64,000 nt of DNA, from positions 64,019 to 128,018 of the forward strand of contig JAYRIM010000023.1 of the NCBI GenBank assembly GCA_041906785.1. The letters run 5' to 3'. The notes beneath the pieces were generated by a model. It did no database searches, had not been told where the DNA came from, and was given only the letters and a program-made list of their open reading frames with translations. Both the position numbers and the translations under genes were made by a program. Within the stretch, counting starts at the first letter, position 1. Each line of letters opens with the position of its first letter. This stretch comes from Candidatus Levyibacteriota bacterium. Its GTDB lineage: Bacteria > Patescibacteriota > Microgenomatia > Levybacterales > UBA12049. Positions 1 to 64,000 of this stretch are shown piece after piece.

Positions 1-153
1 TTCGTCTGCAAATCCTATACCACAATCGACAATAAGAATTTCATCTTTATACTCGTAGACATAAAGATTTCTGGTGACATCTTCAATACCGCCTAGGGGG
101 ATAATTGAAACACTTTCTTCGTGGGGAATATTTTGTTGTTTGTTCTGATCCAT
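1..153 (-). CDS. rnj: Ribonuclease J (metallo-beta-lactamase/beta-CASP RNase), N-terminal fragment running off window start
   Basis: Reverse complement from ATG at 153..151 reads MDQNKQQNIPHEESVSIIPLGGIEDVTRNLYVYEYKDEILIVDCGIGFADE, matching the RNase J N-terminus (..ALGGLGEIGKN.Y....DEI.LID.GIKFPED). Missing from the ORF track because it is short and partial. Confidence 0.65.
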   Translation of the reverse strand, partial: MDQNKQQNIPHEESVSIIPLGGIEDVTRNLYVYEYKDEILIVDCGIGFADE

Positions 154-241
154 TCGCAGCTTTATTTTACCTTTCTTATGGTTAATTGTCAAAAGGCTAT
201 CTTACATTGACAGAAAAATTTCCACATGCAATACTTTACCC

Positions 242-841
242 ATGTCTCCCCAACCTCTCAATACAGAGAAACAATTACCTTCACCTCATGATATGCAGCT
301 GCCAATGTCTCATTGGCAGTTATTACGTAAACCAACCTTCTCTGAAAAGTATAGATATTTTAGATGGCTTTTAATTTTATTACTTCTACCCCTCCTTTTT
401 TTTCTACCCGTACCGTATTATCAGAATAAAGTACAATGTCCTACAGATCCTGTCTCACCATGCCCAAAGGAAGGTTTTTACTTTGGGTTATCATTATGGG
501 AGCAAGTTATAATGACAAGACAAATTTCTCCAAACAATGAAATTTATATTTCACCTACAGCTATTCCACTATCTCCAAAATCAAGTTCCAATGAACTTAT
601 TGTCATCGATTTAGCTAAGAAAGATTTAGCTGCTAGATTAAAAATTAATACTGAAGAAATACAAATACAGTCTTATAAAGAAGTTAACTGGAATGATTCA
701 AGCCTAGGATGCGCAAAGCCTGGAATGAATTATTTGCAAGTTATTACACCTGGATATGAAATAATTCTTGAGGCTAATGACCAGGAGTATAGCTATCATA
801 CAAATACACAAACACGCGTAGTACTTTGCGATTTACAATAA
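242..841 (+). CDS. Hypothetical single-pass membrane protein (N-terminal TM WLLILLLLPLLFFLPVPYY, then Cys-containing extracytoplasmic region)
   Basis: 199-aa ORF with one strong hydrophobic segment. Convergent with the Lon-like gene and abuts its stop. No recognisable family. The opposite strand has stops in every frame, so this is not a Lon protease remnant. Confidence 0.4.
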   Translation: MSPQPLNTEKQLPSPHDMQLPMSHWQLLRKPTFSEKYRYFRWLLILLLLPLLFFLPVPYYQNKVQCPTDPVSPCPKEGFYFGLSLWEQVIMTRQISPNNEIYISPTAIPLSPKSSSNELIVIDLAKKDLAARLKINTEEIQIQSYKEVNWNDSSLGCAKPGMNYLQVITPGYEIILEANDQEYSYHTNTQTRVVLCDLQ

Positions 842-1978
842 TTACCAACTTGGAAGGAATTGTTTCACATTCTCTGCAGTGACACGAATAGGAGTAGAAG
901 CACCTTCGACAATTAATCTCGCAGCTTTACGACAAATACCAGATACTGTTCTTTCTAGGCTACGAATACCTGAATCATATCCTAATGGTCGGATGATTTG
1001 CATCCACAAATCCTCATCAATAGTAATATCGGTATCATTTAAGCCCATGTCGTCGCGAATACGTCTAAAAAGATAATTTTTTCCAATCGCCATTTTTTCT
1101 TCGTCAGTATATGAAGGCATTTGCAGTATTTGCATACGATCGAGAACAGCTGTTGAGACATTTGTGGTATTATTTCCTGTAGCAATAAATAGAACATTCG
1201 ACAGATCAAATGGATAGTCAATATAATGGTCTGTAAATGCTTTATTTTGTCCAGGATCTAAGAGTTCCAGTAATATACCCATAATATCCCCACGTGCGGC
1301 TTCTGTTACGCGATCAAGCTCATCAAGAAGAATAACAGGATTTCTGGTACCAGCATGAATGAGTTTTTTTATTACAGCACCTGGTTCTGCATCAGGAAAA
1401 GCTCGTGATTGTCCACGAATAACTCGCGAATCAGCCATTCCTCCGAACGGAATACGCTCAAATTGCCTACCAAGAGCTCTTGCAACGGAAATAGCTAATG
1501 TCGTTTTACCTGTACCAGCAAGTCCAACTAACATTAATACAGGCGCATGGCCAATAGATCTTCCTTTATTTCTTTGAAAGTTAAGAATAATTGTAGATAA
1601 ATATTCAAGAATCGCATTTTTAATATTTTCAATACCATAGTGATCCTCGTCGAGAACTTGTTTTGCTTTTTTGAGATCCAGAATATCTTGTGATTGTTTT
1701 TCCCAAGGCAAACTTGTTACCCAGTTAATATACGTCGAGGTACTTTCATATTCCGTAATATAGTTTGCGCTCATAAACCCTGATCCCTGTCGAATAAGCG
1801 CTAAACGAGCAACCCTATCAATAAGAATTTGTTTTATGTCTGCAGGCATTGGGGTTTGTTCAACTCTTTCGCCGAGTTTTCGTATCTGATCAGTAGAATT
1901 ATCAGTTAAACCTCCTTGTAATGGGGATGAAGCAGTAGTATCTTTTGGGGGAGATTGATCCATGGGTATATTATACAA
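842..1978 (-). CDS. Lon-family AAA+ ATPase module lacking both the N-terminal LON domain and the C-terminal serine protease domain
   Basis: LPWEKQSQDILDLKKAKQVLDEDHYGIENIKNAILEYL, then Walker A GLAGTGKTTLAISVARALGR, Walker B ILLDELDRV, and SGIRSLER (sensor-2). The ORF ends right after the AAA+ small domain (…ENVKQFLPSW*). No protease domain follows in any frame. Confidence 0.7.
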   Translation of the reverse strand: MYNIPMDQSPPKDTTASSPLQGGLTDNSTDQIRKLGERVEQTPMPADIKQILIDRVARLALIRQGSGFMSANYITEYESTSTYINWVTSLPWEKQSQDILDLKKAKQVLDEDHYGIENIKNAILEYLSTIILNFQRNKGRSIGHAPVLMLVGLAGTGKTTLAISVARALGRQFERIPFGGMADSRVIRGQSRAFPDAEPGAVIKKLIHAGTRNPVILLDELDRVTEAARGDIMGILLELLDPGQNKAFTDHYIDYPFDLSNVLFIATGNNTTNVSTAVLDRMQILQMPSYTDEEKMAIGKNYLFRRIRDDMGLNDTDITIDEDLWMQIIRPLGYDSGIRSLERTVSGICRKAARLIVEGASTPIRVTAENVKQFLPSW

Positions 1979-2123
1979 GAAGTATGAAAGGTATCAAATG
2001 TATCAAAAGTAAGGTGAAAGGGACAAATGAGACACAGGAGCCAAATGGGCCATAGGTTCTATCTATTTCTCTGATTTCCTTTGTCTCCTTTGACTCTTTG
2101 GTCCCTTCTGGTTCCTGATCTTT

Positions 2124-4490
2124 TCAATAGTGGGCTTTGCGGCCATATGATGGTTTTCGCTGCTGTGTTCTCTCACGCTGAAATTGTCTTGATAAAGGAT
2201 GTGCGCTGCGCATTCTATCATCTCGGTCAAATCCTCTTCTTTCACCACGATCAAAATTCTGTCGATCTCCTCTATCAAAACTTCTTCTTTCTCCTCGATC
2301 AAATCCTCTTCCTCGTCCTTGTGGTCGACTACTTCTTTCTGGGCGTTCTCTATTACCTGAATCTGACTCCCCAGAATCATCGAGTAACATAGTTAAATTA
2401 ATTCTTCCTTGGTCATCAATCTCAATAACTTTTACAGTCACTTTCTGACCTAAACTGACAACTTCTTCTGGATGGTTTACAAAACCTTTTGCCATTTTTG
2501 AAACATGAACCATGCCTTCTTTTCCTGGTAAGAATTCCACAAAAGCTCCAAAAGGCAAAATGCGTTTTACTTCACCTTCATATACCTCACCTGGTTTTAC
2601 TTCTTTTGTGATGCCTTGAACCATGTTTAAAGCACTCTGTACTGATTCTTCAGAAGTACCAGCAATAGTAACTGTACCATCATCTTCTACATCAACAGTT
2701 GCACCTGTCGTAGCGATAATATTTTTAATAATCTTTCCACCCGGACCGATCAGTTCACCAATCTTATCAACAGGAATTTGTAATAACTCTATCTTTGGTG
2801 CAAACTCAGAAACTTCATCACGTGATTGTGGAATAGCTTTTAACATTTTTTCAAGAATACTCATTCTTGCAACCCGAGCTCTTTCAAATATTTGTTCTAT
2901 CTGTTCAACTGTTAAACCTGGAATTTTGACATCAAGCTGTATAGCTGTTACACCTGTATCTGTTCCAGCCACTTTAAAGTCCATGTCACCTGAAAAATCT
3001 TCAAGACCGATGATATCTGTGAGCAATACATATTCTCCTTCTTTTGTGGATCCATGAGGATATGACATCATTCCTACAGAAATACCTGCAACTGGTTTCG
3101 TAATAGGTACTCCAGCATCCATTAATGCTAATGTCGAACCACATGTTGATGCCATTGATGTTGATCCGTTTGATGAAGTTACTTCAGAAACGAGGCGAAT
3201 TGTATAAGGGAATTTTTCTTTACTAGGTATAACGGCTTCGAGCGCACGTTCTGCAAGGGCACCATGCCCGATTTCACGTCGAGACGTAAAACCGACTCTC
3301 CCTGCTTCTCCTACAGAGTAAGGGGGCATTGAGTAATGATGGATATATCTTTTAGACTCTTCTCCTTCTGCTGACTCTATCAGCTGTTCCATTCTTGGGG
3401 ATCCGAGTGTAGCAATAGTAAGAACTTGTGTTAATCCTCTTTGAAATATCGCTGAGCCGTGTGTACGAGGGAGTACTCCTACCTGGATATCAATCTGACG
3501 AACTTCATCCATAGCACGACCATCAACTCTTTTATTCTTTTTAACAACATCAGAACGAATTCCTTGGAATAAGACATATTCCAATGCCTTTGCGATAATC
3601 TTAGAATCAATTTCACTTTCTGGGTTAGCCATTTTTTCCTGTTCATAAATTTTTTTGACTAGATCTTGTTCTTCTGTACCCCCGAACTCTTTATTTGCTT
3701 TCGCTTTTGCTAATGCCGTAACCTCATCTTTATATGCTTTTTCGATTCGCTTTGCCATTTCAGCCATCAGGGCATTTGGATAAACCTGTACCTTCTGTTG
3801 TCCAACTTTCCCAACCAAATCGATAATAAAATTCAAGACTTTGTCAGTTTCCTCATGTGCACGTTTAATCGCTTCAAGCATAATCTTTTCTGACACTTGT
3901 TTCGCGCCAGACTCAATCATGACTGTTTTTCCTTTTACCTGAGATACGACTAAATCTAAATCAGAATATGCCATTTCTGTGGCTGTAGGATTAATAATAT
4001 ATTGTCCTTCATCATTTTCACCACGAACATATCCTACGCGAACTGCTCCAATAGGGCCATTCCAAGGGATAGGAGATGTTGCTATTGCCGCTGACACTGC
4101 ATTTATTGCGAGGATATCTGGTGCATGTTCACCATCAACTGATAAAACAGTAACCATCACTTGTACTTCACGTTTAAATTCTTTTGGAAAAAGGGGTCTA
4201 ATTGAACGGTCTATTAAACGACCAATAAGGATAGCTTCGTCAGAAGGTCTGCCTTCACGTTTTACCCAACGACTTCCTTTTATACGCCCTCCAGCATACA
4301 AACGTTCGACATATTCAACTGAGAGAGGGAAATAATCGAGCTCTGTTTCTTTACCTAATACAACTGTAGCCAGAACCATGGTATCACCAATTCGTCCCAA
4401 TACAGAAGCTGTTGCTTGCGGTGCAAGCTTACCCGTTTCTAAGGTTAATGTTTTCCCTGCAAATTCTAACGTTTCTGAGGTCTTAGTCAT
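2124..4490 (-). CDS. pnp: Polynucleotide phosphorylase (PNPase) with an arginine-rich repetitive C-terminal tail
   Basis: Two RNase PH domains, KH and S1 domains across the full length. C-terminal ~80 aa is low complexity: GRGRGFDRGERRSFDRGDRQNFDRGERRGFDRDDR. Confidence 0.95.
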   Translation of the reverse strand: MTKTSETLEFAGKTLTLETGKLAPQATASVLGRIGDTMVLATVVLGKETELDYFPLSVEYVERLYAGGRIKGSRWVKREGRPSDEAILIGRLIDRSIRPLFPKEFKREVQVMVTVLSVDGEHAPDILAINAVSAAIATSPIPWNGPIGAVRVGYVRGENDEGQYIINPTATEMAYSDLDLVVSQVKGKTVMIESGAKQVSEKIMLEAIKRAHEETDKVLNFIIDLVGKVGQQKVQVYPNALMAEMAKRIEKAYKDEVTALAKAKANKEFGGTEEQDLVKKIYEQEKMANPESEIDSKIIAKALEYVLFQGIRSDVVKKNKRVDGRAMDEVRQIDIQVGVLPRTHGSAIFQRGLTQVLTIATLGSPRMEQLIESAEGEESKRYIHHYSMPPYSVGEAGRVGFTSRREIGHGALAERALEAVIPSKEKFPYTIRLVSEVTSSNGSTSMASTCGSTLALMDAGVPITKPVAGISVGMMSYPHGSTKEGEYVLLTDIIGLEDFSGDMDFKVAGTDTGVTAIQLDVKIPGLTVEQIEQIFERARVARMSILEKMLKAIPQSRDEVSEFAPKIELLQIPVDKIGELIGPGGKIIKNIIATTGATVDVEDDGTVTIAGTSEESVQSALNMVQGITKEVKPGEVYEGEVKRILPFGAFVEFLPGKEGMVHVSKMAKGFVNHPEEVVSLGQKVTVKVIEIDDQGRINLTMLLDDSGESDSGNRERPERSSRPQGRGRGFDRGERRSFDRGDRQNFDRGERRGFDRDDRMRSAHPLSRQFQRERTQQRKPSYGRKAHY

Positions 4491-4596
4491 TTAGTTTTTG
4501 TATATTCCTTTCGTTCATTGTATACGTGGAGGTTTGGAGTTAGTATACTCTTTCAATCTACACTACGTATTCATGAAATGTCAATTAATAAAAAGC

Positions 4597-4866
4597 TTAG
4601 TCTTTTAATCCAATTTTTTTTAATATTCCTGATGCTCGTTTATCGTCAACCTTCTTAAGAAAATTAACCAGTCTGCGTCTCTTCGCAATCATTGATAATA
4701 ATCCCCTTCTACTATGTGTATCATGTAAATGCTGCTTTAAATGCTCTGCAAGGCGATTTATTCTATGGGTCAATAATGCAATTTGAACTTCAGGACTTCC
4801 TGTATCTCCATCTACTGTCTGAAAATCTTTAATAATTTGTTGTTTTTGTGTTAGGCTCAATGGCAT
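4597..4866 (-). CDS. rpsO: 30S ribosomal protein S15
   Basis: 89 aa; LTHRINRLAEHLKQHLHDTHSRRGLLSMIAKRRRLVNFL is the canonical S15 signature. Sits immediately upstream of pnp, the classic rpsO-pnp arrangement. Confidence 0.95.
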   Translation of the reverse strand: MPLSLTQKQQIIKDFQTVDGDTGSPEVQIALLTHRINRLAEHLKQHLHDTHSRRGLLSMIAKRRRLVNFLKKVDDKRASGILKKIGLKD

Positions 4867-4931
4867 AGTCGTAATTATATCACAGAAAATCTGTTACCGG
4901 CAAGTAGGCAGACAGTTTAGCATATTTTTGC

Positions 4932-6065
4932 TTAAACGTTCGAAGATCCTTTATAGACTTTTGGCGTTAACCAATCAGTCGGAGGATTTATATCATCGAA
5001 ATTATTTTGCTGTTCCTGTGGTGGAAGAGTTACCTGCTGTAATTGTGGCTGTCTTTGCTGTACAGGCTGTTGTTGTGGTTGGGATTGCTGTTGATTTTGC
5101 TGAGCAGGTTGCTGCTGTTGGCGACGTTGATCAAACTGTGGTCTGCGATCCCTGTTATCATTTCTATCAGATTGACGTTGGTCGAATTGTCTTCTATCAC
5201 GATTATCTCGTTGCTGCTGAGACTGCTGTTGAGGTTGCTGTTGAACCACTGGGCGTTGTTGTTGAAAATTTCCTTGAGGTTGCGTCTGCGGTTGAGGTTG
5301 TCGCATTTGTTGTGTAGTTGTAGGCACTTGCTGAGTTCGTGAACGGACAGCTCCTTGTCTCATAAGAATACCTGCCATTTCAAAAGCTATGGGAGTTGTT
5401 CGTGGACTTTGGAAATTTTCTGTTCCATATGAAATACCATCAATAAGATTCTGAGCGATATCAACATCAAGTGGAGCTTTCAAGTCATTTAATACTTGAA
5501 CAATCTGTTCACTTACAGACGATGCTCGTGGATTTACAATAACAATATCGCCAAATCCTTGATTTTCTTGTTTATTATCGATGTTAACAAGTGTAACATT
5601 CTTTAACGCGTCAGGGCTAAATGCTGAATGAATATCTGCTAACCGTGGAGTACCAACCACAAAGAGTAAATCTAACTCACCATTTCCTCGGGTATAACGC
5701 ACATCTTGTTCACTGAATGTAAGGCCTTGGTCTCCAGCTTTAACGACAATATTCAGATACCCATTTTCGATCGTATATGATACTTTCTCGATGTCACCCT
5801 CACGATAGGGGAACGATACCACCAGATCAGCTCCTCCACCTTCATAACGAGTTTTTACTTTATCAACACCCACGAGGTTAGAGACTTCGACAATAGGTTC
5901 AGTAGCGGAAAGTACTGCAGTATTTTTACCCATAGCTTGGAGGGAGAGATAGAGAGAAAGAGCAGCAGCCATTTCATCAATTGAGGGCTCTTTACCCACT
6001 GCTACGGCTACTGATTTACTACGTTGTAGCGCTTCTTTTAGGCGCTGAAGTGTCGCATTGTCCAT
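4932..6065 (-). CDS. NrnA-like DHH/DHHA1-fold protein with degenerate catalytic motifs and a Gln/Pro/Arg-rich C-terminal tail
   Basis: Aligns to B. subtilis NrnA (LLFVVGTPRLADI ~ LVIVCDTANQERI; PRASSVSEQIVQVL ~ TSASSVSEMIYELY). DHH motif is IDNKQEN instead of IDHHPNE. The N-terminal DxD motif reads SID. No GGGH motif. Tail: QQQRDNRDRRQFDQRQSDRNDNRDRRPQFDQRRQQQQ… Occupies the infB/rpsO position where nrnA, rbfA and truB are often found. Confidence 0.6.
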   Translation of the reverse strand: MDNATLQRLKEALQRSKSVAVAVGKEPSIDEMAAALSLYLSLQAMGKNTAVLSATEPIVEVSNLVGVDKVKTRYEGGGADLVVSFPYREGDIEKVSYTIENGYLNIVVKAGDQGLTFSEQDVRYTRGNGELDLLFVVGTPRLADIHSAFSPDALKNVTLVNIDNKQENQGFGDIVIVNPRASSVSEQIVQVLNDLKAPLDVDIAQNLIDGISYGTENFQSPRTTPIAFEMAGILMRQGAVRSRTQQVPTTTQQMRQPQPQTQPQGNFQQQRPVVQQQPQQQSQQQRDNRDRRQFDQRQSDRNDNRDRRPQFDQRRQQQQPAQQNQQQSQPQQQPVQQRQPQLQQVTLPPQEQQNNFDDINPPTDWLTPKVYKGSSNV

Positions 6066-6090
6066 ATATCCTATATTATAATTTGTTCAA

Positions 6091-7551
6091 TTATGCGACT
6101 GATATTATCATATCTCCTATAGTAATGTCAAGCTGGTGAGACAAAACTATCCCTGCCTCACCTTTTGTTACTTTTGAAGTTACATTTTTACCTACTCTTA
6201 AGGATTGAATAGTAGTTTCTCCTATTACTGTGTCACCACGAAGAACACGTATTTTATCTCCACGAACGATTCTTCCTTCAATAATGGAAATTCCATAAGC
6301 AAATGTCTTTTCAAATGGAAACTTTGCAAGGATTTTTGCTTTTCCTAGTTCAGTCTCAAGCTGCATTTGTTTTTTACCTTCTATAACATCGGCTATCTCG
6401 TCAAGCATTTCATAGATAATCTGATAATTTTTAATTAATACCTTTTCAGCCAAGGCTAACCTTTGAACCTCGGGACGTATTTTTACATTAAAACTCAATG
6501 CTAGAGCACCTGTGGCTTTTGCCTGTAGAACGTCAGCCTCGGTTACCTCACCAGTTTTTTGTGTAACGATAGTCACTTCCTTCGGCAGTGCGGCTACAAT
6601 AGCCTCGAGTGCACCTTCAGTATCAGCTGCTAAAATAAGATAGAGCGTATCACCATCTTGAGGCTTATGATAGAGAACATCTTCTGGTTTTCTTTCAGCT
6701 TCCTTAGCTGAAACTGTAACTTCAGCTTGTTTGGGAGTCACTATGCTTCCAACAGGTAAAACATCAGGAGCGCCTAGAATTTCTACTCCTTCTCCTACTG
6801 AGGCTTTATCAATAGGTTTTCCAAGATAATTCAGTACTGTCCTTAACCTGAATGTTTTTCCTTCACATGATACTTCTTCTCGTGTATGTAAGGTTCCTTG
6901 CTTAATAATAATCGTAGATTTAGCACCAGCGCGTGGATCGAGCTTTGATTCAATAACAATAGCCTTCAAGGCAGCAGAAGAAGAAGCTTTTTGATGAACT
7001 CCCCGCAGTTCAGATACTAATAAAATAAGATCAAGTAATTCTTTCATATTCTCACCTTTTTTTGCAGATACTTCTATAACAGGAATATCGCCACCATATC
7101 CTTCAAGAAGTACATTTTCACGAAGGAGTTGTTGTTTCACTTTTTCTACGTTTTTCGTTGGTAAGTCACTCATAGTTAACACAACGATAATAGGAAGATT
7201 TGCTGATTGAAGTAATTTTATACTCTCTCGTGTCTGTGGCATTACACCATCGACAGCAGAAACAATCAATAATCCAATATCAGCAGCTTGTGCTCCACGA
7301 CTACGCATGTTAGTAAATGCTTCATGACCTGGAGTATCGATAAACGTTATACGTCTCTTTTTACCTTCGTATTCCACTTCAACAGAAGATGATCCAATTC
7401 CTTGTGTAATACCACCATACTCGCGTTGAGCAACTGAAGTTTTTCTTAGAGCATCTAAAAGAGTAGTTTTACCATGATCGACATGACCTAATACAGTTAC
7501 AACTGGAGGAAAATCCCAATTTGTTTTCTGCTCTATATGTGTATTCTGCAT
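6091..7551 (-). CDS. infB: Translation initiation factor IF-2, short form (G domain + domain II + C-terminal domain, no N-terminal extension)
   Basis: VVTVLGHVDHGKTTLLDALRKT, DTPGHEAF, NKxD-like TMSDL. 486 aa. Confidence 0.95.
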   Translation of the reverse strand: MQNTHIEQKTNWDFPPVVTVLGHVDHGKTTLLDALRKTSVAQREYGGITQGIGSSSVEVEYEGKKRRITFIDTPGHEAFTNMRSRGAQAADIGLLIVSAVDGVMPQTRESIKLLQSANLPIIVVLTMSDLPTKNVEKVKQQLLRENVLLEGYGGDIPVIEVSAKKGENMKELLDLILLVSELRGVHQKASSSAALKAIVIESKLDPRAGAKSTIIIKQGTLHTREEVSCEGKTFRLRTVLNYLGKPIDKASVGEGVEILGAPDVLPVGSIVTPKQAEVTVSAKEAERKPEDVLYHKPQDGDTLYLILAADTEGALEAIVAALPKEVTIVTQKTGEVTEADVLQAKATGALALSFNVKIRPEVQRLALAEKVLIKNYQIIYEMLDEIADVIEGKKQMQLETELGKAKILAKFPFEKTFAYGISIIEGRIVRGDKIRVLRGDTVIGETTIQSLRVGKNVTSKVTKGEAGIVLSHQLDITIGDMIISVA

Positions 7552-7585
7552 AATAATTCCTTCTTAAATGAAGCTTTCTACTGTA

Positions 7586-7674
7586 ATTTCCAATCACCAA
7601 TTGCAATTTTCGAATTAATTGACTAATTAACGAATTCATAATTAATTGGAAACTGGAAATTCGAGATTGGAAAC
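7586..7674. repeat. AT-rich imperfect inverted repeat (AATTTCCAATC … GATTGGAAA, with internal AATTAATT palindromes) in the nusA-infB intergenic region
   Basis: Outer arms are exact reverse complements (TTTCCAATC / GATTGGAAA). Three AATTAATT palindromic cores inside. Confidence 0.5.
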
Positions 7675-7698
7675 TCTCCTATCGAATTTCATAAATGA

Positions 7699-8919
7699 TT
7701 ACTTAGTCTCCTCAGTTGGCGTTTGCACATCATTCGAGGTTTCAACTGTTTCTTCAGGAGTCTCAACTGCTTCAGTAGTTTTTACTTCTTCGCTTGCCGT
7801 GGTCACATCTTGGGTATCATCTTGAGTTGTCTGCGATGATGAATCTGTTTGTACATCTGAAGATGTTGATTCCTTCGCTTCAGTTTCTTCAGCTGGCGCA
7901 GCGGCCTCCGCTTCTTTTGCTGCTCCGGGCTCCTCTTTTCCTTCAATCTCTATACGATATCCTGTTAATTTTGAAGCTATTCGAACATTTTGACCATCTT
8001 TTCCAATTGCCAATGATAATTCTTCTTTTGGAACTGAAACAACTGCAAGTTTTTCATCCTCTTTTAGCGTCACACTGATATTTTTCGCTGGGGACAATGC
8101 TTGTGTGATATATACTTTCGAATCTTCAGACCACTGGATGATATCAATCTTTTCAATGCCACCAAATTCTTGAATAATTGCTTGCACACGGACACCTTTT
8201 TGGCCAACACAACTTCCAACTGGATCAATTCCTTGCTGATTTGATGCAACGGCGATTTTCGTCCTATTTCCTGCTTCTCTCGCGATTGCTTTAACAATGA
8301 CACTACCTTGGGCAACTTCAGGTACTTCTCGACGGAATAATCCTTCAATAAGCCCTGCATGAGATCGAGAAACAACAATTTCTTCACCTTTTAATCCTTC
8401 TCTAATCTCCTTAAGATACACTGCAAATCGTTGATTTAAGTGATATTTCTCTTGGGAGATCTGCTCTGTCGGGGGCATAATAGCTTCTGTTTTTCCAATA
8501 TCAACAATAATATTTTGGCCAGCAAACCGTAGTACCATTCCATTGACGACTGTTCCAATTTTTACTCGATAATCTGAAAAAATTGCTTCTTTTTCCTTTT
8601 CACGAATTTTCTGCAAGATAACTTGTTTCGCAGTTTGCGCGGCAATTCTTCCAAATCCAGGAGGTGTTACATCTTCATCATTATGAAAGATTCTAGCTTC
8701 ACCTGTAGATGAATTAAGTTCTGCACGGTATTCTTCAACCTCAACTCCTGGATGATCCTTTCTATAAGCAGCGAGAATCGCGTTTTTTACAGTCTCTAAA
8801 ACAACATTTGGATCGACTCCTCGCTCGGAAGCAACCTGATTAAGAGCTAACACAAATTCTGATCTTTGTACAACTGGCATAGTAGGGTACAGTATAGCAA
8901 ATAAGCATGTTACGATCAA
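7699..8919 (-). CDS. nusA: Transcription termination/antitermination factor NusA with an acidic Thr/Glu-rich C-terminal tail
   Basis: N-terminal domain, S1 and two KH regions (GxxG: IGKDGQNVRIASKLTG). Likely true start at the internal MPVVQRSEF (about 8880). Tail AEETEAKESTSSDVQTDSSSQTTQDD…. Confidence 0.9.
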   Translation of the reverse strand: MIVTCLFAILYPTMPVVQRSEFVLALNQVASERGVDPNVVLETVKNAILAAYRKDHPGVEVEEYRAELNSSTGEARIFHNDEDVTPPGFGRIAAQTAKQVILQKIREKEKEAIFSDYRVKIGTVVNGMVLRFAGQNIIVDIGKTEAIMPPTEQISQEKYHLNQRFAVYLKEIREGLKGEEIVVSRSHAGLIEGLFRREVPEVAQGSVIVKAIAREAGNRTKIAVASNQQGIDPVGSCVGQKGVRVQAIIQEFGGIEKIDIIQWSEDSKVYITQALSPAKNISVTLKEDEKLAVVSVPKEELSLAIGKDGQNVRIASKLTGYRIEIEGKEEPGAAKEAEAAAPAEETEAKESTSSDVQTDSSSQTTQDDTQDVTTASEEVKTTEAVETPEETVETSNDVQTPTEETK

Positions 8920-8939
8920 CCGTAGGTTTCATATATAAG

Positions 8940-9614
8940 CTATTTTTCCTTTTTAAATAACTTATATTGTTGAAGAAGAAGAAAAAGAGCTGGCAATAAC
9001 AGAAGATAGAGAAAACCTACCGAACTACTGTGTTTAACTATATATTTATATGTAACATCACTAAAATAATAGAGAGCGATATTTGGCAGCTCAGAAAGTG
9101 CTGTCGCAAAGAAAAATATTCTAAAATTAATCTTACTTAGCCCTGCGATATAACTAATGAAATCCATAATAGGCGCTGTTGTCAAACGAATTCCCAAAAA
9201 TGCTAGAAATTCTTTTTTCCTTGAAACCTTTTCTTCCCAGGCATGTAATTGTTGGAGAGGTACAAAACGTGAAACTAATGGTTTTCGATATACTCGAGCA
9301 ATCCAAAAAGCTATCGATGCACCGATAATAATTCCTAAAAATGCGAATATATAAGACCACAACCATCCATAAATAGGAATTAATAAAAATGATAATATAC
9401 CCCCTGGAATGGGAGGAATAACTACTGCGAGGATACGCCAAATAATTACAATGATGGGAGCGAGAATAACGTGCGCAATTGCAAAAGCCACGATTTGTTC
9501 TTGATTTGCAGGAAACCAAAAAAGAAAAAAAATAATAAGCAAAGAAGTTATGAGAAAAGATATATTAATAAGTCCTCGGGATTTCATAGTAGTATTATCG
9601 GAGAACAAAGGCAT
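8940..9614 (-). CDS. DedA/TVP38/TMEM64-family membrane protein
   Basis: Multi-TM protein with the VIPPIPGG motif characteristic of the DedA/SNARE-associated family. Start overlaps the stop of the upstream ClpB-like gene (TAATG). Confidence 0.65.
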   Translation of the reverse strand: MPLFSDNTTMKSRGLINISFLITSLLIIFFLFWFPANQEQIVAFAIAHVILAPIIVIIWRILAVVIPPIPGGILSFLLIPIYGWLWSYIFAFLGIIIGASIAFWIARVYRKPLVSRFVPLQQLHAWEEKVSRKKEFLAFLGIRLTTAPIMDFISYIAGLSKINFRIFFFATALSELPNIALYYFSDVTYKYIVKHSSSVGFLYLLLLPALFLLLQQYKLFKKEK

Positions 9615-12187
9615 TATTGTACAGCAACTATAATAGTATTCCCTTCATCAGTCGTCATCGTAAGGGTATTACCACGTTGTATCTCATCACGAAGTTTTTT
9701 CTGTGCAATAATATCCTCAACAGTGTCCTGAATATATCGTCGTAAAGGACGAGCACCGAACTGTTGATTAAAGCCTTCTTTCATAACTTTATTAAGAAGT
9801 CTATCATCGTACGAAAATGTTATATCCTGTTCGGCCAATCGCTTTTTAATACCATCTAACATAATTCGTGCTATGGAGCCCATTTCTGCTTCTCCTAAAG
9901 GCTTAAAGATAATAACATCGTCAAATCTATTCAATAATTCAGGTCTAAATAAACCCTTTTTCTGCAATTCATCAAGTAATCTATTCGAAAATTCATCTGT
10001 GACAGCAGAACCCTTTTCAATCTCCTCACGAATAAATTCTGCTCCCGCGTTTGATGTAGCAATAACAATACTGCTCGCAAAACTTACTGTTCGCCCTTTA
10101 TTATCTGTCAATCGTCCATCTTCAAGTACTTGCAAGAATAAATCAAGAATTTTAGGATGCGCTTTTTCAAATTCGTCAAGAAGTACTAAAGAAAATGGAT
10201 GATCTGCAATTTTATCTGTTAGTTCACCCCGCTCTTGTCCTTCACCAGGAGGAGCCCCAAGTAGTCTTTTTTCTCCTTCTATATCTGAATATTCACTCAT
10301 ATCAAGACGTATCATTTTATCTTCTCCACCGAAATAAAGTTCTGCTAACGCTTTCGCTGTTTCTGTTTTACCTACGCCTGTTGGGCCAAGGAAGAGGAAT
10401 GAGATAGGCCGTTTCATTGTGGTCATCCCCGCACGTAATCTTCGCATCGCTTCTGCTATAGCACGAATAGCATCCTCCTGTGCAATAACTCGCTTGTGCA
10501 TCAATTCTTCAAGGTGTAGCAGTATATCTTTTTCTTTCGCCGTGGGTTGGGATATAACAATGTGCGTTTTTTCTTGTATTGCGGTAACAATATCATCACC
10601 TCCAACAAATACTGTTTTCGTCTTACTAAACAAACCGCCAGCACCATGACTACGTGATGCAACAGTGTGGGAAACATCTTCTAAAACATTTACAGCACTT
10701 CCAGGTAATGCAGCTTCCTGGAAAAATCTATCGGCGTAATCTACTGCATTTTCAATTGCTTTGTAAGTCAACACAACTCTATTTTTTTCTTCAACTGCCG
10801 ATGCCCTTTCGAGAACCATTTTCATAGCTGTATGTTTATCTGGCTCTTCTAACTTAATAACAGTAAATGCTTCGAGCAATGAACTTTTTTCAATAAATGT
10901 TTTAAAATTACCTACCGTGACTGTCCCAATAACAGGCGTTTTTCCGGAAGTTAGATAAGGATATAGTGCACCAGATAAATCAATTTCGTAGGATGACGAT
11001 CCTGTAATGTTCTGTAATTCAGGAATGTATATCACTACATTTCCTGAGTGACTAACTTCTTCAATGATGGCTTGTAAACGACTTTCTAATTCTGCACGAT
11101 TTGCAGCGCCTGCGATGAGAGGACCTACCATAAGCTCAAGAACCTTAATATGAGGAACGCTTAATGATGTACTGTGAAGAAAGCTTTCTGTTGCCAATAA
11201 AGATACAAGATTTTCTCTACCACTACCTGGATCACCAACTAAGAGTATACTATTATTTTCTCGTTTAGAAAGAGTCTCAAGCATCTGTATAAATTCTTTT
11301 TCCCTACCAGTAATTTCTGGTTTCTTTTCAAATGCTTCATAAGAAAAATTTACAGTATATTTTTTCGTCTCATATGTCCATCCAGTTGTGAGTCCTTCAC
11401 CAATTCCACTACCATACATATGAACACGGCGTTTTTTCGGTTTTTCCTCATAAGGATACATATGTCTTGCCCAAGAAAGAATTTGCATAAGTTCTTCTTG
11501 TTTCAGTTGATGATTGAAAAGCAATTTGGTTTGTTGTTCTGTTAAAAAAAGATACGATCCGAATATATCAATTGAAGTTATATATGTTCCGCGAACACTT
11601 TTCGCTAGTTCGGCTGCATAGGTTATAACCTGTGTTAATGGAATATCTAGCAGCTGTATCGATTGCTTTTCAACTGGAATTTTATTCATTATGAATTGGA
11701 CTTGTTCATAATCCAGTAAGGAATATACAACTTGTTTTGTATTCTGATATACCAAAATTTTTTCTAATGCCTCTCGAGTCATCGATTCATACCAATTTTG
11801 ATCTTTATTATTTACTACTGAAATAACGGGTAAAACCTTTGCTATTTTATGCCTAAAGAAAAGCTCGATCTGTAAAGTAACAGAAAGGAAAAAAAGTGGA
11901 AGTTTTATATTTCCATGTTCACGAAATGTATTAAAAAACCAAACAGAAATGAAAAAAAGAACAACGACTCGTAATGTTCTCATAAGCGCTGTCTTATAAA
12001 AGTGATAAATCTTTGTATACGCCACCATATTTAAAAATGTATAAAAAGCTGAACGATAGTTACAACAGGCCAGGCCAGAAATAAAAGGAGAAATGCAATT
12101 TGAAATATTAGGATAACTGATAATAAAAGGAAACTGATAAGGATAAGTAATGTTTTTATACCTATTCCCATTCCTATTGAAAACCAA
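9614..12187 (-). CDS. Membrane-anchored ClpB/ClpC-like double-AAA+ protein with a degenerate first Walker A and no M-domain
   Basis: N-terminus from MRTLRVVVLFFISVWFF (probable start near 11983) has about 2 TM helices. NBD1 Walker A reads GDPGSGRE instead of GxxGxGKT. NBD2 is intact: GPTGVGKTETAKALAE, LVLLDEFEKAHP, sensor RPELLNRFDDVIIF. No IGF/LGF ClpP loop. Confidence 0.75.
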   Translation of the reverse strand: MVFNRNGNRYKNITYPYQFPFIISYPNISNCISPFISGLACCNYRSAFYTFLNMVAYTKIYHFYKTALMRTLRVVVLFFISVWFFNTFREHGNIKLPLFFLSVTLQIELFFRHKIAKVLPVISVVNNKDQNWYESMTREALEKILVYQNTKQVVYSLLDYEQVQFIMNKIPVEKQSIQLLDIPLTQVITYAAELAKSVRGTYITSIDIFGSYLFLTEQQTKLLFNHQLKQEELMQILSWARHMYPYEEKPKKRRVHMYGSGIGEGLTTGWTYETKKYTVNFSYEAFEKKPEITGREKEFIQMLETLSKRENNSILLVGDPGSGRENLVSLLATESFLHSTSLSVPHIKVLELMVGPLIAGAANRAELESRLQAIIEEVSHSGNVVIYIPELQNITGSSSYEIDLSGALYPYLTSGKTPVIGTVTVGNFKTFIEKSSLLEAFTVIKLEEPDKHTAMKMVLERASAVEEKNRVVLTYKAIENAVDYADRFFQEAALPGSAVNVLEDVSHTVASRSHGAGGLFSKTKTVFVGGDDIVTAIQEKTHIVISQPTAKEKDILLHLEELMHKRVIAQEDAIRAIAEAMRRLRAGMTTMKRPISFLFLGPTGVGKTETAKALAELYFGGEDKMIRLDMSEYSDIEGEKRLLGAPPGEGQERGELTDKIADHPFSLVLLDEFEKAHPKILDLFLQVLEDGRLTDNKGRTVSFASSIVIATSNAGAEFIREEIEKGSAVTDEFSNRLLDELQKKGLFRPELLNRFDDVIIFKPLGEAEMGSIARIMLDGIKKRLAEQDITFSYDDRLLNKVMKEGFNQQFGARPLRRYIQDTVEDIIAQKKLRDEIQRGNTLTMTTDEGNTIIVAVQ

Positions 12188-12366
12188 ATTAATCCTTGTC
12201 TATACTCATTTTTAAGAGGCTGGAAAAATGTACGAAGTAAAAGTGGTAAAGAAAATAATTGTAAAAATGCAGTGTTAAATGATAAAAAATAACGGATAAT
12301 TTCTTCAGGAGCTTCCCGATACCAAAATTTTAAAAAATCTATAGGAAGAAATAAATATGTTTGCAT
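12031..12366 (-). CDS. Small hypothetical polytopic membrane protein
   Basis: 111-aa hydrophobic ORF directly upstream of the ClpB-like gene, in a different frame. No recognisable family. Confidence 0.3.
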   Translation of the reverse strand: MQTYLFLPIDFLKFWYREAPEEIIRYFLSFNTAFLQLFSLPLLLRTFFQPLKNEYRQGLIWFSIGMGIGIKTLLILISFLLLSVILIFQIAFLLLFLAWPVVTIVQLFIHF

Positions 12367-12405
12367 ATAGCTAGTATAGAAACGATATATGAAAATTACA
12401 AATAG

Positions 12406-12996
12406 CTAGCGTTTAATGAAGCTGAGTTTTTCAAACAAGAGAAAAGATGCGGCAACAGTTCCTGTAGACCAGATCTCTCCTTTCATAATCATACGATATA
12501 CCTCTTCAAACGATAATGTTAAGAGTTCAATATCTTCTGTTATTTCAAGTACTGGTTTTTGTTTTAAAAAAACATCTTTCGCAATAAACATATAAATGTT
12601 ACCTAGTTCTTTGGAAGGATTGTGATTGAACTTTGCTAAAAAGGAGATGGAATCGGATGTGTATCCTGTTTCTTCTAATAATTCTCTTTTTGCAGCTTCG
12701 AATGGGATTTCGTTTTCATCAATATATCCTGCAGGATATTCAATCATAAACTCTCCAACTGCGTGTTTGTACTGTTTTTCTAGAATCAACTTATAATCTT
12801 TCGTTACAGGAATTACCTGTGCAACAGATTTATCCTGCCAAATATAATAGTCGTCAAGAATTTTCCCATTTGGAAGTTGGACTGTGTCCTGGCGAACTTT
12901 AAACCACTTATGATCAAGAGCGAGTCGAGAAGAAAGAGTTTTCCATTTCTTCATATGAATTCCACACAGTATCTCATGTATATTAATCCTTTGCAA
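12406..12996 (-). CDS. NUDIX hydrolase (ADP-ribose/nucleoside diphosphate pyrophosphatase-like)
   Basis: Nudix box GYIDENEIPFEAAKRELLEETGY (GX5EX7REUXEEXGU). The track's first codon is TTG; a likelier ATG start is at 12954 (MKKWKT…). Confidence 0.8.
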   Translation of the reverse strand: MQRINIHEILCGIHMKKWKTLSSRLALDHKWFKVRQDTVQLPNGKILDDYYIWQDKSVAQVIPVTKDYKLILEKQYKHAVGEFMIEYPAGYIDENEIPFEAAKRELLEETGYTSDSISFLAKFNHNPSKELGNIYMFIAKDVFLKQKPVLEITEDIELLTLSFEEVYRMIMKGEIWSTGTVAASFLLFEKLSFIKR

Positions 12997-13321
12997 GGCT
13001 ATTTAGAAAAGAAGAAATAATGGAAAGAAGGACACTAAATAATAAAGCCCACCAAAAAGAGTTTACTCGAAATCCTTCAATAAGAAGGTCTGTAAGAGAA
13101 ATCATTAATGCATTGAGAACAAGCGCAAAAACACCCAATGTAACCAATGTTATGGGGAGTGTTAGGAAAAACAGAATTGGCTTAATTGAGGCGTTAATAA
13201 TGCCTAATACCAATGCAACAATTAAAGCAGTTACAAACGAATCAACATACACTCCTGGTAATAAATATGCCGCAACGAAAACAGCCATTCCACTTATAAA
13301 CCAGTTAATTAATATTTTCAT
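12983..13321 (-). CDS. DUF360 / phage-holin-4-superfamily small membrane protein
   Basis: 112 aa, about 3-4 TM, with GMAVFVAAYLLPGVYVDSFVTALIVALVLGIINASIKPIL matching the DUF360 (YvlD/YqxA-like) pattern. Its ATG overlaps the ClpC-NBD2 stop as ATGA. Confidence 0.6.
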   Translation of the reverse strand: MKILINWFISGMAVFVAAYLLPGVYVDSFVTALIVALVLGIINASIKPILFFLTLPITLVTLGVFALVLNALMISLTDLLIEGFRVNSFWWALLFSVLLSIISSFLNSLAKD

Positions 13322-14979
13322 GATGATTCATGTAATCCATCTACACCTGAAGCATTTATTTCCCCATTTTCTAGTACAGAAACATGAGCTTGTTCGTTCG
13401 CATAGTTTTGTGAGCCTAGACCTACTGTAGCACTTGTTCCTCCTGCCACATATGCTCCACCTGAAGCATAGTTTGGCGGCGGAGTACCTTGAATGAATTG
13501 ATTTGTAAATGATTGATTAGTTTGCACAGATGGCTCATCAGACGGATTTATAGAAGGTGTTGCTGTTGGGTGAGTCGAATCTGGAGACAAAACACTTAAA
13601 GGATCAAAAGATGTCGCTACTGTAGGCGCTGATTGGCCCGTCGAAGGAACTGTCTGCTGTCCATAAACATAAGGTTGCTGTGATAACTGTGGCGTTTGAG
13701 TACTAGAAACTTGAGGTTGAGTATGCTGATCAGGTTGGTCTGTTGTTGGCTGAACCGTGGGGTTGTTTGTCTCCAAAGTAGCTTGAGCTGGCTGTTTTCC
13801 ACCTTCAGGTTTTTTAAACAAGAATTGGTTTGTTCTCGTGTCGTAATCTATCACAATAGTATCTCCTTGAACAAATTGTTTCCCGATGATTTGCAGCGCT
13901 ATTGGATTTTCTATAGATGTCTGGATTAACCTGCGCAACGGACGAGCACCGTACATTGGGTCATAACCTTCTTGTGCAAGCTTATTTAATGCTCTATCGG
14001 TTACTTTTACTGCAAATCCTTGTTCTTTTAATAATTTTGCAGTTTTTTCAAGACCTCGTTTCGCAATACCTACCATATCAGATCTCTGCAGTGGTTTAAA
14101 AATAACAATATCATCATAACGATTAAGTAATTCTGGCCGGAAAAATTTCCGTAGTTCAGTATTAACGACTGTTGATAGTTCAGCAAAATCTTTTTCATAT
14201 TGTTCTTTTGATTTTTCTTTTTTCGCATCTTGTTCACCTAATTTTTCAGTGATCATACCACTACCTATATTAGATGTACAAATGACTATAGTGTTTTTAA
14301 AGGATATCGTATTTCCTTTATTATCAGTTAAACGTCCGTCTTCTAAAAGCTGTAACAGAATATTAAAAACATCAGGATGTGCTTTTTCAACTTCATCAAG
14401 AAGGACTATTGAATATGGTTTCGCTCGAACTGCTTCGGTTAATTGTCCACCTTCTTCATATCCTACATACCCAGGAGGAGCGCCTATTAACTTAGCCACT
14501 TCATGTTTTTCCATATACTCTGACATATCTAAACGAACCATTGCATCATCACGTCCGAATAAAATTTCAGCAAGAGTTTTTGCTAATTCTGTCTTTCCTG
14601 TTCCGGAAGGTCCTAAAAATATAAAAGAGGCAATAGGTCTCTGTCCGCTTGCTAAACCAATTCTGCCACGGCGTACTGCTTCTGCAACTTTAACCACTGC
14701 TTCTTCCTGATCAACAAGTCGAAGATGGATTCTATCTTCAAGTTGCAAGAGTTTTGCGCTTTCATCCTCTGTCAACTTAGAAATTGGTATCCCTGTCCAA
14801 CTACTTACCACATTTTCAACATCACGCTTTGTAACAGCCATGCTATTTTCAACAGGTTCTGGTGTAGTTTGCTTACTCGGTGTAGGTGTACCAGGAGCAG
14901 CAGAAACTGGCTGGACTTCTGTCGCTTGTTGTTTTTCTTCTTTTACATTTACTGTATTTTGGGTATTTTTATCGTTCAT
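13318..14979 (-). CDS. clpC: ClpC/ClpA-type chaperone, C-terminal half (NBD2/D2 AAA+ module) as a separate ORF with a Gln/Thr/Pro-rich C-terminal tail
   Basis: Begins MNDKNTQ…VTKRDVENVVSSWTGIPISKL (canonical D2 start). Walker A GPSGTGKTELAKTLAE, Walker B IVLLDEVEKAHPDVFNILLQLLEDGRLTD, sensor-2 RPELLNRYDDIVIFKPL. No [LIV]G[FL] ClpP-docking loop. Long PTVQPTTDQPDQHTQPQVSSTQTPQ tail. Confidence 0.85.
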   Translation of the reverse strand: MNDKNTQNTVNVKEEKQQATEVQPVSAAPGTPTPSKQTTPEPVENSMAVTKRDVENVVSSWTGIPISKLTEDESAKLLQLEDRIHLRLVDQEEAVVKVAEAVRRGRIGLASGQRPIASFIFLGPSGTGKTELAKTLAEILFGRDDAMVRLDMSEYMEKHEVAKLIGAPPGYVGYEEGGQLTEAVRAKPYSIVLLDEVEKAHPDVFNILLQLLEDGRLTDNKGNTISFKNTIVICTSNIGSGMITEKLGEQDAKKEKSKEQYEKDFAELSTVVNTELRKFFRPELLNRYDDIVIFKPLQRSDMVGIAKRGLEKTAKLLKEQGFAVKVTDRALNKLAQEGYDPMYGARPLRRLIQTSIENPIALQIIGKQFVQGDTIVIDYDTRTNQFLFKKPEGGKQPAQATLETNNPTVQPTTDQPDQHTQPQVSSTQTPQLSQQPYVYGQQTVPSTGQSAPTVATSFDPLSVLSPDSTHPTATPSINPSDEPSVQTNQSFTNQFIQGTPPPNYASGGAYVAGGTSATVGLGSQNYANEQAHVSVLENGEINASGVDGLHESS

Positions 14980-14981
14980 AT

Positions 14982-16628
14982 TTATACAGTTGGTGGTGGC
15001 GCAAAATCAGCAACTGTTGGCGCGCCATATCCTTGGATAGCACCTACTGGTCCATTTCCAATTTGTTCTTGCGCACTTGGTTCTGAGACACTCATCGGCG
15101 CACCTGGAGCAATTGACTCTTGCTCTGCCACCTCTTCTTTTGGTTTCTCTGTTTCTGTTTCTTTTTTATCAGAGCCAGGCTCAGTTTTAATTACTTCTAC
15201 TAATTCCTGCTGTGAATCTGTTTTATTTGAACCGATACGAGGAAGATGCGTTTCAGAACGGCCAAGTTTCACCCATGCAGCTGCTTCATCAAGTAAATCA
15301 ACAGCTTTATCAGGAAGATATCGCTCACCAATATATTTCTTAGATAATTTCACTGCTGCTTCAATTGTTGCATCGCTGATCGTAACACCATGGAACCGCT
15401 CATATTTAGACTTTAACACTTTTAACATCTCCATTGCTGCTTCTTCACTTGGCTCTTCAGCAAGCACAGGCTGGAATCGTCGCTCTAAGGCTTTATCTTT
15501 CTCAAAATTTTTTCTATATTCCATAGTAGTTGTCGCACCAATAATTTGCAATTGGCCACGAGCCAAATGAGGTTTAATTATATTTGACGCATTCATCGAA
15601 TCTCCACCGTCTCCCCCCGCACCCATAAGAATATGAATTTCATCAATAAAAAGAATAACTTGTCCAGCAGCAGCCATCGCTTCCTGGATGACAGTTCGTA
15701 ACCGTTCTTCAAATTCTCCACGATGACTCGCACCCGCAACAATAGATGATAAATCTAACTGAATAATCCGTTTATTAAGTAATTCTTTCGGTGCACTTCC
15801 AGCGACTATCGCTTGCGCTAATCCTTCTATAATGGCAGTTTTTCCTACACCTGCTTCTCCGATAATAATCGGGTTGTTTTTTGTTCTTCTGAGTAGGATA
15901 TGAACAAGTCTGTCAATCTCTTTATCTCTTCCGGCAATTGGATCTAGTTTACCTTCACGAGCTTGCTGGGTTAAATCAATACCAAACCGATCTAATACTG
16001 ACTTTTTCCCATATGCAGACCCATGGGTTTTGGCTAATTTATCCTGAACCTGTTCTTTCTGCATACCTTGTGTCTGTAATAAATTTGAAGTAGGTAACGT
16101 GTCTGAATATAAAGCTAATAATACATCCTCAGGTGTTATAAATGCGGATTCGCGGGATTTCGCATCTCGATACGCTTGTTCGAACACTTGTCTCGACTTA
16201 TCACTGAGGGTGGGCTGTCCCATAAATGATCCTGGTTGTTCTTTACTTTGAATTTCTCTGGTGACTTTTGCTGGATCAACAGAAAAATCTTCAAGTAATT
16301 TAAAAATATCTTCATCATAGAGTAAACCTATGAGAATCTGTTCAGGCTCAATAAAAGGTTGTCTAATTCTTTTCGTTTCCTCCTGTGCGTGTTGAAGAAC
16401 CTGTGTTGCTCGTTGATCTAAATGAGAAAGCGCTGACAAGTTTTGACGAAATGAAGCATTCATTTTAGAACCACCCATCTCTATCTGAGGATTCTGGGGT
16501 GGGGTATTGATGCCTCCACTACCGGACGATTGCATACCTGGCTGCTGTTGAGGGACACCTGCAGCCTGCGATTGCTGCATTGGTGGTGTTTCCTGTTTTT
16601 TAGATTGACTAAATAAATTACCAAACAT
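14982..16628 (-). CDS. clpC: ClpC/ClpA-type chaperone, N-terminal half (Q-rich extension + Clp-N repeats + NBD1/D1 AAA+ module) as a separate ORF
   Basis: Clp N-domain repeats, Walker [17 protein letters not shown], Walker [10 protein letters not shown], then [14 protein letters not shown]. It then runs into a disordered E/K/T/P-rich tail instead of an M-domain. Stop TAA at 14984..14982 is followed 2 nt later by the ATG of the NBD2 ORF (TAATATG). Confidence 0.85.
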
Positions 16629-16683
16629 AGTACTTACTTACCATTGTGTCGTCTTTCACAAGAATCGTCAAGTCCTCTGCCAT

Positions 16684-17100
16684 TTAACCGAATCCAGGGA
16701 TTTTAAGAATATCTTGTGTGATAACTTCGATGAACAGAAATCCAAAAACAGCGAGAAATAATCCTATTAGCGCATACATAATATAACTTTTTCCATTACT
16801 TAACTGTTGTGGATTACCTCTAGAAGTCATGATTAAATATCCGCCTATAATGATAAATAATAAAGAAAGACCACCAACTAGTCCTAAGCCCCATTTGTAA
16901 TATGTCTCAACAAATGAACCGACATCTGTGGGAATACAACCAAGATCTGATTTCACGCAGTTATCTTCTGCCAATGCATACGGGAGAGTATTTTTATTCG
17001 TTAGAAAAAACGAGAGGAAAAATAGAAAAAATAAGCCACGTTTAAAGGCAGTCATATATTCATCGTAACAGAGGATAAACAGAATTACAACATTGCACAA
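16684..17100 (-). CDS. Small secreted 2-TM protein, VirB2/TrbC-pilin-like topology (tentative)
   Basis: Signal-peptide-like N-terminus (probable start MTAFKRGLFFLFFLSFFL… near 17055), AxA-type cleavage site (YALA|EDN), Cys-containing short mature N-terminus, then two hydrophobic helices with GG motifs. Assignment rests on topology only. Confidence 0.35.
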   Translation of the reverse strand: MCNVVILFILCYDEYMTAFKRGLFFLFFLSFFLTNKNTLPYALAEDNCVKSDLGCIPTDVGSFVETYYKWGLGLVGGLSLLFIIIGGYLIMTSRGNPQQLSNGKSYIMYALIGLFLAVFGFLFIEVITQDILKIPGFG

Positions 17101-17163
17101 AATAAAGCTTGATTGCCTGTCTTATCAAAGAAAATGATAAGACAATACAATATCTTAAGTTAT

Positions 17164-18048
17164 CTATATTTGATACTTTTTTAACTTATTTGAATAATGA
17201 TTGAGAACAGATTTTCTATAATCAAATGGATGAAATGCTAAAAATGCGTCAGTTACTACTTCTGTCGTTAACGTCTTTCGTATCGAAAACAATTGAATTT
17301 TTTTTAAGAACAAATTTAATAAATAGAAGGCGGGCAGTACACTTACCATAAACAAATTTTTAACCAAACTTACTCTTTTCTGATAAAACAGTCTTTTCTC
17401 TTTTACATTTGGCATAAAAGCATATATCCACGCATTTTCTTGAAGGAGTTTTCTATATATATGTTTTTTATCCACAAGAGGATAAAGTTGTGCTAATTCA
17501 TGAGCTGTATAAACATCTTGCCGGTTTTTAGGAAAAACACATGAGTTCTCATCGATCATCATATTAATACACACGGTATTACTCTCATTATGCTGGTTTT
17601 TCTTCCTACGCACACCTAAAAACTCTAAGAGTATTAACATTAAGAAGCGAGAAATCCACAGGGTTTTTTTACTAGCAATAATAAAAAAATCTATATCATC
17701 ATCTCTTTCTGCGTTTTTTGCTGCTAGACTTCCACTTATCCCTATAAACTGTATGGTCGGGATGTTAGATAGTATATTTGCAATTTTTTTAGCTAAAGCA
17801 ATTTTTTTTCGATTCTCGTACTGTAATGAAATTCGTCTTTCAATAATAGATTCTCTATCTGCAAAAGAAAAAAATCCTCTTTTTTGAACGATTATGTCTT
17901 TTAAACTGTTAAGTGCTTTATTAAAATCTCCTTTATGTATTGGTTTTTTACTTTTTAAGTAATACCAAAGTTCCTTTTTCGTTAAAGGATAATTAAATAA
18001 ATCACTATAAATCAATGTCTGTAGAACTTGTTTTCTATAATATTCCAT
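17164..18048 (-). CDS. Polymerase-beta-superfamily nucleotidyltransferase-like protein
   Basis: GISGSLAAKNAERDDDIDFFII fits the G[SG]x(9-13)[DE]x[DE] NTase signature. About 90 aa of N-terminal and about 170 aa of C-terminal sequence of unknown fold. Its start overlaps the upstream SBP gene by 14 nt. Confidence 0.45.
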   Translation of the reverse strand: MEYYRKQVLQTLIYSDLFNYPLTKKELWYYLKSKKPIHKGDFNKALNSLKDIIVQKRGFFSFADRESIIERRISLQYENRKKIALAKKIANILSNIPTIQFIGISGSLAAKNAERDDDIDFFIIASKKTLWISRFLMLILLEFLGVRRKKNQHNESNTVCINMMIDENSCVFPKNRQDVYTAHELAQLYPLVDKKHIYRKLLQENAWIYAFMPNVKEKRLFYQKRVSLVKNLFMVSVLPAFYLLNLFLKKIQLFSIRKTLTTEVVTDAFLAFHPFDYRKSVLNHYSNKLKKYQI

Positions 18049-19723
18049 TTTTGGTGAAGACTGTTTTTACTCCATTAATAATGGTACTTACAGCAGACTC
18101 TATAGACGTATAAGAAAAAATCGCTTGTATCGCACGAGAAAGATACTCATTTAAATCTTCCGTAAATGTATCATCGTATGTATCACTCGCAAAGTAGCTT
18201 GATTTGGCATAGGGTGCTTGCTCAATAAATCGATATACCATTGGATTATTTTTTAACGACTCTGCCAAATCCTTTCTCGCATAAGGAGTACCAAATGCTC
18301 TTGTCTTACTACTTTCCGTATATAATTTTTGCACGACATCTTTTTCGCTTAAATATTTTAGAAACAATAATGCTTCTTTCTGATGTTGACTTTTCTTCGA
18401 CACACCATTTACCCAATAACTCGCTATAGTCATCTTGTCATGTTTCGGGATATAGGGGACAGGATATAGATCAAATTTTAAATTGACACCATTTTCTTTA
18501 CTTATTTTTTGAATGCTAAAAATATCCCAAGAGAAACCAAAATAAAATCCTACCTTTCCCTTAGCAAAAGCCGTCATAGAAGTGTTGGTTTTATCATTCG
18601 GATCCCACGTTCTATCTGAACTCGAAGCAAAAGGTGTATAGAATCGTAATGCAGCAACCATACTATCTGAAGTTTCAGCTAACTGATCAAATTTCATTCC
18701 ACTTTGTAAAAAAAGGAGAGAAACTATATCTGCTGCATGATTTATATTGTCGTAGGCTCCCATCGCAGCTCCTGAAATTGTGATTTTGTTATTATCTTTT
18801 GTCGTCATAGTCTTTGCAGCAATACTGAACTGATCCCATGTTTGCGGAATCTGAATCTGTGCAGCATTAAATATCTGCCTATTAACAAAAAGTGTAAGCG
18901 TATCAATGCCTTGGGGAATGCCATAGATTGCACCATTCAGAACCAGATCATCTAGAACAACTGGATAATACGTTGCCTTAAAATCATCTAACGTCACAAC
19001 ATCACTTGGCAATGGTAGTAAGACTTCCTGAAGAGTTGGTACCCATGTATTATGATAAGTAAACACATCAGGTGCCGTATTCGTCGTAGTTCTCCCTAGG
19101 ACTCTATCTTTATATTGTTTTTTATCGCGTTTTTCATATACCACTTTAATACCCGGATATTTTTTCTCAAAGTCATCGATAATAGGCTTTAGAGTCTTCG
19201 CATCTTCCCATAACCCCCAATAAGTAATTGTCGCATTGTTATACTTTTTATCACCAGAGAAAAAGCGAGATACTCCTCCTATAAGTAATGCTAAAACTAC
19301 GAGTATACCTATTCCTCCAAAAACCATTTTTAAAATTTTACTTCTAAGCGGACCAGCCATTGGCGGCGCTGAATCAGGAAGATTTCCTCCCATACTGTCA
19401 GGCGGAACATCAGGTGGAGGAGGCTCAGCCGGTCCTGATGCTTGTGGTAGTGGTTGCTCTACCGATGTTTCCTCTTGAGGTAGTGGTGGGGGTAGTATTT
19501 CTTCTGTTGGCTGTTGTGTACTATCAGGTTGTGCGACATCAGTCTGCGTAACTGGCGGAGATGGCTCTGAAACAGACTGTTCTACTGGCTGCGGAGGTTG
19601 TGATGCAGATGGTCCATATAAATCTTGCACTGTTATCCTCGGAGAATCTTGTGTAGCTGGTTGATTTCCTGCACTCTGGTCATTATTTGGTGGATTGTAG
19701 ACTACATTATTGTTTTCATCCAT
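18035..19723 (-). CDS. ABC-transporter extracellular solute-binding protein (family 1, sugar-type) with a Pro/Gln-rich N-terminal region and a TM anchor
   Basis: After the low-complexity N-terminus and one TM helix: TYWGLWEDAKTLKPIIDDFEKKYPGIKVVYEKRD…, typical of SBP_bac_1 proteins. Confidence 0.7.
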   Translation of the reverse strand: MDENNNVVYNPPNNDQSAGNQPATQDSPRITVQDLYGPSASQPPQPVEQSVSEPSPPVTQTDVAQPDSTQQPTEEILPPPLPQEETSVEQPLPQASGPAEPPPPDVPPDSMGGNLPDSAPPMAGPLRSKILKMVFGGIGILVVLALLIGGVSRFFSGDKKYNNATITYWGLWEDAKTLKPIIDDFEKKYPGIKVVYEKRDKKQYKDRVLGRTTTNTAPDVFTYHNTWVPTLQEVLLPLPSDVVTLDDFKATYYPVVLDDLVLNGAIYGIPQGIDTLTLFVNRQIFNAAQIQIPQTWDQFSIAAKTMTTKDNNKITISGAAMGAYDNINHAADIVSLLFLQSGMKFDQLAETSDSMVAALRFYTPFASSSDRTWDPNDKTNTSMTAFAKGKVGFYFGFSWDIFSIQKISKENGVNLKFDLYPVPYIPKHDKMTIASYWVNGVSKKSQHQKEALLFLKYLSEKDVVQKLYTESSKTRAFGTPYARKDLAESLKNNPMVYRFIEQAPYAKSSYFASDTYDDTFTEDLNEYLSRAIQAIFSYTSIESAVSTIINGVKTVFTKNGIL

Positions 19724-19825
19724 AGCATTTTTTAATTGTCGTTTATATATATGGTTAGGTAATAAATTTAGGGAGATTCAATACCGATTTTATAGTATAA
19801 TACCAAAGGGTACTTACGCAATATT

Positions 19826-21262
19826 ATGCCTTCTCTACTTTCAAAAATACCAAAAGATAAAAGACGATTTTTTTCTTCGCTATTAAATGGATATTTCTGG
19901 TTTATCTGTGGTGTTACGTTCGGTCTATTCTTTTTTATAAGCTTTCTTTACATCGTCCATAAAAATACATATCAATCGAAAATTTATCCTGGTGTATATG
20001 TCGACGGAAAAGATTTTGGAGGCAAAACGAAAGAACAGTTAGAAGATTATTTCCAGAAAAAAAACGAGAAAATACAACAATCCTTAATCATTTTTACGCT
20101 TGGAGATAAAGAGGCAACGGTATCAGCAAAAGAGCTTGAATTCGGATATAATCCTACGCTCCTGGCTGATCAGGCTTATAGCATAGGAAGAAGTTCTAAT
20201 ATGTTTTCTAATTTTAGTCTTATCACCCAAGCGTATTTTTCAGGTATTTATCTTCCTGCTACCTATCAATATCAAGTAGAGAAACTTGATGAACTTTTGA
20301 AACCCTTAAGAGATCTTGTGTATGCTGAACCAGTTGATGCAAGGTTTTCCTTTGAAGATGGTCGTGTAAAAGAGTTTAAGACTTCTTCAGATGGAAAGGA
20401 TATTGATATGGAAGTACTGAAATTACGTTTTTCAGAAAAAACACTGTCTGTTATTCGTGCTGAGAAACCTTTACGGTTAGTTATTCCTGTACCTGTCAAA
20501 ATCCTTAAACCAAAAGTTACTACTAATGAAGTGAACGACATAGGAATTACTGAGCTAGTGGCGAGTGGTTCTTCTCTCTTCGTCGGATCAATTCCTAATA
20601 GGATTTATAATATTACACTTGCAGCAACAAGGTTAAATGGCATACTGATTAAGCCAGATGAAATATTCTCTTTTAATAAAGCAATTGGTGATATCTCAAC
20701 ATTTACAGGGTATAAACAAGCATATGTCATCCAAAATGGGAGAACTGTTCTCGGTGATGGAGGAGGCGTATGTCAAGTTTCAACTACTCTTTTTAGAGCG
20801 GCATTAAACGCTGGACTTCCTATAATTGAGAGAAATCCACATGCTTATCGAGTGAGTTATTATGAGCAGGATCAAGGTCCGGGTCTTGATGCATCTATCT
20901 ATGTACCAACAAATGATTTTCGTTTCAAAAATGATACTGGCCATTATTTACTTATTCAAACGATTGTTGATCCTAACACTGGAAGTTTGACTTTCGAGCT
21001 GTATGGAACGAAGGATAATAGAGAAGTTACTATTTCTAAACCAGTCATTACATCAGTAACTTCTTCACCAGAACCACTTTATATTGATGATCCAACAATG
21101 CCTAAAGGAGAAGTTAAACAAATAGATTATGCAGTGTCAGGCGCGACAGTGTATTTTACGAGAGAAGTTAAGAAAGATGGACAAGTTATACTTTCAGATC
21201 GATTTAATTCTAATTATCGTGCATGGCAAGCAGTCTATTTACGAGGAACGAAAGAAGGATAA
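19826..21262 (+). CDS. VanW-family protein
   Basis: N-terminal TM, then the VanW core LGDGGGVCQVSTTLFRAALNAGLPIIERNPH. Confidence 0.8.
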   Translation: MPSLLSKIPKDKRRFFSSLLNGYFWFICGVTFGLFFFISFLYIVHKNTYQSKIYPGVYVDGKDFGGKTKEQLEDYFQKKNEKIQQSLIIFTLGDKEATVSAKELEFGYNPTLLADQAYSIGRSSNMFSNFSLITQAYFSGIYLPATYQYQVEKLDELLKPLRDLVYAEPVDARFSFEDGRVKEFKTSSDGKDIDMEVLKLRFSEKTLSVIRAEKPLRLVIPVPVKILKPKVTTNEVNDIGITELVASGSSLFVGSIPNRIYNITLAATRLNGILIKPDEIFSFNKAIGDISTFTGYKQAYVIQNGRTVLGDGGGVCQVSTTLFRAALNAGLPIIERNPHAYRVSYYEQDQGPGLDASIYVPTNDFRFKNDTGHYLLIQTIVDPNTGSLTFELYGTKDNREVTISKPVITSVTSSPEPLYIDDPTMPKGEVKQIDYAVSGATVYFTREVKKDGQVILSDRFNSNYRAWQAVYLRGTKEG

Positions 21263-21266
21263 GGAG

Positions 21267-21308
21267 AATGTCAAATTTCCAATGTCAAATTCCAAATGAC
21301 AAATGAAC
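21267..21308. repeat. Three tandem 14-nt repeats (AATGTCAAATTTCC / AATGTCAAATTCCA / AATGACAAATGAAC) between vanW-family gene and the cytidylyltransferase gene
   Basis: Direct reading of the sequence. Repeats begin right after a AAGGAG motif. Confidence 0.6.
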
Positions 21309-21368
21309 TTTCCCTTATTATTTGAAACTTGATATTTGGAATTGGTATTTATTTGAAATTTCACACCT

Positions 21369-21857
21369 ATGGAAAAAAAAATTGTAAGATTTGAGGAATC
21401 AGTAAACCTTACAAAACAACTACACAATAATGGAAAAAAAATTGTTGTGGCTGGTGGTTGTTTTGACATTCTGCATGTCGGACATATATCCTTTCTAGAA
21501 AATGCAAAAAAAGCTGGTGATATCCTTATAGTCTTTCTAGAAAGTGATAAACACATTGAACAGATGAAAGGAATTGGTAGACCGATTAATACTCAAATCG
21601 ATCGAGCAAGACTGCTAGCAGCGTTATCAATAGTAGATTATATTATTTTACTTCCTGATAATGTCAGTGACCAACTCTACGATTCTCTGATTTTAGATAC
21701 TAAACCTGCTATAATCGCTACAACCCAACCGGATGTAAATAGAAGGCATAAGGAACGACAAGCCAAAATGGTTGGGGGGACCGTAGTAGACGTAATCCCG
21801 AAAATTGAAAATCAATCGACGTCCCGTATAGCATCATTACTGGAAAAAGAAATATAG
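21369..21857 (+). CDS. Cytidylyltransferase-fold nucleotidyltransferase (RfaE domain II / TagD-like, HxGH motif)
   Basis: KIVVAGGCFDILHVGHISFLENAKKAGDILIV resembles HldE domain II and glycerol-3-phosphate cytidylyltransferases. Confidence 0.75.
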   Translation: MEKKIVRFEESVNLTKQLHNNGKKIVVAGGCFDILHVGHISFLENAKKAGDILIVFLESDKHIEQMKGIGRPINTQIDRARLLAALSIVDYIILLPDNVSDQLYDSLILDTKPAIIATTQPDVNRRHKERQAKMVGGTVVDVIPKIENQSTSRIASLLEKEI

Positions 21858-21858
21858 T

Positions 21859-22314
21859 ATGACAAGAAATAAAATATTTTTTATTGGCATTACTATCGTT
21901 TTATTAGCTGTTGTATTTCTCTCTTACGCGAAAGTACAAATGCTCTGGAATAAAACCGCTGTTATTAATGGGAAAACAATTACGCTCGACATTGCTAAAA
22001 CTCCTGATGAGCTGCAGAAAGGTTTATCTATTTACGACAAACTTCCCTCAGATAAAGGAATGCTTTTTCTGTTTAATAAGCCGGGAAGATATCAATTCTG
22101 GATGAAGGACATGAAATTTCCTATTGATATTATTTATTTAGATAATGAAAAAGTGGTTACTATTTTTGAAAATGTACCACATAAAATAGACAATGTGGCA
22201 AATCTGAATTTATACCAGCCTACACAACCAGCTACGCGTGTCTTGGAATTAAATGCAGGAAAGTCGAAAGAATTAAAACTGAAAGAAGGAGATACTATAA
22301 AATTAAATATTTAG
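21859..22314 (+). CDS. DUF192-family protein (COG1430)
   Basis: Signal anchor plus FWMKDMKFPIDIIYLD, typical of DUF192. Starts 2 nt after the preceding stop. Confidence 0.65.
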   Translation: MTRNKIFFIGITIVLLAVVFLSYAKVQMLWNKTAVINGKTITLDIAKTPDELQKGLSIYDKLPSDKGMLFLFNKPGRYQFWMKDMKFPIDIIYLDNEKVVTIFENVPHKIDNVANLNLYQPTQPATRVLELNAGKSKELKLKEGDTIKLNI

Positions 22315-22324
22315 AAAGAATTAG

Positions 22325-23236
22325 TTAAAACCATCCCTTATTTTTTTGTCCTTCGTTTTCAAACTCTTCAAGCAACTCTTTTTGTCTCTTCGTGAGCTTT
22401 TGTGGAATAGCAATCTTTATTCGCACATAATGATCTCCACGTCCCTGTCGTCGAAGAAGAGGAACACCTTTTCCACGTAAACGGATAAGCGTGCCCGGCT
22501 GCGTTCCTTCAGGAACACGTATTGTCACCTCACCATCAATTGTTTGTACAGGTAGTTCTGTTCCCACTGAAGCTTTCGCAAACGAAATTGTTTCTTCAGT
22601 AATAATATCTGCACCTTCTCTTTGGAATCGACTGTCAGAAGTAACATCTATAACGATATCATATGTATCAAATCGAATCCGAGAGCCTGAGTCTACTCCA
22701 GCTGGAATTTTAATTTTTTGTTTTTTACCTTCAATTGTTACTTCTTTCTCTACACCTTTTACTGCATCCATAAAAGAAATTGTTAGTGAATAAATAGGTC
22801 GCCTCTGTCGAGAACCGAATGGTGCACCACCAAAAAATTGTTCAAATATATCAAAAGGATCAGAAAATCCACCAAAGTCAAAACCTGCACCATCTCCTCC
22901 AGTTGAATACGTATATGTAAATGGACCGTACTGACCCGTTCTATTCCCACCAAACGGCCCCTGCCCGCCTTGAGCTCCGCCGAAGGGTCCAGCACCTTGT
23001 TCAAAAGCAGCTGCACCGAACTGATCATATGTTTGTCTTTTTTGCGGATCAGATAAAACCTCATACGCTTGTGTTACTTCTTTAAATTTGACTTCAGCTT
23101 CTTTTGTTTTGTTTCGATCAGGATGATACTGTAACGCTAGTTTGCGATATGCTCTTTTGATTTCATCTGCACTCGCATTTTTTGTAACCCCTAATGTTTG
23201 ATAATAATCTTTAGCCATATACTCTCCCTTTCTCAA
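22325..23236 (-). CDS. cbpA: DnaJ-class co-chaperone without zinc-finger domain (CbpA-like, J domain + G/F region + C-terminal domains)
   Basis: DYYQTLGV…[13 protein letters not shown] (HPD motif), Gly/Phe-rich linker, no CxxCxGxG repeats. Probable start MAKDYYQ at about 23218. Confidence 0.85.
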
Positions 23237-24191
23237 ACAAAATTATACCATTTTCTCCTTTTCTTCGTTGCCTTTCCAATCGATCACCTTTATATTTTCC
23301 AACCGTAAATTCATCCAGCGTCATGGGGCGTAAGACTCTCTGCTCCATGATAGCTACTTGTCTATTTCTCACCGCTTGTGCTGTAGGAACTTTCGGATCA
23401 TGAAATACTACTACCTCACCCACATGTAATCCATGGCTGTCAGATCCCGCATCAACCCCACCCAATAAATGTTGATATTTTTGAAAAATAACCTTAGCTC
23501 TTTTATTTGAGCTATATGATGGAAGTACGTTTTCTACCCGCCCACTCAATCCTTGAAGTAATCGATGTTTACCGATAAGTTTGCGTACTGTTCTTGATAC
23601 GTTATCTACATGGACGGAAGCCCCGTTATGAACTTCTATATTAAACTTATCTCTTATATTTGCCCCATCTCTACCCCAAGCGGCTATTAAAGCTACTATT
23701 TCAGCTTCTGTCATTGAAATATCACCCAATTCTGGATGAGCTATAGATACCATAACATCTTCCCATCCTGTCTGAGATCTCCTGCGAGAATTAACCTCTC
23801 GTAGTAATTCCGATACTGGAGCATTGGTTAACGGTGGTGAAGATTCACCAGAGAAATTCCAAATACGAATATGTCGTGGCGCCCATTGTTTTCTTTTTAG
23901 GTCATACATTAACTCGCTTATCGCTGTACTTTCTACACCAGGTATGAGTTTTATACCTATTTTTCGAGCTATCTCTATAGCATCAGGAATATGATGAGTC
24001 ATATCATGATCAGTCAAGCCAACGATATCTACACCTTGCCTTGCAGCATCATCAAGAATATCTTCAGTATTTCTTACTGCATCCGCCCCAGGGTTAACAT
24101 GGACATGCAAATCAGCTGCAACCATACCTGAAACGTACGGAATACCATATTGATGAATATAGGTTGCTTGCACATACTCTGCCGACATCAT
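23211..24191 (-). CDS. PHP-domain (polymerase/histidinol phosphatase family) metal-dependent phosphoesterase
   Basis: [14 protein letters not shown]…VGLTDHD…HPELG motifs of the PHP family. Inserted between dnaK and the dnaJ-like gene. Confidence 0.7.
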
Positions 24192-24257
24192 ATTTTGCCA
24201 AAAAAAACCTCGTGTTAAGAGGTATAATCTACGAGGTTATAAGAACAATGATGAGGT

Positions 24258-26174
24258 TTATTCAACAACTTCACCTTCTACAGGTTCATCACCTTTTTTA
24301 TCTTTTGTTTCATCTCTCCCTGGCTCTTTGGTCTCTTCTGTTCCTGGCGTTTCTTGTTGTCCTCCATTTTGTGGTGAGCTTGTCGAACCATACATCGCCT
24401 GCCCTATTTTTTGTAAGCTTTCAGAGAGATCTCGTGTCTTCATCTCTAGATCTTCTTTTGAACCTGATTCGAGAATACCTTTTAATACTGAGATTTTTTC
24501 TTCTATTTCTTTTTTAACATCTTCAGCTACTTTATCCCCCGCATCTTTTAAGGATTTTTCTGCCGTGAATATCATAGCGTCTGCTTGATTCCGTGTTTCG
24601 ACTCGAGCTTTCTTTTCTTCATCTTCTTTCGAGTGCAGCTCTGCTTCTTTCGTCATTTTCTCAACTTCTTCTTTCGAAAGACCAGTAGAACCTGTTATTT
24701 TAATACTTTGTTCTTTACCTGTTGCTTTATCTTTTGCAGTAACATGTAAGATACCATTTGCATCAATGTCAAATGTTACTTCAACCTGTGGCATACCACG
24801 CGGTGCTGGAGGAATACCATCGAGAATAAATCTACCCAATGATTTATTATCACCAGCCATTGGCCGTTCTCCTTGAAGAATATTTATTTCTACTTGTGTT
24901 TGATTATCTGCTGCCGTTGAAAAGACTTGTGATTTTGTTGTTGGAATTGTCGTATTTCTTGGAATTAGTGGGGTAGAAACACCACCAAGTGTTTCTAAAC
25001 CGAGCGTTAACGGAGTAACGTCAAGGAGAAGAACATCTTTTACTTCGCCACCGAGTACTCCTCCCTGTACTGCTGCTCCAATTGCGACAACCTCATCAGG
25101 ATTTACAGATTTGTTAGGTTCTTTTCCGAAAAACTTCGTGACGACTTCTACTACTTTCGGCATACGTGTCATACCTCCCACGAGTACAACTTCATCGACT
25201 TGTTTTTCTGTTATACCAGCATCTTTCAAGGCAAGCCGTACTGGATCTAAGGTCTTCTGGATTAACTCATCAACAATCGACTCTAATTTCGCCCGAGTCA
25301 AAGTCATGGTTAAATGCAATGGACCTTCTTTCCCTTGTGTAATAAATGGTTGGTTAATTTGTGCTTCCTGGGATGATGAAAGTTCTATTTTTGCTTTCTC
25401 TGCAGATTCTTTCAGACGTTGTAATGCTTGAGGATCTTTTCGTAAATCAATACCATTTTCTTTTTGAAATTCTGTGGCAATATATTCAATTATTTTCTGA
25501 TCAAAATCATCTCCACCGAGATGTGTATCTCCATTTGTTGACTTTACTTCATATACACCTTCTCCAAGTTCGAGGATAGAAATATCAAATGTACCTCCGC
25601 CCAAATCATATACTGCAATTGTATGTGCATTCTTTTTATCTAATCCATACGCAAGCGCTGCTGCTGTAGGTTCATTGATAATACGTTTAACATCTAACCC
25701 AGCGATTTCGCCTGCCTGTTTTGTTGCTTGTCTCTGACTATCATCAAAATATGCTGGAACAGTAATAACTGCTTCAGTTACTTTCGAACCGAGATAGCTT
25801 TCAGCATCTGCTTTAATTTTTTGCAGAATCATTGCTGAAATTTCCTGAGGTGTGTATGTTTTTCCTTCTACCTCAACCACAGCCATGTCATCACGTCCAG
25901 CTTTTACTGTATACGGTAGCCATTTCATGTCTCGCTGAACAGATTCATCATGGAATTTTTTCCCCATTAGTCGTTTTATAGAAAAAATAGTTCGTTTTGG
26001 TTTTAAGACCATCTGACGTTTTGCCACATCTCCCACGACACGACTCACTGGATCTACAACAGATGGGATAACATTTCTTCCTTCTGCTGAATGGATCACT
26101 TTAGGCTGTCCGCCTTCCATGACCGCTACACATGAATTTGTTGTTCCTAAATCAATCCCTATAATTTTTCCCAT
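24258..26174 (-). CDS. dnaK: Molecular chaperone DnaK (Hsp70)
   Basis: [22 protein letters not shown], full-length Hsp70 with substrate-binding domain and acidic C-terminus. Confidence 0.97.
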
Positions 26175-26250
26175 ATGTTCCTTTCAGTCAATCTAAAAAA
26201 TAAAAAATCAAATCTAAAATATCTTTGAGATTTAATCTTTAATTTTTTAT

Positions 26251-26766
26251 TTAACTTCCACTCCCTACTGTTACTTGTGCTGGCCTTAATATTTTATCAT
26301 GTAACAGATATCCTGCCCGTAACTCTTTAATAACCGTATTCTCCTTCCCTTCTTCTGTCGTAACAGCCTCCATAAGATGAGGATCAAACTCTTTCCCTAC
26401 TGTTTCAATCTTCGTAACACCTTCTGTTTTTAAAACATCGAGAAACTGGCCAATACTCACTGCAAGATTTTTATCATCGCTATGCAATTGTGCAAGCATG
26501 AGCGTATCTAAAACAGGAAGTATTCGTAAAAGCAACTCTCGATTTGCAGACCGAATCCATTCTGTACGCTGCTCTCGCATCCATTTCTCTTGGTTTTGAT
26601 AATCAGCAACTGCTCGTTTCCACTTCGCTTCTAGATCTCTTACTTGCTCTTCCAACTCCGCAACCTTTCTACTCTGTTTTCCCTTTGTCTCTTCTGGCCC
26701 TTTTGTCTCCTTTATTTCCGCCTGCTGATTATCAGTGTTGTCATTTTGTTTTTCGTCTTTTGCCAT
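26251..26766 (-). CDS. grpE: Nucleotide exchange factor GrpE
   Basis: Coiled-coil N-terminus and GrpE core …RILPVLDTLMLAQ…EFDPHLMEAV. Confidence 0.9.
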   Translation of the reverse strand: MAKDEKQNDNTDNQQAEIKETKGPEETKGKQSRKVAELEEQVRDLEAKWKRAVADYQNQEKWMREQRTEWIRSANRELLLRILPVLDTLMLAQLHSDDKNLAVSIGQFLDVLKTEGVTKIETVGKEFDPHLMEAVTTEEGKENTVIKELRAGYLLHDKILRPAQVTVGSGS

Positions 26767-26807
26767 TTTACAATTTTTATCTTTTAATTTTAACTTTTAA
26801 TTTACTA

Positions 26808-27551
26808 CTACCATCCTCTCACTATTTCAGGAATTAATATTTTAATGGTTCTCACTGTTGGAACAATATTCGTATAATTCAAACGGACAGGACCTATCAC
26901 TCCGATTATCCCTTTATGCTGCATTGGCGTTTGATAAGTGCTATATACTAAACTGTATGGACCTTGGAGCATAGATCCTAATTCATCTCCTAATAAAATA
27001 TGAACATCCTCATCTGTTTCTTCTGATTGCTGCAAAAGCTGTTGAATGTAATCTGCACTATCAATCGCCTCAAGTAAATTCTTTGTGACGTCGATATCAT
27101 AAAACTCTGGCATATCGAGAATATGAGCATAACCAGAACAATATAATTCCCCTTCATCAGTCGTCGCGATAGCAAGTGTCTTTGTTTTTTCTGCTAATGA
27201 ACGCGTCACTTCCCGCAGAAAGCGATTAGCTTGATCTCGATAATCCCACACTCGTTCTTTTAATGCAACCTCTTCTCCTACAGATAGCTCTTTTTCCTTC
27301 ATGAGCTCACTCACATAGAACTTCATACCGTTCGGAGTGGGCATTCTGCCTGCAGAAGAGTGCGGTTTTTGCAGGTAACCTAATTCTGTTAATCTAACCA
27401 TCTCGTTCCGAATAGTAGCTGGAGATGCACTAATACTGTGTCTTTTTTCGAGTGTTTCAGAACCAACCGGCTCTGCTGTCTTAATGTACTCTTCGATAAG
27501 CGCTTTTAGAATTTCTATTTGTCGTTGTGTTAAATTCTGTAGTCCTTCCAT
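26808..27551 (-). CDS. hrcA: Heat-inducible transcription repressor HrcA (short form)
   Basis: LTQRQIEILKALIEEYIKTAEPVGSETL…SPATIRNEMVRLTELGYLQKPHSSAGRMPT. 247 aa, shorter than typical HrcA. Confidence 0.8.
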   Translation of the reverse strand: MEGLQNLTQRQIEILKALIEEYIKTAEPVGSETLEKRHSISASPATIRNEMVRLTELGYLQKPHSSAGRMPTPNGMKFYVSELMKEKELSVGEEVALKERVWDYRDQANRFLREVTRSLAEKTKTLAIATTDEGELYCSGYAHILDMPEFYDIDVTKNLLEAIDSADYIQQLLQQSEETDEDVHILLGDELGSMLQGPYSLVYSTYQTPMQHKGIIGVIGPVRLNYTNIVPTVRTIKILIPEIVRGW

Positions 27552-27593
27552 AAATATAGTGTTAGTCTAATAATTCAATCGAAATGTTTCGTA

Positions 27594-28130
27594 ATGAAGA
27601 TTAGCAAAATAATAACACGACTGCCAAAGCCTGTCAAGTCCGGTATGCTTTCTCTTTCTTTTTTCTTACTCTTCTGTAACGCATCTATAAAATATTGTCG
27701 GTATATTTTTTATATGTTTGCATTACTCGTTGTCGTATTATTCGGTATTTTATTTTCGTTCTTTGCGACACAAAACACTCAAGGTGTCGGCATTCAATTA
27801 TTCCAATATCATTATGGTAATGTCCCTCTCTATCTTATAGCCCTTATCTCTCTTCTTCTCGGAGTATTTATCTCATGGCTTCTTAGTGTTATAGAATGGG
27901 CTTCAACGTCCCTAACACTTCATGGAAAAGATATGCATATTAAAAAATCTGAAAAAGCGATCGAGCATCTCCAACAAAGAATTTATGAACTTGAAAGAAA
28001 AAATGCTTTATTACAACATGAAAAGGAAGATGTGAAAGAAGACGCAAAAGAAGAAATACATGATGCGAAAGAAGAACAAATGCATCGTGGAAGCTTCTTC
28101 GACCACTTCCGCCACAAACCCGCAATTTAG
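27594..28130 (+). CDS. LapA-domain (DUF1049) inner-membrane protein with C-terminal coiled-coil/acidic region
   Basis: FFATQNTQGVGIQLFQYHYGNVPLYLIALISLLLGVFISWLL matches the LapA/DUF1049 domain. Probable real start at MFALLVVVLF (about 27714). Confidence 0.5.
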   Translation: MKISKIITRLPKPVKSGMLSLSFFLLFCNASIKYCRYIFYMFALLVVVLFGILFSFFATQNTQGVGIQLFQYHYGNVPLYLIALISLLLGVFISWLLSVIEWASTSLTLHGKDMHIKKSEKAIEHLQQRIYELERKNALLQHEKEDVKEDAKEEIHDAKEEQMHRGSFFDHFRHKPAI

Positions 28131-28140
28131 ATTTTCTCTC

Positions 28141-28923
28141 TCAATGTTCTTCTTCAATGAATTGCATTAATCTTATTAGTTCCTTATAAATATTCATTGT
28201 TCCATACTCATCATGCAAATCTGCCGTATCTCTTCTTTCTTGAGCTTCAGATTTTGTTAATTCCCTCGTTCGACCTGCATACGGTGTGAATGTATAAGTT
28301 AGTTGCCCTTCTTCAGCCTGTCTTGCGGTAAATAAACCGAAATGTCTTGTATCTAACATTGTAGTACCTCCAAAAGGATCTCTTGAATCATTAAATCCTA
28401 AAACATGTGCCTCTTCTATCTCATCAGGGTAATATACTTTAGCAATTGTCTGCATAACAAGAGGGAATTCAAAACAATTTGTTCTTCCATGCAGGGCTCT
28501 ATCTACTACTGAACCAAAATTTCCGAAGAAACCTGCTTTCACCATTGCTAGTGGATTTGCACCAAGGTTAACCGACAAATGTGGATATATATTTCCATTT
28601 TTTTTATTTAATTCATCTAATACAGAAAAAAAGTTTTTCTTTGGTAAATTCGCTAACTGTAACTCTTCGCGTAGCACTTGTGACGTCGCTGCAGATACTC
28701 CTGAAATATATGGATCACATGATTTTGTTGCAGGCTGCAATGTAGTATATCGCATTAATGCATGTATAAATTGTTTTTCATGAGATCTCAACGAAGGATT
28801 TCGTTCAATTCTTAGCAGATCTGTAGCTTGAATTGCTTTTGCTTCATGAACAGATTGTGTGATGCTATCTCTTTCTCCTCTAAACATGAAGCACATTCTA
28901 GTAGAAACCGTATCTGAGAGCAA
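28141..28923 (-). CDS. Hypothetical soluble protein (no family recognised)
   Basis: 260-aa ORF with coding-like composition, tightly linked upstream of tsaD. No motif recognised by eye. Confidence 0.4.
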   Translation of the reverse strand: MLSDTVSTRMCFMFRGERDSITQSVHEAKAIQATDLLRIERNPSLRSHEKQFIHALMRYTTLQPATKSCDPYISGVSAATSQVLREELQLANLPKKNFFSVLDELNKKNGNIYPHLSVNLGANPLAMVKAGFFGNFGSVVDRALHGRTNCFEFPLVMQTIAKVYYPDEIEEAHVLGFNDSRDPFGGTTMLDTRHFGLFTARQAEEGQLTYTFTPYAGRTRELTKSEAQERRDTADLHDEYGTMNIYKELIRLMQFIEEEH

Positions 28924-28937
28924 TAGTATACATTTAC

Positions 28938-30095
28938 TTAATAGTACAGCTCAGGATCAGCAATCACTTTTTCCCAGGAAGTAAAATTCCGATTATAAAA
29001 CCCTGCGGATGCGATCATGGCAGCGTTATCAGTACAAAGAGACGCAGGAGGAACAGAAAATGCCACTTTTTTTTCTGACCCTGCTATCTTTTTTTTAAAT
29101 TCTTCTACCAACTTTTTATTTGCAGCTACTCCTCCGCACATGATAAACGATGAAACATTATATTCTTCGATTGCACGCATCGTTTTTATCACAAGAGTAT
29201 CGATAATTGCTTTTTCAAGCGATGCACATAAATTATAAAGAATTTGTTTTTTTTCTTCTGGTAATGTTTCTTCTAACGCTATCTGATCCCATCCTATTTT
29301 TGCGTTTGAGGTTCGAGAAATTGGGAAGTACTGCTTCGTGAGGTTTAAAAATGATGTTTTTAACCCAGAAAAAGAGAATTCGAAATCGTGACTATTAAGC
29401 ATTGGCCGCGGAAGTGTAAATGCTTTCGGATCACCTTTTTCAGCAAGCTTCGAGATTTTCGGACCGCCTGGATAAGCATACCCTAATAATCGAGCACACT
29501 TATCAAAACACTCTCCTGCAGCATCATCGCGAGTTCCACCAATAACCTGCAAATCCCCATGATTTTTAATTAGTACTAAATCTGTATGGCCCCCAGACAC
29601 AACAAGAGCTAATGCCGGCAATTCAATATGAGCATAGGGCTTAGTGCTTAGGGCATAGGGTTGATTTTTATGCTGTTTACTCTTCGCTCTAGGCTCTACG
29701 CTCTCAGCTATCCAATTGGCATATATATGTCCATACATATGATTTACAGGAATAAGCGGAATATCCCAAATATACGAAAGGGTTTTTGCAGTTTCTACTC
29801 CTACAAGCAGAGAACCTATCAATCCAGGCCCATATGTCACAGCTATGGCATCTATATCCGGTTTTTTTTCATTAAAAACATTTGCTTTCTCTAAAGCCTC
29901 TTTAATTACTGGCTGTAAATATTTCACTTGTTCACGAGCAGCGATTTCCGGAATAACACCTCCAGTTTCAGCATGACTTGCTAGAGAAGTCGCTAAACTG
30001 TTTGATAATAACTGCACAGGCTCCATAAGACTTTTACCTTCAATAACAGCAGCCCCTGTCTCATCACAGCTTGTTTCAATACCTAAAATACGCAT
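28938..30095 (-). CDS. tsaD: tRNA N6-adenosine threonylcarbamoyltransferase TsaD (Kae1/Gcp family)
   Basis: MRILGIETSCDETGAAV…, metal-binding HMYGH-type motif (NHMYGHIYA), GGVAANKKL. Contains an about 40-aa insertion relative to typical TsaD. Confidence 0.9.
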   Translation of the reverse strand: MRILGIETSCDETGAAVIEGKSLMEPVQLLSNSLATSLASHAETGGVIPEIAAREQVKYLQPVIKEALEKANVFNEKKPDIDAIAVTYGPGLIGSLLVGVETAKTLSYIWDIPLIPVNHMYGHIYANWIAESVEPRAKSKQHKNQPYALSTKPYAHIELPALALVVSGGHTDLVLIKNHGDLQVIGGTRDDAAGECFDKCARLLGYAYPGGPKISKLAEKGDPKAFTLPRPMLNSHDFEFSFSGLKTSFLNLTKQYFPISRTSNAKIGWDQIALEETLPEEKKQILYNLCASLEKAIIDTLVIKTMRAIEEYNVSSFIMCGGVAANKKLVEEFKKKIAGSEKKVAFSVPPASLCTDNAAMIASAGFYNRNFTSWEKVIADPELYY

Positions 30096-30123
30096 AGCGA
30101 CATTGTACCTTCGTTAAGACTTA

Positions 30124-30152
30124 TTGACAAGCATTTATGATTTCTCTATACT
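30124..30152 (+). promoter_or_regulatory. Sigma70-type promoter: TTGACA (30124..30129), 17 nt, TATACT (30147..30152), upstream of greA
   Basis: Perfect -35 hexamer, 17-nt spacer, 5/6 -10 hexamer, about 65 nt upstream of the greA start. Lies in the divergent tsaD/greA intergenic region. Confidence 0.45.
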
Positions 30153-30217
30153 TTGTGTGATTATGATTTTGTCTCTTCTGAACTAGAGCTTTCGGAAGAG
30201 CTTTTCTTTTATAAACT

Positions 30218-30688
30218 ATGCCAATGAACGCCAAGAAAATCTTCCTCACCCAAAAAGGATTAGATGAATTAAAAAAAGAATATGATGAATTACTCCATCA
30301 TAAACGCCCAGAAGTTGTACAACGAGTTGCAGCAGCACGAGAAATGGGCGACCTTTCTGAAAATGCCGAATATTCAGCAGCACGGGAAGAGTTGGCATTC
30401 ATTGATGGACGAATAGAAGAACTCGAAGAATTATTAAAGCAGGTTAATGTCATTAGTGATCAAACAGCCTCAAATCAAGTAAAACTCGGCAGTGTTGTCA
30501 CAGTGAAACATAATGGAAATAAAACAGTATATTCTGTTGTCGGGGAATGGGAAGCTGATCCTGCAGAAAAGAAAATATCACATGAGTCCCCTCTTGGAAA
30601 AGCACTCATGGGTAAAGCTGTTGGTGAAACTGTCGATGTTCAGGCTCCAGCTGGAAAAATCGCTTATACAATAGTTGAAATTCAATAA
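30218..30688 (+). CDS. greA: Transcription elongation factor GreA
   Basis: LTQKGLDELKKEYDELL…GDLSENAEYSAAREELAFIDGRIEELE, C-terminal FKBP-like domain. Confidence 0.9.
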   Translation: MPMNAKKIFLTQKGLDELKKEYDELLHHKRPEVVQRVAAAREMGDLSENAEYSAAREELAFIDGRIEELEELLKQVNVISDQTASNQVKLGSVVTVKHNGNKTVYSVVGEWEADPAEKKISHESPLGKALMGKAVGETVDVQAPAGKIAYTIVEIQ

Positions 30689-30714
30689 CCTCCTTTACAT
30701 GGAGGAAAGATATT

Positions 30715-30906
30715 GTGAATACTATTTCTCCCGAACTTATTAAAGCATTAAAAGCACATACTATAACTCCTCTTGATCTTCATACTTCTTATGAAGAAAT
30801 GTATAAAGCAAAAACAGGTACTTCATGGAAAATAAAAAAAAAGAATGTAACTATAACCATTATAAAAAACAGCGAAAATAGTTATACTGTACAAACAGAT
30901 CAATAA
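30715..30906 (+). CDS. Small hypothetical protein (63 aa), GTG start
   Basis: GGAGG Shine-Dalgarno 9 nt upstream of GTG at 30715. Sits between greA and tdh with 7-nt spacing to tdh. No family recognised. Confidence 0.35.
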   Translation: MNTISPELIKALKAHTITPLDLHTSYEEMYKAKTGTSWKIKKKNVTITIIKNSENSYTVQTDQ

Positions 30907-30913
30907 TTTTTAT

Positions 30914-31933
30914 ATGGCAGATAAAACAATGCTCGCAGTCATAAAAGAAAAACCCCAGGCAGGTGTCGTGCTTAAACAAGTTCCAATACCAGAAACGAAA
31001 CAAGAAGAGGTGCTTGTGAAAGTTAAAGCCGCATCTATCTGTGGAACTGACGTTAGTATTTATAATTGTACTCCATGGGCTGAAGGTCATATTACCCCCC
31101 CAATTATCATAGGCCATGAAATTGTCGGTGAAGTTCTAGAAATAAATACATCGCTTCCCACCCATATTAAAAAAGGAGATCTTGTATCCTCAGAAACTCA
31201 TATTTTCTGTAATACATGCTATCAATGTTTAATAAATAACAGACATGTATGCGAAAAAATGGAACTTTTCGGCATAGGAAGGAATGGAAGTTTTGCTGAA
31301 TATGCTACTATACCTCTTCGGACGACTTGGAAAAATGATCCTTCTATTCCGCTTAATGTTATGAGCGTTCAAGAACCACTAGGAAATGCTGTTCACGTCG
31401 TGACAAAAGCACAAGTAGCAGGAAAGACTGTCTGTGTTTTCGGTCTAGGACCTACTGGTTTATGTGCTGTAGCTGCAGCAAAAGCATATGGCGCAAAGAA
31501 AGTCATAGGAGTAAACCGTGGTGAATATAGAAGAAATCTTGCTATGAAAATCGGTGCTGACGAAGTATACGATACATTACCTGAAACATATAATAATGGC
31601 TGTGATGTAGTTTTAGAGATGTCAGGTAATGCTCATGTTTTACAAGCTGCTTTGACTGCAGTTCGCATCGCAGGAACATTAGTCTTTTTCGGTATTCCGA
31701 AAGAACCAGCTACTATAGACATCGGAAAGTTTTTGATTAATAAAGAGATTAATACACATAGTGTTTTCGGAAGGCGTATCTGGGAAACATGGTTCCAAGT
31801 AACAGATGTACTTGTTAATAAGAAAGTTGATTTAGAACCAATGGTAACTCACACATTTACACTTTCTGAATTTGAAAAAGCTATGGATGTTATGAAAAGT
31901 GGAGAATGTGGAAAAATTCTTCTCATACCATGA
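30914..31933 (+). CDS. tdh: L-threonine 3-dehydrogenase (zinc-dependent MDR family)
   Basis: [42 protein letters not shown] Rossmann motif. Classic tdh-kbl pairing downstream. Confidence 0.85.
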
Positions 31934-33120
31934 AAGATTTCTACTCATATCTACATACTCAATTAGCAGATAAAACCGTTCCTACAGTCGAATCAGGCCA
32001 AGGAGCTTATTTAACAATTAATGGCAAGAAAAAGCTGAATCTTTGCTCAAATAATTATCTTGGATTTGCTGCAGATGAAAGATTAAAAAAAGCTGCTATA
32101 AAAGCAATCGAACAATATGGGGTAGGTACAGGTTCTGTACGTGCTTTATCAGGAACAAATACGCTACATATACAACTTGAGGATGCACTTGCGAAGTTCA
32201 AATATGCAGAAGGATGTATCGTTCTCACAGGAGGGTATATGGCAAATCTTGCAGCAATTCAAACGCTTATTGGGAAAGAAGATATAGTTATTTCGGATGA
32301 GTTAAATCATGCTTCTATTATTGACGCCATTCGGTTATCTGCAGTGAAAAACAAATTTATCTATAAACATGCCGATATGACCGACTTGGAGAGCAAACTG
32401 CAGGAAGCAAATAAAGTAGCACAGAATCCGAAATCAGATGGTCAACAGCCACTCATGTTACTTGTTACGGACGGTGTTTTTTCGATGGATGGTGATCTCG
32501 CACCATTACCACAAATTGTGACTTTAGCGAAACAATATAATGCAGTTACTATGGTTGACGATGCTCATGGTGAAGGTGTTCTTGGTACTCATGGACGTGG
32601 TATTGTTGATCATTTTAACCTTCACGGACAAATAGATATTGAAGTGGGAACATTATCGAAAGCATTTGGCGTCATGGGAGGATTTATTACTGGGAAAAAA
32701 GACCTTATTACATTTTACCGGCAAAAAGCTCGACAGTTTCTTTTCTCGAATGGATTATCTATTCCTGATACAGCCGCACTATTAGAGTCAGTTACTATTC
32801 TTGCAGAGTCTGACGAAGAAGTTAAAAAATTATGGAATAATGCGAAGTATATAAAAGAAAATCTTATTGCAGCGGGTTTTGATTGTGGAAAGTCAGAGAC
32901 GCCAATAACACCTGTTATGTTAGGTAACGAGGATACTGCCAAAAACTTTAGTGCAAAATTACTTGAACATGATGTATTCGCGACACCTATTGTATTTCCA
33001 ATGGTTCCAAAAGGGAAAGCCCGTATTCGTGTTATGCCTTCATCATCTCACGAGTTGAAGGATTTAGATTTCGGAATATCTATATTTAAAAAAGTTGCAC
33101 AGGATATGCAGATACTTTAG
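31930..33120 (+). CDS. kbl: 2-amino-3-ketobutyrate CoA ligase (glycine C-acetyltransferase)
   Basis: Full-length PLP-dependent aminotransferase class-II fold: [11 protein letters not shown]…[17 protein letters not shown]…[11 protein letters not shown]…VDDAHGEG…TLSKAF. ATG at 31930 overlaps the tdh stop (ATGA). The track ORF starts further upstream at 31906. Confidence 0.85.
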
Positions 33121-33151
33121 CCTCAATTTCTGCTATAATAAACCTCATCGT

Positions 33152-34330
33152 ATGGCTAGAAAAAGAATATCAGAATTCCGTGCAAAGACACTTCTCTATC
33201 AAGAACTTGGTGTCCCATATACAGGTATACAAGTCACCAATAAAAATCTTCCATTATTTCTCAATTCTCAATTCTCAACTCTCAATTCCGATCAGTATGT
33301 TGTAAAAGTAGATCAAGGTGTAAAAGGTCGATTTAAAAAAGGTCTCGTGTTACTCAACCAAACAGCTGAACAATTACCAAGAGCCTTAGAACAATTAAAA
33401 CAAAAAGGTTACTCTCAATTCCTCATCGAAGAAATGACCTCTCATGAACCATCAGACGAGAAATATCTTTCTATTGAAAGAGTGAGAGAAGGATATAAAA
33501 TTTTCTATTCTAAAACAGGTGGAGTGAATATCGAAGAATCTGGACATGTCAAACAAATAATTATTCCTTATTCAGAAGATTACTCAATGCAGACCGAAGA
33601 AATCGATTCAAATTTCCTACGCCAATTATTAAAAACCTTTGATACATACTATTTCTCATTCCTCGAAATTAATCCATACATAATACTTGATACAAAATAC
33701 TTACTACTTGACGCAGCTGTTGAAGTAGATAGCACAGCTGCTTTTTTCGTAAATAATGCATGGACTGAAAAGGATTTTACGGATGGGAGTATTAGGGAAA
33801 AAACTCCTGAAGAAAAGAATGTACAAAAACTAGCAGAAAACAGCCAAGCAGCATTCTCTCTCGAAGTTTTAAATCCAAATGGAAGTATTTTCATGATGTT
33901 ATCAGGAGGTGGCGCGAGTATCGTTCTTGCCGATGAGGTTTATAACGAAGGATACGGAAAAGAACTTGCAAACTATGGCGAATACAGTGGTAACCCAAAC
34001 GCAGAAGAAACATATATCTATGCAAAAAATCTTTTATCTCTTCTTCTACGATCAATTGCCAAAAAGAAGGTATTAATTATCGCAGGTGGTGTAGCGAATT
34101 TCACTGACGTCAGAATAACGTTTAAAGGTTTGATTAAAGCTCTAGATGAAGTCAAAACTCAGCTTCAGACACAAAATATACAGGTATTTGTCAGACGAGG
34201 AGGCCCTTATCAAGAAGAAGGTTTGCAACTTATGAAGCAGTTTCTTGAACAAAACCATTTATTAGGAGTAATAGCAGGACCTGAAATGGTATTAACTGAT
34301 ATTATTACGAAAGCAACTCAATCATTATGA
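33152..34330 (+). CDS. aclB: ATP-citrate lyase small (beta) subunit-like ATP-grasp protein
   Basis: Aligns with the N-terminal part of eukaryotic ACLY / Chlorobium AclB: KRISEFRAKTLLY, FLEINPY, LNPNGSIFMMLSGGGASIVLADE…ELANYGEYSGNPNAEETYIYAKNLLSLL, IIAGGVANFTDV…FKGLIKAL, VFVRRGGPYQEEGLQLM. ATG at 33152; the track ORF starts at an upstream TTG (33095). Confidence 0.75.
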   Translation: MARKRISEFRAKTLLYQELGVPYTGIQVTNKNLPLFLNSQFSTLNSDQYVVKVDQGVKGRFKKGLVLLNQTAEQLPRALEQLKQKGYSQFLIEEMTSHEPSDEKYLSIERVREGYKIFYSKTGGVNIEESGHVKQIIIPYSEDYSMQTEEIDSNFLRQLLKTFDTYYFSFLEINPYIILDTKYLLLDAAVEVDSTAAFFVNNAWTEKDFTDGSIREKTPEEKNVQKLAENSQAAFSLEVLNPNGSIFMMLSGGGASIVLADEVYNEGYGKELANYGEYSGNPNAEETYIYAKNLLSLLLRSIAKKKVLIIAGGVANFTDVRITFKGLIKALDEVKTQLQTQNIQVFVRRGGPYQEEGLQLMKQFLEQNHLLGVIAGPEMVLTDIITKATQSL

Positions 34331-36120
34331 TCGATATCGAATTATTACGAAATACGAAACATAAGATAATCTGTATTGGTTCGCATAAGCCGATCATTCA
34401 ATCAATGTTCGATTTTGATTTCCTCTCCGGAAAAACAGAACCAAGTATTATATGTATTATCGCTTCAGGAAGACGATTTGAACGCTATTTCTTTGGAAAA
34501 GAAGAAGTTCTTATTCCGGTATATGACTCTATAGAAAAAATTCCAGCCAGTATCAAAAAAAGTCTCACATTGTTTTTTAATACAACATCTGCTCGTCGGG
34601 CGAAGCAGAGTAGTATCGATATTCTAGAATCAATGCCCAATCTTCTTGGAGGAACTATTTTTGCAGAGGATGTTCCTGAGAAACACGCTTTAGAGTTAAC
34701 TCAATTTGTGAGTAAAAAAAAGCAATGGATTGTCGGACCAGCTAGTGTTGGTTTTATTATCCCTGAGTCTTTTAAAATTGGGGCAATAGGAGGAACTGAC
34801 TATAGACAGCTCGTCGCTTCAAATGTGTTAACTTCAGGAAATGTCGCTATTCTTTCTGCTTCTGGAGGCATGGTAAATGAAATAATTCGTATCTCAGGAC
34901 AAAATGAAAAAGCAATCTCCTTTTCATTATCGTTCGGTGGAGATCGATTTCCTATTCTTTCTCCGAAAGAAGCATTTCTGGCTGCGGAGAAAGATGCTCA
35001 GACCGAACATATCCTTTATTACGGAGAATTAGGAGGAAATGATGAATATGATATTATCGATTTAGTAACCTCAAAAAAGCTTACAAAACCTATTATCTGT
35101 TATATAGCAGGCACTGTTTCAGACCTTTTTGAAACCCCCCCACAATTCGGCCATGCGAAAGCAATGGCAAAATCCCAAGGTGAAAGCGCGAAAGAGAAAC
35201 GGGAAGCGATGAGAAATGCAGGAATAACAGTTGCTGAGACATTCGGCCAATTTGTGGGATATGTTAAACAAATACCATCGAAAAACTTGGTAGAAAAAGA
35301 TAAGTATAGTACAATGATGCAAACTATGACTGACAGAAAATCAGCTCTCATAACCTCAACGATTTCTTCCGATCGAGAAGGTGATGCTACTATTCTGGGA
35401 GAAAATCTGCTCTCTTTCGCAGAAACACGTACTTTCGCTGGAATAGTAAGTTCCCTATTTCTAGGCAAAAAAGATGTTTCGAAAGATTTAGAGACATTTA
35501 TAGATTTCGTACTTCGGTTATTAGTGGACCATGGGCCATATGTTTCAGGAGCTCTCAATACTATTGTTACCGCAAGGGCAGGAAAAGACCTCGTCTCATC
35601 TCTCTCTGCTGGTTTACTTACAATTGGCCCGCGTTTTGGCGGTGCTATCAATCAAGCTGCTATGAATTGGTTACAAGGTGTGATCGAACAAAAAAATGCA
35701 TACAATTTCGTAGAAGAATTCGCAAGTCAGAAGATATATATCTCTGGCATTGGACATCGTAAATATCGTATAGATTTTCCAGATCCACGAGTTACTGCTC
35801 TTTTAGAACATGCAAAACATCTTGAAAAAAAACGATTTACATATTTTGCCTTAGAGGTCCAAAAGATTACTACATCAAAAAAAGGTAATCTTATTTTGAA
35901 TGTTGATGGTGCAATCGCTGCAATACTTCTAGATATCCTTTCTGAAAAAGAAGGTATGTCAGATCACGAATTAAAACAACTCACTGAAACAGAATTTTTC
36001 AATTCTTTATTCGTACTTTCAAGATCCGTCGGCTTTATCGCCCATTATCTCGACCAGAAACGACTCGATGAAGGCTTATTACGATTACCAGATGAGTTAG
36101 TAAGTACAAGCGAAATATAA
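34327..36120 (+). CDS. aclA: ATP-citrate lyase large (alpha) subunit-like protein (CoA-binding/succinyl-CoA-synthetase-alpha-like + citryl-CoA-lyase domains)
   Basis: Phosphohistidine loop [32 protein letters not shown] (ACLY: [30 protein letters not shown]). Citrate-synthase-like C-terminus [47 protein letters not shown] (ACLY: [44 protein letters not shown]). Start overlaps the aclB stop (ATGA). Confidence 0.75.
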   Translation: [597 protein letters not shown]

Positions 36121-36173
36121 CTAGAAAAGTAATTTATTACTATGTTCAGTTTAAATTAAAAATAGTAATTATT

Positions 36174-37145
36174 ATGCATGTCTATACAGATTATCAGCTC
36201 TCAGATACCCTATGGTATAAAATCGGTGGAAAAGCGAGATATTTTATCCAAGCCTCAAGCAAAGAAGAAATTATACAAGCGGTAGAGTTTATTCACGAAA
36301 AAGGAGTTAAAAAAATATTTGTATGTGGATTAGGTTCAAATGTTGTCTTTACAGATGGCTTCTTTGATGGTGCTGTCATCCAGATAACGACACCTGATAA
36401 AAAAGATATTACACTTTTAGATGATAATCACATACAAGCGTTTGCGGGGGTGTTACTTGACGATGTTATAAATGTAGGATTTGAGAACCAACTTGTAGGT
36501 CTTGAATGGGCAGGAGGTTTACCTGGAACTGTAGGCGCTGCTGTGAGAGGCAATGTCGGAGCATATGGTGGGGAAATAAAAGATATTCTTCAAGAAGCTG
36601 AGGTTCTTATGCTTCTTGATGATGAAACATATGAGATAAAACGCTATACAAATGCAGAATTACGATTTACCTATCGGGGAAGCCTTATTAAAGAAAATCA
36701 TGGAAGAATGATCATACTTTCAGCTCTATTTAAACTCAAACGTGCATCTGAAAACGAACTTGTTGAAGCGAAACATATATACGAAAAGCATATTCAACAA
36801 CGAAAAGAGCGACATCCGCTCGAATATCCAAACACAGGATCCGTATTTAAAAATATTCGTGAACCTGAAAAAGTTGCTGAAATTATTAAAAAATTTCCTG
36901 AAATAAAAGATTTGGTTAAAGAAAAATGGTTTAATAAAGTTGCAGTAGCTTATTTCATTCAGAAATTTGGTTTACAAGGATATCGCGTTGGTGATGCGCA
37001 AATTTCAAAAAAACATGCACTCTTTATAGTTAATCTCGGCAAAGCTACAGCAAACGATGTGAAACAAGTCATTGAAAGAGTACAATCCACATGTAAAGAA
37101 ATGTTTGGATTCCCACTAGAAACCGAGGTTGAGATAGTAACATGA
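36174..37145 (+). CDS. murB: UDP-N-acetylenolpyruvoylglucosamine reductase
   Basis: FAD-binding domain (KIGGKARYFI…VCGLGSNVVF) and C-terminal MurB domain. Confidence 0.85.
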   Translation: MHVYTDYQLSDTLWYKIGGKARYFIQASSKEEIIQAVEFIHEKGVKKIFVCGLGSNVVFTDGFFDGAVIQITTPDKKDITLLDDNHIQAFAGVLLDDVINVGFENQLVGLEWAGGLPGTVGAAVRGNVGAYGGEIKDILQEAEVLMLLDDETYEIKRYTNAELRFTYRGSLIKENHGRMIILSALFKLKRASENELVEAKHIYEKHIQQRKERHPLEYPNTGSVFKNIREPEKVAEIIKKFPEIKDLVKEKWFNKVAVAYFIQKFGLQGYRVGDAQISKKHALFIVNLGKATANDVKQVIERVQSTCKEMFGFPLETEVEIVT

Positions 37146-38374
37146 AGATAGCTCAACCTCGACTTTTTGAACCAATTGATACAACACTTCGTGAAGGAGC
37201 ACAATCACCTCTTCTGGATGACACTAATAAATTTTTCTTTTCGCAAAAAGAGAAATTAGATCTTATTGATGCGTTATCTAGATTTGGTGTTCGCTATTTT
37301 GAAGTTTTTTCTCCTATAGTTAGTCAACAAGAACATCAAGATTTATTAGCAATAATTGCAAAGAAAAAAGAGCTTCAGGATGAACTGAAAACGAAAATTT
37401 TTATTTTGTCACATGTGCGTTGTCATCCTGCTGATATCGAATTAGCGATAAACGCAGGAGTAGACGGCTTAAATATATATATAGGGACGTCTGAACATTC
37501 ACGAAAGTATAATCATGGAAAAGAATTAGACACGATTATAGGAAAGGCCAGACCTCTTCTAGCTCAGATAAGAAAACAAAATCCTCATATGATAATTCGA
37601 TTTAGCGGAGAAGATGCATTTCGAACTTCTGAAAAAGATCTTTTTTATGTCTATGATCAGATAATAGAATATGTCGATCGACTCGGTACACCAGACACTG
37701 TTGGAATAGCAGATCCAGAACATATTGCTAAAAGAATACAAGCTCTAAAAAAACGCTATCCTCATATACCGCTTGAAGGACACTTTCATAATGATCGGGG
37801 TTTTAGTTTAGTGAATGCATTGACTGCTGTGTATAATGGAATGGAATTTATCAATACCTCTATTTTAGGATTAGGCGAACGTTCTGGAATAACTTCAATG
37901 ACTGGTCTTTTCCTTAATTTATATCTACACGATCCTACGTATTTAAAAAAATTTGACAGTTCTGTTATGTACGCTTTAAACGTATTAGTGGCAGACATGT
38001 TAAACATACAAGTACCTACAACAGAACCTGTCAGTCTTACAAACCGAACCCATTCTGCTGGTGTACATACAGGTGCTCAGCTGAAAGGTAGTAGCGCATA
38101 TGAAGCACTTCCTTTAGCGGAGTTTGGGGTGAATGAGACGAGATTACTCCTAGGACCGCTCAGCGGATCACATATTATTCGGTATTATCTCAAACATATT
38201 TTAAATTATGCAGTAAATGATGAAATTGTTCCAGTGATTACTAACGAATTTAAAAATCGGATATATAAAAAGACAAAAAAACAAACTCCAACAGTAGTAT
38301 TAGAACAGATTGCCAAATCATTTAAAATCCCACATATTTCAAGACCTGTAGCACACGAGGAGTATCTTCAGTAG
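37142..38374 (+). CDS. LeuA/NifV-family (DRE-TIM metallolyase) 2-oxoacid:acetyl-CoA condensing enzyme - homocitrate/citramalate/Re-citrate-synthase-like
   Basis: DTTLREGAQSP (canonical DTTLRDGEQ), LEGHFHNDRGFSLVNALTAVYNGMEFINTSILGLGERSGITSM (HxH…GxGERxGN), LLLGPLSGSH (LGKHSGRHA). 410 aa. ATGA overlap with murB. Confidence 0.7.
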   Translation: MKIAQPRLFEPIDTTLREGAQSPLLDDTNKFFFSQKEKLDLIDALSRFGVRYFEVFSPIVSQQEHQDLLAIIAKKKELQDELKTKIFILSHVRCHPADIELAINAGVDGLNIYIGTSEHSRKYNHGKELDTIIGKARPLLAQIRKQNPHMIIRFSGEDAFRTSEKDLFYVYDQIIEYVDRLGTPDTVGIADPEHIAKRIQALKKRYPHIPLEGHFHNDRGFSLVNALTAVYNGMEFINTSILGLGERSGITSMTGLFLNLYLHDPTYLKKFDSSVMYALNVLVADMLNIQVPTTEPVSLTNRTHSAGVHTGAQLKGSSAYEALPLAEFGVNETRLLLGPLSGSHIIRYYLKHILNYAVNDEIVPVITNEFKNRIYKKTKKQTPTVVLEQIAKSFKIPHISRPVAHEEYLQ

Positions 38375-38392
38375 ATAAAGATGAAGAAAAAG

Positions 38393-39883
38393 TTAGTATT
38401 TGTACGGATACCCGCTATTGCCTGTATTTAACATAAAGTAAACAATAACAATTGCGACAATAAAGTACACAAGAAGCCAAAGGAAAGTTGCCACGAAGTT
38501 CAAAACTCCCCAGACCAATCCTCGTTTCGTACCTATAATATATGAAGGAGCTATGAGTAATGCGAAGTACACACCGAGAGAGAAAACCAGTATCATTAGT
38601 GACAGTAATGTATTAAAGGTATAATCATATGAATATTTGTTTATAACGAATGAATACAGGAAAAATATAAGTAGCGTATGTATAGTCGCGAAAAGTGAAG
38701 TGAAAAAACTTACGCCAGATGTAATAAGAAAGCTTTTTTGTACTGATGATAATAACGCATGTTGATCTGTCGCAGGCTGTACATTTCGCCGGGATCGTAT
38801 TTTCTTAATCATTATAAAAGCTATAATAATAATTACTGCTAATAAGAAAAGTAATACAAGAGCTCCTATGAGTACCTCTTTACCGTATAGTCTCCATAAG
38901 CTTTTCGCATATGCACCTTTCACCGTATAGGTTTCCATTGGACTCAAATTACTTGCATATTTTGTTAAAGAACCATAGCCGATATTATTTATGAAATCAT
39001 CAAGTTGATAGCTGCGAATTTCATCATCAGAATCAAATGATGAAGGTCGTAATGAAGTGCTAAGTCCCTGATTATATCCTACAGAACCTGATCCACCTTT
39101 AAGAACATAATCCTGTTCTGTAGAAATACCTACTTGTAATGAACTGATGGTGTTGTCTGTCTTTAATGTTTTAAATTCATATCGATAGACTTGAAACAGA
39201 TCTTCTGAAGTAAAATCAGAAGTTCTATAACTTAGTAAAAGAGTAGTAGATTCATTTGATGAGGTAGGATTTGGTAAGGTTATTTTTAATCTGTCTCCTT
39301 CTCTATCTACAGATGCTTTTTTGTATATATAGCTACTGGAACTATAATCTGTATAACAATCATCATTAGGAACTGGATATGCTTTCGACGATTCAGAATA
39401 TCCAGGGGTAGGTGTAATTGGATATGCAGTGGGAGTTGGATAATAATATGATCCATCTTCCTTATACATTGGTTCTGAAAGTGGATATGGAGGATTAGGA
39501 AGATATGGATAACATGATTTTTGTGGTCTATATAACTGCTCAAGTGCTACTACATCACGTATTTCTTGAGAACTCGGTAATTCATAAGTTAAAGTTTTAA
39601 TTGAACCTTCACTTATACTAGATAAAAGTACCCGTAGACTGACAACTGCCTCACCATTACCCCGAAGATATACAGAATAATAATGTGTCTCACCAAAAAA
39701 GAGTGGCTGCTTATATGAAGGTGGAGGAACTCGAATTGGCATTAATTTTTCCTGAGCTCTACTTTGTGAAATAAAGAGAGGTAAACCGAAAAGTAAAAGA
39801 CCTATGGTGATGAATGTTAAACGAAGAATATGATTTCGCATACTAAATATAGTAGAGCATATGAATAGAGCGATGTCAATCAA
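38393..39883 (-). CDS. Hypothetical secreted/membrane protein: signal peptide, Pro/Tyr/Ser-rich extracytoplasmic domain, multi-TM C-terminal region
   Basis: Probable start MRNHILRLTFITIGLLLFGL (about 39841). Low-complexity PTPTAYPITPTPGY region. About 5 C-terminal TM helices. No family recognised. Confidence 0.45.
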   Translation of the reverse strand: MIDIALFICSTIFSMRNHILRLTFITIGLLLFGLPLFISQSRAQEKLMPIRVPPPSYKQPLFFGETHYYSVYLRGNGEAVVSLRVLLSSISEGSIKTLTYELPSSQEIRDVVALEQLYRPQKSCYPYLPNPPYPLSEPMYKEDGSYYYPTPTAYPITPTPGYSESSKAYPVPNDDCYTDYSSSSYIYKKASVDREGDRLKITLPNPTSSNESTTLLLSYRTSDFTSEDLFQVYRYEFKTLKTDNTISSLQVGISTEQDYVLKGGSGSVGYNQGLSTSLRPSSFDSDDEIRSYQLDDFINNIGYGSLTKYASNLSPMETYTVKGAYAKSLWRLYGKEVLIGALVLLFLLAVIIIIAFIMIKKIRSRRNVQPATDQHALLSSVQKSFLITSGVSFFTSLFATIHTLLIFFLYSFVINKYSYDYTFNTLLSLMILVFSLGVYFALLIAPSYIIGTKRGLVWGVLNFVATFLWLLVYFIVAIVIVYFMLNTGNSGYPYKY

Positions 39884-42182
39884 CCGCTTCCCTCCTAGCC
39901 TGAAAAGCTCTATAATAGCACCTATGTACTGGGCTGATACTATTGCAAAAGAAATTAAAAAACGCGGTCTTACTCTAGAATGGGTTGATGATATGAAAAC
40001 ACCCTCTGGAAGAATTCATGTAGGATCTCTTCGTGGTGTAATCGTACATGATCTTGTATATAAAGCCTTAAAAGATACAGATGTGAAAACTAAATACACC
40101 TATGTTTTCGAAGATCAAGACCCTATGGATGATCTTCCTGTATATTTACAACGAGAAAAATATGAAAAATATCTGGGACTACCTCTTTTTAAAGTTCCAT
40201 CTCCAGAACCAGGATATGCTCACTATGGAGAGTTTTTTGCTTTAGAATTTAAACAAGTTTTTAATGCTATTGGTTGTCAACCAGAAATTATTTGGACTTC
40301 CCACCTCTATAAAAGTGGAAGAATGAATACAGACATCAAACTGTGTCTCGATAACGCTGCAGATATTCGAAAAATCTATGAGGAACTGTATAAAAAACCT
40401 ATGCCAAAAGATTGGTATCCTTTTCAAGTGTATTGCGAAAACTGTGGGAAGGTTGTAACGACAAGAGTATTTGCTTGGGACGGTGTAAAAGTTTCATATA
40501 GATGTGTAAAGAATGCGGTAGACTGGACTAAAGGATGTGGATATGAAGGAAAAGTAACACCTTTCAGTAACGAACAAGGAATGACAGGAAAGTTACCATG
40601 GAAAATAGAATGGCCTGTCAAATGGAAAGTTATTGGAGTGACTGTCGAAGGAGCTGGAAAAGACCATATGAGTGCCGGTGGATCACATGATTTTGCTAAA
40701 TTAGTTTGTGAACGAATTATAGATTACCCAGTACCCTATCCTTTACCATATGAGTTCTTCCTTGTTGGAGGTAAAAAAATGTCCTCTTCAAAAGGCAGAG
40801 GTACTGCAGCTATAGATATGCTCGAAATCTTACCTCCAGAAATTCTTCGATTCCTTATGGTAAAAACAAAGCTAAATCAAGCAATCAATTTTGATCCTTC
40901 TGGAGATACTATTCCTAAATTATTTGACGAATATCAAAAAGCAGCAGAAGCATATTTAGAGAAAACTGATACTGATTTAGCGAGAGAATTTGAATTATCC
41001 CAAATAGATGGAGTACATAAACCACCTACTATACGCTTTTCAGCACTTACCCAGTGGATACAAATGCCTAATATGGAGAGCAAAATAAAGGACGAAGGAT
41101 TAGAAGAGTGGGCCAAATTTGCTCGTACATGGGTTGACCGATATGCGCCAGAATCAGAAAAATTTGTTGTTCAAAAAAATACACCGTCTGAAGCAAATAA
41201 TTTAACCTCCAATCAAAAATATTATTTACAATTAATCGCTGATGAACTTGAAAAAACTCGTAGCCCAGAAGAATTACAATTAAGAATGTATGAAATTTCT
41301 CAAGAAAGAAATCTCTCTTCTAAAGAAGCTTTTGCTGCCATTTATACTGCTTTACTAGGTAAAAACCATGGTCCTAAAGCCGCATGGCTGTTATTATCTC
41401 TTGATAAACAGTTTGTAAAAGAAAGATTCACAAAAATCTCATCCAATAAAACCTCTCAGGAAAACCCAAGAAATATTACAAAACTTAATCGTCCCGAGTT
41501 ATTTCACATAGACAAGCAAGTCAGCGGAAACTATCCCACGATCTCTGTCGGTTTAGCAATAATAAAAAATATTAACGTTCGTAAAAGTAATGATACTCTC
41601 GAGAAAGAAAAAGAGACGCTTCTAAAAAATTTTGAGGAATTAACAACAGAACAGCTTGGGGCATATCCAGAAATACAAAGTTATAGAAAATTATATAAAC
41701 AGATGGGTGTTGATTGGCATTCACGTCGGCCAAGTCCCGAAGCACTGCTCCGAAGAGTGGCGTTAAAAAAAGGACTTTACACCGTAAATACGTGTGTCGA
41801 TGCGTATAACCTTGTTGTAATGAAAGAAAGAGTTTCAGTAGGAGCGTTTGATTTAGATAAACTGCAATTCCCAACTCTTATGCGTTTTCCTAAACCGGGT
41901 GAAGAAATACTCCTCTTAGGAGATAGTGAACCAACTGCGTATAAAGAGACAGAGCTTGCATATTTTGATCAACAGGGAGGATATAACATTGACTTCAATT
42001 ATAGAGATGCTCAAAGGACGGCAGTGACTGAACAAACAAAAAATGTATATATAAATGTTGATGGTATTTACGATATTACTCCAGATAAAGTGCAACAAGT
42101 TCTAGAAGAAACCTGCGAGATTATAATGAAATATTGTGGGGGAAAATTAGAACTTTTCGGTGTACAATTAGCAAAAGAATAG
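39861..42182 (+). CDS. lysS: Class I lysyl-tRNA synthetase fused to a C-terminal B3/4-type domain (PheT editing-domain fold)
   Basis: Class I aaRS motifs PSGRIHVGSLRG (HIGH-type) and KMSSSKG (KMSKS), archaeal-type LysRS-I core. Residues about 530-773 carry YPEIQSYRKLYKQMGVDWHSRRPSPEALLRRVALKKGLYTVNTCVDAYNLVVMKERVSVGAFDLDKL, resembling the B3/4 domain. Probable start MYWADTIAKE (about 39924). Confidence 0.8.
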   Translation: MNRAMSINRFPPSLKSSIIAPMYWADTIAKEIKKRGLTLEWVDDMKTPSGRIHVGSLRGVIVHDLVYKALKDTDVKTKYTYVFEDQDPMDDLPVYLQREKYEKYLGLPLFKVPSPEPGYAHYGEFFALEFKQVFNAIGCQPEIIWTSHLYKSGRMNTDIKLCLDNAADIRKIYEELYKKPMPKDWYPFQVYCENCGKVVTTRVFAWDGVKVSYRCVKNAVDWTKGCGYEGKVTPFSNEQGMTGKLPWKIEWPVKWKVIGVTVEGAGKDHMSAGGSHDFAKLVCERIIDYPVPYPLPYEFFLVGGKKMSSSKGRGTAAIDMLEILPPEILRFLMVKTKLNQAINFDPSGDTIPKLFDEYQKAAEAYLEKTDTDLAREFELSQIDGVHKPPTIRFSALTQWIQMPNMESKIKDEGLEEWAKFARTWVDRYAPESEKFVVQKNTPSEANNLTSNQKYYLQLIADELEKTRSPEELQLRMYEISQERNLSSKEAFAAIYTALLGKNHGPKAAWLLLSLDKQFVKERFTKISSNKTSQENPRNITKLNRPELFHIDKQVSGNYPTISVGLAIIKNINVRKSNDTLEKEKETLLKNFEELTTEQLGAYPEIQSYRKLYKQMGVDWHSRRPSPEALLRRVALKKGLYTVNTCVDAYNLVVMKERVSVGAFDLDKLQFPTLMRFPKPGEEILLLGDSEPTAYKETELAYFDQQGGYNIDFNYRDAQRTAVTEQTKNVYINVDGIYDITPDKVQQVLEETCEIIMKYCGGKLELFGVQLAKE

Positions 42183-42277
42183 AAGCACTACAAATATTTT
42201 AGCGATTTACTACCTCTAATACTTTTCCCACCTTTGATACCTTTTTCTTTTTTGCTATAGTATCATTTATCTGCGTT

Positions 42278-43147
42278 ATGAAGAAACTCGCATATCTGCT
42301 TATCCCTATTATTATAGTAGGGTTTATAGTATACGCACTCTTTACATTCTTTATATTCAGCGATAATGGCAAGGGAGCACTTCAAATAACATCAAAACCT
42401 TTTAGTAAAGTCTATTTAAACGGTTCTTATATAGGTACAACGCCATTATGCCGATGTGAAGCGCATACAATGATCGCAAGTGGAACATATACATTAAAAC
42501 TCGTACCTTTAGAAAAAGGACTTCCTGAATATGAGGAACAAGTAAAAATAAATAAAGGAGTTTTGTCAGTTGTAGATAGAAAAATTGATACAGGAGTGTA
42601 TTCAGAAGGAAGTGTTATTACGTTAGATACTCTTCCTGATAAAAATGCTGCAGAACTTTTAGTCATCACATTCCCCGATAAAGCTGACGTATTTATTGAT
42701 GCAAATCCGGAGGGGACATCTCCTTTACATCGAACAGAGCTCACAGATTCTGACCATACCATAAGAATTAAAAAAAATGGCTATAAAGATAAAACTGTAA
42801 GGATACGTACTCCTTCAGGTTATAAGCTCACAGCACGTGTCTATCTAAGTATTCTCAAAGACGATGAACAGATACTGCCAATACCGACTCAAGCAGTTAC
42901 ACCATCTATTACTCCAGTACCGACAGGAAAACAGCAAATATCGATTCGAATTCTTGAAACCCCAAATGGATTTTTACGTGTTCGGGAACAAGCCTCTACT
43001 GATGCTTTAGAAATCGGCAGAGTGTCTACTGGAGAAACATTCCAGGTGCTTGAAGAACAAAAAGGATGGTATAAGATTTCTCTCCAAAATGGAACAATTG
43101 GTTGGATCAGCGGCCAATATGTTACCAAACTAACGACTAACGACTAA
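42278..43147 (+). CDS. PEGA-domain protein with C-terminal SH3b-like domain
   Basis: N-terminal TM, PEGA-like FIDANPEGTSPL motifs, C-terminal GWYKISLQNGTIGWISGQYV typical of bacterial SH3. Confidence 0.6.
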   Translation: MKKLAYLLIPIIIVGFIVYALFTFFIFSDNGKGALQITSKPFSKVYLNGSYIGTTPLCRCEAHTMIASGTYTLKLVPLEKGLPEYEEQVKINKGVLSVVDRKIDTGVYSEGSVITLDTLPDKNAAELLVITFPDKADVFIDANPEGTSPLHRTELTDSDHTIRIKKNGYKDKTVRIRTPSGYKLTARVYLSILKDDEQILPIPTQAVTPSITPVPTGKQQISIRILETPNGFLRVREQASTDALEIGRVSTGETFQVLEEQKGWYKISLQNGTIGWISGQYVTKLTTND

Positions 43148-43159
43148 CGACTTTTTATT

Positions 43160-44119
43160 TTACGTTTGTCCCCCAATAACGTAGATAATAATCATTACCA
43201 TTAATGCCCAGAGAACAACAGTTGCTAAGAGCGGTCTATCTGAAAAAAGAACTCTTTCGGGACTTTCACCTTCATGTTTCTCATAGATATCTTGAAGATA
43301 CCGCATCAAACCGTATACTACAGGTAGAATTGTTAACATGAGCCATTTTCGTTGTAAATATGCTGGGAGATATTCTGGTAAAAAAAGATCATTCGTAACT
43401 GTTAGTGATTGTTGCGAGTTTTCTAGAAATGTAAACAACGCATATGAAATAAATGTAGATGTAGCGAAAATAGAAGCATAGACATCTAATAAACGTTCAG
43501 AATAGTGAGAGAGAGATTTTCTTACCGCTGTGATATTTGCACTATTATGCTGAGAAACAAGAGTTAACTCTCTTCTTCGTTTTCCTACAGCGAGAAAAAG
43601 TGAAAGTGAAATAGTCGTTAATAACAACCAAACTGAAATATGATATTGAAAACCAATTACTACTTCTCCAGCATATACCCGAAGTATATATCCTCCAGCT
43701 AAAGCCAGAATATCAATGATCGCAATATGTTTCAAAAACATAGAATACGAGAGTTGCAACACAAGATAAATAATTGTGATAGCTAAAAATGCAGGCGAAA
43801 TTAGATAACTTCCTATAAGTGAAAACGTAATTAGGACAAAAGAAAGCACTTTCGCCATGTGTACTGGTATATCATTATTTGCCAGAGGTCGGAATCGTTT
43901 AAAAGGATGAAGTTTATCCTTATCTTTATCAAATATATCATTAATTATATAAATCCCGCTTGATATGCCACAGAAAATTATGAATCCATAAAAAACTCTG
44001 AGAAGATACTCTTCATAGAATAGAAGACCTGAAAACAAAATAGCAGCAGTAATCGCGAAGTTTTTAATCCATTGCCTGGGACGCAATAATCTAAAATAAT
44101 TACGTAGTAGTTTTTTCAT
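43160..44119 (-). CDS. UbiA-family prenyltransferase, decaprenyl-phosphate phosphoribosyltransferase (DPPR synthase)-like
   Basis: LLRPRQWIKNFAI…NDIFDKDKDKLHPFKRFRPLANN closely follows the Rv3806c-type motif (LRPKQWVKN…ND..D...D..HP.K..RP.A.G). Confidence 0.7.
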   Translation of the reverse strand: MKKLLRNYFRLLRPRQWIKNFAITAAILFSGLLFYEEYLLRVFYGFIIFCGISSGIYIINDIFDKDKDKLHPFKRFRPLANNDIPVHMAKVLSFVLITFSLIGSYLISPAFLAITIIYLVLQLSYSMFLKHIAIIDILALAGGYILRVYAGEVVIGFQYHISVWLLLTTISLSLFLAVGKRRRELTLVSQHNSANITAVRKSLSHYSERLLDVYASIFATSTFISYALFTFLENSQQSLTVTNDLFLPEYLPAYLQRKWLMLTILPVVYGLMRYLQDIYEKHEGESPERVLFSDRPLLATVVLWALMVMIIIYVIGGQT

Positions 44120-45182
44120 GCTTTTGACGCAAGAGTATATGTAAAAAAGATAAACCTCCTCCTACGATTGCAAGCAGCATGATTAATGCAAATAATTTAT
44201 TTCTACTTTGCAAATGCAATGCAGCTATTCCTAATATAGCAGATATTGACCAGTAAAACAACGCAATTTGTCTTTGTGTCCAACCAAATTGTAATAAAAG
44301 ATGATGTAAATGTTTTCTATCCCCTCTAATTGGAGATTGTCTGGTTAAAATTCTTCTCATTATAGTAAATAAGGCATCAACAGTAGGTATTCCTAACACT
44401 AAGATTGCTGTTGCCAGTTTAGCGCTCGATAACATTGAAACTACTGCGAGCAGCAAATATAAGGATGTTGCTCCATAACCAGGAAAAATTTTTGCAGGAT
44501 GAAAATGATAAAAAAGAAAACCTAAACTACTTCCAGCAATTATAAACGACAGTTTTGCTTCTACAATAACGTTTGGATCTAATAGAGGAAAACGTAAACT
44601 TAATATTCCTATAACGATAGCGGCAATAGCGACGATACCCGGCATCTGACCATCAACTCCACTACTCCAATTAAGCATATTCACTACCCAAATAATCCAT
44701 ATACCGGCAACTAATTGCGAAAGCAGAATATATTGGTCAAATAATAACGGAATTCTAAAGGTATCAAAATGAAGGATTCCACCAAGCGGACTTGTTATAA
44801 ATGGAACAGTTACTCCGCTTCCCACCACAATAATCGCACATAAAATATTAACTAGGAAACGAAAATATGGCGAAAGATCTTTTGATTCAGCATTCAATTT
44901 GTCATCGATAACACCAATAGCGAGAGCTACAAAAGCTGAGAGAAAAATTGCAGCTATCATATTAGTCCATGGAAGAAAAAAAACTGCTGGGATAAAACAA
45001 CCAAAAAACAGTGCTATACCTCCGCCCCGAGGAATGGGTTTCGTGTGAAGAATAGCTGGATGGTTTCTTTTAGGATCATCTAAAAGCCCATATTTTGTAG
45101 CGTATCGGATAACAAACGGCGTTAAAAAAATTGTCACAAGAAAGGCAATAGTTAGAGGTAAAAGTAATATATCAATATACAT
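44100..45182 (-). CDS. Glycosyltransferase family 4 polyprenyl-phosphate N-acetylhexosamine-1-phosphate transferase (MraY/WecA-like)
   Basis: 10-11 TM, YGLLDDPKRNHPAILHTKPIPRGGG and DDKL…motifs of the MraY/WecA superfamily. Overlaps neighbours at both ends. Confidence 0.8.
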   Translation of the reverse strand: MYIDILLLPLTIAFLVTIFLTPFVIRYATKYGLLDDPKRNHPAILHTKPIPRGGGIALFFGCFIPAVFFLPWTNMIAAIFLSAFVALAIGVIDDKLNAESKDLSPYFRFLVNILCAIIVVGSGVTVPFITSPLGGILHFDTFRIPLLFDQYILLSQLVAGIWIIWVVNMLNWSSGVDGQMPGIVAIAAIVIGILSLRFPLLDPNVIVEAKLSFIIAGSSLGFLFYHFHPAKIFPGYGATSLYLLLAVVSMLSSAKLATAILVLGIPTVDALFTIMRRILTRQSPIRGDRKHLHHLLLQFGWTQRQIALFYWSISAILGIAALHLQSRNKLFALIMLLAIVGGGLSFLHILLRQKHEKTTT

Positions 45183-45185
45183 ATT

Positions 45186-45539
45186 TTATATAACAAGTAA
45201 ACTTGTCCTGATAATAAAAATTGATAACGCGAGAGTCACAAATAACGTTGTTATACTCACCATACGGACAATAAGAGGCATATGTTTATATGCGTATTGT
45301 GAAAAAATAATATTAATAAGAATAATACCACCCGTTAAAATAATTGGTAAGAATAACGTTACTTTCCCACCTAATCGTTCCATTCCCCATGGCAGTTGAT
45401 TAAAAACAGGAATGAATGGCGGAAACCTTCCGTATAAAAAAATTGTATAAAAGAAAGTAATTGCCAATAAAAAGCAGGAAACTAAATAACTTCTTTTAAC
45501 AATTCTATCTCTTTTTAAAGTGTTAAAGGCTTCTCTCAT
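45186..45539 (-). CDS. Small hypothetical 3-4 TM membrane protein within the glycosyltransferase cluster
   Basis: 117-aa hydrophobic ORF tightly packed between the GT-C and GT4 genes. Confidence 0.4.
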   Translation of the reverse strand: MREAFNTLKRDRIVKRSYLVSCFLLAITFFYTIFLYGRFPPFIPVFNQLPWGMERLGGKVTLFLPIILTGGIILINIIFSQYAYKHMPLIVRMVSITTLFVTLALSIFIIRTSLLVI

Positions 45540-47043
45540 AAATTTCTGTTCCTTCTAGTGAAAATAAGTACCTATATTCTTCCGGAATAAAAGATGGATA
45601 TTTTTCATCAGTCGTAATTATAATATATTTAGGTTTTACCTTCTTCATATCCTGCTCCATTTGAGTTACTGCTTCTTTCATGACAATATGATATGCGACA
45701 GTGTATTTATTAATCGGTTGTGTTTTTGATAAATAGTAAATTTGTGCACTATTACTCCATATAAAAACTTTATCATCTGCTTTAGTATGCTTTCTCAAGA
45801 ATGTTGCAATTGCATAGTCTCGTACATTACCATAATCGAAAAAACTTTGGTATGATGCAAAATTTTTTCTATGTACAATAAGGTCTATAAAATTTTGATA
45901 ATATTTTATAGTTTTTCTAGTAGTCCAATTATCGAAATGTTTATTCATGACAAAAAATGAAATTACTAAAAGCGTAAAAACCACGAGATTAGATACTGAT
46001 TTTTTCCTTATAAAAAGCAACCCAATCATGAGAGAAAAAGCAGGTAATGTAACAAGTATATAGTGGGTGTAAGGACGTTGTGAAAAAAAAGCATTAAAAA
46101 GAGAAAACGCAACCCAGATAAAAATAAATAGTATATATTTCTCAATTCGGTTTTTGAAATGATAAAGAACAAAAAGAGTGAAAAGTAATAAAAGACATTT
46201 TATAACAAGTAATCCTTGACCAAAAATAAATTCATTTTTCCATCCTACATATGACAAATTACCTGCTAGTGTGGCATCAAGAAAAAATCCTAAAGAACCT
46301 ATACTTACATAGTAAGCTAAGCAGAAAGAATAAGGCAATAAAAATCCGACTATAAAACTAAGAAGAAACTTTTTACTGTGTTTTAATACTTTAGCTATCT
46401 CCATATATGAACCATTTAATTTTGAAAACAAATAAAACATAAGTAAGGTAAGGAAATCAAACGCTGCAACAACTTTAAAAAGAAAGCTAATTCCTAAAAA
46501 CAAACCGCATCCGAAGATTAAGCTGTTATGTATTTTTTTTCTATTTAAAACTGTATAAAAGATAAAAAAAGAAAGAAGTGTAGGTAAGATCATAAAGTTT
46601 TCCGCATTTGCGATATTTCCTTCGATAATAGGTGAACCAAAAAAAACAGCAAATATCCCGGTACTTATAAAAGCTATACGGTTCTCCTTAAAAAGCGATT
46701 TCGCAAAAAGAAAAAACCAAACAATTGCTCCCATTCCTATAATGAGAGAAGCTGTACGAATTAAGAATAAATCACCATGGAACAATGCGTATACACTATA
46801 TAAAAGAGGCGGTTTGTTATCCCAAATATCTCTATAAAGTAATTTTCCTGAAAGCATTCCCTGAGAAACTGTCTGTGTAATACCTTCATCGCCATACCAA
46901 TAAGGCTCAAATAATGAAGGAAAACGTAGTAGAAAAAATCCAAAAATAAATACAAGAAGCAACCAAAAAGATTTACTTTTCTCTATTCGATCTATTATTT
47001 TCATAATTTTCCATTTATCATCTTCCATTTTTGTTTCCTTCAT
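45523..47043 (-). CDS. GT-C fold glycosyltransferase (ArnT/PMT family, GT39/GT83-like), polyprenyl-phosphate-sugar dependent
   Basis: Multi-TM with YWYGDEGITQTVSQGMLSGKLLYRDIWDNKPPLLY, resembling the first extracytoplasmic loop (DE motif) of ArnT/PMT-type enzymes. Confidence 0.7.
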   Translation of the reverse strand: MKETKMEDDKWKIMKIIDRIEKSKSFWLLLVFIFGFFLLRFPSLFEPYWYGDEGITQTVSQGMLSGKLLYRDIWDNKPPLLYSVYALFHGDLFLIRTASLIIGMGAIVWFFLFAKSLFKENRIAFISTGIFAVFFGSPIIEGNIANAENFMILPTLLSFFIFYTVLNRKKIHNSLIFGCGLFLGISFLFKVVAAFDFLTLLMFYLFSKLNGSYMEIAKVLKHSKKFLLSFIVGFLLPYSFCLAYYVSIGSLGFFLDATLAGNLSYVGWKNEFIFGQGLLVIKCLLLLFTLFVLYHFKNRIEKYILFIFIWVAFSLFNAFFSQRPYTHYILVTLPAFSLMIGLLFIRKKSVSNLVVFTLLVISFFVMNKHFDNWTTRKTIKYYQNFIDLIVHRKNFASYQSFFDYGNVRDYAIATFLRKHTKADDKVFIWSNSAQIYYLSKTQPINKYTVAYHIVMKEAVTQMEQDMKKVKPKYIIITTDEKYPSFIPEEYRYLFSLEGTEIYERSL

Positions 47044-47098
47044 TGACTTGTCTATTCCTTAAATGACAAATGGAACTTGGAAAATGAAAAATAAAATA

Positions 47099-48592
47099 TT
47101 ACACCTTATCTGTTACCTTATATTCTAAACGCTTGCCAAGCATTAACTGGGTATGAGAAATGAGGGCAGGCAAAGCAGAAAGAAAAAATCCGACAATAGG
47201 CATAAGTATAAACTCAAACGGAAAAAGTATTTTTTTATAACGAGGTAAGTCTTTATTAGTAGGTCTATTTTTATAATCAATATAAATCATTGCTACTAAC
47301 GCAATGAGTGTAGACGTTAAAATTAAACCAGCAAGCTGTGGTAGTTTATATCCTAAAGCCGTCCGTGAATATACAGGATTAAGTATAGGCATAATATTTG
47401 CAAAAACAGTAATAATAAACCAATTCACCGGCCACAGTAAGTGATCGCTGAAGACATTAAATAGTAATAACGTTTTTCTAAAAAAAGGAACTCCAGGAAC
47501 AGTAAACCACCATTTAATAAAAAGCGGATTATCTGAAACACCCCATGACCATCTCCGTTCCTGGTTATATTTATTCTTTAGACTATTTATATAACCTGCA
47601 GATAACGCTGCGTCCATTGATGTTTTTAGAAATAAAGGGTCAACCCATATATTCCCTTTTTTATGATAAAAAGCCTTGAAAAAAATACGATAATCTTCTG
47701 GAATAACATCTGCATCCCAAAAATCTACTTCCTTCAGTAACTGAAAGGACAATGAATAAGTAGAATGGGTGAGTAAACGATCTCCTTGAATAAGTAATGC
47801 TATACGCCATAAACTGCCGAAAAATGAAATAACTCTAGTAGGAGCTGGAACTTGCCAAATGTTGTTATAAAAAACAATAGCAGATTGCCAGAACTTGTTA
47901 TAGCGTTTTTTATCTGAGAGGAAAAGATATCCAAGATATGCAAAAAACTGCTTATCAAAAATAGCGTCAGCATCAGCTGTAGTTACAGTCGCGTATTGTA
48001 TATCGAGTTTTTCAGTTTCAAAAAGTTTTTTATCTACTTCCCTTGCAGCGTATGCTTCATTTGATGATTTTCCTTTCACTTCACCTGGAACATCTGGGTG
48101 ATATGTAGCAATAATGCCTCCGAAAATCGAATTAAATTCACTAATTAGTACCTCTGCCTTCTCTTTTGCTGTTTCTTCACGCTCTTCCATGGCTAGCACT
48201 ACATATATATTCTTTAAAGGAAAGGTCTGGAGTGATAATGTTTGTATGGTTCTTCGCAATTTTTCAACTCTCTCTTTATAATTAGGAAGAATTATAATAT
48301 GTGAAACTTTTTTGTTATGTTCTAAAGTAGTAAATTTTTCAAGCCAATTTTCTTCTTCAGCTTTACGGATCTTCTTAGAAGCCATATATGCAGTAACAGA
48401 AAGGAGAAAAGATTTATAAAAATAATATACATCAAAAAACAGTATGGCATATGCTAGCATTGCGGGAAAAAAGATAGATCCCCAAAGTGGAAGAGTAATA
48501 ACAGTCCAGGTTATAAATCCAGGTAGGATTTCTAAAAACCGACGGGTTTTTATTGGATACCTTGTAAAAATCTTTTGAAAAAATGGTGTCAT
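47099..48592 (-). CDS. Membrane-integrated processive family-2 glycosyltransferase (cellulose/hyaluronan-synthase-like; DxD and QxxRW motifs)
   Basis: TADADAIF (DxD), QERRWSWG (Q[RQ]xRW). TM helices at both N- and C-termini flank the cytoplasmic GT-A domain. Confidence 0.7.
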   Translation of the reverse strand: MTPFFQKIFTRYPIKTRRFLEILPGFITWTVITLPLWGSIFFPAMLAYAILFFDVYYFYKSFLLSVTAYMASKKIRKAEEENWLEKFTTLEHNKKVSHIIILPNYKERVEKLRRTIQTLSLQTFPLKNIYVVLAMEEREETAKEKAEVLISEFNSIFGGIIATYHPDVPGEVKGKSSNEAYAAREVDKKLFETEKLDIQYATVTTADADAIFDKQFFAYLGYLFLSDKKRYNKFWQSAIVFYNNIWQVPAPTRVISFFGSLWRIALLIQGDRLLTHSTYSLSFQLLKEVDFWDADVIPEDYRIFFKAFYHKKGNIWVDPLFLKTSMDAALSAGYINSLKNKYNQERRWSWGVSDNPLFIKWWFTVPGVPFFRKTLLLFNVFSDHLLWPVNWFIITVFANIMPILNPVYSRTALGYKLPQLAGLILTSTLIALVAMIYIDYKNRPTNKDLPRYKKILFPFEFILMPIVGFFLSALPALISHTQLMLGKRLEYKVTDKV

Positions 48593-48608
48593 ATTAAAGC
48601 TACAATTT

Positions 48609-48704
48609 CATCCGAATAGTAGAAAAATTCTATTATATACGAATTTCTACGAATAATTAGATATTCGAATACATTCGAATATAATTTGTAGTCATTCGGA
48701 TTAC
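48609..48704. repeat. Inverted-repeat-bounded element (ATCCGAAT … ATTCGGAT) enclosing 4-5 direct TTCGAATA/TACGAAT repeats, upstream of the GT2 gene
   Basis: Arms 48611..48618 and 48696..48703 are reverse complements. Internal TACGAAT / TTCGAATA copies at about 48639, 48649, 48664, 48674. Confidence 0.55.
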
Positions 48705-49501
48705 CTTAATTTACCAAATATAGTATACACGTTCTTTGTGGTTTGTTCTACGAAATCCTGATATGGTACTGTTTTTAACTCTGCAAGGAATTTTGCAGTA
48801 TGAATGATATATGCAGGTTCATTTCGCTCCCCTCTATGTGGAACTGGCGTTAAAAATGGCGTATCTGTCTCAACAACCATTCTTTCTATTGGAACATAGG
48901 CTGCAATATCTCTCAGATCTGTACTTTCACCGGGTGCTAAACCTTTATAAGTAATATTCCCATCAAAACCTATAAAAAAATCTAAATCTAAAGCATCTTT
49001 TAAAAATTGCATAGACCCTGCAAAACAATGAAACATTCCTGGCACTTTCAGCAAAGAATTCTTATAATATCGTAAAATTTCTATAACATCCTCCCCAGCC
49101 TGTCTATTATGGATCTGCAATGGTAACTTTAACTCGTAAGCCAATTCTATTTGTTTCTCAAATGTTTCTTTCTGTATTTTTGGATCAACTATTCCATTTG
49201 ATTTATAGGAAAAATAATCCATGCCGATTTCTCCTATCCCTATAACTTTTTCATGGTTTGCAAGTTTCCTCAGTTCCTCCAACCAATTATCCTCAAGTTT
49301 ATCAGCATGGTGTGGATGGTATCCGACTATTGCATACATCTGCTCATATTGCTCTGCGAATAGGACTGCCTTCTGACTTGAATCGAGCTTTGTCCCAACA
49401 TTTATTATCCGTGTCACTCCAGCATCAAATGCTCGTTTTGCTACGGCTTCATAGTCGTTTTGAAAAGAGTGAAATTGTAAATGACAATGAATATCGATCA
49501 T
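48701..49501 (-). CDS. tatD: TatD-family metal-dependent hydrolase/DNase
   Basis: MIDIHCHLQF…VGYHPHHAD…GEIGMDY…ETDTPFL. Confidence 0.85.
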   Translation of the reverse strand: MIDIHCHLQFHSFQNDYEAVAKRAFDAGVTRIINVGTKLDSSQKAVLFAEQYEQMYAIVGYHPHHADKLEDNWLEELRKLANHEKVIGIGEIGMDYFSYKSNGIVDPKIQKETFEKQIELAYELKLPLQIHNRQAGEDVIEILRYYKNSLLKVPGMFHCFAGSMQFLKDALDLDFFIGFDGNITYKGLAPGESTDLRDIAAYVPIERMVVETDTPFLTPVPHRGERNEPAYIIHTAKFLAELKTVPYQDFVEQTTKNVYTIFGKLR

Positions 49502-49518
49502 ATGCAGTAGGTTATGTT

Positions 49519-50223
49519 TTAGAAAAGACGAACGAAGGCAGCAAAAACAGTACCAACAGTATACGCTATTACGCTATATGTTGCTAAAGGATATCTTTTA
49601 TATTCACTTTTCACTTTTATAAAAAAATATACGCTGATACCAGTAAAAATAACTGCATATACTAAACCGACTAAAACTTTATCAAATGCAGCGTACGCGA
49701 AAATCGCAAAAGCATAGATAAACGCATTCAAAATCAGTAGTAGCATTTCTTTTTTCCTCATCTGTTTTTGTGGATTTTTCTGTTCAAACAATAACAAAGG
49801 TAGATTCATCAATATTGCTCCAATAAAGTAAAGTATGTTTCCAAAATAATAATCATTGAAGAACATTCCATTACACTGGATTGTACTTAAACGGTCAATA
49901 GGACAGTATGTATTAAAAAAGAAACTCGCAAGCTCGTGAATACCATTTCCTGTTGCATAGAAATAAATGCCACTAATAAAAATAACTCCTAATAGTATTC
50001 CTCTCCTTGTTTTTAATAAATCAAAATTTCTCGTCACTTCTTTTAACAACAAAAATGGAATGATAACCGTAAAAAGAATTAACGTAACAATCTGAAACAC
50101 CTCATGTAAACGTAGGAAATTAAAAGGTTGTAGTAGAACCTTCGTCGTGAAAGAAAAACGCTCAATAGTCACTAATAAAACGTTTAAAGAGGAAAAGGAA
50201 ATAAGATAAAGTATTCGTTTCAT
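49519..50223 (-). CDS. Hypothetical polytopic membrane protein
   Basis: 234 aa, about 6 TM. Overlaps the upstream HAD gene by 4 nt. Confidence 0.4.
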   Translation of the reverse strand: MKRILYLISFSSLNVLLVTIERFSFTTKVLLQPFNFLRLHEVFQIVTLILFTVIIPFLLLKEVTRNFDLLKTRRGILLGVIFISGIYFYATGNGIHELASFFFNTYCPIDRLSTIQCNGMFFNDYYFGNILYFIGAILMNLPLLLFEQKNPQKQMRKKEMLLLILNAFIYAFAIFAYAAFDKVLVGLVYAVIFTGISVYFFIKVKSEYKRYPLATYSVIAYTVGTVFAAFVRLF

Positions 50224-50870
50224 AAAGTATTAAATAATTGTTGAACCTCATTCCATGATTTAATTGTGTAGTCTGGCTTTGTCTGTTTCAACTGATCAAA
50301 ACTATAAATCTTTTTATGTTCTTTCGGAAAGAATAGCGCTGTTTTCGCCCCTGCTGCCTTTCCCATTATCATATCGCTTTTTGAATCTCCTATCACTAAG
50401 CATTCTTCAGGAAGTACTTTTAATGCTGAGCTAGCTTTTATTACAGCATCAGGCGCTGGTTTAGGATTCTCTACGTCTTCATAGGCTAAAACTATTTGGA
50501 AGTAATCTTTTAAAGCATGTGTAAGAAGCATCCGATCTATATACCATCTGTACGCAAAAGAAATAACCCCTAAATGTATATTCATTCCTTTTGCAGATTT
50601 CAAAACTTTAACAACATCGGAGAAAAGCGTCGCTTTTGCTGAAAATTCTTCGCAAGCACTAAAATATATCCTTTTAAATTCATTTACATGTTCAGGAATA
50701 CCAAGATTTTCACAAATAGTTTCTTCTGTTTTACCAAAACACTGCTCAACAATTTCTTTTTCTGTGAGAAAAATATCAAAAGTTTTGAGTGCTCTACTAT
50801 ACGCTTTTGGATATAACCATAGAGTATTTATTATTGTCCCGTCGAAATCACAGAGTAGTGCTTTTATCAT
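50220..50870 (-). CDS. HAD-superfamily hydrolase, subfamily IA (phosphatase/beta-phosphoglucomutase-like)
   Basis: LLCDFDGTII motif I, motif II/III present (…ISFAYR…, GDSKSDMIMGKAAG). Confidence 0.75.
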   Translation of the reverse strand: MIKALLCDFDGTIINTLWLYPKAYSRALKTFDIFLTEKEIVEQCFGKTEETICENLGIPEHVNEFKRIYFSACEEFSAKATLFSDVVKVLKSAKGMNIHLGVISFAYRWYIDRMLLTHALKDYFQIVLAYEDVENPKPAPDAVIKASSALKVLPEECLVIGDSKSDMIMGKAAGAKTALFFPKEHKKIYSFDQLKQTKPDYTIKSWNEVQQLFNTL

Positions 50871-52291
50871 TGTTTTATACGTGGAAACAAGGATTGCTGG
50901 GAAGTAACTTTTGGTCCTTTAAATTGCTCCAGAATTCTCCCAGCAGTTTCGGGTAGAAATGGTTGCAAATGGTAGCCAATATATTGGATATGTTTCGAAG
51001 CAGTAGTCAAAACTTCGACCAATTCTTGACCTGACAATTTCCATGGTTCTTTTTCATTAATATACTTATCTGCTTCGCGAATTCTGTCCCAAAGAATTGC
51101 AAGTGCTTCATGAAAAAGAAATTGCTCTATCTTAGAGTCAATATGCTCATCAAATATACCTGAGAATTCAGGAATCGTTACATCATTCTTTTCGATCAAT
51201 TTCGCGACACGTGCTACGAGATTTCCTAATCCATTTGCTAAATCTGAATTATATGTCTCTATAAGCTTCTCTTCAGAAAAATCGCTATCAGCAAAAGGCG
51301 ATATCTTCGCAAGACAATAATACCGCAACGCATCTGTACCATATTTATTCACCATTTCTACTGGATCTATTACATTTCCTACAGTTTTCGACATCTTCTG
51401 TCCGTTAACTGTAATATATTCATGAACAAAAAGCTTTTTAGGAGTCTGAAGTCCAGCAGAAAGTAACATTGCAATCCAATAAATTGCATGAAATCTCGTA
51501 ATACCTTTACCCACGACTTGAACATCTGCTGGCCACCATTTATTAAACTTCTCTTCGTCTGTGCCAAATCCTATACCACTTAGATAAACAATTAATGCGT
51601 CAAACCATACATAAATACGCTGTGTATCATCAGCCGGAACAGGGATTCCCCAATTTTTTGCTCTTTCATTACTACGTGATATGCTAAAGTCTTGTAACCC
51701 CGATTTTATAAATACTAATACTTCATTCTTTCTATGATCAGGAATTATAGTAAACTTTCCTGATTCGATAAGCTCTACTAACGCATTTTGATAGTTTGAA
51801 AGTTTGAAAAAGTAATTCTCTTCTGAAACTTCCTCTAATTTTTTACCTGGATGTTCAGGACATTCACCTTTATCATTAAGATCACTCTGAGTTTTAAATT
51901 CTTCACAGCCGATACAATATAAACCTGTATAAGATTTTTTATAAATATCTCCTTTCTTGTTACAAAGTTCCCATAGTTTTTGACTTGCTATTTTATGATT
52001 TTGAAGACTCGTTTTTTGGAAAATATCAAGTTGAACTTGTAGTTTTTTTGCAACTTCCTCGAATAGACGCGCGTTTTCATCAATATAAGTCTGAATAGGT
52101 AAACCTGCTTTTTCTGCAGACTGAACATTTTTTATTGCGTTTTCATCACTTCCCCACAAAAAATATGTTTCATCTCCGATTACTCTATGATATCGTGCAA
52201 TAACATCACTTTGAATAACCTCTAAAGCATGGCCTATATGAGGCTTATCATTTACATAAGGAATTGCTTCTGTTAGATAAAATTTGTTCAT
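50867..52291 (-). CDS. metG: Methionyl-tRNA synthetase (short form without C-terminal tRNA-binding domain)
   Basis: PYVNDKPHIGHAL (HIGH), zinc knuckle CIGCEEF…CPEH, KMSKTVGN (KMSKS). Confidence 0.9.
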   Translation of the reverse strand: MNKFYLTEAIPYVNDKPHIGHALEVIQSDVIARYHRVIGDETYFLWGSDENAIKNVQSAEKAGLPIQTYIDENARLFEEVAKKLQVQLDIFQKTSLQNHKIASQKLWELCNKKGDIYKKSYTGLYCIGCEEFKTQSDLNDKGECPEHPGKKLEEVSEENYFFKLSNYQNALVELIESGKFTIIPDHRKNEVLVFIKSGLQDFSISRSNERAKNWGIPVPADDTQRIYVWFDALIVYLSGIGFGTDEEKFNKWWPADVQVVGKGITRFHAIYWIAMLLSAGLQTPKKLFVHEYITVNGQKMSKTVGNVIDPVEMVNKYGTDALRYYCLAKISPFADSDFSEEKLIETYNSDLANGLGNLVARVAKLIEKNDVTIPEFSGIFDEHIDSKIEQFLFHEALAILWDRIREADKYINEKEPWKLSGQELVEVLTTASKHIQYIGYHLQPFLPETAGRILEQFKGPKVTSQQSLFPRIKQ

Positions 52292-52336
52292 ACCAGGACG
52301 ATTGTAGCAAAGCTAGCCTTGAATAACAAGAAATTA

Positions 52337-52690
52337 TTATTTTCTTCTTGTCCAGGAAGTGATCAAAAGTTCAATAGTAATTACTGTGCTTGCAAGTAAA
52401 ATGAAGAAAAGAGGGTTTCTCAAATTATTAATTAAAAAAACACCCGAAATTGTGAAGAAAATCCCTACAAGCAATGCATAAATTTTATTTTGTAATATTG
52501 CTAAAGTGATAAAAAACGAAACACAAAAAACTAGGAAATAGAAAATATATAGTACAGGTAAAAAAATTCCTGAAAAAAGTGGATATATATAATCTGGGGG
52601 AACATTGAAGATAAATAATAACAAAAAACAGATAAAAATAATTGCGAAAAAAAACGAGAGTCCTCTTTTCTTTTTTGTATGAGTCTTCAT
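52337..52690 (-). CDS. Small hypothetical membrane protein
   Basis: 117-aa hydrophobic ORF. No family recognised. Confidence 0.3.
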   Translation of the reverse strand: MKTHTKKKRGLSFFFAIIFICFLLLFIFNVPPDYIYPLFSGIFLPVLYIFYFLVFCVSFFITLAILQNKIYALLVGIFFTISGVFLINNLRNPLFFILLASTVITIELLITSWTRRK

Positions 52691-52694
52691 AGTA

Positions 52695-53477
52695 TTAATA
52701 CCCGGGGAATGTTTCCTGTATGATTCCAGATTCTTCCACTAAATGTTCTTGTAATAAAGTTCTCATTGCGTCAACCATTTGTCCTGGACCAGCAATATAA
52801 TACGTATATTTATCTAATTCTCCAAGATATCTTTTTAAAAGCTCTTCAGAGATTCTACCTATTTCACCTTTCCAAACATTTCCCAGTACAGAACCAGTAA
52901 CTGTATATATCATAGCAATGTTCTTATTTTGTTTTGTAAGAGCATGTAGCTCATCATAAAAAACTATATCATCTATACTCGAAAATGATGAGAAAAGCGT
53001 TATAGATATATCCACCTTTTTCTCTGCGGCGTACATAACCATACTATAAAAAGGCGTAATTCCTATTCCTCCTGATATAAAGACAAGAGGTTTTTTTACT
53101 TCCTCAGGCAGAATAAATGTACCTACTGGACCCCAAAATTGGACTTTTTCACCCTCCTTTAATAGCAACAAATGTTTTTTAAATGTACTTTCAATAATCT
53201 TAATAGTAAGAATAAAAGAATCTTTTTGAAGTGGTGATGAGGCTATAGTAAAAAACCGAGAAGTTCCCCTAGAGTCAGGACTATCATGTGGTAATACCAT
53301 ACGTATATATTGTCCAGCAGAAAAATCCCAATCTGTTATTTTTTTATTCTCATCGTTAGTAAGATCTTTCCTATCAAAGTAAAATGCATAGGTGTCTCGT
53401 GTTAACTGTACTTTCTTCAAAAATGTTGATAAAAACTGCTCTGTCATAAAGTGCTGATATTGTGATATAAATAACAC
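52695..53477 (-). CDS. Ferredoxin-NADP reductase-family FAD/NAD(P)-binding oxidoreductase
   Basis: RFFTIAS (RxY[ST] FAD motif), GGIGITPF (NAD(P) motif), YIAGPGQM C-terminal motif. Confidence 0.7.
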   Translation of the reverse strand: MLFISQYQHFMTEQFLSTFLKKVQLTRDTYAFYFDRKDLTNDENKKITDWDFSAGQYIRMVLPHDSPDSRGTSRFFTIASSPLQKDSFILTIKIIESTFKKHLLLLKEGEKVQFWGPVGTFILPEEVKKPLVFISGGIGITPFYSMVMYAAEKKVDISITLFSSFSSIDDIVFYDELHALTKQNKNIAMIYTVTGSVLGNVWKGEIGRISEELLKRYLGELDKYTYYIAGPGQMVDAMRTLLQEHLVEESGIIQETFPGY

Positions 53478-53518
53478 TTTCCTTGCAATAGGTATTGTCT
53501 ATATGTTAGCCTAAAAAT

Positions 53519-53752
53519 ATGAAACAAAGAGTAAAAAGACGGAAAAAAGGTACAAAGTATTCAACAGGACATGTCTATTTTTCATTACTGATAGGATTAG
53601 CAGTCATTGCATTCTGGCGAGGAGCATGGGGACTTATGGATCTTTATCTCTTACCGGAAAATCCGACTCTTAGTTTTATCTTATCTCTTTTTCTTGGATT
53701 TGTTGTACTCCTTATAACCCATTATCTTATTAAAGAACTTCTGGGTGAATAA
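53519..53752 (+). CDS. Small hypothetical membrane protein (77 aa, 2 TM)
   Basis: Basic N-terminus then two hydrophobic helices. Lies just upstream of the helicase-nuclease gene. Confidence 0.35.
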   Translation: MKQRVKRRKKGTKYSTGHVYFSLLIGLAVIAFWRGAWGLMDLYLLPENPTLSFILSLFLGFVVLLITHYLIKELLGE

Positions 53753-53787
53753 TACTACCACATAAGTATGGTAGAATAAATGTCCAC

Positions 53788-56712
53788 ATGGCAGACACCA
53801 TAGCCTTCAACGAAGAACAGATAAAAGCAGTACAGCATGGAGATGGTCCACTGCTGATAATTGCTGGTGCTGGAACAGGTAAAACAACAGTTATCACACA
53901 GCGCATAAAGTATCTTATTTTAGAAAAAAAAGTTGATCCATCATCGATCTTGGCATTAACCTTTACTGAAAAAGCTGCGAAAGAAATGGAAGAACGGGTA
54001 GATATCGCACTTCCTTATGGGTACACGCAACTTTGGATTTCTACTTTTCATTCTTTCTGCGACAGAATCCTCCGAGATGAAGCTGTTCATATAGGTCTTA
54101 ATCCGGCTTTCAAATTATCTACAGAAGCAGAATCAATGCTCTTTTTGAAAAAAAATCTTTTTAAACTCCAATTAGATTACTTCCGTCCTTTAGGTAATCC
54201 TTACAAGTTTCTTCAGGGAATGCTGCAGCATTTCAGCCGTGTGAAGGATGATGATATTACTCCAGAAGATTATTGCAAATTTGCAGAAGAAATGAAGCAA
54301 AATACAGCTGAAGATCCACTAGAAGTTAAAAAAGTGGTTGAGCTTGCATACGCTTATAAAACGTATGAAGAACTAAAAGTTAAAGAAGGTATTATGGATT
54401 TTGCTGATTTAAATGCTAATGTTCTTAAACTTTTCCGAATGCGTTCAAATATTCTCGCCTATTATCAAAAAAAATTTCAGTATATTCTCGTTGATGAATT
54501 CCAAGATACAAATTATGCCCAAAACGAATTGGCAATGTTGCTCGCAGGTAAAAAAAGAAATATTAATGTGGTAGGGGACGATGACCAATCAATTTACCGT
54601 TGGCGTGGAGCAGCAATTGCAAATATCATTCACTTCCGTGAACACTATCCTGAAGCTGCAATTGTAACATTAACTCACAATTACCGCTCGTCAGAAGAGA
54701 TCCTTGATGCTGCATACAGACTCATTCAACATAATAATCCTGACAGGTTAGAAGTAAAAGAACATATAAATAAAAAACTACTAGCTGTACGAGGAAAAGC
54801 CAAAACAGAAGTCGAATTCCTGTATGCAAATAGGGTAGAAAATGAAGCAGAAGCCGTAAAAAACACTATTAAAAAGCTCGTCAAAGAGAACAATCTCAGC
54901 TTTAGAGATATTGCTATTTTAGTTCGAGCAAATGACCATGCCCAGCCTTTCGTCCGGGCACTCGAACGGGCGAAAATACCCTATCAGTTTTTAGGACCGG
55001 GGCATTTATTTCATCAGGAAGAAATTAAAGATTTAATTGCGTATTTAAAAGTGCTTTATAACTTTGAAGATAATGCAGCAATGTATAGAGTGTTAACACT
55101 ACCCATGTTTCAATTAGAAGCGCGGGATATTGCTGCTTTACTGAACCATGCAAAAAAGCAGAATTGCACGCTATTTGAAGCTTGCGAGCAAGCAGAAACG
55201 CTTTACCTACAAGATAAGACGAAAACAAATATAAGCAAACTTATTGCGATGATTAAAAAACACTTACAATCAGTCCCACGTGAGACAGCTGGACAAATTC
55301 TATACTACTTTCTAGAAGATTCAGGATTACTCCAACAATATCTCGGTGCTCAGCTACCACAAGAAGAAAAAAAAGCGCAAAATATTGCAAGGTTTTTTGA
55401 GCGTTTGAAGTCATTTGAAGCAGGGCATCCTGATGCATCTGTTTTCGCTGTGGTTGATTGGATCGAGCTTGCCATGCAATTAGGAGAAAGTCCGCTTGCA
55501 GCAGATATGGATTGGTCGATCAATAATGCTGTCAATATACTAACTGTTCATTCAAGTAAAGGATTAGAGTTTCCTGCTGTATTTCTCGTCAGTCTTGTCT
55601 CACAACGTTTTCCGACAAGAGATAGAAAAGAACAAATCCCAGTGCCCGAGAACATGATTAAAGAGCAACTTCCAGAAGGTGACTATAATCTTCAGGAAGA
55701 GCGCCGGCTTTTCTATGTAGGTATGACTCGTGCGAAAGATTTCTTATTCCTTTCTGCGTCACAATTTTACGGAGAAGGACGAAGAGAACGAAAAATATCT
55801 CCATTTGTCTTCGAAACACTTGGCGAAAACAAAATTAATACAATTATTAAGAAAGAAAAGGATGCACAAGTTGTTCAGCAACTATCTTTATTAGATCTCG
55901 CGAATGATAAAATCCAGCAAGAAAACCCGACAACTCATACCCCACAACTCACAACCCACAACTCACAACCAATTTCATATATTTCTTATTCTCAAATTCA
56001 ATCTTTCGATATATGTCCCCTGCATTATAAATTGCGATATATTTTAAAAGTACCTCCAGTTACTACAGCTGCCCAAAGTTTCGGCATGAGTGTGCACGCT
56101 GTATTGCGTGATTATTACCAACATATGATTAATGGTGAGCCTATTGAAAAGCTATCAATTGAAACGCTCTTACGGGACCGCTGGATTCCAATCGGATTTG
56201 AAAGTAAAGAACACGCAGCATCAGCATTTGAGGAAGCAAAATCGGCTCTTATCCAATTCGTGGAAAAGAACGGAAATGCTTCAGTAAAACCGCTGGGATT
56301 AGAAATACCATTTTCTTTCTATATGAATGGTATTAAAGTTGCTGGACGGATAGACCGTGTTGATGCATTACCAGATAATAAGATTGAAATTATTGATTAT
56401 AAAACAGGCTACCAAATACCAGATGAAAAAAAACTAGGTGATGACTTACAGTTATCCTTATATGCACTTGCTGCTTCTGAAGTTCATGATGTAATTTTTA
56501 ATAAAAAACCTGAAGAAATAATTCTTTCGTTATGGTATGTTGAAAAGGACGTAAAAATCTCTACCACTCGAACTGCCGCAGAACTTGAAGTCGTAAAACA
56601 GCAACTGCTAGAAAAGATTGAACAGATCAGTAAAAGTCCGTTTACCTGTCGTGGAAGTATGCTTTGTAATAATTGTGAATATAAAATGCTTTGCCAGACC
56701 TTTTTAAGTTAA
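53788..56712 (+). CDS. UvrD/PcrA-family SF1 helicase fused to a C-terminal PD-(D/E)xK (RecB/Cas4/AddB-type) nuclease with Cys cluster
   Basis: Helicase motifs GAGTGKTT, DEFQDTN, VGDDDQSIYRWRGA, VHSSKGLEF. C-terminal IDRVD…IIDYKTG…QLSLY nuclease motifs and FDICPLHY…CRGSMLCNNCEYKMLC (4 Cys, Fe-S-type as in AddB/Cas4). Confidence 0.8.
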   Translation: MADTIAFNEEQIKAVQHGDGPLLIIAGAGTGKTTVITQRIKYLILEKKVDPSSILALTFTEKAAKEMEERVDIALPYGYTQLWISTFHSFCDRILRDEAVHIGLNPAFKLSTEAESMLFLKKNLFKLQLDYFRPLGNPYKFLQGMLQHFSRVKDDDITPEDYCKFAEEMKQNTAEDPLEVKKVVELAYAYKTYEELKVKEGIMDFADLNANVLKLFRMRSNILAYYQKKFQYILVDEFQDTNYAQNELAMLLAGKKRNINVVGDDDQSIYRWRGAAIANIIHFREHYPEAAIVTLTHNYRSSEEILDAAYRLIQHNNPDRLEVKEHINKKLLAVRGKAKTEVEFLYANRVENEAEAVKNTIKKLVKENNLSFRDIAILVRANDHAQPFVRALERAKIPYQFLGPGHLFHQEEIKDLIAYLKVLYNFEDNAAMYRVLTLPMFQLEARDIAALLNHAKKQNCTLFEACEQAETLYLQDKTKTNISKLIAMIKKHLQSVPRETAGQILYYFLEDSGLLQQYLGAQLPQEEKKAQNIARFFERLKSFEAGHPDASVFAVVDWIELAMQLGESPLAADMDWSINNAVNILTVHSSKGLEFPAVFLVSLVSQRFPTRDRKEQIPVPENMIKEQLPEGDYNLQEERRLFYVGMTRAKDFLFLSASQFYGEGRRERKISPFVFETLGENKINTIIKKEKDAQVVQQLSLLDLANDKIQQENPTTHTPQLTTHNSQPISYISYSQIQSFDICPLHYKLRYILKVPPVTTAAQSFGMSVHAVLRDYYQHMINGEPIEKLSIETLLRDRWIPIGFESKEHAASAFEEAKSALIQFVEKNGNASVKPLGLEIPFSFYMNGIKVAGRIDRVDALPDNKIEIIDYKTGYQIPDEKKLGDDLQLSLYALAASEVHDVIFNKKPEEIILSLWYVEKDVKISTTRTAAELEVVKQQLLEKIEQISKSPFTCRGSMLCNNCEYKMLCQTFLS

Positions 56713-56764
56713 ACAAGCCTGAAAAATTGCTAAAAAAGAGCCTATAGCATTCGATTTAAGAAAA

Positions 56765-56778
56765 TGGTATACTATAAT
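56765..56778 (+). promoter_or_regulatory. Extended -10 promoter element (TGgTATACTATAAT) immediately upstream of the rnpB 5' end
   Basis: TG-n-TATACT overlapping TATAAT, ending 2-7 nt before the predicted RNase P RNA P1 helix start. Confidence 0.4.
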
Positions 56779-56779
56779 T

Positions 56780-57159
56780 GTTCTGAGAATCTGAACCACT
56801 ACTCCGACGTACGTCGGAGAGGAAAGTCCAGACAGCAGTATGCATGGAGCGGAGTGTAAACTCCGGCTAGCAATAGCCAGTGTCTTGATTGCTTTTCCAC
56901 ATATGTAATCAAGAACAAATTCTGAATTGACAGAATTTGAGAGGAACAGAGACGAGTGGAGATGAAACGGCCAATCCTACCTGCTGCAACTTCCGAACGG
57001 TACGTTATTACCAGCATACGGAAGTACCAAAGTTAGAAGGCATTCCGATAACATCGGAACAATGTGACTTAACATCATATTGAGAGAGATTGTGGTTAAA
57101 CCCGACTTCGCTAAAGCTATGACGGGTGAAACAGAATCTGGCTTATACATTCTCAGAAC
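56780..57159 (+). ncRNA. rnpB: RNase P RNA (bacterial RNase P RNA)
   Basis: P1 helix GTTCTGAGAAT (56780..56790) pairs with ATTCTCAGAAC (57149..57159). Conserved P4 strands GGAAAGTCCAGAC (56821-) and ACAGAATCTGGCTTATAC (57131-), and GTAAACTCC. Terminator follows. Confidence 0.85.
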
Positions 57160-57163
57160 ATTA

Positions 57164-57193
57164 AAAATCCCCCCTTGAAAAAAGGGGGGGTTT
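57164..57193. terminator. Bidirectional rho-independent terminator (AAAAATCCCCCCTT-GAAAAA-AGGGGGGGTTT) shared by rnpB (+) and the ABC permease operon (-)
   Basis: Perfect GC-rich stem CCCCCCTT/AAGGGGGG flanked by an A-run upstream and a T-run downstream, between convergent transcription units. Confidence 0.7.
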
Positions 57194-57198
57194 AATGG

Positions 57199-57981
57199 CT
57201 AACTGCTCGCACTCGAGTATTGTCGTAGAGCATATCTCCAGAATGAATAGCTTAAAATCAGCGACAGCATACTAAAACCACAAGCCAAAAAAATACCTTG
57301 CAAAGATACCAAACCCAAAACAGCTTTTGCCGGAATTGTGATCATAGCTGCAACTGGAATAAAAAAGGTAAGGATCCATCGAAATGGATCTTTATAAATA
57401 TCTATCGGTATTCTTCCGAGTTGAGAGATATTTCTAAACATCCAAACTGCGTTATCCACCTCAGTTGTGATAACTCCCAATGAGAGAACAAAAATATGAA
57501 AAGAGATTGCGATAAGAATACCGTTCATTACTAATGTTACATACAGAATAATATCTATCAATTGTATATTCCCTATTTGCTGAAAAACATACGCGATATA
57601 CAGTCCCAGAGGAAATAATGTAAATAAATCTAAGATATCCGGCCCCCCAAAAAGACTTTGAAACAATGGCGACATGGGTTTTAATAAGAGATAATCAAAA
57701 CTTCCAGTTACTATATGGGATCTAAACCTGTAGACTTCTCGTAGAAGAAACTGGGCGATAATATCAACTAAATTATAGGTTAGAAAGAAAACAATTGCTT
57801 GCCACATACTGTATGTTCCTAATGATTTTGTTTTTCCTAAAAGAAGCATAAGAAATATGAGGAAAAAGGTAAACCGAATGATTTTTCCAAACAGAAAGAG
57901 AAGTACTCCAGACCGAGATGACATAGTTGTTTGTAATGTGCGCTGCATAATAATAATCCAGATATATAAATACTTTTTCAT
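57199..57981 (-). CDS. ABC-2-family transporter permease (paralog 4 of 4)
   Basis: About 6-TM ABC-2 type permease, 260 aa. Last gene of the minus-strand ABC operon. Confidence 0.65.
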   Translation of the reverse strand: MKKYLYIWIIIMQRTLQTTMSSRSGVLLFLFGKIIRFTFFLIFLMLLLGKTKSLGTYSMWQAIVFFLTYNLVDIIAQFLLREVYRFRSHIVTGSFDYLLLKPMSPLFQSLFGGPDILDLFTLFPLGLYIAYVFQQIGNIQLIDIILYVTLVMNGILIAISFHIFVLSLGVITTEVDNAVWMFRNISQLGRIPIDIYKDPFRWILTFFIPVAAMITIPAKAVLGLVSLQGIFLACGFSMLSLILSYSFWRYALRQYSSASS

Positions 57982-58805
57982 CTTCCTTGTGCTGTATATT
58001 CTTTAATACCTTTTTGCCAGATATAGCGTGTTAATCCATAAATGATAAAAACCCAGAATATCCCTATCAAAAACCCTTTAAAAATAAATATGTAAGATAT
58101 ATGCCCAAGATATACTTTTAACGGAAAATAAACCAAATACATAAAAGGTAAAAGCTCGAAAATACCATATACAGCTCTCGGAAGAATATCGAGAGGGAAA
58201 AGTCCCCCGGAAAAGAAACCTAATAATGTAATAAAAAGAAATCTTGGTCCCCATACTTCGTTACTCCAAAACCCATAGAAAGAAATAACAACACTGATAA
58301 AATAAAACAACAAAATTCCAATTATAATTGCTACTAGGAAAAGCACTAAATTTACAATATTCGTTTGCAGAAATATTGGCGGTTTTAATAAAAAATATAA
58401 AATAATAAACTCAATACATGCGAAAAAAACATTCATGGTTTTATCTGCGATATCTTTCGCGAAGTAGTACCTTAAATACTTAACAGGACGAAGTAAATAA
58501 TTTGAGAGGTTCCCATTGTTTATATCATCACCTATTTTTGACGTTTGAGATGAAAAAACTAAGGCTGTAATCACAGTCATTCCGAAAACATATGTTAAGA
58601 TTTGTGACCTTGAATAGTTAAAGATCGCTGTTTGATTTCCTAATACTCCTGTCCAAAGGAAAAACAATGTTAATACTTCAAGAACACTTCGAACTCTCCA
58701 AATAGCGAAGCTTACTCGATAGGTTACTGCTTCTTCCCAGGTATTTCTAGCGACAATAAAATATTTTTTCATACCAAATTTATCTGCAACTATGTGACTT
58801 TGCAA
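57978..58805 (-). CDS. ABC-2-family transporter permease (paralog 3 of 4)
   Basis: 275 aa, 6 TM. 4-nt overlap with the downstream permease. Confidence 0.65.
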   Translation of the reverse strand: MQSHIVADKFGMKKYFIVARNTWEEAVTYRVSFAIWRVRSVLEVLTLFFLWTGVLGNQTAIFNYSRSQILTYVFGMTVITALVFSSQTSKIGDDINNGNLSNYLLRPVKYLRYYFAKDIADKTMNVFFACIEFIILYFLLKPPIFLQTNIVNLVLFLVAIIIGILLFYFISVVISFYGFWSNEVWGPRFLFITLLGFFSGGLFPLDILPRAVYGIFELLPFMYLVYFPLKVYLGHISYIFIFKGFLIGIFWVFIIYGLTRYIWQKGIKEYTAQGR

Positions 58806-58820
58806 CTCTGCAACTCTTAA

Positions 58821-59609
58821 TCATCCACTCGCACTTGTGTAGTATCGTAATGCAAATTTCCAAAATGTTCTAGAAAGGAAGAAAAATAAAAATGCGAAAA
58901 AGAATAAAGCAACTACTTCAATTTTATCTGCTTTTCCTAATAAAAATTTTGTTGGAACAGACACCACCAAAGTAAATGGCATAAATACTAACAGACTAAA
59001 TAAAACGAGATTATCAAAAATTTCTCGCGGATATCTTGTGAGACCTGTAAACTGATCCAATAGCGCCTTTAGATTCATCAAATTTGTAAACCAGATGGTA
59101 AGTGTCATTATCATAAGCCATATACTGTATATAATAAGTAAACCAGCGATCAAAAGAAATAAAAAAAGAAAAAAATCTAAAAAACCTGGCGATTTTCTAA
59201 GTAGATGAAGCAAATAAAATGTAATTCCAATAGCAACAGGGATTCTGAAAAAAGCTCCAATATTTACATATCTGAAACTCATCCAAAATTGTGCATCTAC
59301 TGGTTTAATAAGATATTGATCTAATTTCCCGAAATGTATTATCCAAGCAAATCTATCCATATTTTTAGCTACAGTAGTTCTAAATATACCAATCATAATA
59401 TTAAAAATAGCAGTTAGCAGAAATAACTCTTCTCTTGTCCAGCCTTGCACAGACTTTGTTCTTGAGGTTAAAAGAAACATAACGATAAATGTAAATGATC
59501 CCCATGCCAAATGCGAAAATAAACTGTTGTAAAAACTCAGACGAAACGCGGTCATTTCTAAAAAACTATATTTTATAAAAAGATAATAAATATACATGTA
59601 CCGTTTCAT
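58821..59609 (-). CDS. ABC-2-family transporter permease (paralog 2 of 4)
   Basis: 262 aa, 6 TM, same family. Confidence 0.65.
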   Translation of the reverse strand: MKRYMYIYYLFIKYSFLEMTAFRLSFYNSLFSHLAWGSFTFIVMFLLTSRTKSVQGWTREELFLLTAIFNIMIGIFRTTVAKNMDRFAWIIHFGKLDQYLIKPVDAQFWMSFRYVNIGAFFRIPVAIGITFYLLHLLRKSPGFLDFFLFLFLLIAGLLIIYSIWLMIMTLTIWFTNLMNLKALLDQFTGLTRYPREIFDNLVLFSLLVFMPFTLVVSVPTKFLLGKADKIEVVALFFFAFLFFFLSRTFWKFALRYYTSASG

Positions 59610-59611
59610 AA

Positions 59612-60403
59612 TTATTGACCCATCCCTGTAAATTTTCTAATTCCTTTATTCCAGAGAAACCTATATAGCATCGCAAAAATCCCTATCCATAGTAGTTGAT
59701 TACATATCACATAGACTACACCTAATAAAGGTAACTTCCCTTGAAAACTAATTACTGGATAATAAATCATATAAGAGAAAGGTAATGCTTTTGCTATTCT
59801 ACTTATAGTGTCAGGCATAAGATCCAAAGGTAAAATATATCCTGCAAAAATTGTGATAGCAATATCAATAAAACTATAGAATCCTCTTGCATCTGTAAAC
59901 CAAAACGCGGTTAATCCAAGTACCATTTTGAAAACATGAGATAACATAAATGCAAAGATAACAGTTATGAAAGAGAGTAAAATAATAAATATATTTGAAG
60001 ATATTGTGAAAAATTGACCAAACAGATTTACAAAGAACAAACAAACTATAATTCCAAAAAAACCTTGTAGTAAACGATATGGAATTTCTCGAATAAAGTT
60101 TATCCAATAGTAAGAAAAAGGTTTTATAATGTATTTTACAAGCTGTCCTTGTTCGATATCTTCATGAGCTACATCATCTTCAATATGTGACATAAGCATT
60201 GCGCTTGCAATTATTAATAGAAAATAATAAGAAGCGACAGAAGAAAGTGACCACCCGTTAATACTCCCTTTCGTCAGAACACTTTTCCAAAAAAAAAGAA
60301 AAATTAAAGGGTCAAAAAGAGCGATAAGAAACCATACGAGTGAAACTCCTCGTCTTTCGAACACATATTGGAAATGGAGCAAAAAAATTCTGACATAACG
60401 CAT
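59612..60403 (-). CDS. ABC-2-family transporter permease (paralog 1 of 4)
   Basis: 263 aa, 6 TM, same family. 2-nt gap to the next gene. Confidence 0.65.
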   Translation of the reverse strand: MRYVRIFLLHFQYVFERRGVSLVWFLIALFDPLIFLFFWKSVLTKGSINGWSLSSVASYYFLLIIASAMLMSHIEDDVAHEDIEQGQLVKYIIKPFSYYWINFIREIPYRLLQGFFGIIVCLFFVNLFGQFFTISSNIFIILLSFITVIFAFMLSHVFKMVLGLTAFWFTDARGFYSFIDIAITIFAGYILPLDLMPDTISRIAKALPFSYMIYYPVISFQGKLPLLGVVYVICNQLLWIGIFAMLYRFLWNKGIRKFTGMGQ

Positions 60404-60472
60404 AAAAAGAATTAGCGATTAGCGAATAAGCGATTAGCTTCTAGATTTTAACTAAACGCTAGACCTCATGTT

Positions 60473-61450
60473 CTAAACGCTTTTCTTAGTAAATATATCC
60501 CTAATAATATCTTCTATATCTGGCTCTTCGATATTAATATCATCAACTGGAAATTCTTCAAGCAACTTCGCTGCTACATGTTTCGTTTTTTCAAATGGAA
60601 CAGATAAAACTACTTTTGGGAAATCATATTGTTCAATGTTACCTAATTTTTCCAGTTTTTCTTTCGAAACTTTTTCTTCAAAGGTTACAGAAAGATATTT
60701 ATTTGCAGAATATTCTTTTACGATATCAGCTAATTTTCCATCATAGAGAATTTTTCCATGGTCAATGATGATAACCCGCTCACAAAGTTGACGGACATCT
60801 TCCATATAATGACTGGTTAATAAGATAGTCGCTTTATATCGAGCATTATATTCTTTAATAAAATCGCGAAGTTTCTTCTGCATAACCACATCAAGCCCGA
60901 TAGTTGGCTCATCAAGAAATAAAACTTTTGGCGAATGAATTAACGCAGCGATAAGTTCACATTTCATCCGCTGCCCGAGTGATAATTTTCGCACCTGGAC
61001 ATTCAATACATCTTTAACGTCGAGAAGTTCTGATAATTCATGTAATACTTCGTGATATCTCCTGTCTGGAACTTCATAAATTTCTTTATTTAATAAGAAT
61101 GAGTCTATAGCTGGGAGATCCCACCATAATTGGTTTTTTTGCCCCATGACGAGAGCTATTTTCTTTAGAAAATTGTTGTTTCGTTCAAATGGAGTGAAGC
61201 CAAGAACGTTCACATCGCCGCTCGTCGGATAGAGGAGACCAGATAAACATTTTAATGTCGTAGTTTTACCAGCGCCATTTGGACCGATAAATCCGACAAG
61301 TTCACCTTCTTCTATAGAAAAAGAGATAGCATCTACAGCTTTTGCATCATAATGTTTTCTATTAAAAAGAGATTTTAAAGAACCGATAAAACCAGGCTCT
61401 TTTTGATAAACTTTGTAATACTTTGAGAGATTGGATACTGATATTACCAT
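60473..61450 (-). CDS. ABC transporter ATP-binding protein
   Basis: Walker A GPNGAGKTTTLK, signature LSLGQRMK, Walker B VLFLDEPTIGLD, H-loop TSHYM. 325 aa with a C-terminal extension. Confidence 0.9.
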   Translation of the reverse strand: MVISVSNLSKYYKVYQKEPGFIGSLKSLFNRKHYDAKAVDAISFSIEEGELVGFIGPNGAGKTTTLKCLSGLLYPTSGDVNVLGFTPFERNNNFLKKIALVMGQKNQLWWDLPAIDSFLLNKEIYEVPDRRYHEVLHELSELLDVKDVLNVQVRKLSLGQRMKCELIAALIHSPKVLFLDEPTIGLDVVMQKKLRDFIKEYNARYKATILLTSHYMEDVRQLCERVIIIDHGKILYDGKLADIVKEYSANKYLSVTFEEKVSKEKLEKLGNIEQYDFPKVVLSVPFEKTKHVAAKLLEEFPVDDINIEEPDIEDIIRDIFTKKSV

Positions 61451-61463
61451 AAGCGTAAAGCAA

Positions 61464-61841
61464 CTAGCGTTTAGCGTCTAGATTATTATTCATTTTTTTA
61501 ATCATTGAATTCAACATACGTAAAACCTCGTCTAGTAATTGTTCTGCTTTCAAAAAATATTCATTCTCTGTTAGTTGAAGTTCTTTCGCAATAAGCATTT
61601 GTGTTTCTAGCTCAAGAGCAGATCCATATGATATCAGACATGCATGAATATATTCTTTTTTCGATCCTCTGCCATATCCTTCAGCAATATTTGATGGTAT
61701 AGAGACAGATGCTTTACGCATTTGTATGATAATGCCATACATCTCTGATTTTGGAAACTTTTCTGTTACTATATACACTTCTTTTACTAACTCTATAGAT
61801 TTTTTCCAAACAATTAATTCTTTATATGTTTTAATGTACAT
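61464..61841 (-). CDS. Four-helix-bundle protein (TIGR02436 family; '23S rRNA intervening-sequence protein'-like)
   Basis: YKELIVWKKSIELVKEVYIVTEKFPKSEMYGIIIQMRKASVSIPSNIAEGYGR…EYIHACLISYGSALELETQMLIAKEL matches this family's characteristic pattern. Confidence 0.75.
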   Translation of the reverse strand: MYIKTYKELIVWKKSIELVKEVYIVTEKFPKSEMYGIIIQMRKASVSIPSNIAEGYGRGSKKEYIHACLISYGSALELETQMLIAKELQLTENEYFLKAEQLLDEVLRMLNSMIKKMNNNLDAKR

Positions 61842-61896
61842 TATCTAAACGCTATACGCTAATTTACTAATTACTCTGCTACATATGATTATAACA

Positions 61897-61930
61897 AAAG
61901 AAGCCCTTCAATAATATGAAGAGCTTCTTT
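61897..61930. terminator. Hairpin terminator downstream of the HU gene (AAAGAAGCCCTTCA-ATAATAT-GAAGAGCTTCTTT)
   Basis: Imperfect 12-13 bp stem with A-rich and T-rich flanks, 20 nt past the HU stop codon. Confidence 0.5.
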
Positions 61931-61950
61931 ATATAAAACGAGTAACAATG

Positions 61951-62253
61951 TTATTTAATCGATCTTTTAAATGACTTTCCTGCAGTAAAACCAGGTGTTT
62001 TTCTGGCTGGAAGTTGAATTCTTTCTCCAGTCTTTGGATTCCGTCCTGGTCGAGCTTTTTTCGGACGAAGACTAAATGTTCCAAATCCGGTTAATACTAC
62101 TTTCTCTCCTCGCTTTAAAGAATCTTGAACAGTTGAGAGAAACGTTTGGACGACATCACGCGTGGCTTTACTAGTAAGATTCGTTTTTTTCGCAACAACT
62201 TCAATAATATCGTTCTTAGTAATATGAATCACCCCCCAAAAAAGTCTGATCAA
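61951..62253 (-). CDS. hup: HU/IHF-family nucleoid-associated DNA-binding protein
   Basis: GFGTFSLRPKKARPGRNPKTGERIQLPARKTPGFTAGKSFK (HU beta-arm). The true start may be the internal GTG (MIHITKNDIIE…) just after a GGGGGG run. Confidence 0.85.
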   Translation of the reverse strand: MIRLFWGVIHITKNDIIEVVAKKTNLTSKATRDVVQTFLSTVQDSLKRGEKVVLTGFGTFSLRPKKARPGRNPKTGERIQLPARKTPGFTAGKSFKRSIK

Positions 62254-62352
62254 ATGGAGATATTTTCGCAGATAATAAATAGTATGAGCAGTTTGTCATG
62301 AACAACGACGAACAGATTAACAATACAATGAAAACGAAGTGTTTGTCAAGAG

Positions 62353-63660
62353 TTATGCAATCATTCTTTCAGGATATACAGCTCGGAATTCTCGTATTGC
62401 TGTCACTTTCACTTCTCCAGGAACCGCAAGAGATTTACTGACTTCTTCTTGAATTTTTCGTGAGATGAGTAACGTCTGATTATCATCAAGAACTCCAGGA
62501 TTTATAATAACACGTAATTCACGACCAGCCTCAAATGCATACGCATCTTCTACGCCTTCATACCGTTTTGCGATCTCTTCCATTTCCGTCAAACGCTTTG
62601 CGTAGTTTTCAATATCTTCATATCTCGCACCAGGCCGCATGCCTGAAATTTTATCTGCAGTCGCAACGACGATAGATTCTATTCTCGAAAATGGCTTATC
62701 TTCATGATGTTCAGCAACACAGTCAATAACTTCTTCAGGAAAGTTATATCGTTTTAAGAAATCAACACCGAGTTTCACATGGCTTCCTTCACCTTCGAGA
62801 ACTTTTCCTATATCATGAAAGAGACATCCAAGTCTAACAATATCCACATTCGCGCCTATTTCTTGTGCGAGATGAATACCAATCTTTGTTTCCTCAAGCG
62901 TATGCACTACTAAATTCTGTCCGAAAGATGTACGGAATTTAAATCGCCCGAGTGCTGCATATAAATCTGCTGAGAGATTGAAAACGCCTACTTCTGCTGC
63001 TAATTTCTGTCCTTCATCTAGCATAATCTTCTCAACTTCTTTTTTCGTTTGTTCTACGACTTCTTCAATTCTGAAAGGCTGAATTCTCGCATCTTTGAGA
63101 AGAATTAATAATGCGCGGCGTCCGATTTCCCGACGGACTGAATCAAATGATGAAAGTTTAATCACTCCTTCTTCATCCAAATCTACATCTACACCAGTCG
63201 CCTGCTCAAAAGCACGAATATTCCGGCCTTCTTTACCGATAATTCGTCCTTTCATTTCTTCATTTTCGACATGAACGATTGAAACAGTATATTCTGGAAT
63301 ATAATTTATCGCGCCATGGCGAATACTATCGAGGAGGATTTCCTGAGCTTTTACATCTGCAGTCGCTTTCGCTTCTTCTTCACGTTCTTTTATAATTTTC
63401 GCCATTCCAGCTGCAGCGAGCTGTTCTGCTTCTTTTAGAAGTTCTTCCTTCGCCTCATCTCGAGTTAAAGAAGATACTTTCTCAAGCTTTTCGAGATAGT
63501 CTTCTTGTTTTTGCCTAAGCTGCTCGTCTAACTTTTCAAGCTGTTCTTGTTTTTGTTCGAGTTTCTCTTGACGTTCTAAAAGTTTTTTCTCAAGAAGTAT
63601 TAAATCTTGCTGTGTTGCTACATCTGCCATACTATTTTCTAGGCAATAAGAAGAAACCAA
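62353..63660 (-). CDS. rny: Ribonuclease Y (KH + HD domains), apparently without N-terminal TM anchor
   Basis: Coiled-coil N-terminus, KH (IGKEGRNIRAFEQATGVDV), HD (HSLEVA-like …LFHDIGK…). ATG start at 63630 (MADVATQQ). Confidence 0.85.
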   Translation of the reverse strand: MVSSYCLENSMADVATQQDLILLEKKLLERQEKLEQKQEQLEKLDEQLRQKQEDYLEKLEKVSSLTRDEAKEELLKEAEQLAAAGMAKIIKEREEEAKATADVKAQEILLDSIRHGAINYIPEYTVSIVHVENEEMKGRIIGKEGRNIRAFEQATGVDVDLDEEGVIKLSSFDSVRREIGRRALLILLKDARIQPFRIEEVVEQTKKEVEKIMLDEGQKLAAEVGVFNLSADLYAALGRFKFRTSFGQNLVVHTLEETKIGIHLAQEIGANVDIVRLGCLFHDIGKVLEGEGSHVKLGVDFLKRYNFPEEVIDCVAEHHEDKPFSRIESIVVATADKISGMRPGARYEDIENYAKRLTEMEEIAKRYEGVEDAYAFEAGRELRVIINPGVLDDNQTLLISRKIQEEVSKSLAVPGEVKVTAIREFRAVYPERMIA

Positions 63661-63753
63661 GTTGGACTTGGTTGTTTATGCTTCGTATAACGAAAGAAGG
63701 ACTCTTAACATAAATACGTAAGTGCAATCTTCTCTTGCCACTCTTAGAAGGTA

Positions 63754-64000
63754 TTATACTCCATCACGTAAAACCTCGTCAATGCTGGACTTAATCGTGT
63801 CCCAATCAAAACCTCTTCGTGCTAGGTGAGCGCCGAGCTTTTGATATATTTCATATTTTGGTAGATCTTTATATTTTCCAATCTTTTTCTCAACTATCTT
63901 TTTCGCAGACTCATCATCATTCTGAATTCTTAATTCTGAACTCTGAAGTACTTTATCGATAATATCTTGTCCAATTCCTTTTTGTTTCAATTCCAGTTTT
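63754..64000 (-). CDS. recX: RecX-family regulatory protein, C-terminal part (N-terminus beyond window end)
   Basis: …KYEIYQKLGAHLARRGFDWDTIKSSIDEV resembles the last RecX repeat. The reading frame stays open to the window edge, so the track's TTG start is not a true start. Confidence 0.55.
   Translation of the reverse strand, partial: KLELKQKGIGQDIIDKVLQSSELRIQNDDESAKKIVEKKIGKYKDLPKYEIYQKLGAHLARRGFDWDTIKSSIDEVLRDGV

Follow-up and report, generated by a model that had tools for sequence, protein, structure and literature searches.

The window, a 64,000-nucleotide stretch of a Candidatus Levyibacteriota genome, encodes a real and conserved derivative of LonA that lacks both the N-terminal domain and the protease domain and that, judging from its residues, retains an intact ATPase site. 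Lon is the textbook example of a protein in which a protease and its AAA+ motor form a single chain. We refer to the protease-less protein as LonAAA and hold, with moderate confidence, that it is a functional, clade-specific descendant of LonA, which would act as a Lon-like ring that remodels substrates at the expense of ATP and does not degrade them. The placement of the gene between pnp and rnj, its own leaderless-type promoter and the existence of a clade-wide family go beyond the sequence-only reading in which the gene was first described.

Domain architecture and family

The open reading frame called mechanically in the window, 842..1978 (-), opens at a TTG codon (1978). This codon is probably not used, and the ATG at 1963 is probably the true start, because the 373-residue product that begins there is identical to a database protein (P0001) and the family consensus starts with 'MD...'. 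The coding sequence and the regions flanking the ATPase core are as follows.

842..1963 (-), LonAAA coding sequence, 373 aa from the ATG; TAA stop at 842..844
1898..1963 (-), N-terminal tail, residues 1-22, low-complexity and predicted to be disordered (pLDDT <50 for residues 1-19)
1571..1897 (-), pre-AAA helical bundle, residues 23-131, equivalent to E. coli Lon ~246-345
899..1048 (-), Lon-type lid (small alpha) domain, residues 306-355, Pfam Lon_lid, with sensor 2 R334 in DSGIRSLER

Pfam searches of the protein detected the AAA (4e-17) and Lon_lid (4e-11) domains only. The S16 domain (Pfam Lon_C, PF05362) is absent from the C-terminus in these searches; the N-terminal LON substrate-binding domain likewise has no Pfam match, and the alignment with E. 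coli Lon begins at residue ~246. Compared with the NCBIfam lon model TIGR00763, LonAAA covers positions 247-569 of 795 and scores 329 bits, well under the curated equivalog cut-off of 608 bits, and does not reach the score expected of a LonA equivalog. The best match among solved structures is B. subtilis LonA (3m6a, E = 2e-75), and the alignment ends at the residue just ahead of the 3m6a protease domain. Further solved-structure matches, all of them LonA proteins, are from Meiothermus, Thermus, Yersinia, E. coli and human (LONP1), and here too the aligned region stops just ahead of the protease domain.

Alignment of the fetched E. coli lon gene with the family revealed that LonAAA corresponds to E. 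coli Lon residues ~246-585, which comprise a three-helix bundle and a complete AAA+ module and end in the linker before the P domain. The AF2 monomer model of LonAAA (mean pLDDT 80) superposes on Lon AAA+ modules, the best being the E. coli fragment 6n2i (TM-scores 0.80 and 0.88). Pfam, the solved-structure matches and the fold match agree on a Lon-type AAA+ module with a Lon lid. The sequence-only reading had described a pre-AAA helical region and a complete Lon-type AAA+ module, the lack of both a LON N-domain and a protease domain, and an ORF that ends right after the AAA+ small domain; these features are all borne out by the Pfam, TIGR00763, 3m6a and E. coli comparisons. The N-terminal tail is very variable in length across the family and reaches ~320 residues, rich in Q, in P0126.

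A first protein search returned 120 clusters, 357-451 aa long and 61-88% identical, all of which feature AAA and Lon_lid and nothing else; the named members are Levybacteria and other Patescibacteria. When short, more distant members served as seeds for profile searches, two further subfamilies with the same architecture emerged, one in Dojkabacteria and one in other lineages of Microgenomates, among them Gottesman-, Shapiro- and Roizmanbacteria. The three sets (120, 118 and 104 database clusters) bring the homologues with this architecture to more than 340, ranging in length from 347 to 632 aa and distributed in the Microgenomates group and Dojkabacteria. A scan of species-representative genomes, one genome per species, identified 250 relatives, the best 80 of which belong to Levy-, Gottesman-, Ames- and Beckwithbacteria. 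The records of many relatives are titled 'uncultured Gammaproteobacteria', which is a submitter's placeholder.

The loci of these species-representative genomes yielded an ortholog set of 88 distinct full-length sequences of 347-512 aa (median 368). In the 57 loci carrying all neighbours, the median identity to the window protein is 59% for LonAAA, 63% for PNPase, 55% for IF2, and 76% for both NusA and S15. By sequence identity, LonAAA is conserved at the level of a housekeeping protein, about as PNPase and IF2 are.

A literature search that included the Microgenomates genome paper PMC7143001 found no description of a protease-less Lon. LonAAA is annotated as endopeptidase La by JGI and as 'AAA family ATPase' by NCBI. 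The first name is unsuitable, because three of the four LonA features tested (N domain, protease domain and equivalog score) fail; the second is correct but uninformative.

ATPase site and pore loops

The motifs of the AAA+ core are listed below, along with the corresponding E. coli residues and their occurrence in the 88 orthologues.

1499..1525 (-), Walker A GLAGTGKTT, residues 147-155; K153 corresponds to E. coli K362, Lys in 88/88
1379..1417 (-), pore loop 1 RGQSRAFPDAEPG, residues 183-195; F189 corresponds to E. coli Y398, with D-A-E in place of G-S-M
within 1286..1333 (-), Walker B ILLDELDR; D214/E215 correspond to E. coli D423/E424, Asp-Glu in 88/88
within 1286..1333 (-), after Walker B, pore loop 2 VTEAARGD; A223 replaces the hydrophobic M/F/W of Lon
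1136..1174 (-), sensor 1 N264 through Arg finger R276; these correspond to E. coli N473 and R484, both in 88/88
within the lid at 899..1048 (-), sensor 2 R334 in SGIRSLER, which corresponds to E. coli R542, Arg in 88/88

All key ATPase residues of HCLR-clade AAA+ proteins (Walker A Lys, Walker B Asp-Glu, sensor 1, Arg finger and sensor 2) are invariant in the ortholog set, and the ATPase site is intact; as far as conserved residues indicate, the AAA+ module is catalytically competent.

The sequence of pore loop 1 is R-G-Q-S-R-A-F-P-D-A-E-P-G in the window and R-G-H-R-R-T-Y-I-G-S-M-P-G in E. coli, and the pattern of the family is [F/Y/H/R]-P-D-A-E, in contrast to the Y-I-G-S-M of Lon. Asp is found at the E. 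coli G400 position in 84 of the 88 orthologues and Glu at the M402 position in 87, and D-A-E is near-invariant in all three subfamilies. In 96% of the window's subfamily, F or Y is retained at the aromatic position, which is F189, followed by P190, in the window protein. The same position is occupied by R or H in ~74% of the second Microgenomates subfamily; an aromatic is kept in ~22% of the P0139-type subfamily and in ~55% of Dojkabacteria, many of which have E or N. The hydrophobic residue of pore loop 2, which is M in E. coli, F in B. subtilis and W in Meiothermus, is replaced by Ala in 71 of the 88 orthologues. These patterns indicate a substrate pore that is remodelled but conserved.

The aromatic residue of pore loop 1 is essential for translocation in Lon. 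Because it is lost in the sister subfamilies, classical threading may not be the mechanism common to the whole family. LonAAA had been called 'unfoldase-like' from its sequence, a description that is half supported: the ATPase site is intact, but the loops that grip the polypeptide in Lon are altered (F-P-D-A-E, and Ala in pore loop 2).

The state of the pore loops bears on a rather unlikely alternative, in which LonAAA would pull nothing through its pore and would serve as a nucleotide-dependent switch or as a regulator that binds nucleic acids or proteins. The presence of R, H, E or N in place of the aromatic in large parts of the wider family, the prevalence of Ala in pore loop 2 and the retention of an invariant ATP site are what such a non-threading ATPase might display. 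However, the R-G-x-S-R-x-x-x-D-A-E-P-G loop is among the most conserved stretches of the family, which argues for contact with something, and the aromatic is kept almost throughout the window's own subfamily. DNA binding by E. coli Lon involves a basic patch, which we take to be R306/K308/K310/K311, and the residues at these positions in LonAAA are Q, Q, I and L, which also speaks against the alternative.

Search for a protease domain and comparison with known systems

Stop codons had been noted in every minus-strand frame of the region in which a protease domain would lie, and the count agrees: the three minus-strand frames of 1..960 contain 14, 20 and 31 stop codons. Lon_C (Pfam) was not found in these frames at E <= 10, and tblastn searches with three Lon_C domains returned nothing in the window or in related loci. 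A custom Lon_C HMM, built from 75 full-length Lons and E. coli Lon, scored control proteins at 142-288 bits; when it was run on six-frame translations of the window together with 92 related loci, 1.56 Mb in all, its best hit had an E value of 0.49. S16 motifs, the finding that could have overturned the sequence-only reading, were detected by none of the three approaches in any frame downstream of LonAAA, in the 64-kb window, or at up to 10 kb from the 92 related loci. The closest full-length Lons, sought as a source of protease-domain queries, are from Binataceae, Clostridiales and Chloroflexota, and none of them is from Patescibacteria. In the loci examined, which represent all three subfamilies, LonAAA has no conserved neighbour with a peptidase domain.

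The main rival to a protease-free motor is a split Lon, in which LonAAA would be the ATPase subunit and an S16 or other peptidase, encoded elsewhere, would dock under the ring in the manner of ClpP with ClpX or HslV with HslU. We consider this arrangement improbable. LonAAA does end exactly at the AAA+/protease linker, many members share a conserved C-terminal FLPxW/Y end that might be a docking tail, and in one distant member a Peptidase_M23 gene follows 5 bp downstream, with two M16 genes in the vicinity. Against these points stand the lack of Lon_C in the window and around the 92 loci, the lack of any conserved peptidase-domain neighbour, and pore loops that have diverged from those of proteolytic Lon. 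Moreover, only around half of the orthologues have the C-terminal aromatic; the others end, for instance, in FLPT, QFIS or FTSEV, and a docking motif of the HbYX kind was rejected as a general feature. The view that LonAAA is a pseudogene, a truncated Lon or an artefact of joining two contigs draws on the unusual architecture only and is refuted by the family data, because 88 distinct orthologues and over 340 clusters share these boundaries, none of the catalytic residues varies, conservation is at the housekeeping level, and the downstream frames are filled with stops and hold no S16 remnant. The earlier claim that this is not a frameshifted Lon is upheld, and it is not a misassembled one either.

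LonA (endopeptidase La, MEROPS S16), which includes E. coli Lon, B. subtilis LonA and human LONP1, has the helical bundle and the whole AAA+ module with the Lon-specific lid in common with LonAAA. The two are 40-50% identical over ~340 residues, adopt the same fold and share all ATPase motifs. In contrast, the LON N-domain and the S16 protease domain are present in LonA and missing in LonAAA. The pore loops differ (Y-I-G-S-M and M/F/W in LonA, F-P-D-A-E and Ala in LonAAA), as do the Walker A sequences (GPPGVGKTS and GLAGTGKTT, respectively), and the LonAAA bundle carries a family-specific 8-residue insertion relative to LonA (GFMSANYI in the window protein). The gene neighbours are clpX and hupB for lon but pnp and rnj for LonAAA. 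The E. coli Lon AAA+ fragment 6n2i has nearly the same boundaries and fold as LonAAA; however, 6n2i is an engineered laboratory truncation of the protease, whereas LonAAA is a natural, conserved gene product.

ClpX and HslU are unfoldases of the HCLR clade, the same AAA+ clade as Lon, and are encoded apart from their peptidase. Like LonAAA, each is a single AAA+ module with a gene of its own, but ClpX and HslU have peptidase-docking elements and usually an adjacent partner gene, and no partner gene was seen within 10 kb of LonAAA in the 92 loci. LonAAA is closest to the LonA motor in sequence and fold and to ClpX/HslU in gene organisation, without a partner gene nearby.

Tandem-AAA Lons, such as P0122, resemble LonAAA in that some of their Lon-type AAA+ modules have no protease domain directly attached. 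Unlike LonAAA, however, these proteins terminate in an S16 domain, and their modules are 29-40% identical to LonAAA, less similar to it than canonical LonA is. In P0122 (Candidatus Dependentiae, 1113 aa), P0123 (1675 aa) and P0124 (1075 aa), one S16 domain is preceded by a tandem array of two or three Lon-type AAA+ modules, all with a Lon lid, an organization that resembles a double-ring Lon architecture. LonB proteins carry a membrane-anchoring insertion inside the AAA+ module, LonC proteins have a degenerate ATPase, and both keep the protease domain. Membership of LonAAA in either group was rejected, as it aligns contiguously with LonA without an insertion, has intact ATPase motifs and features no protease domain.

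Two further AAA+ proteins that had been pointed out in the window, a split ClpC and a degenerate ClpB-like protein, were recovered as described.

14982..16628 (-), N half of ClpC, with Clp_N, D1 and AAA_lid_9
13318..14979 (-), C half of ClpC, with D2 and ClpB_D2-small
9614..12187 (-), ClpB-like protein of 857 aa with a hydrophobic N-terminal region; the D1 Walker A reads GDPGSGRE, and the second AAA+ module looks intact

The [LIV]-G-F tripeptide that mediates ClpP docking was not seen, by eye, in the D2 half of ClpC. This half ends in a 170-aa tail rich in Q, P and T.

Elsewhere in the window, the gene at 39861..42182 (+) encodes a lysyl-tRNA synthetase of class I that carries a fused B3_4 domain, known from the PheRS beta subunit, at its C-terminus. 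Two adjacent genes at 33095..36120 (+) together resemble ATP-citrate lyase or citryl-CoA synthetase/lyase, and the second of them (34327..36120) matches the CoA-ligase and Citrate_synt C-terminal domains. Such a citrate-lyase-like gene pair is unexpected in a metabolically sparse Patescibacteria genome.

Gene order, transcription and proposed function

On the minus strand of the window, nusA, infB, a DHH-like gene, rpsO, pnp, LonAAA and rnj follow one another in this order. The elements next to LonAAA are the following.

4597..4866 (-), rpsO (ribosomal protein S15), head of the rpsO-pnp unit
2124..4490 (-), pnp (PNPase), conserved upstream neighbour, with an Arg-rich C-terminal tail
1970..1997 (-), promoter-like site TTGATA-16-TATAAT, 11/12 matches; the -10 box ends 6 nt before the ATG
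242..841 (+), 199-aa ORF between LonAAA and rnj, with one hydrophobic segment
1..153 (-), 5' end of rnj (RNase J), conserved downstream neighbour, which runs off the window

The conserved block has the form rpsO-pnp-LonAAA-(0-2.5 kb)-rnj. Of 86 loci, 75 have pnp upstream of LonAAA on the same strand and 79 have rnj downstream of it; the exceptions are mostly short contigs. In the second subfamily and in Dojkabacteria, pnp is directly upstream (gaps of 3-55 nt), and rnj lies 0-2.5 kb downstream, sometimes after UDG or NUDIX genes. The tight pnp-LonAAA-rnj arrangement is lost in two distant members. An ftsK gene (FtsK) is also conserved near LonAAA, and insertions between the genes of the block are tolerated. 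The pnp-LonAAA-rnj synteny may be an inherited gene order rather than the mark of a functional link.

The median distance from the LonAAA stop to the start of rnj is 22 nt, and 25 loci have gaps of <=8 nt. Such short gaps leave no room for a promoter, so LonAAA and RNase J would form one operon in many lineages. In the window, the two genes are separated by a 690-nt insertion with the plus-strand ORF 242..841, which the sequence-only reading had taken for a plausible membrane-protein gene. The ORF exists and has a single hydrophobic segment; it matches no family and has no homologue at the same place in relatives. The insertion is lineage-specific, and the ORF in it is a putative gene. An ORF of 168 aa occupies the same spot, on the opposite strand, in locus L001, while most relatives have nothing there; it is unrelated to 242..841 and was rejected as a homologue.

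The gene located between infB and rpsO, at 4932..6065 (-), has no Pfam match in the window copy; its positional counterpart in locus L087 matches DHH. The product of the window copy ends in a 130-aa tail rich in Q, R and D, in which RRxFDQR repeats resemble the PNPase tail.

No Shine-Dalgarno sequence precedes the LonAAA ATG in the window, and we infer from the position of the -10 box that the LonAAA mRNA is leaderless there. Hexamers resembling a -10 box (at least 5/6 matches, ending 4-9 nt before the start codon) are found at the LonAAA start in 57-61 of the 88 orthologues (65-69%). The corresponding values are 41% for rpsO, 34% for nusA, 32% for rnj, 16% for pnp and 7% for infB. LonAAA would thus usually head a leaderless transcript of its own. 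Throughout the window, a -10-like box is found at the start of 10 of 57 genes and an SD-like sequence at 7 of 57, a pattern which suggests that leaderless mRNAs are widespread in this lineage. The 10 boxed genes are mostly operon heads, and include LonAAA, rpsO, the DHH-like gene and tsaD, among others (e.g., boxes at 1970..1975, 4874..4879 and ~6075).

According to the reading that we favour, a LonA ancestor would have lost its S16 protease domain together with the substrate-binding domain at the N-terminus, and kept the three-helix bundle and the AAA+ module. LonAAA, modelled as a monomer by AF2, would assemble into a Lon-like ring and use ATP hydrolysis to grip and remodel substrates, with no degradation of its own. 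To our knowledge, isolated Lon AAA+ fragments are not readily hexameric without the protease domain, which counts against a ring. The re-tuned pore, with the acidic D-A-E and no hydrophobic residue in pore loop 2, would fit a different class of substrates rather than general hydrophobic degrons; given the acidity of the pore, these clients would probably be basic. They may belong to the RNA-decay machinery, because LonAAA lies in a conserved block with pnp and rnj, and mostly has a leaderless-type promoter of its own.

A more specific version of this idea is speculative, and we give it a low probability. LonAAA would be the ATP-dependent component of an RNA-decay assembly of Patescibacteria, in which its acidic-pore ring would grip Arg-rich disordered segments and thereby help PNPase and RNase J. 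The targets to be stripped or remodelled would be the conserved tail of PNPase or basic RNA-binding proteins, and LonAAA would fill the place that a DEAD-box helicase has in other degradosomes. PNPase ends in a disordered tail of ~90 aa, rich in Arg, Gly, Asp and Phe, both in the window (2124..2400 (-)) and in loci L001-L086. The tail contains a single short conserved motif, HPL[S/A]xQ[F/L]xRE(R), of which 59 of 93 loci have exactly one copy, in PNPase and in no other protein; the tails often end in RKAHY or KKRFSR. The motif is absent from PNPases of the Gottesmanbacteria type, the tails of which are short. As a hypothesis, the PNPase tail is a candidate ligand of LonAAA.

A whole clade retains the Lon motor alone, which points to a protease-independent job of this motor that is worth keeping in very small genomes. 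LonAAA can be regarded as a natural experiment on the 'chaperone' activity of Lon in isolation. Its fixed position between the genes for PNPase and RNase J offers a concrete and testable connection of an AAA+ machine with RNA decay in largely uncultured organisms. The interest of the family would rise sharply if the RNA-decay link, or a general loss of compartmentalised proteases in the clade, proved to be true.

What the first reader, a model, noticed from the sequence alone, without database searches (positions are those of the whole stretch)
2124..6065. Arginine-rich RG/RD-repeat and Q-rich disordered tails on two RNA-decay proteins in an RNA-turnover gene cluster
PNPase ends with GRGRGFDRGERRSFDRGDRQNFDRGERRGFDRDDR. 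The NrnA-like protein ends with QQQRDNRDRRQFDQRQSDRNDNRDRRPQFDQRRQQQQ plus a long Q/P tract. Repeated FDRG(E/D)RR and RDRRQFDQR units resemble RGG/RS-like RNA-binding or condensate-forming regions, comparable to the RNase E scaffold. Both genes sit in an RNase J fragment-pnp-rpsO-nrnA-like-infB-nusA block, with RNase Y at the other end of the window. The tails could be the interaction/scaffold elements of a degradosome-like assembly in an organism with no RNase E in view. Antisense ORFs over these tails (2063..2392, 5043..5342) are compositional artefacts.
Basis: partly seen in the sequence, partly recalled or inferred. Interest (0 to 1): 0.6.

Follow-up and report, generated by a model that had tools for sequence, protein, structure and literature searches.

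The report
Conserved docking tails on RNA-decay proteins
In a tiny-genome groundwater-type bacterium (Levybacteria), the RNA-degrading enzyme PNPase and a neighbouring, catalytically dead relative of a small-RNA nuclease each carry a floppy tail that ends in a short peptide kept almost unchanged across hundreds of relatives. This is the design other bacteria use to tie RNA-decay machines together, but the binding partners here are unknown.

Summary
Both tails are real, translated, predicted disordered and present in every relative examined. They sit in variable linkers.

- **PNPase:** the conserved elements are H-P-L-S-R-Q-F-x-R-E (a predicted short helix) plus a basic, aromatic C-terminal end.
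- **DHH protein:** the conserved element is PP-x-DWL-x-PK-[VI]-YKGS at the extreme C-terminus.
- **Selection:** synonymous codons vary freely under these invariant residues, so selection acts on the protein.
- **"NrnA-like" label:** the protein has an NrnA-type DHH fold but lacks DHHA1 and four of the seven catalytic residues (the two His and two of the five Asp), in all 76 complete members checked. It is a pseudo-enzyme.
- **Gene order:** nusA-infB-dhh-rpsO-pnp-(Lon-like AAA+)-rnj is conserved in about 80 Levybacteria genomes and in more distant relatives. RNase Y lies 58 kb away and is not linked.
- **Motif distribution:** neither motif was found in another cellular protein family or in the PDB. 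A few small mobile-element proteins end in the DHH-type motif.

Best reading: linker-plus-docking-peptide modules of an RNase E-independent RNA-decay or translation-coupled assembly, with the dead DHH protein as adaptor. The partners are inferred, not shown.

The parts
2388..4490 (-). PNPase catalytic core plus KH and S1 domains (residues 1-701)
   Evidence: Pfam RNase_PH x2, RNase_PH_C, KH_1, S1. NCBIfam PRK11824 878 bits over residues 7-701. The AlphaFold model is confident over this range.
2202..2387 (-). PNPase disordered linker (residues 702-763), R/G/D/S-rich, with four FDRG(E/D)RR-type units
   Evidence: pLDDT below 50 for residues 706-764. A 24-nt tandem repeat lies at 2213-2311. In homologues the linker is 23-91 aa and R/G/D-rich, with net charge about +1 and no conserved sequence, but aromatic residues sit in an RRx[FY]xRR context.
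2169..2201 (-). Conserved PNPase tail motif HPLSRQFQRER (residues 764-774), predicted amphipathic Arg-rich helix
   Evidence: H764, P765, L766 and R772 are invariant, and Q769, F770 and E773 are at least 90% conserved in 60 sequences. The motif is present in all 120 best homologues. A helix is predicted at 765-777 with pLDDT 54-60 and is not docked. Synonymous codons vary freely.
2127..2168 (-). Basic, aromatic C-terminal end of PNPase (TQQRKPSYGRKAHY)
   Evidence: In homologues this segment is 9-32 aa with median net charge +6, ending in RKAHY, KKRFSR or KKPRY. Divergent relatives end in KKDFSR.
4597..4866 (-). rpsO (ribosomal protein S15), between the two tailed genes
   Evidence: Pfam Ribosomal_S15, 7.6e-30. 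Its position is conserved in related loci.
5346..6065 (-). Degenerate DHH domain (residues 1-240) of the 'NrnA-like' protein, a pseudo-enzyme
   Evidence: AlphaFold pLDDT is above 90. The best Foldseek PDB hits are TM1595, Rv2837c and NrnA, E about 1e-13, aligned over about 235 columns only. A profile search against PDB gives 7e-10. Catalytic motifs are lost: I DxD to SxD, II D to G138, III DHH to D163-N-K, IV D to G214, and this holds in all 76 complete family members.
4986..5345 (-). Q/P/R-rich disordered linker of the DHH-like protein (residues 241-360), including the duplicated RDNRDRRQFDQR units (about 5121-5210)
   Evidence: pLDDT is about 44-56. Linker length varies from about 35 to 166 aa among the 120 best homologues, with composition Q 25%, P 14%, R 9%. 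Divergent relatives have much shorter linkers.
4935..4985 (-). Conserved C-terminal peptide PPTDWLTPKVYKGSSNV (residues 361-377)
   Evidence: D364, W365, L366, P368, K369, Y371 and G373 are invariant in 62 sequences. The peptide is present in 116 of 120 homologues, and the other 4 look truncated. It is present in relatives down to 28% domain identity. Synonymous codons vary freely. It is not docked on its own domain in the model.
842..1978 (-). Lon-like AAA+ ATPase without N-domain or protease domain, conserved downstream of pnp
   Evidence: Pfam AAA and Lon_lid. It matches TIGR00763 positions 247-569 of 795 only. It is syntenic in most related loci.
1..153 (-). First 51 codons of RNase J (the gene runs off the window)
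   Evidence: Translation matches the 567-aa RNase J on the source contig, with Lactamase_B, RNase_J_b_CASP and RNase_J_C domains. rnj follows pnp or the Lon-like gene on the same strand in 53 of 80 loci. It has no disordered tail.
6091..8919 (-). infB (6091-7551, short 486-aa IF2) and nusA (7699-8919, acidic tail), upstream members of the conserved array
   Evidence: Pfam hits. Synteny. The NusA tail is 0-100 aa in relatives, is acidic or mixed, and has no conserved end. It serves as an internal control for a non-conserved tail.

Best explanation
Both tails are functional 'flexible linker plus terminal docking element' modules, not simple repeats.

**PNPase tail.** It has three parts: (i) a variable Arg/Gly/Asp linker studded with Arg-flanked aromatic residues, (ii) a conserved amphipathic Arg-rich helix (HPLSRQFxRER), and (iii) a strongly basic, aromatic C-terminal end. 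Together these most likely supply in cis the RNA-capturing, multivalent Arg-rich function that RNase E's non-catalytic region supplies in trans in Proteobacteria. They may also provide a specific contact through the helix.

**DHH protein.** The neighbouring gene descends from NrnA. It has lost the DHHA1 domain and the catalytic residues, and keeps an invariant C-terminal Trp/Tyr peptide at the end of a variable Q/P-rich linker. It most likely acts as a non-catalytic adaptor. Its folded head (probably dimeric, as in NrnA) holds one partner or itself, while the tail peptide docks on another component encoded in or near the same operon. Candidate partners are PNPase, RNase J, the Lon-like AAA+ ATPase, or IF2/the ribosome.

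**What is shown:** the tails are real, disordered, lineage-wide and under protein-level selection, the terminal motifs are the conserved parts, the enzyme is dead, and synteny is conserved.

**What is inferred:** RNA binding, the identity of the partners, and degradosome-like assembly.
For: - **Tails in all relatives:**
- **Invariant residues with free synonymous variation:**
- **Disorder with a helical motif:**
- **Control tail:** the NusA tail in the same genomes is not conserved.
- **Pseudo-enzyme status:**. The defining NrnA features come from PMC9757072.
- **Synteny:** the order nusA-infB-dhh-rpsO-pnp-lonAAA-rnj is kept in 80 Levybacteria loci and in divergent metagenome loci.
- **DHH peptide is older than the linker:** it is retained at 28-40% domain identity while the linker shrinks to about 40-60 aa.
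- **PNPase tail skeleton recurs:** divergent relatives keep H..(S/T)..F followed by KKxFxR, as GPHFPTSRFL..KKDFSR.
- **Arg/aromatic grammar of the linker:**
- **Precedents for a terminal peptide recruiting PNPase:**
Against: - No interaction, RNA-binding or localisation data exist.
- AlphaFold did not dock either motif on its own protein, and complexes could not be modelled.
- The DHH peptide is more widely conserved than the HPL motif of PNPase, so these two elements are unlikely to be each other's specific partners.
- Q/P-rich disordered segments also occur in unrelated proteins of the window, the split ClpB halves, so part of the linker composition may be a genome-wide habit.
- The gene sits directly after infB, so a role in translation or ribosome biogenesis rather than RNA decay is equally compatible with synteny.
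- Whether the genome lacks RNase E is unknown.
Confidence: 0.45

Rival explanations
1. The tails are purely RNA-binding extensions. The PNPase tail, and perhaps the R-rich parts of the DHH tail, bind RNA non-specifically to raise affinity or processivity, and there is no protein-protein scaffolding.
For: The PNPase tail is 25% Arg with net charge +8. Its terminal segment has median charge +6 in homologues. The conserved helix is Arg-rich. Divergent relatives keep at least a short R-rich aromatic end.
Against: A non-specific polycation would not need invariant H764, P765, L766 and F770. The DHH peptide (DWLxPKxYKGS) is not basic and looks like a protein-docking peptide. The linker itself is nearly charge-neutral.
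Confidence: 0.22
2. The DHH-like protein is a translation or ribosome-biogenesis factor. Its peptide docks on IF2 or the 30S subunit, compensating for the truncated IF2 N-terminus or the absent rbfA in this operon, and has nothing to do with RNA decay.
For: The gene always directly follows infB (25-nt gap here) and precedes rpsO. IF2 is only 486 aa. From general knowledge, nusA-infB-rbfA-nrnA is a common actinobacterial order, so the position is ancestral to the translation operon.
Against: There is no direct evidence. The same array also holds pnp and rnj. This reading does not explain the PNPase tail.
Confidence: 0.15
3. The terminal motifs are recognition tags for AAA+ machines, namely the Lon-like ATPase encoded downstream or Clp, and control turnover or remodelling of the two proteins.
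For: A Lon-like AAA+ gene lacking the protease and N-domains is conserved right after pnp. The motifs are at the extreme C-termini, and the DHH peptide usually ends in a hydrophobic residue.
Against: Degrons are rarely this long or this strictly conserved. The Lon-like protein has no protease domain. Some loci lack the Lon-like gene but keep the tails.
Confidence: 0.08
4. The tails are neutral low-complexity expansions produced by replication slippage in an AT-rich small genome, with no function.
For: Repeat units and linker lengths vary widely and are lineage-specific. The NusA tail in the same genomes behaves this way. Other Q/P-rich segments occur in the window.
Against: This reading is rejected for the tails as a whole. 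The termini are invariant at the amino-acid level with saturated synonymous variation across more than 100 assemblies, and no relative lacks a tail.
Confidence: 0.07

Closest known systems
RNase E non-catalytic C-terminal scaffold (E. coli, Caulobacter and cyanobacterial RNA degradosome; BR-bodies)
   Same: It is a long disordered region with Arg-rich RNA-binding segments and short conserved peptides. The PNPase-recruiting peptide lies at or near the extreme C-terminus: Caulobacter ...PPEKPRRGWWRR (PMC3376730) and cyanobacterial RRRRRRSSA (PMC3964918). The design is linker plus terminal peptide, and the DHH peptide likewise contains Trp.
   Different: Here the disordered modules sit on PNPase itself and on a dead DHH protein, not on an endonuclease. 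There is no sequence similarity to any RNase E microdomain. No interaction has been shown, and no membrane-targeting or helicase-binding segments were seen.
NrnA / stand-alone DHH-DHHA1 phosphoesterases (B. subtilis NrnA, M. tuberculosis CnpB/Rv2837c, T. maritima TM1595)
   Same: The DHH fold is shared: the best structural and profile matches have E about 1e-13 and 7e-10. From general knowledge, the position in the nusA-infB operon neighbourhood resembles that in Actinobacteria.
   Different: There is no DHHA1 domain and no GGGH motif. Motif II Asp, motif III His-His and motif IV Asp are all replaced family-wide. The equivalents of the residues mutated in inactive TM1595 (D80N/D154N) and NrnA (D80N/D156N, PMC9757072) are naturally Gly or Ala. 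The protein adds a disordered linker and a conserved C-terminal peptide.
Linker-plus-tip hubs such as the SSB C-terminal tail (disordered linker plus DDDIPF tip) and the FtsZ C-terminal linker plus conserved C-terminal peptide (general knowledge)
   Same: The architecture matches: a folded oligomeric core, a linker of variable length and composition, and an invariant terminal peptide that recruits partners.
   Different: The proteins and motifs are unrelated, and the partners here are unknown.
RG/RGG-rich C-terminal extensions of RNA enzymes, for example bacterial DEAD-box helicases such as RhlE and eukaryotic RGG boxes (general knowledge)
   Same: Both have Arg/Gly-rich disordered sequence with interspersed aromatic residues attached to an RNA-handling enzyme, and a plausible RNA-binding or condensate-promoting grammar.
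   Different: The window's tail has GRGRG but no RGG triplet. It is rich in Asp/Glu, so the linker is nearly neutral. It also ends in a specific conserved helix and terminus, which RGG boxes lack.

Membership tests
Polynucleotide phosphorylase (PNPase) | Two RNase PH domains plus KH and S1 domains, scoring above the equivalog cut-off | tested here: met
   Pfam RNase_PH (2 stretches), RNase_PH_C, KH_1 and S1. NCBIfam PRK11824 scores 878.5 bits against a cutoff of 471, and TIGR03591 scores 873.5 against 525.
NrnA / DHH-DHHA1 phosphoesterase | DHH domain fold | tested here: met
   Foldseek against PDB: TM1595, Rv2837c and NrnA at E 1e-13 to 1e-10. Profile against PDB: 7.4e-10. The single sequence is below the Pfam DHH cutoff (17.9 against 28.1 bits).
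NrnA / DHH-DHHA1 phosphoesterase | C-terminal DHHA1 domain with GGGH motif (PMC9757072) | tested here: not met
   There is no Pfam DHHA1 hit even at E=10. Residues 241-377 are disordered. Structural alignments cover only about 235 of about 320 target residues. The sequence contains no GGGH.
NrnA / DHH-DHHA1 phosphoesterase | Catalytic motifs I (DxD), II (D), III (DHH) and IV (D) | tested here: not met
   The window protein has S28-x-D30, G138, D163-N164-K165 and G214. Across 76 complete family members, motif II is Gly in 72, motif III never has His-His, and motif IV is Ala or Gly in 70.
RNase E-type degradosome scaffold | Disordered region with conserved microdomains that bind defined partners (PNPase, helicase, enolase) and Arg-rich RNA-binding segments | tested here: inconclusive
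   Disordered regions with conserved terminal motifs and an Arg-rich segment are present. Partner binding is not testable with these tools. No RNase E catalytic domain is attached, so this is an analogy and not membership.
RGG/RG box | Clustered RGG or RG repeats (di- or tri-RGG within a few residues) | tested here: not met
   The window tail has one GRGRG and no RGG triplet. Some homologues do have RGG clusters. The composition is R/G/D rather than R/G.
RNase J | Metallo-beta-lactamase, beta-CASP and RNase J C-terminal domains | tested here: met
   The full gene on the source contig has Lactamase_B, RNase_J_b_CASP and RNase_J_C. The window holds only its first 51 codons.
RNase Y | RNase_Y_N coiled coil, KH and HD domains, with an N-terminal membrane anchor in the B. 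subtilis type | tested here: inconclusive
   TIGR03319 scores 456.4 bits against a cutoff of 454.35, matching profile positions 99-510 only. No N-terminal hydrophobic helix is present in the ORF.

The most novel reading that the evidence does not exclude
A broad group of Candidate Phyla Radiation bacteria (Levybacteria and related Microgenomates) organises RNA decay without an RNase E scaffold. A dedicated pseudo-enzyme, an NrnA-derived dead DHH protein, would use an invariant C-terminal Trp/Tyr peptide to tether PNPase, RNase J or the Lon-like AAA+ ATPase, while PNPase carries its own Arg/aromatic condensate-prone tail. Mobile elements would encode small proteins ending in the same peptide (L186, L130, L180) to hijack or block that docking site.
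Probability: 0.15. Interest if true: 0.85.

Novelty: new variant of a known kind. Interest (0 to 1): 0.6.

Why it matters
How bacteria without an RNase E scaffold coordinate RNA decay is only partly understood, and almost nothing is known for the uncultured, reduced-genome CPR bacteria.

This locus offers two short, invariant and easily synthesised peptides, plus a conserved pseudo-enzyme, as concrete handles for pull-downs, complex prediction and in-vitro assays. That makes the question directly testable.

It also adds a clear example of a nuclease turned into a non-catalytic adaptor. It shows as well that in low-complexity tails the conserved terminal motif, not the eye-catching repeat, is the part to study.

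Tried and rejected
1. **Sequencing or frameshift artefact, or untranslated tails.** Rejected. More than 100 independent assemblies keep the frame and the motifs.
2. **Conservation caused by an overlapping RNA element.** Rejected. Synonymous sites vary freely and Rfam finds nothing in the window.
3. **A conserved pnp leader hairpin as target of the Arg-rich helix.** The rpsO-pnp spacer ranges from 3 to 233 nt with no common structure, so this was dropped.
4. **The same motifs on other proteins.**
   - There are none elsewhere in the window.
   - The PNPase-tail profile against 1.84 billion representatives returned only PNPase C-terminal fragments plus one chance eukaryotic repeat protein.
   - The DHH-peptide profile search returned only short C-terminal fragments. 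That word-index search was clearly insensitive, with only 58 candidates.
   - Neither motif matches any PDB chain.
5. **Self-docking of the motifs.** Not seen in the AlphaFold monomer models.
6. **Co-variation of PNPase end types with DHH end types.** No pattern beyond phylogeny.
7. **My first reading that the 'RNase J fragment' was a misnamed Lon-like gene.** This was wrong. The fragment is at 1-153.
8. **Literature.** Searches for CPR degradosomes, PNPase tails or DHH pseudo-enzymes found nothing relevant.

Full report
**What is there.** The stretch 2124-6065 holds three co-directional genes on the minus strand.
- pnp is at 2124-4490 and encodes 788 aa.
- rpsO is at 4597-4866.
- A 377-aa gene is at 4932-6065.
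- infB (6091-7551) and nusA (7699-8919) lie upstream.
- A Lon-like AAA+ gene (842-1978), an opposite-strand ORF (242-841) and the first 51 codons of RNase J (1-153) lie downstream.

PNPase is a full member of its family (878 bits, residues 7-701), followed by an 87-residue tail. The best homologues of both proteins are from Candidatus Levybacteria/Levyibacteriota in the Candidate Phyla Radiation. RNase Y is real but lies 58 kb away, at 62353-63660. The genes in between encode chaperones, tRNA synthetases, cell-wall enzymes and metabolic enzymes. It is therefore not part of a cluster.

- The FDRG(E/D)RR units form a 24-nt tandem repeat, 4.1 copies, at 2213-2311.
- The PNPase tail is 25% Arg with net charge +8. 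The second tail is 35% Gln.
- AlphaFold gives pLDDT 33-60 for both tails and above 85-90 for the folded parts.
- Neither protein ends with the quoted repeats. PNPase ends in ...SAHPLSRQFQRERTQQRKPSYGRKAHY and the other protein in ...NPPTDWLTPKVYKGSSNV.

**What is conserved.** All 120 best PNPase homologues (63-82% identity, 734-820 aa) carry a tail with the same three-part plan.
1. A linker of 23-91 aa, R/G/D/P/S-rich, with net charge about +1 and no conserved sequence.
2. A motif H-P-L-(S/A/T)-x-Q-(F/L)-x-R-(E/Q). H764, P765, L766 and R772 are invariant, and Q769, F770 and E773 are at least 90% conserved.
3. A 9-32 aa end with median charge +6, terminating in RKAHY, KKRFSR or KKPRY.

Only 10 of the 109 linkers that matched a strict motif pattern contain two or more FDR units. 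On average each linker has 3.1 aromatic residues, and Arg is enriched 2-2.5-fold at positions -3, -2, +2 and +3 of each one. The motif is predicted as a short helix (765-777, pLDDT 54-60), not packed against the core.

For the second protein, 116 of the 120 best homologues end in PP-x-D-W-L-x-P-K-(V/I)-Y-K-G-S-x-x-(V/I/L/F). D364, W365, L366, P368, K369, Y371 and G373 are invariant, and the other four homologues look truncated. The preceding linker varies from about 35 to 166 residues (Q 25%, P 14%, R 9%).

In 80 loci from named genomes the motifs are again present, apart from minor variants and masked or truncated genes. At every invariant residue all synonymous codons are used: six Leu codons, four Pro codons, four Gly codons. 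Selection therefore acts on the peptide, not on DNA or RNA. The NusA tail in the same genomes is a useful contrast. It is 0-100 residues long, acidic or mixed, and has no conserved end.

**The 'NrnA-like' protein is a pseudo-enzyme.**
- The single sequence fails Pfam DHH (17.9 bits against a cutoff of 28.1) and has no DHHA1 hit.
- A family profile finds NrnA-type DHH-DHHA1 enzymes in the PDB (TM1595, S. aureus NrnA, Rv2837c; E down to 7e-10).
- The confident AlphaFold model of residues 1-240 matches the same structures (E about 1e-13), but only over the DHH domain and linker helix.
- The profile alignments show motif I DxD as S-x-D, motif II Asp as Gly138, motif III D-H-H as D163-N-K, and motif IV Asp as Gly214.
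- The equivalents of the Asp residues whose mutation inactivates TM1595 (D80N/D154N, PDB titles) and B. subtilis NrnA (D80N/D156N; PMC9757072) are naturally absent.
- In 76 complete family members, down to 28% identity, motif II is Gly in 72, no sequence has His-His, and motif IV is Ala or Gly in 70.

The residues that are invariant cluster instead in a beta-hairpin region, SFPY..E..IEKVSYT...LNI. That region is a candidate binding surface.

**Distribution and synteny.**
- A scan of one genome per species found 136 relatives. All informative record titles say Levybacteria, Levyibacteriota, Microgenomates or Patescibacteria.
- In all 80 loci kept, the order is (clpB)-nusA-infB-dhh-rpsO-pnp-(lonAAA), as far as the contigs reach.
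- RNase J follows on the same strand in 53 of them.
Most encode DHH-like proteins. Many of these are divergent (28-40% identity) with short linkers, a total length of about 280-330 aa, the same C-terminal peptide and the same gene order.

The terminal peptide is therefore old and widespread, while the long Q-rich linker is a local expansion. PNPases in those divergent loci also have basic tails. Some end in SGPHFPTSR(F/L)L...KKDF(S/G)R, which shares the H..(S/T)..F and KKxFxR skeleton with the Levybacterial motif. Others end in short R-rich aromatic tails.

**Who else carries the motifs.**
- There are none elsewhere in the window.
- The PNPase-tail profile against 1.84 billion representatives found only PNPase C-terminal fragments and one chance hit in a eukaryote-like repeat protein.
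- The DHH-peptide search found only short C-terminal fragments and was evidently insensitive.
- Neither motif matches any PDB chain.

The metagenome scan did reveal a few small non-DHH proteins that end in DWLTPKVYKG followed by an acidic tail. One is in L186, next to RadC-like and Erf-like genes, and a frameshifted paralogue there ends in EWFTPRVYKGNKEEE. The others are in L130 and L180. This suggests, but does not prove, that the peptide is a portable docking motif.

**Mechanism.** The anatomy is a folded core, a linker of variable length, and an invariant terminal element under protein-level selection. This is the signature of tethered docking modules. RNase E recruits PNPase in the same way, through a peptide at or near its extreme C-terminus in Caulobacter (…PRRGWWRR) and cyanobacteria (RRRRRRSSA).

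I therefore favour the following model, at about 45% for the whole package.
- The PNPase tail supplies Arg-rich, multivalent RNA capture in cis, plus a specific helix contact.
- The dead DHH protein is an adaptor whose tail peptide docks on a partner from the same array: PNPase, RNase J, the Lon-like ATPase, or IF2/the ribosome.

That the tails are functional tethers is well supported. That they build a degradosome-like assembly is inference. The rival readings are RNA binding only, a translation-factor role, AAA+ recognition tags, and neutral expansion. The last is excluded for the termini but remains plausible for the exact repeats.

**Novelty.** The literature searches found no description of tailed CPR PNPases, of this DHH pseudo-enzyme family or of a CPR degradosome. 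The principle of a disordered region plus a short docking motif on RNA-decay proteins is known. Its placement on PNPase itself and on a dedicated pseudo-nuclease is a new variant.

Noticed in passing
window 842-1978 (-): A Lon-like AAA+ ATPase that matches only Lon positions 247-569. It has no N-terminal substrate domain and no S16 protease domain. It is conserved between pnp and rnj in most related loci and may be part of the same functional unit.
   Followed up: partly
L186 451-696 (-) and 2963-3245 (-); L130 2507-2800 (-); L180 405-551 (-): Small non-DHH proteins that end in DWLTPKVYKG (or EWFTPRVYKG) followed by an acidic tail. In L186 they sit next to RadC-like and Erf-like genes, in a mobile-element-like context. 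This may be mimicry of the DHH-protein docking peptide.
   Followed up: partly
L128, L133, L142, L143, L163, L171, L182, L185, L197 (PNPase C-termini): Divergent relatives have PNPase tails ending in SGPHFPTSR(F/L)L..KKDF(S/G)R instead of HPLSRQFQRER..KKRFSR. Other relatives have only short R-rich aromatic ends.
   Followed up: partly
window 7699-8919 (-), residues about 319-406: NusA has an 80-residue acidic Glu/Thr/Ser-rich tail. In relatives this tail is 0-100 aa and has no conserved end, so it is an evolutionarily labile tail, unlike the two studied here.
   Followed up: yes
window 13318-14979 (-) and 14982-16628 (-): A ClpB/ClpC-like chaperone appears split into two adjacent ORFs: Clp_N plus the first AAA module, then the second AAA module plus D2-small. 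Each carries a Q/P-rich disordered segment. A separate 857-aa ClpB-like gene lies at 9614-12187.
   Followed up: no
window 62353-63660 (-): RNase Y matches the family profile only from position 99 and has no N-terminal hydrophobic anchor in its ORF. It may be a soluble RNase Y.
   Followed up: partly
window 6091-7551 (-): IF2 is only 486 aa (G domain onward) and lacks the long N-terminal region of most bacterial IF2 proteins. The DHH-like gene starts 25 nt after it.
   Followed up: no
window 33095-36120 (+) and 37142-38374 (+): An ATP-citrate-lyase-like gene pair (Citrate_bind/ATP-grasp, then CoA-ligase/citrate-synthase domains) and an HMGL-like/homocitrate-synthase-like gene. This is unusual metabolic content for a CPR genome.
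   Followed up: no
window 39861-42182 (+): A class I lysyl-tRNA synthetase fused to a C-terminal B3/4 domain, 773 aa in total.
   Followed up: no
window 38393-39883 (-), 45523-47043 (-), 47099-48592 (-): Three ORFs of about 500 aa with no Pfam match at E<=1e-5.
   Followed up: no
DHH-like linkers in homologues (P0024-P0068; L114, L128, L133, L143 and others): The linkers carry lineage-specific secondary motifs. (D/E)RRQQFDQRR occurs in close relatives, and the window has two copies. NE(E/D)RVS(S/T)FMPE occurs in 16 of 120 homologues. FPPGSIPG occurs in the divergent short-linker group.
   Followed up: partly

Follow-up and report, generated by a model that had tools for sequence, protein, structure and literature searches.

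Gene order and surroundings of ORF X

The window analyzed here, a stretch of 64,000 nucleotides from a small-genome, Levybacteria-type bacterium, carries on its minus strand the genes nusA, infB, ORF X, rpsO and pnp, in that order. The features that define this segment are as follows.

7699..8919, minus strand: nusA, which opens the conserved nusA-infB-X block (Pfam matches and synteny).
6091..7551, minus strand: infB, encoding an IF2 of 486 amino acids that begins at the G domain (Pfam and NCBIfam matches).
6104..6131, minus strand: sigma-70-like sequence TTGACA-16-GATAAT in the 3' end of infB and 5' of X (consensus scan, 11/12 matches), a consensus match only.
4932..6065, minus strand: ORF X, 377 amino acids plus stop codon (ORF listing), in which a DHH-like domain is followed by a disordered tail and then by a C-terminal peptide.
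4597..4866, minus strand: rpsO, encoding S15 (Pfam match), its place 3' of X being typical of Levybacteria-type genomes and not shared by every subfamily.
2124..4490, minus strand: pnp, encoding a PNPase with a C-terminal extension rich in R, G and D (Pfam matches, sequence).

The intergenic gaps that flank X hold no gene (25 nt between infB and X, 65 nt between X and rpsO), and an AGGA sequence lies 5 nt ahead of the X start codon. Both the ORF listing and the Pfam matches bear out the infB-X-rpsO-pnp order proposed in an earlier sequence-only reading of this DNA. Public data already contain a protein identical to X. Searches of the window with Rfam and for tRNA genes both came back empty. 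The PNPase encoded next to X has an R-rich extension of its own with FDRG repeats, and in Levybacteria-type genomes an RNase J gene lies close by.

The same reading held that rbfA and truB are absent, and this stands for the operon and for the 64-kb window. Six-frame motif scans of the window revealed no second X, other DHH protein, Orn, TruB or RbfA, and Pfam, run on the window's small and medium ORFs concatenated into polyproteins, likewise revealed none of this set, the larger ORFs being judged by eye. None of the scanned ORFs matched the Pfam model of RbfA. Furthermore, tblastn of the window with X and with a RecJ and a TruB taken from related loci found no second X, DHH protein or TruB. 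X itself has no KH-type RbfA domain (PF02033) and matches DHH only. In some Levybacteria loci variable genes lie between X and rpsO; of these, 20 were read by eye, none resembles TruB or RbfA, and their products look like TsaD, a methylase, a PIN protein, secreted proteins and the like.

Linkage to infB was recovered wherever an upstream neighbor was available. The gene directly 5' of X is infB in 79 of 79 GTDB loci and, for a second subfamily, in 74 of 74 loci from metagenomes (153/153 in all), and also in four separately checked members with 31-41% identity. The two genes are separated by a median of 12 nt and overlap by 4 nt in one locus. Downstream genes vary, however, with rpsO-pnp in some genomes, rmuC-recJ in a Roizman/Woesebacteria-type subfamily, and rpoBC in one member. 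The "conserved infB-rpsO position" of the sequence-only reading is consequently conserved on its infB side and variable on its rpsO-pnp side.

A DHH-type domain that has lost its partner domain

The folded part of X occupies the first two thirds of the protein.

5343..6065, minus strand: degenerate DHH-type domain, residues 1-241, acidic with pI 4.7 (AlphaFold2 pLDDT mostly >90, Foldseek, family profile).

Foldseek returned Rv2837c, TM1595 and MSMEG_2630 as top matches of this domain (E ~3e-13, probability 1.00), and its rmsd to 4ls9 is 2.2 A. A profile of the X family matches NrnA-type chains in the PDB with E = 3e-10, the match being confined to the DHH domain. Taken alone, X scores 17.9 bits (E = 0.0039) against the Pfam DHH model (PF01368), below the gathering threshold of 28.1 bits. 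The homology is nevertheless secure, since 86 of 103 relatives match PF01368 (E <= 0.01), the best of them with E = 1.2e-13.

The second domain of these enzymes is gone. DHHA1 (PF02272) was detected neither in X nor in any of the 103 relatives, and a DHHA1 domain or GGGH motif hidden elsewhere was rejected on the same evidence. Where DHHA1 would sit, X has a disordered tail of 120 residues and the C-terminal peptide, residues 242-377 being predicted disordered. X had been said to align with NrnA along its length; the homology instead covers only residues ~1-241. Within that span the alignment of PRASSVSEQIVQVL (residues 179-192) with the ASSTSE segment of NrnA-type proteins holds as claimed. 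The profile comparison with DHH and DHHA1 that had been suggested as a check thus supports DHH at the level of the family, with metal ligands lost, and gives no support to DHHA1.

Among known systems, the N-terminal domain of X finds its best structural match in the NrnA' clade (Rv2837c/CnpB and MSMEG_2630), although methods rank the candidates differently: Foldseek places Rv2837c and MSMEG_2630 first, whereas S. aureus NrnA and TM1595 have a slight lead in profile score. The NrnA' clade, whose gene is transcribed together with infB and rbfA, is defined by its infB, rbfA and nusA neighbors (PMC4081065). X shares this neighborhood, with infB directly upstream, but differs in having no rbfA between infB and itself, in lacking DHHA1 and GGGH, in the replacement of at least five of seven metal ligands, and in the presence of an extra insertion of about 50 residues, a Q/P/R-rich disordered tail and a conserved C-terminal peptide. 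X also shares the DHH-domain fold with NrnA of B. subtilis and S. aureus (Pde2) and with the pApA phosphodiesterase TM1595 of T. maritima, and the motif frames of these proteins are still recognizable in it, including the ASSxSE segment and an xTxxF remnant of motif IV. NrnA and TM1595 are two-domain, two-metal enzymes, whereas X has no substrate-binding domain.

Loss of the catalytic apparatus

The positions of the former active site were located by alignment.

5976..5984, minus strand: motif I remnant S28-I29-D30 in place of the canonical D-x-D, the preceding ligand His being G24 (alignment to TM1595).
5652..5654, minus strand: G138 at the motif II Asp position, NrnA D80 (alignment to the D80N mutant chain of TM1595).
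5571..5579, minus strand: D163-N164-K165, replacing the DHH triad (sequence and alignments).
5424..5426, minus strand: G214 at the motif IV Asp position, NrnA D156 (alignment to the D154N chain of TM1595).

The ligand set of B. subtilis NrnA consists of H20, D24, D26, D80, H103, H104 and D156 (PMC9757072). The corresponding residues of X are G24, S28, D30, G138, N164, K165 and G214, so at least five of the seven ligands are replaced, the D80 and D156 equivalents included, and an Asp is kept only at D30. The NrnA D80N/D156N mutant has no detectable activity and still binds dinucleotides (PMC9757072), and the equivalent mutant of TM1595 is called inactive in the titles of its PDB entries. Wild-type X carries a residue other than Asp at both positions that were changed to Asn to inactivate these enzymes.

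The pattern extends to the family as a whole. Not one of 444 members has the canonical DHH triad; DNK (166 members) and DRH (128) are found in its place. Most members have S, T or N where motif I has its first Asp. At the motif II position G prevails (301), followed by D (114) and Y (20), and at motif IV the residues are A (352), G (39) and S (33), with no D at all. Other parts of the site have been retained. D30 is present in 444/444 members and D163 in 435/444, and little or no variation is seen at N161, N168, the S182-S183-x-S-E186 segment, T215, N217 and F218 around the old cleft. Within the DRH subfamily, 114 members still have the motif II Asp and 146 the second His.

The substitutions noted earlier (DHH to DNK, DxD to SID, GGGH missing) are all present in X. 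The broader statement that every catalytic signature is substituted proved right for most ligands, too strong for D30 and D163, which are kept nearly throughout the family, and too mild in one respect, since the entire DHHA1 domain is gone. The catalytic apparatus having been lost, the idea of an inactive NrnA homologue near infB is upheld. Ligand loss, purifying selection and wide conservation taken together suggest that X is a pseudoenzyme, and we infer its inactivity from these patterns. D30 and D163 are near-invariant and the cleft is well conserved. Because DRH members keep an Asp and a His, residual ligand binding or chemistry is possible.

Structural elements gained by the family

Three segments of X have no counterpart in the NrnA-type enzymes.

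5676..5828, minus strand: family-specific beta-rich insertion, residues 80-130 (DLVVSFPYxEGEIEKVSYTxExGxLNIVVKAG...), with four predicted strands (conservation tables).
4983..5342, minus strand: Q/R/P-rich disordered tether, residues 242-361, with two RR(P)QFDQR repeats (pLDDT ~45-55).
4944..4982, minus strand: C-terminal peptide P-x-D-W-L-x-P-K-V-Y-K-G-S, residues 362-374 (conservation).

The insertion, which the sequence-only reading had passed over, is the best-conserved stretch of the protein. In the alignment with TM1595 it accounts for ~53 additional residues between motifs I and II, and as a segment it has no significant sequence match in the PDB. The Q/R-rich tail described earlier is indeed present: residues 242-361 are 40% Q, 12% R and 12% P, and the tail of X is basic (pI 11.2). 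Tail length in the family runs from 29 to 224 amino acids. Since the tails consist mostly of Q and P and their net charge has a median of only +2, the richness in R is not a family trait. Furthermore, the acidity of the folded domain argues against X being a general RNA binder.

The C-terminal peptide, in the form [DE]W[LF]xPK[VI][YF]KG, occurs in at least 415 of the 444 members, with P362, D364, W365, L366, P368, K369 and Y371 as invariant columns. It has no significant sequence match in the PDB. That it might be a motif common to other proteins was considered and rejected, as within the window and loci L001-L088 it turned up in no protein other than X. Docking of the peptide in cis was not confident in AlphaFold2 monomer models of X and of a homologue with a 48-residue tail, which is weak evidence. 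A globular domain followed by a variable low-complexity linker and a conserved C-terminal tip is also the layout of SSB and FtsZ, which X resembles in architecture only, with no homology.

Distribution and selection

X matches 3883 clusters at 50% identity with E <= 1e-3, and 205 with E <= 1e-30. Conservation of the domain reaches across hundreds of lineages, with identities as low as 30%; the family's named members belong to the Levy-, Roizman- and Woesebacteria of the Microgenomates group of Patescibacteria, and the more distant members returned by the homologue search bear the names Roizman-, Woese- and Howlettbacteria. The Levybacteria-type pattern alone is carried by at least 161 GTDB species. 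The sequence-only reading treated the arrangement at this locus as a local case of a reduced operon, a view that does not fit a family distributed class-wide in Microgenomates.

Compared with the closest relative, dN/dS is ~0.08 for the domain of X and 0.07 for infB, and pairwise identities of X track those of IF2. X is under strong purifying selection and evolves as slowly as IF2. Consequently, X has been repurposed and is not decaying.

A proposed tethered adaptor linked to translation

Gene order suggests that X is probably connected with translation or the ribosome. The linkage to infB may, however, have been inherited from an NrnA' ancestor, in which case it would be silent on present function. 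The explanation that we favor, to which we give an even chance on the sequence patterns described above, is that X descends from the infB-linked NrnA' DHH/DHHA1 nanoRNases, is no longer catalytic and acts as a tethered adaptor tied to translation or 30S maturation. An ancestor of NrnA' type would have lost most of its ligands and the DHHA1 domain and gained the insertion, the tether and the C-terminal peptide. The acidic folded domain would bind one conserved macromolecular partner, probably through the new insertion, and the peptide would dock in trans on another. These partners would most likely be found in translation initiation or late small-subunit maturation, and X would probably cooperate with IF2 or with the small subunit. 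Such an adaptor would be relevant in Microgenomates, where rbfA, era and der are reported lost and IF2 has no N-terminal region.

Loss of catalytic residues with adoption of a structural or scaffold role has precedents in the DHH superfamily, namely eukaryotic Cdc45 and the inactive archaeal RecJ-like subunits of CMG. These proteins belong to the RecJ-like branch, keep both domains and act in the replicative helicase. X belongs instead to the NrnA-like branch, and the tether-plus-peptide arrangement and the link to infB are absent from its RecJ-like counterparts. If our reading holds, X is a bacterial DHH protein of NrnA type that has turned into a non-enzyme.

Alternative explanations

The alternative that survives best, though we regard it as unlikely, makes X an adaptor of RNA decay, a degradosome-like hub for PNPase, RNase J or RNase Y in which the tail contacts RNA and the peptide docks on a ribonuclease. 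It accords with the NrnA ancestor, which belongs to RNA turnover, with the order of Levybacteria-type loci, where rpsO-pnp comes after X and RNase J is encoded close by, and with the chemistry of the local proteins, given the RR(P)QFDQR repeats, the basic tail (pI 11.2) and the R-rich FDRG-repeat extension of the neighboring PNPase. The link to pnp is not conserved, however, being replaced elsewhere by rmuC-recJ or rpoBC while infB is always upstream, and richness in R is not a trait of the family, whose tails are mostly Q/P with a median net charge of +2.

A more specific proposal places X in the vacated position of RbfA. In most bacteria rbfA sits directly after infB, and RbfA is a small KH-type protein. 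X fills this slot after infB in a class reported to be without rbfA (PMC12641178), and it has an unrelated fold and is about three times larger than RbfA; that X replaces RbfA functionally is a hypothesis. Microgenomatia are reported to lack era and der as well as rbfA, and Patescibacteria translate with about half of the usual ribosome-assembly factors (PMC12641178). X could then be a new Microgenomates-specific factor of translation or ribosome biogenesis, recruited from a nanoRNase. Its insertion and peptide would bind IF2 or immature 30S subunits, and it would make up functionally for the missing RbfA and perhaps also for Era or for the N-terminal region that IF2 lacks. The proposal in this full form is rather improbable. 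X is nonetheless a concrete and testable candidate for a lineage-specific part of the translation machinery, because it is as conserved as IF2, always lies beside infB and is found across the sampled Microgenomates lineages.

We are still more doubtful of a non-canonical ligand or catalytic site built on D30 and D163, joined in the DRH subfamily by D138 and H165, that would hold a metal with a phosphate or nucleotide and make X either a weak phosphoesterase or a non-hydrolyzing sensor of pAp or nanoRNA. The retention of D30 and D163 (444/444 and 435/444) and of the near-invariant cleft residues N161, N168, S182-S183-x-S-E186, T215, N217 and F218 would fit such a site, as would the dinucleotide binding that survives in D80N/D156N NrnA (PMC9757072) and the name "DHH family phosphoesterase" that PGAP assigns to DRH-type members. 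Opposed to it are the loss of at least five of seven ligands in X, the absence of the motif IV Asp and of the first His of the triad from every member, and the missing DHHA1 with its GGGH and RxRxR substrate-recognition elements. The strongest conservation, moreover, lies in the insertion and not in the cleft.

Finally, the loss of catalytic residues and DHHA1 and the low-complexity tail might portray X as a decaying nrnA relic held only by its position in the infB operon, a reading that is highly improbable given the infB-like dN/dS of ~0.08, the intact frame, a domain that hundreds of lineages retain at identities as low as 30%, and an acquired insertion and C-terminal peptide that are better conserved than the ancestral core; a decaying pseudogene is rejected by dN/dS and family-wide conservation.

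The favored reading of X as a non-catalytic adaptor bears on annotation. Public pipelines name members of the family "nanoRNase/pAp phosphatase" or "DHH family phosphoesterase", the latter being the PGAP name for DRH-type members. Either label is very probably wrong, and if so it would falsely credit these genomes with nanoRNA degradation.

Homology to NrnA and family membership

By itself X, the 377-aa product encoded after infB, matches the DHH family only weakly (17.9 bits in Pfam, against a cut-off of 28.1), and its single-sequence comparison with PDB chains of NrnA gives E ~1e-3. A profile of 69 relatives recovers NrnA-type PDB chains at E = 3e-10 to 5e-8, including S. aureus NrnA, TM1595, SH1221, MSMEG_2630 and Rv2837c. 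Over the X-family domain pLDDT exceeds 90 in two AlphaFold2 models, and Foldseek searches with both returned TM1595, Rv2837c and MSMEG_2630 at E ~3e-13, with Bacillus NrnA, GdpP and family II pyrophosphatases ranking below. Common ancestry with the DHH domain of NrnA-type enzymes is therefore secure, and the fold of X places it in the DHH superfamily.

This homology is restricted to residues 1-241, so the whole-length alignment with NrnA proposed in the sequence-only reading is incorrect. Profile comparison with the two NrnA domains, the check suggested alongside that reading, found DHH (PF01368) weak in X and matched by 86 of 103 relatives, and DHHA1 (PF02272) matched neither by X nor by any relative (0/103). 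DHHA1 is absent from X rather than degenerate, and residues 242-377 are predicted by AlphaFold2 to be disordered. Tested against the hallmarks of a functional NrnA, X fails on two: it has neither the full set of ligands nor DHHA1.

A word-indexed search yielded 1102 relatives, and when 1.84 billion cluster representatives were searched exhaustively, 3883 passed E <= 1e-3, 1823 of them also E <= 1e-10 and 205 even E <= 1e-30. The family has two main types: DNK, found in Levybacteria and including X itself, and DRH, known from Roizman- and Woesebacteria as well as a single Howlettbacteria record. Levy- and Roizmanbacteria belong to the Microgenomates group of Patescibacteria (NCBI taxonomy). Public records label members 'hypothetical protein', 'DHH family phosphoesterase' or 'nanoRNase/pAp phosphatase', and the present analysis corrects what is misleading in this annotation. 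Neither this family nor any bacterial NrnA-type pseudoenzyme turned up as described in our literature searches. Among the related loci L006-L085, many metagenome-assembled records with the typical Levybacteria order nusA-infB-X-rpsO-pnp are titled 'uncultured Gammaproteobacteria bacterium', and a few Methylomirabilota, Limnocylindrales, Lysobacterales or Sulfotelmatobacter; such titles seem to be placeholders or to come from wrongly labelled bins.

Loss of active-site ligands

In Bacillus NrnA the metal ligands are four aspartates (D24, D26, D80, D156) and three histidines (H20, H103, H104), and no activity could be detected for the double mutant D80N/D156N (PMC9757072). The equivalent TM1595 mutant, D80N/D154N, was deposited as inactive. 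Residues of X were assigned to these ligands from HMMER alignments to TM1595.

Equivalents in X of the NrnA ligands, with tallies over 444 near-full-length family members
H20: G24; G or P in most members
D24: S28; S, T or N in 386, D in 17
D26: D30; D in 444/444
D80: G138; G in 301, D in 114, Y in 20
H103: N164; N or R, H in 0/444
H104: K165; K in 175, H in 146
D156: G214; A, G or S, D in 0/444
Asp of the DHH triad: D163; D in 435/444

By this mapping X retains one of the seven ligands, plus the triad Asp, and both aspartates whose mutation inactivates NrnA are naturally missing. The substitutions noted earlier are all present: motif I reads S28-I29-D30, the DHH triad is D163-N164-K165, and GGGH is absent. 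The claimed loss of catalytic signatures is thereby borne out for at least five of seven metal ligands and for DHHA1, with D30 and D163 retained, and X has probably given up phosphodiester hydrolysis by a two-metal mechanism. The observation is solid, extends across the class and can be tested directly.

Conserved neighbourhood and probable descent

In the window, X lies within a minus-strand run whose other members were assigned with Pfam and NCBIfam.

Genes of the run, in order of transcription
7699-8919, minus strand, nusA
6091-7551, minus strand, infB
4932-6065, minus strand, X, 377-aa open reading frame
4597-4866, minus strand, rpsO
2124-4490, minus strand, pnp
842-1978, minus strand, Lon-type AAA+ protein without protease domain, following pnp

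Gaps of 25 nt (infB-X) and 65 nt (X-rpsO) flank X, AGGA lies 5 nt upstream of its start codon, and no terminator-like sites were found on the minus strand between the genes of the run. A sigma-70-like site within the 3' end of infB, a consensus match only, agrees at 11 of 12 positions. No tRNA genes or Rfam families at gathering threshold were found across all 64 kb (1-64000), nor did the Rfam scan find an annotated rpsO or pnp leader element in the window.

In GTDB, 161 loci were confirmed after scanning with Levybacteria-type patterns, and 80 of them were analysed. The gene immediately upstream of X was infB in 79/79 loci having upstream room (median 12 nt from infB stop to X start, range 0-91 nt), and nusA preceded infB wherever the contig extended so far. 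Directly downstream, rpsO was present in 54 of the analysed loci, the others carrying variable unrelated inserts. Scanning metagenomes with the DRH subfamily yielded 258 loci, 80 of them analysed; infB was the upstream neighbour in 74/74, and X was usually followed by rmuC and a true recJ (DHH, DHHA1, RecJ_OB) rather than rpsO-pnp, so that a degenerate and an intact DHH protein are encoded two genes apart. This order is seen in most of the metagenomic loci L094-L173, for example at 6956-9768 of L128 and 6932-9576 of L143. Distant members checked singly showed infB-X-rpsO-pnp, infB-X-rmuC (infB and X overlapping by 4 nt) and infB-X-rpoBC. The constant upstream and varying downstream genes indicate that the invariant unit is nusA-infB-X; the conserved infB-rpsO position first proposed for X therefore holds on its infB side, while rpsO-pnp gives way elsewhere to rmuC-recJ or rpoBC.

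MSMEG_2630 and Rv2837c, active nanoRNases of the NrnA' clade, are co-transcribed with infB and rbfA (PMC4081065). The clade is defined by the same nusA-infB neighbourhood as X, and these two proteins are among the top structural matches to X. The simplest reading is that X descends from the NrnA' lineage, to which it probably belongs by gene position; the sequence profile of the family has no clear preference for NrnA' over other NrnA proteins.

The reported absence of rbfA and truB stands for the operon and the 64-kb window. No locus has genes between infB and X; six-frame motif scans of the window, with Pfam on small and medium ORFs, found no TruB, RbfA, DHH/DHHA1 or Orn-type protein, and tblastn with TruB and RecJ from related loci gave no match. 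No truB was found near X in Levybacteria loci either. One Roizmanbacteria-type contig (L089) encodes truB (TruB_N, 8643-9446) ~5 kb downstream of X, so truB is not generally lost from X-bearing genomes. According to a survey of ribosome biogenesis, which names no DHH or NrnA protein, Dojkabacteria, WWE3 and Microgenomatia kept obgE and lost der, era and rbfA, era being regained by part of Microgenomatia (PMC12641178). The window's IF2 (486 aa) starts at the G domain: its alignment to TIGR00487 (587 positions) covers model positions 84-575, and it has no IF2_N match; it thus lacks the N-terminal region usual in bacterial IF2.

Selective constraint

Between X and its closest relative (L006), the domain shows dN = 0.13, dS = 1.6 and dN/dS ~0.08, with 0.07 for infB; dS is saturated in more distant pairs. 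In six comparisons, identities of the X domain and IF2 were 81/80, 73/71, 68/67, 59/58, 59/59 and 62/58 percent. Constraint on X is therefore comparable to that on an essential translation factor, and we reject the reading of X as a decaying relic.

Acquired parts and proposed role

An insertion of ~50 residues separates motifs I and II (78 residues in X versus 25 in TM1595). It is predicted by AlphaFold2 to form four beta strands, includes the segment with the highest conservation in the protein (DLVVSFPYxEGEIEKVSYTxExGxLNIVVKAG) and had no match in a PDB sequence search. The tether is low-complexity and Q/P-rich across the family (29-224 residues, median 84.5), and in X the Q/R-rich tail described earlier is indeed found, residues 242-361 being 40% Q, 12% R and 12% P. 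The C-terminal peptide follows the pattern [DE]W[LF]xPK[VI][YF]KG in at least 415 of 444 members, most exceptions being near-variants; it was found neither elsewhere in the window or loci L001-L088 nor in a PDB search. AlphaFold2 gave no confident docking of the peptide onto the domain, even for a homologue with a 48-residue tail (pLDDT ~60). At pI 4.7 the folded domain is acidic, with a median net charge of -8 across the family, and the tail of X is basic (pI 11.2). SSB and FtsZ have a domain-linker-tip design, which X resembles by analogy only.

On the favoured reading X would act as a binding protein rather than an enzyme, its acidic domain holding one partner, probably via the new insertion, and its tethered peptide capturing a second in trans. 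We infer function from gene order, and tentatively suggest that the partners may belong to translation initiation or late 30S maturation, since only the nusA-infB side is conserved and the class is without rbfA, era and der. Replication offers examples of non-catalytic DHH proteins: Cdc45 and the inactive RecJ homologues of archaea.

That X instead serves RNA decay, as an adaptor for PNPase or RNase J, seems unlikely: the Levybacteria gene order and the R-rich repeats of the window's X favour it, but downstream context varies and tails elsewhere in the family are dominated by Q/P. It is improbable that D30 and D163, joined in the DRH type by D138 and H165, form a residual or non-canonical site for ligand binding or catalysis.

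Additional features of the window

The Lon-like protein (842-1978, minus strand; 378 aa) has an AAA+ module and Lon lid domain and no protease domain, and its gene adjoins pnp in many related Levybacteria loci. The last ~80 codons of pnp (2124-4490, minus strand) encode a C-terminal R/G/D-rich extension of ~80 aa that follows the S1 domain and whose FDRG(E/D)R repeats loosely resemble the RR(P)QFDQR repeats of the X tail. Opposite that tail, 4928-5342 (plus strand) holds two long ORFs (129 and 99 aa) that are not likely to be genes, being mirror products of a Q-rich low-complexity coding region.

By eye, adjacent ORFs within 13318-16628 (minus strand) look like two halves of one ClpB-type chaperone: 14982-16628 resembles the N-terminal and first ATPase parts, and 13318-14979 the second ATPase part with a long low-complexity tail. 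A split version (592 + 210 aa) also occurs in one related genome, and a third Clp-like ORF, again by eye (857 aa, 9614-12187, minus strand), precedes nusA.

Further Pfam assignments
61464-61841, minus strand, 23S rRNA-intervening-sequence protein (PF05635)
61951-62253, minus strand, HU-type DNA-binding protein
16684-17100, minus strand, small membrane protein resembling type IV secretion pilin

Follow-up and report, generated by a model that had tools for sequence, protein, structure and literature searches.

ClpC and ClpB, the class I Hsp100/Clp unfoldases, combine two tandem AAA+ modules (D1 and D2) with an N-terminal Clp_N domain, which in Clp ATPases binds substrates or adaptors. The M-domain couples ClpB to DnaK and ClpC to MecA, and in the characterised Hsp100s (ClpB, ClpA, Hsp104) a tyrosine of D2 is required for translocation; export motors of the HSP101 type also keep their pore tyrosines. 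In the classical AAA clade, p97/Cdc48 (D1), NSF (D2) and Pex1/Pex6 (D1) conserve one non-hydrolysing ring without aromatic pore loops, which has an assembly or scaffold role, while the other ring is the motor and keeps such loops; these proteins are not membrane-integral. Torsin ATPases are related to the D2 of Clp/Hsp100 proteins, are membrane-associated, have no aromatic pore-loop residues and have a small membrane partner (LAP1/LULL1). They are eukaryotic and lumenal, contain a single AAA+ module, and borrow from the cofactor the Arg finger that they lack. FtsH and Msp1/ATAD1 carry an N-terminal transmembrane anchor and form a hexameric AAA+ ring at the cytoplasmic face; FtsH and Msp1 rely on an aromatic pore loop.

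We analyzed a window of 64,000 nucleotides from a Candidatus Levyibacteriota bacterium (contig JAYRIM010000023.1, positions 64,019 to 128,018), in which an earlier note had described a membrane-anchored Hsp100 paralog coupled to a DedA-family protein. All of the open reading frames and features that it named are present on the minus strand (Table 1). The locus encodes a Patescibacteria-specific (CPR) module of two genes, the small upstream ORF and the ATPase.

Table 1. Features of the ATPase locus, with positions in the window
Feature	Positions	Strand	Basis and remarks
Promoter-like site TTGTAA-17-TATACT	12373..12401	-	Consensus scan; just upstream of the small ORF
Small 111-aa hydrophobic protein, conserved partner (predicted)	12031..12366	-	Homologs, AF2 model; conserved directly upstream of the ATPase
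804-aa Clp/Hsp100 paralog with hydrophobic hairpin	9614..12028	-	Pfam, ClpC alignment, AF2, Foldseek; stop 9616-9614
N-terminal hydrophobic helical hairpin, residues 14-62	11843..11989	-	Hydropathy, K/R distribution, AF2
Diverged Clp_N-like helical domain, residues ~79-190	11459..11794	-	hhalign, NCBIfam ClpA, AF2
D1 AAA+ module, putative pseudo-ATPase, residues 238-460	10649..11317	-	Residue-level alignment to B. subtilis ClpC; family census
D2 AAA+ module, large subdomain 498-708, small 709-804	9617..10537	-	Pfam, alignment
DedA/VTT-domain membrane protein, 224 aa	8940..9614	-	PF09335, E 5.6e-18

Architecture of the ATPase

The best sequence match of the ATPase was B. subtilis ClpC (PDB 3j3s; phmmer E 1e-116), and a Foldseek search with its AF2 model (pLDDT 83) returned ClpC, ClpC1 and ClpB as top matches, with E down to 7e-53 for ClpC. 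Chance was ruled out because full-length homologs were recovered at E = 0. The earlier description of a double-AAA+ Hsp100/Clp paralog with N-terminal hydrophobic helices was borne out by Pfam, alignment to ClpC, AF2, Foldseek and hydropathy, and the protein appears to derive from ClpC/ClpB. It shares with them the tandem D1-D2 fold, a Clp_N-like N-domain, the D2 catalytic motifs and the ClpB_D2-small domain, and adds a predicted membrane hairpin, so that its domain order is a two-helix hydrophobic hairpin, a diverged Clp_N, D1 and D2. The most likely start of translation is the ATG at 12028 (MVAYTK…), which gives a protein of 804 aa and precedes MRTL by 15 codons; residues 1-15 are conserved in homologs.

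NCBIfam scores were far below every equivalog cut-off (ClpB, 443 versus 1232 bits; ClpA, 387 versus 993; ClpV, 357 versus 885); the ATPase is therefore not a standard chaperone, in agreement with what had been proposed. Residue-level alignment to B. subtilis ClpC likewise confirmed the reported absence of an M-domain, the D1 match ending at about residue 460 and D2 beginning at about 476, and of the ClpP-docking loop [LIV]G[FL], where the ClpC segment KYVGFNV aligns to EKGSAV.

Mean Kyte-Doolittle hydropathy in the hairpin was 1.91 over residues 14-32 and 1.73 over residues 43-57; helix 2 is only moderately hydrophobic in the window protein (1.36 over 19 residues, 1.73 over 15). AF2 placed the helices at residues 14-36 and 42-62 with a pLDDT of ~90, and the loop between them is a constant 7 residues. 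Lysine and arginine counts (3.6 in the N-tail, 0.9 in the loop, 2.5 after the second helix) agree with the positive-inside rule, and the topology is predicted to be N-in/C-in. Two hairpin residues are invariant, R20 at the start of helix 1 and E55 near what is predicted to be the cytoplasmic end of helix 2. The hydrophobic helices described before thus hold up, but they do not stand in place of a Clp_N domain, a diverged version of which comes after the hairpin. The Pfam Clp_N model gave no match to the ATPase, whereas hhalign against canonical CPR ClpC N-domains gave a probability of 86.6% (E 4.5e-6), the NCBIfam ClpA model aligned from residue 109, and AF2 modelled the region as all-helical with a pLDDT of ~90.

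A degenerate D1 and an ATPase-competent D2 with an atypical pore loop

The P-loop of D1 reads GDPGSGRE (codons GGT GAT CCA GGT AGT GGT AGA GAA, 11236-11213, minus strand), as had been noted. A sequencing error was ruled out, as the same GSGRE is found in 13 of the 120 closest homologs. Degeneration of D1 extends further than the P-loop defect originally claimed: in comparison to B. subtilis ClpC, Walker B is YIPE with Asp replaced by Pro (~11038-11015, minus strand), the Arg-finger segment ERRF has become E-AF with both Arg fingers gone, and the pore-1 loop AGAANRAE has Asn in place of Tyr. Among the close homologs, the P-loop is GxGKE in 88, GSGRE in 13 and GxGKT in 4, and Walker B is P[EDQ] in 104 of 106, while none of the 110 with a readable loop has an aromatic pore residue; the losses are repeated in 46 distant representatives. 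D1 appears to be catalytically dead family-wide, yet it is conserved, with a mean pairwise identity of 55%. In contrast to ClpC/ClpB the P-loop Thr is lost, and in the window clade the Lys as well; because most family members keep this Lys (GxGKE), D1 may still bind nucleotide.

D2 was recognised by Pfam as AAA_2 (E 1.3e-45) and ClpB_D2-small (E 1.5e-21). It contains Walker A GPTGVGKT (10387-10364), Walker B LLDEFEKA (10183-10160, both minus strand), sensor-1 TSN (ATSNAG), the Arg finger NRFD (PELLNRFD) and sensor-2 GARPLRR. These ATPase motifs are invariant in the homolog alignment, and the large subdomain, at 74% mean pairwise identity, is the most conserved part of the ATPase; D2 is catalytically complete and appears to be the only competent ATPase of the protein. 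Its earlier description as fully intact is correct for the ATPase motifs but not for the pore-1 loop, GAPPGEGQERGELT (10258-10217, minus strand), which is atypical: GYVGY of ClpC is replaced by GEG-Q, with a 2-residue deletion and no Tyr, and the loop is net acidic (GEGxERGE). The shortening is common to all family members, and no aromatic residue occurs in the D2 loop of any of the 116 close homologs. In some distant members F or Y occurs within this loop or close to it (e.g. GFG, GES-YE), so a loss of threading may not be general, and non-aromatic loops could still translocate.

The combination of a conserved, probably non-hydrolysing ring without aromatic pore loops and a second ring as motor recalls p97/Cdc48, NSF and Pex1/Pex6. 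However, the window ATPase belongs to the HCLR/Clp clade and is predicted to be membrane-integral, and its D2 lacks the aromatic loops that the active ring of those proteins keeps. Torsins are similar in their Clp/Hsp100 D2 kinship, membrane association, missing pore-loop aromatics and small membrane partner, but the D2 Arg finger is invariant here, the protein is bacterial and has two modules, and the small partner, for which neither Pfam nor the PDB gave a match, is not homologous to LAP1/LULL1. With FtsH and Msp1/ATAD1 the ATPase would share an N-terminal anchor and a hexameric ring at the cytoplasmic face; it differs from FtsH by having no protease domain, and from both by two Clp-type AAA+ modules with no aromatic pore loop.

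A small membrane protein as the conserved partner

The small hydrophobic ORF had been noted as lying immediately upstream, although its role as a conserved partner was missed. Pfam and NCBIfam searches returned no family for the protein. Its 141 homologs, of ~109 aa, are all annotated as hypothetical and are all from Patescibacteria. Their alignment shows the invariant motif FF(K/Q)PLKNEYRxGLxxFS, an invariant K71 within a long hydrophobic helix and a nearly invariant E89. The AF2 model (pLDDT 89.8) has helices at residues 3-37, 40-45 and 57-109, and a fold search of the PDB with it gave no match (best E 4.3).

Of 48 non-redundant family loci, all 48 have the small ORF directly upstream of the ATPase and in the same orientation, and it is also found upstream of ATPase paralogs at 33-36% identity. 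Coupling of the two genes ranges from a 2-nt gap in the window (ATPase start at 12028, small ORF ending at 12031) to overlap in relatives and to fusion: in at least two lineages the proteins are fused in frame (L002, 882 aa; L120, 819 aa), with weaker fused forms in L017 (E 4e-5) and P0365 (E 8e-4). The small upstream ORF, and not DedA, is thus the conserved partner gene of the ATPase. The position of the promoter-like site fits a possible start of a small–ATPase(–DedA) transcript; the evidence is weak, with 25 such sites found in the region by consensus scan versus 27.9 expected from shuffles.

The ATPase is a member of a family of ~800 aa that is restricted to the ultra-small Patescibacteria (CPR). 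When 1.84 billion (1.84e9) proteins were searched with a profile of its N-terminal region, only 134 representatives matched; those of at least 770 residues were Clp-like (46 proteins, 778-890 aa), with a single exception of 2330 aa (P0323). Source names in both the ATPase and small protein searches were those of Patescibacteria lineages.

Gene neighborhood

The genes are usually arranged as clpC ... small–ATPase ... nusA–infB, in the vicinity of hrcA-grpE-dnaK-dnaJ. A clpC gene is located at most 6 kb upstream of the ATPase in 20 of 55 loci, with many loci having none nearby; in the lineage of the window, ClpC is split into D1 and D2 as separate polypeptides. Compared with the resident ClpC, the ATPase is only 42-47% identical in D2 and 24-31% identical in D1. 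A search for a CIRCE/HrcA operator found none. The support of the neighborhood for a proteostasis role is weak, since this operator was not found and conserved synteny around nusA-infB and dnaK is of the housekeeping kind.

Possible functions of the module

The earlier note had proposed that the ATPase, translationally coupled to the downstream DedA protein, could act with it in the extraction or remodelling of membrane proteins, with a link to lipid or proton-motive-force homeostasis. Both are predicted membrane proteins, the DedA gene encodes a bona fide VTT-domain protein, and the overlap is real, the TAA stop and the DedA ATG having one base in common (TAATG; CAATAATGCC). A DedA ortholog also adjoins the ATPase in the nearest relative, L141 (83% identity), but with a 28-nt spacer in place of the overlap, and this is the only one of 55 non-redundant related loci with that linkage, making it essentially unique to the lineage of the window; in relatives at 61-65% identity, the next gene downstream is nusA or one encoding DUF2079. 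Since the ATPase family is highly conserved in loci that lack DedA, its function cannot depend on this protein. DedA is outside the conserved module and seems to be a recent, lineage-specific neighbor. The functional pairing is largely refuted by synteny and we consider it highly improbable. A decaying, non-functional duplicate of clpC, to which the loss of multiple catalytic and pore motifs might point, was ruled out by the conservation pattern: full-length orthologs (48-65% identity) number in the hundreds and have invariant D2 motifs, and conservation extends to the dead D1, to the motifs GWTxETKKYT and LPGSA that characterise the family, and to the synteny with the partner. It is likewise very unlikely that the ATPase merely anchors or regulates the co-encoded canonical ClpC through mixed hexamers or ring stacking, with no motor role of its own. 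The degenerate D1 and the nearby clpC genes would be compatible with such a role, and the split ClpC could favor mixed assemblies; but the catalytic residues of D2, the trans-acting Arg finger among them, do not vary and are the best-conserved part of the ATPase, which argues for an active ring of its own, many loci are without a nearby clpC, and identity to ClpC is low.

The extraction idea can also be taken without DedA, as a conventional threading unfoldase or extractase tethered to the membrane like Msp1/ATAD1 or the ATPase part of FtsH, which would use unconventional pore loops to draw membrane or aggregated proteins through its pore, with the small protein as adaptor or substrate receptor. 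The complete D2 motor with its intact trans Arg finger, the retained ClpC fold and Clp_N-like domain, the F or Y in the D2 loop of some distant members and a gene position near dnaK and clpC fit this reading. Extraction by threading is nevertheless weakened because D2 lacks the canonical pore-loop tyrosine that characterised Hsp100s require; aromatic pore-1 residues are missing from both rings of the close homologs, the D2 loop is shortened and acidic, and there is no loop for a peptidase partner. We regard it as possible, though rather unlikely. A membrane conduit, in which twelve hairpin helices and the small subunits form a ring or pore and D2 powers or gates the passage of cargo, as with HSP101 of the Plasmodium PTEX or Bcs1, is doubtful. 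An obligate small membrane partner that is sometimes fused to the ATPase, charged residues inside hydrophobic helices (E55 in the ATPase, K71 and E89 in the partner) and restriction to CPR bacteria, dependent as they are on host cells for exchange, would all suit a conduit. Against it, the compared neighborhoods contain no conserved secretion-system genes, there is no cargo candidate, motors of the HSP101 type differ in their pore tyrosines, and the pore is pure inference, on which AF2 monomers are uninformative.

Based on sequence comparisons and models, we consider it reasonably probable that the module forms a D2-driven membrane AAA+ complex with a small subunit, which acts in proteostasis close to the membrane and probably does not thread its clients in the canonical way. 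Twelve helices would hold the hexamer at the cytoplasmic face of the membrane and form, together with the small subunit, one membrane-embedded complex. D1 may serve as a static assembly or scaffold ring, by analogy with D1 of p97, D2 of NSF and D1 of Pex1/6, with D2 as the sole motor. Having neither ClpP docking nor an M-domain, the ATPase would not act as a subunit of a Clp protease or as a disaggregase of the ClpB type. The short, acidic pore loop of D2 (E-G-x-E-R-G-E) makes it most likely that ATP hydrolysis powers something other than processive threading by a tyrosine staircase, namely a non-canonical action whose target is either a client close to the membrane or the partner subunit. Basic segments could be gripped, or a conformational switch could be relayed to the membrane part. 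Given that the two genes keep their place in a row of genes for proteostasis and housekeeping (hrcA-grpE-dnaK-dnaJ … clpC … small–ATPase … nusA-infB), the cellular role in these Patescibacteria may be quality control or assembly of membrane proteins, and a quality control role akin to that of FtsH and Msp1/ATAD1 is plausible.

Gene organization and synteny of the ATPase locus

The putative membrane-anchored Clp paralog lies within a tightly packed row of genes, all of them encoded on the minus strand.

Genes of the row, in listed order, with positions in the window
Feature	Position	Strand
hrcA	27551-26808	-
grpE		-
dnaK	26174-24258	-
PHP protein		-
dnaJ	23236-22325	-
Solute-binding protein		-
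Nucleotidyltransferase		-
Clp ATPase, N-domain and D1 half, 548 aa	16628-14982	-
Clp ATPase, D2 half, 553 aa	14979-13318	-
PF04020 ("phage holin 4_2") four-helix membrane protein	12983-13321	-
NUDIX hydrolase	12406-12996	-
Small hydrophobic ORF, 111 aa	12366-12031	-
Target ATPase	12028-9614	-
VTT/DedA protein	9614-8940	-
nusA		-
infB		-
377-aa ORF	4932-6065	-
PNPase		-

The NCBI gene call (P0001, 789 aa) and the earlier note both start the ATPase at MRTL. Since residues 1–15 (MVAYTKIYHFYKTAL, window 11983–12028) are kept across the aligned homologs and ATG 12028 follows the stop of the small ORF by 2 nt, this ATG is probably the true start, giving a protein of 804 rather than 789 aa.

Synteny was compared across 66 family loci (55 non-redundant), gathered by scanning genomes and metagenomes and by looking up exact proteins, with neighbors located by tblastn using the neighboring genes of the window. 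The first genome scan, based on generic D2 patterns, brought up mainly standard ClpB/ClpC genes of Bacteroidota and other groups, with only ~10 true family loci; a metagenome scan with a D1-specific alignment remedied this. What is conserved is the pair of small ORF and ATPase: all 48 non-redundant loci with upstream DNA have the small ORF next to the ATPase, immediately upstream and in the same orientation. The earlier note had correctly read a TAATG overlap, one base being common to the ATPase stop and the DedA start, and had proposed that the two proteins work together. This coupling did not hold up in relatives: a DedA/VTT gene adjoins the ATPase in 1 of 55 non-redundant loci, and that locus, L141, comes from the closest relative (83% identity in the ATPase, 92% in NusA) and has a 28-nt spacer where the window has the overlap. 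In relatives at 61–65% identity, the gene that comes straight after the ATPase is nusA or a DUF2079 gene. A functional coupling of ATPase and DedA is thus effectively excluded, and the case illustrates that an operon-style overlap with a neighbor can be a shallow, lineage-specific accident. Elsewhere in the neighborhood, nusA-infB lies downstream in 26 of the 31 loci with enough downstream DNA (immediately so in 13). A canonical clpC occurs no more than 6 kb upstream in 20 loci, and in one Roizmanbacteria locus the upstream DNA carries dnaK-dnaJ.

The "canonical" Clp ATPase upstream in the window is itself split into two ORFs, 2 nt apart and in different frames, with long low-complexity Q/P/T-rich tails at the would-be M-domain site and at the C-terminus. 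In the D1 pore loop of this ATPase Tyr is replaced by His, and the [LIV]G[FL] ClpP loop is likewise absent. Because the same split (537 + 575 aa) is found in the related locus L139 (GCA_034680565.1), the split is a genuine trait of the lineage rather than the product of a frameshift error. The PF04020 gene takes a corresponding place in L139 (ClpC-D2, PF04020, small ORF, ATPase). In the window this gene shares 4 nt with the end of ClpC-D2 and is in turn overlapped by the NUDIX gene. Downstream of infB, the 377-aa ORF has a very long, low-complexity, Q/R/P-rich C-terminal half, and related contigs carry an unannotated gene of 356–437 aa at this position, before tsaD.

An Rfam scan of the 64-kb window gave no family at gathering score. 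Despite the hrcA-grpE-dnaK row, a search of the whole window for the CIRCE/HrcA operator (consensus with up to 3 mismatches) gave 0 matches, so heat-shock co-regulation is unsupported. In the promoter and terminator scan, counts were not above those of shuffles, and a single site was suggestive by position alone.

The small partner protein and its fusions

In the window, the ~110-aa protein carrying the FFKPLKNEYRxG motif stands next to the hairpin-bearing Clp paralog, while in some other genomes the two are fused. Members of the small-protein family (~109 aa; 141 matches) are all named "hypothetical". No match was found for the small protein in Pfam and NCBIfam, even at E <= 10, and Foldseek of its AF2 model (pLDDT 89.8, including helix 57–109) against the PDB gave no meaningful match, with a best E of 4.3. 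The alignment shows an invariant loop, FF(K/Q)PLKNEYRxGLxxFS, and a long hydrophobic helix in which K71 is invariant and E89 nearly so, Gln being found in the window. Automatic gene calls often missed the partner, as in the related loci L081 (4667–4993), L138 (4605–4931) and L140 (4663–4986), where it is clear by tblastn; in L081 and L138 a short opposite-strand ORF was called in its place. A weak match also lies directly upstream of membrane-anchored Clp paralogs at 33–36% identity in Paceibacterota and Saccharibacteria MAGs.

L002, a Levybacteria MAG (5689–8334, 882-aa ORF), and L120 (5293–7749, 819-aa ORF) carry in-frame fusions of the small protein with the ATPase. These are independent lineages in which the fusion junctions differ and the hairpin is partly replaced. 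Weaker fused forms are found in L017, a Daviesbacteria MAG (362–2923, 852 aa, E 4e-5), and in the homolog P0365 (E 8e-4). Based on these Rosetta-stone fusions and the strict adjacency, we argue that the small protein and the ATPase act as a single complex. The fusion junctions further imply that the C-terminus of the small protein would lie on the membrane side opposite the AAA+ domains.

Domain architecture of the ATPase

Pfam matches to AAA_2 (E 1.3e-45) and ClpB_D2-small (E 1.5e-21) both fall in D2, and D1 is matched weakly, by a lid model (AAA_lid_9, E 3.7e-5). B. subtilis ClpC ranked first in phmmer against PDB sequences (E 1e-116), and the AF2 model, built on 30 homologs (pLDDT 83, pTM 0.68), retrieved ClpC, ClpC1 and ClpB protomers as the best Foldseek matches in the PDB (E down to 7e-53). 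With tandem AAA+ modules and ClpB_D2-small, the predicted fold and the D2 sequence place the protein in the class I Hsp100/Clp superfamily. Motifs were mapped by residue-level alignment to B. subtilis ClpC.

Motifs of the ATPase aligned to B. subtilis ClpC
Element	ClpC	Target
D1 P-loop	GEPGVGKT	GDPGSGRE
D1 pore-1	AGTKYRGEFE	AGAANRAELE
D1 Walker B	FIDE	YIPE
D1 Arg fingers	ERRF	E-AF
D2 pore-1	PPGYVGYDEGGQ	PPGE-G-QERGE
ClpP loop	KYVGFNV	EKGSAV

D1 departs from a functional nucleotide site (GxxGxGK[TS], hhhhDE, Arg fingers), and its P-loop is as the earlier note had read it. Sequencing error as the cause of the P-loop loss, a possibility that note had raised, is ruled out because 13 relatives share GSGRE. 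The nucleotide site of D2 is complete (GPTGVGKT, LLDEFEKA, sensor-1 TSN, Arg finger NRFD, sensor-2 GARPLRR), and these motifs are invariant or nearly so in the family. The claim of an intact D2 therefore stands for the catalytic motifs and fails for the pore-1 loop, which has a two-residue deletion relative to ClpC (GEG-Q) and no Tyr. Aromatic pore-1 loops (KYRG in D1, GYVG in D2) are missing from both modules. In the alignment to ClpC and in the AF2 model, the D1 match stops at residue ~460 and D2 starts at ~476; since the two abut, there is no M-domain coiled coil, in agreement with the earlier note, which had also rightly found no ClpP-docking loop.

By sequence the protein falls outside ClpB, ClpA, ClpC and ClpV as these are defined. 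It scores 443 bits against the TIGR03346 equivalog cut-off of 1232 for ClpB, whose M-domain it lacks, and 387 and 357 against the NCBIfam equivalog cut-offs for ClpA (993) and ClpV (885). The [LIV]-G-[FL] docking loop of the ClpP partners (ClpA/ClpC/ClpE/ClpX) is absent, and the public name "ATP-dependent Clp protease ATP-binding subunit" is unjustified for this reason.

The N-terminus was modelled by AF2 (pLDDT ~90) as a short helix, two long helices (14–36 and 42–62) and an all-helical region (79–190). Hydropathy (Kyte-Doolittle means of 1.91 over 19 residues and 1.73 over 15), the AF2 helices and K+R counts of 3.6, 0.9 and 2.5, which fit the positive-inside rule, point to a membrane hairpin with a predicted N-in/C-in topology. 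The inter-helix loop has 7 residues in 28 of 30 aligned family members, and 5 and 11 in the other two. Pfam Clp_N (PF02861) gave no match in the target, and its first 243 aa matched no Pfam or NCBIfam model at all at E <= 10. The helical domain aligned by hhalign to the N-domains of canonical CPR ClpC (probability 86.6%, E 4.5e-6, 85 columns), and the NCBIfam ClpA model aligns from residue 109, which suggests a diverged Clp_N-like domain. Because this domain follows the hairpin, the hydrophobic segment would be an addition ahead of it, and the reading of the segment as a misread soluble Clp_N is rejected.

Family distribution and conservation

More than 400 full-length homologs (~800 aa, 48–65% identity) were found, and the source names, where given, are of Patescibacteria lineages (Saccharimonadales, Roizmanbacteria, Levybacteria). 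Among the 120 closest homologs, the D1 P-loop reads GxGKE in 88, GSGRE in 13 (the clade of the window) and canonical GxGKT in 4, and D1 Walker B is P[EDQ] in 104 of 106. An aromatic residue in the pore-1 loop occurs in 0 of 110 close homologs for D1 and 0 of 116 for D2, where the consensus is EGxERGE; the family consensus at the ClpP-loop position is KGTxID. We also compared 46 full-length representatives that are far more divergent. All of these lack the D1 Walker B DE and the D1 Arg fingers, and the residue following the D1 P-loop Lys is hypervariable. Catalytic motifs of D2 are fixed in this set, and its pore loop is two residues short in every member. Some distant members carry F or Y in that loop, so its aromatic-free state is a trait of the window's orthogroup and not of the whole superfamily.

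In a 30-sequence alignment, mean pairwise identity is 74% for the D2 large subdomain, 55% for D1, 56% for the family-specific pre-D1 motif GWTxETKKYT, 38% for the Clp_N-like domain and 36% for the hairpin. The value for D1 indicates that this module is dead yet under selection, a pattern typical of scaffold rings, and the conservation effectively excludes a pseudogene or decay. An origin by CPR-internal tandem clpC duplication is not supported by D2, in which identity to the resident ClpC (42–47%) does not exceed that to Bacteroidota ClpB/ClpC (44–48%). A 232-position N-terminal profile retrieved only 134 proteins among 1.84 billion representatives, namely the 46 full-length Clp-like proteins of 778–890 aa and others that are mostly shorter and fragment-like. 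One exception, P0323 (2330 aa), matches profile positions 61–144 nine times and resembles a repeat protein assembled from this stretch, where the Clp_N-like region begins.

Functional interpretation

The sequence observation of the earlier note is confirmed with corrections, and its DedA-centered interpretation is unsupported. What emerges is a CPR-specific two-gene module, in which a predicted small membrane subunit accompanies a hairpin-anchored Clp paralog with a pseudo-ATPase D1 and a putatively active D2. No description of the family or of the small protein came up in full-text searches of the literature on membrane-anchored Hsp100s and CPR Clp paralogs. One silent ring is also found in p97, NSF and Pex1/6. 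Torsin offers a further parallel, being a membrane-associated relative of Clp D2 that is pore-loop-poor and depends on a partner. It takes its Arg finger from a membrane cofactor, whereas the target has its own invariant D2 Arg finger, NRFD.

Hsp100/Clp ATPases are textbook soluble machines that thread substrates by tyrosine loops. In Hsp100 proteins, docking to ClpP is excluded where the [LIV]G[FL] loop is missing. A missing M-domain rules out ClpB-type DnaK coupling and ClpC-type MecA activation, and without the two pore-1 tyrosines canonical hand-over-hand threading is unlikely. With the ClpP loop, M-domain and pore tyrosines all missing, we favor a non-canonical action at the membrane, in which D2 would drive remodelling or switching in complex with the small subunit. 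The chief competing reading is a conventional extractase tethered to the membrane and working with unconventional loops; the predicted anchor is similar to the anchoring of FtsH and Msp1, and the absent tyrosines weigh on the side of the non-canonical, D2-driven action. A conduit or translocon motor is less likely, as is an anchor for ClpC. Due to the chaperone genes neighboring the module, membrane-protein quality control or assembly would be its most likely role, although this neighborhood consists of housekeeping synteny blocks, gave no match to a CIRCE operator and is a weak basis for assigning a role.

A more far-reaching proposal, which we regard as improbable, is that the small subunit and the pseudo-D1/active-D2 hairpin paralog form an undescribed membrane-embedded AAA+ machine, CPR-specific and ancient. 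D2 would then, without threading, gate or power a membrane assembly that the ATPase's own helices make with the partner and that intramembrane charges keep together (ATPase E55; partner K71 and E89), for example as a translocation or insertion device. If true, such a device would be important for the reduced, host-dependent CPR cell envelope.

The family departs from several Hsp100 rules together: predicted membrane insertion, one dead ring, an obligate and sometimes fused small subunit, a live ring with an acidic, Tyr-less pore loop, and the absence of elements for coupling to ClpP or DnaK. Even so, the family has been conserved throughout much of the Candidate Phyla Radiation. The module allows one to ask what a Clp-type D2 motor does without a canonical pore loop, and offers a defined, testable two-protein target for the envelope and proteostasis biology of these ultra-small, largely uncultivated bacteria.
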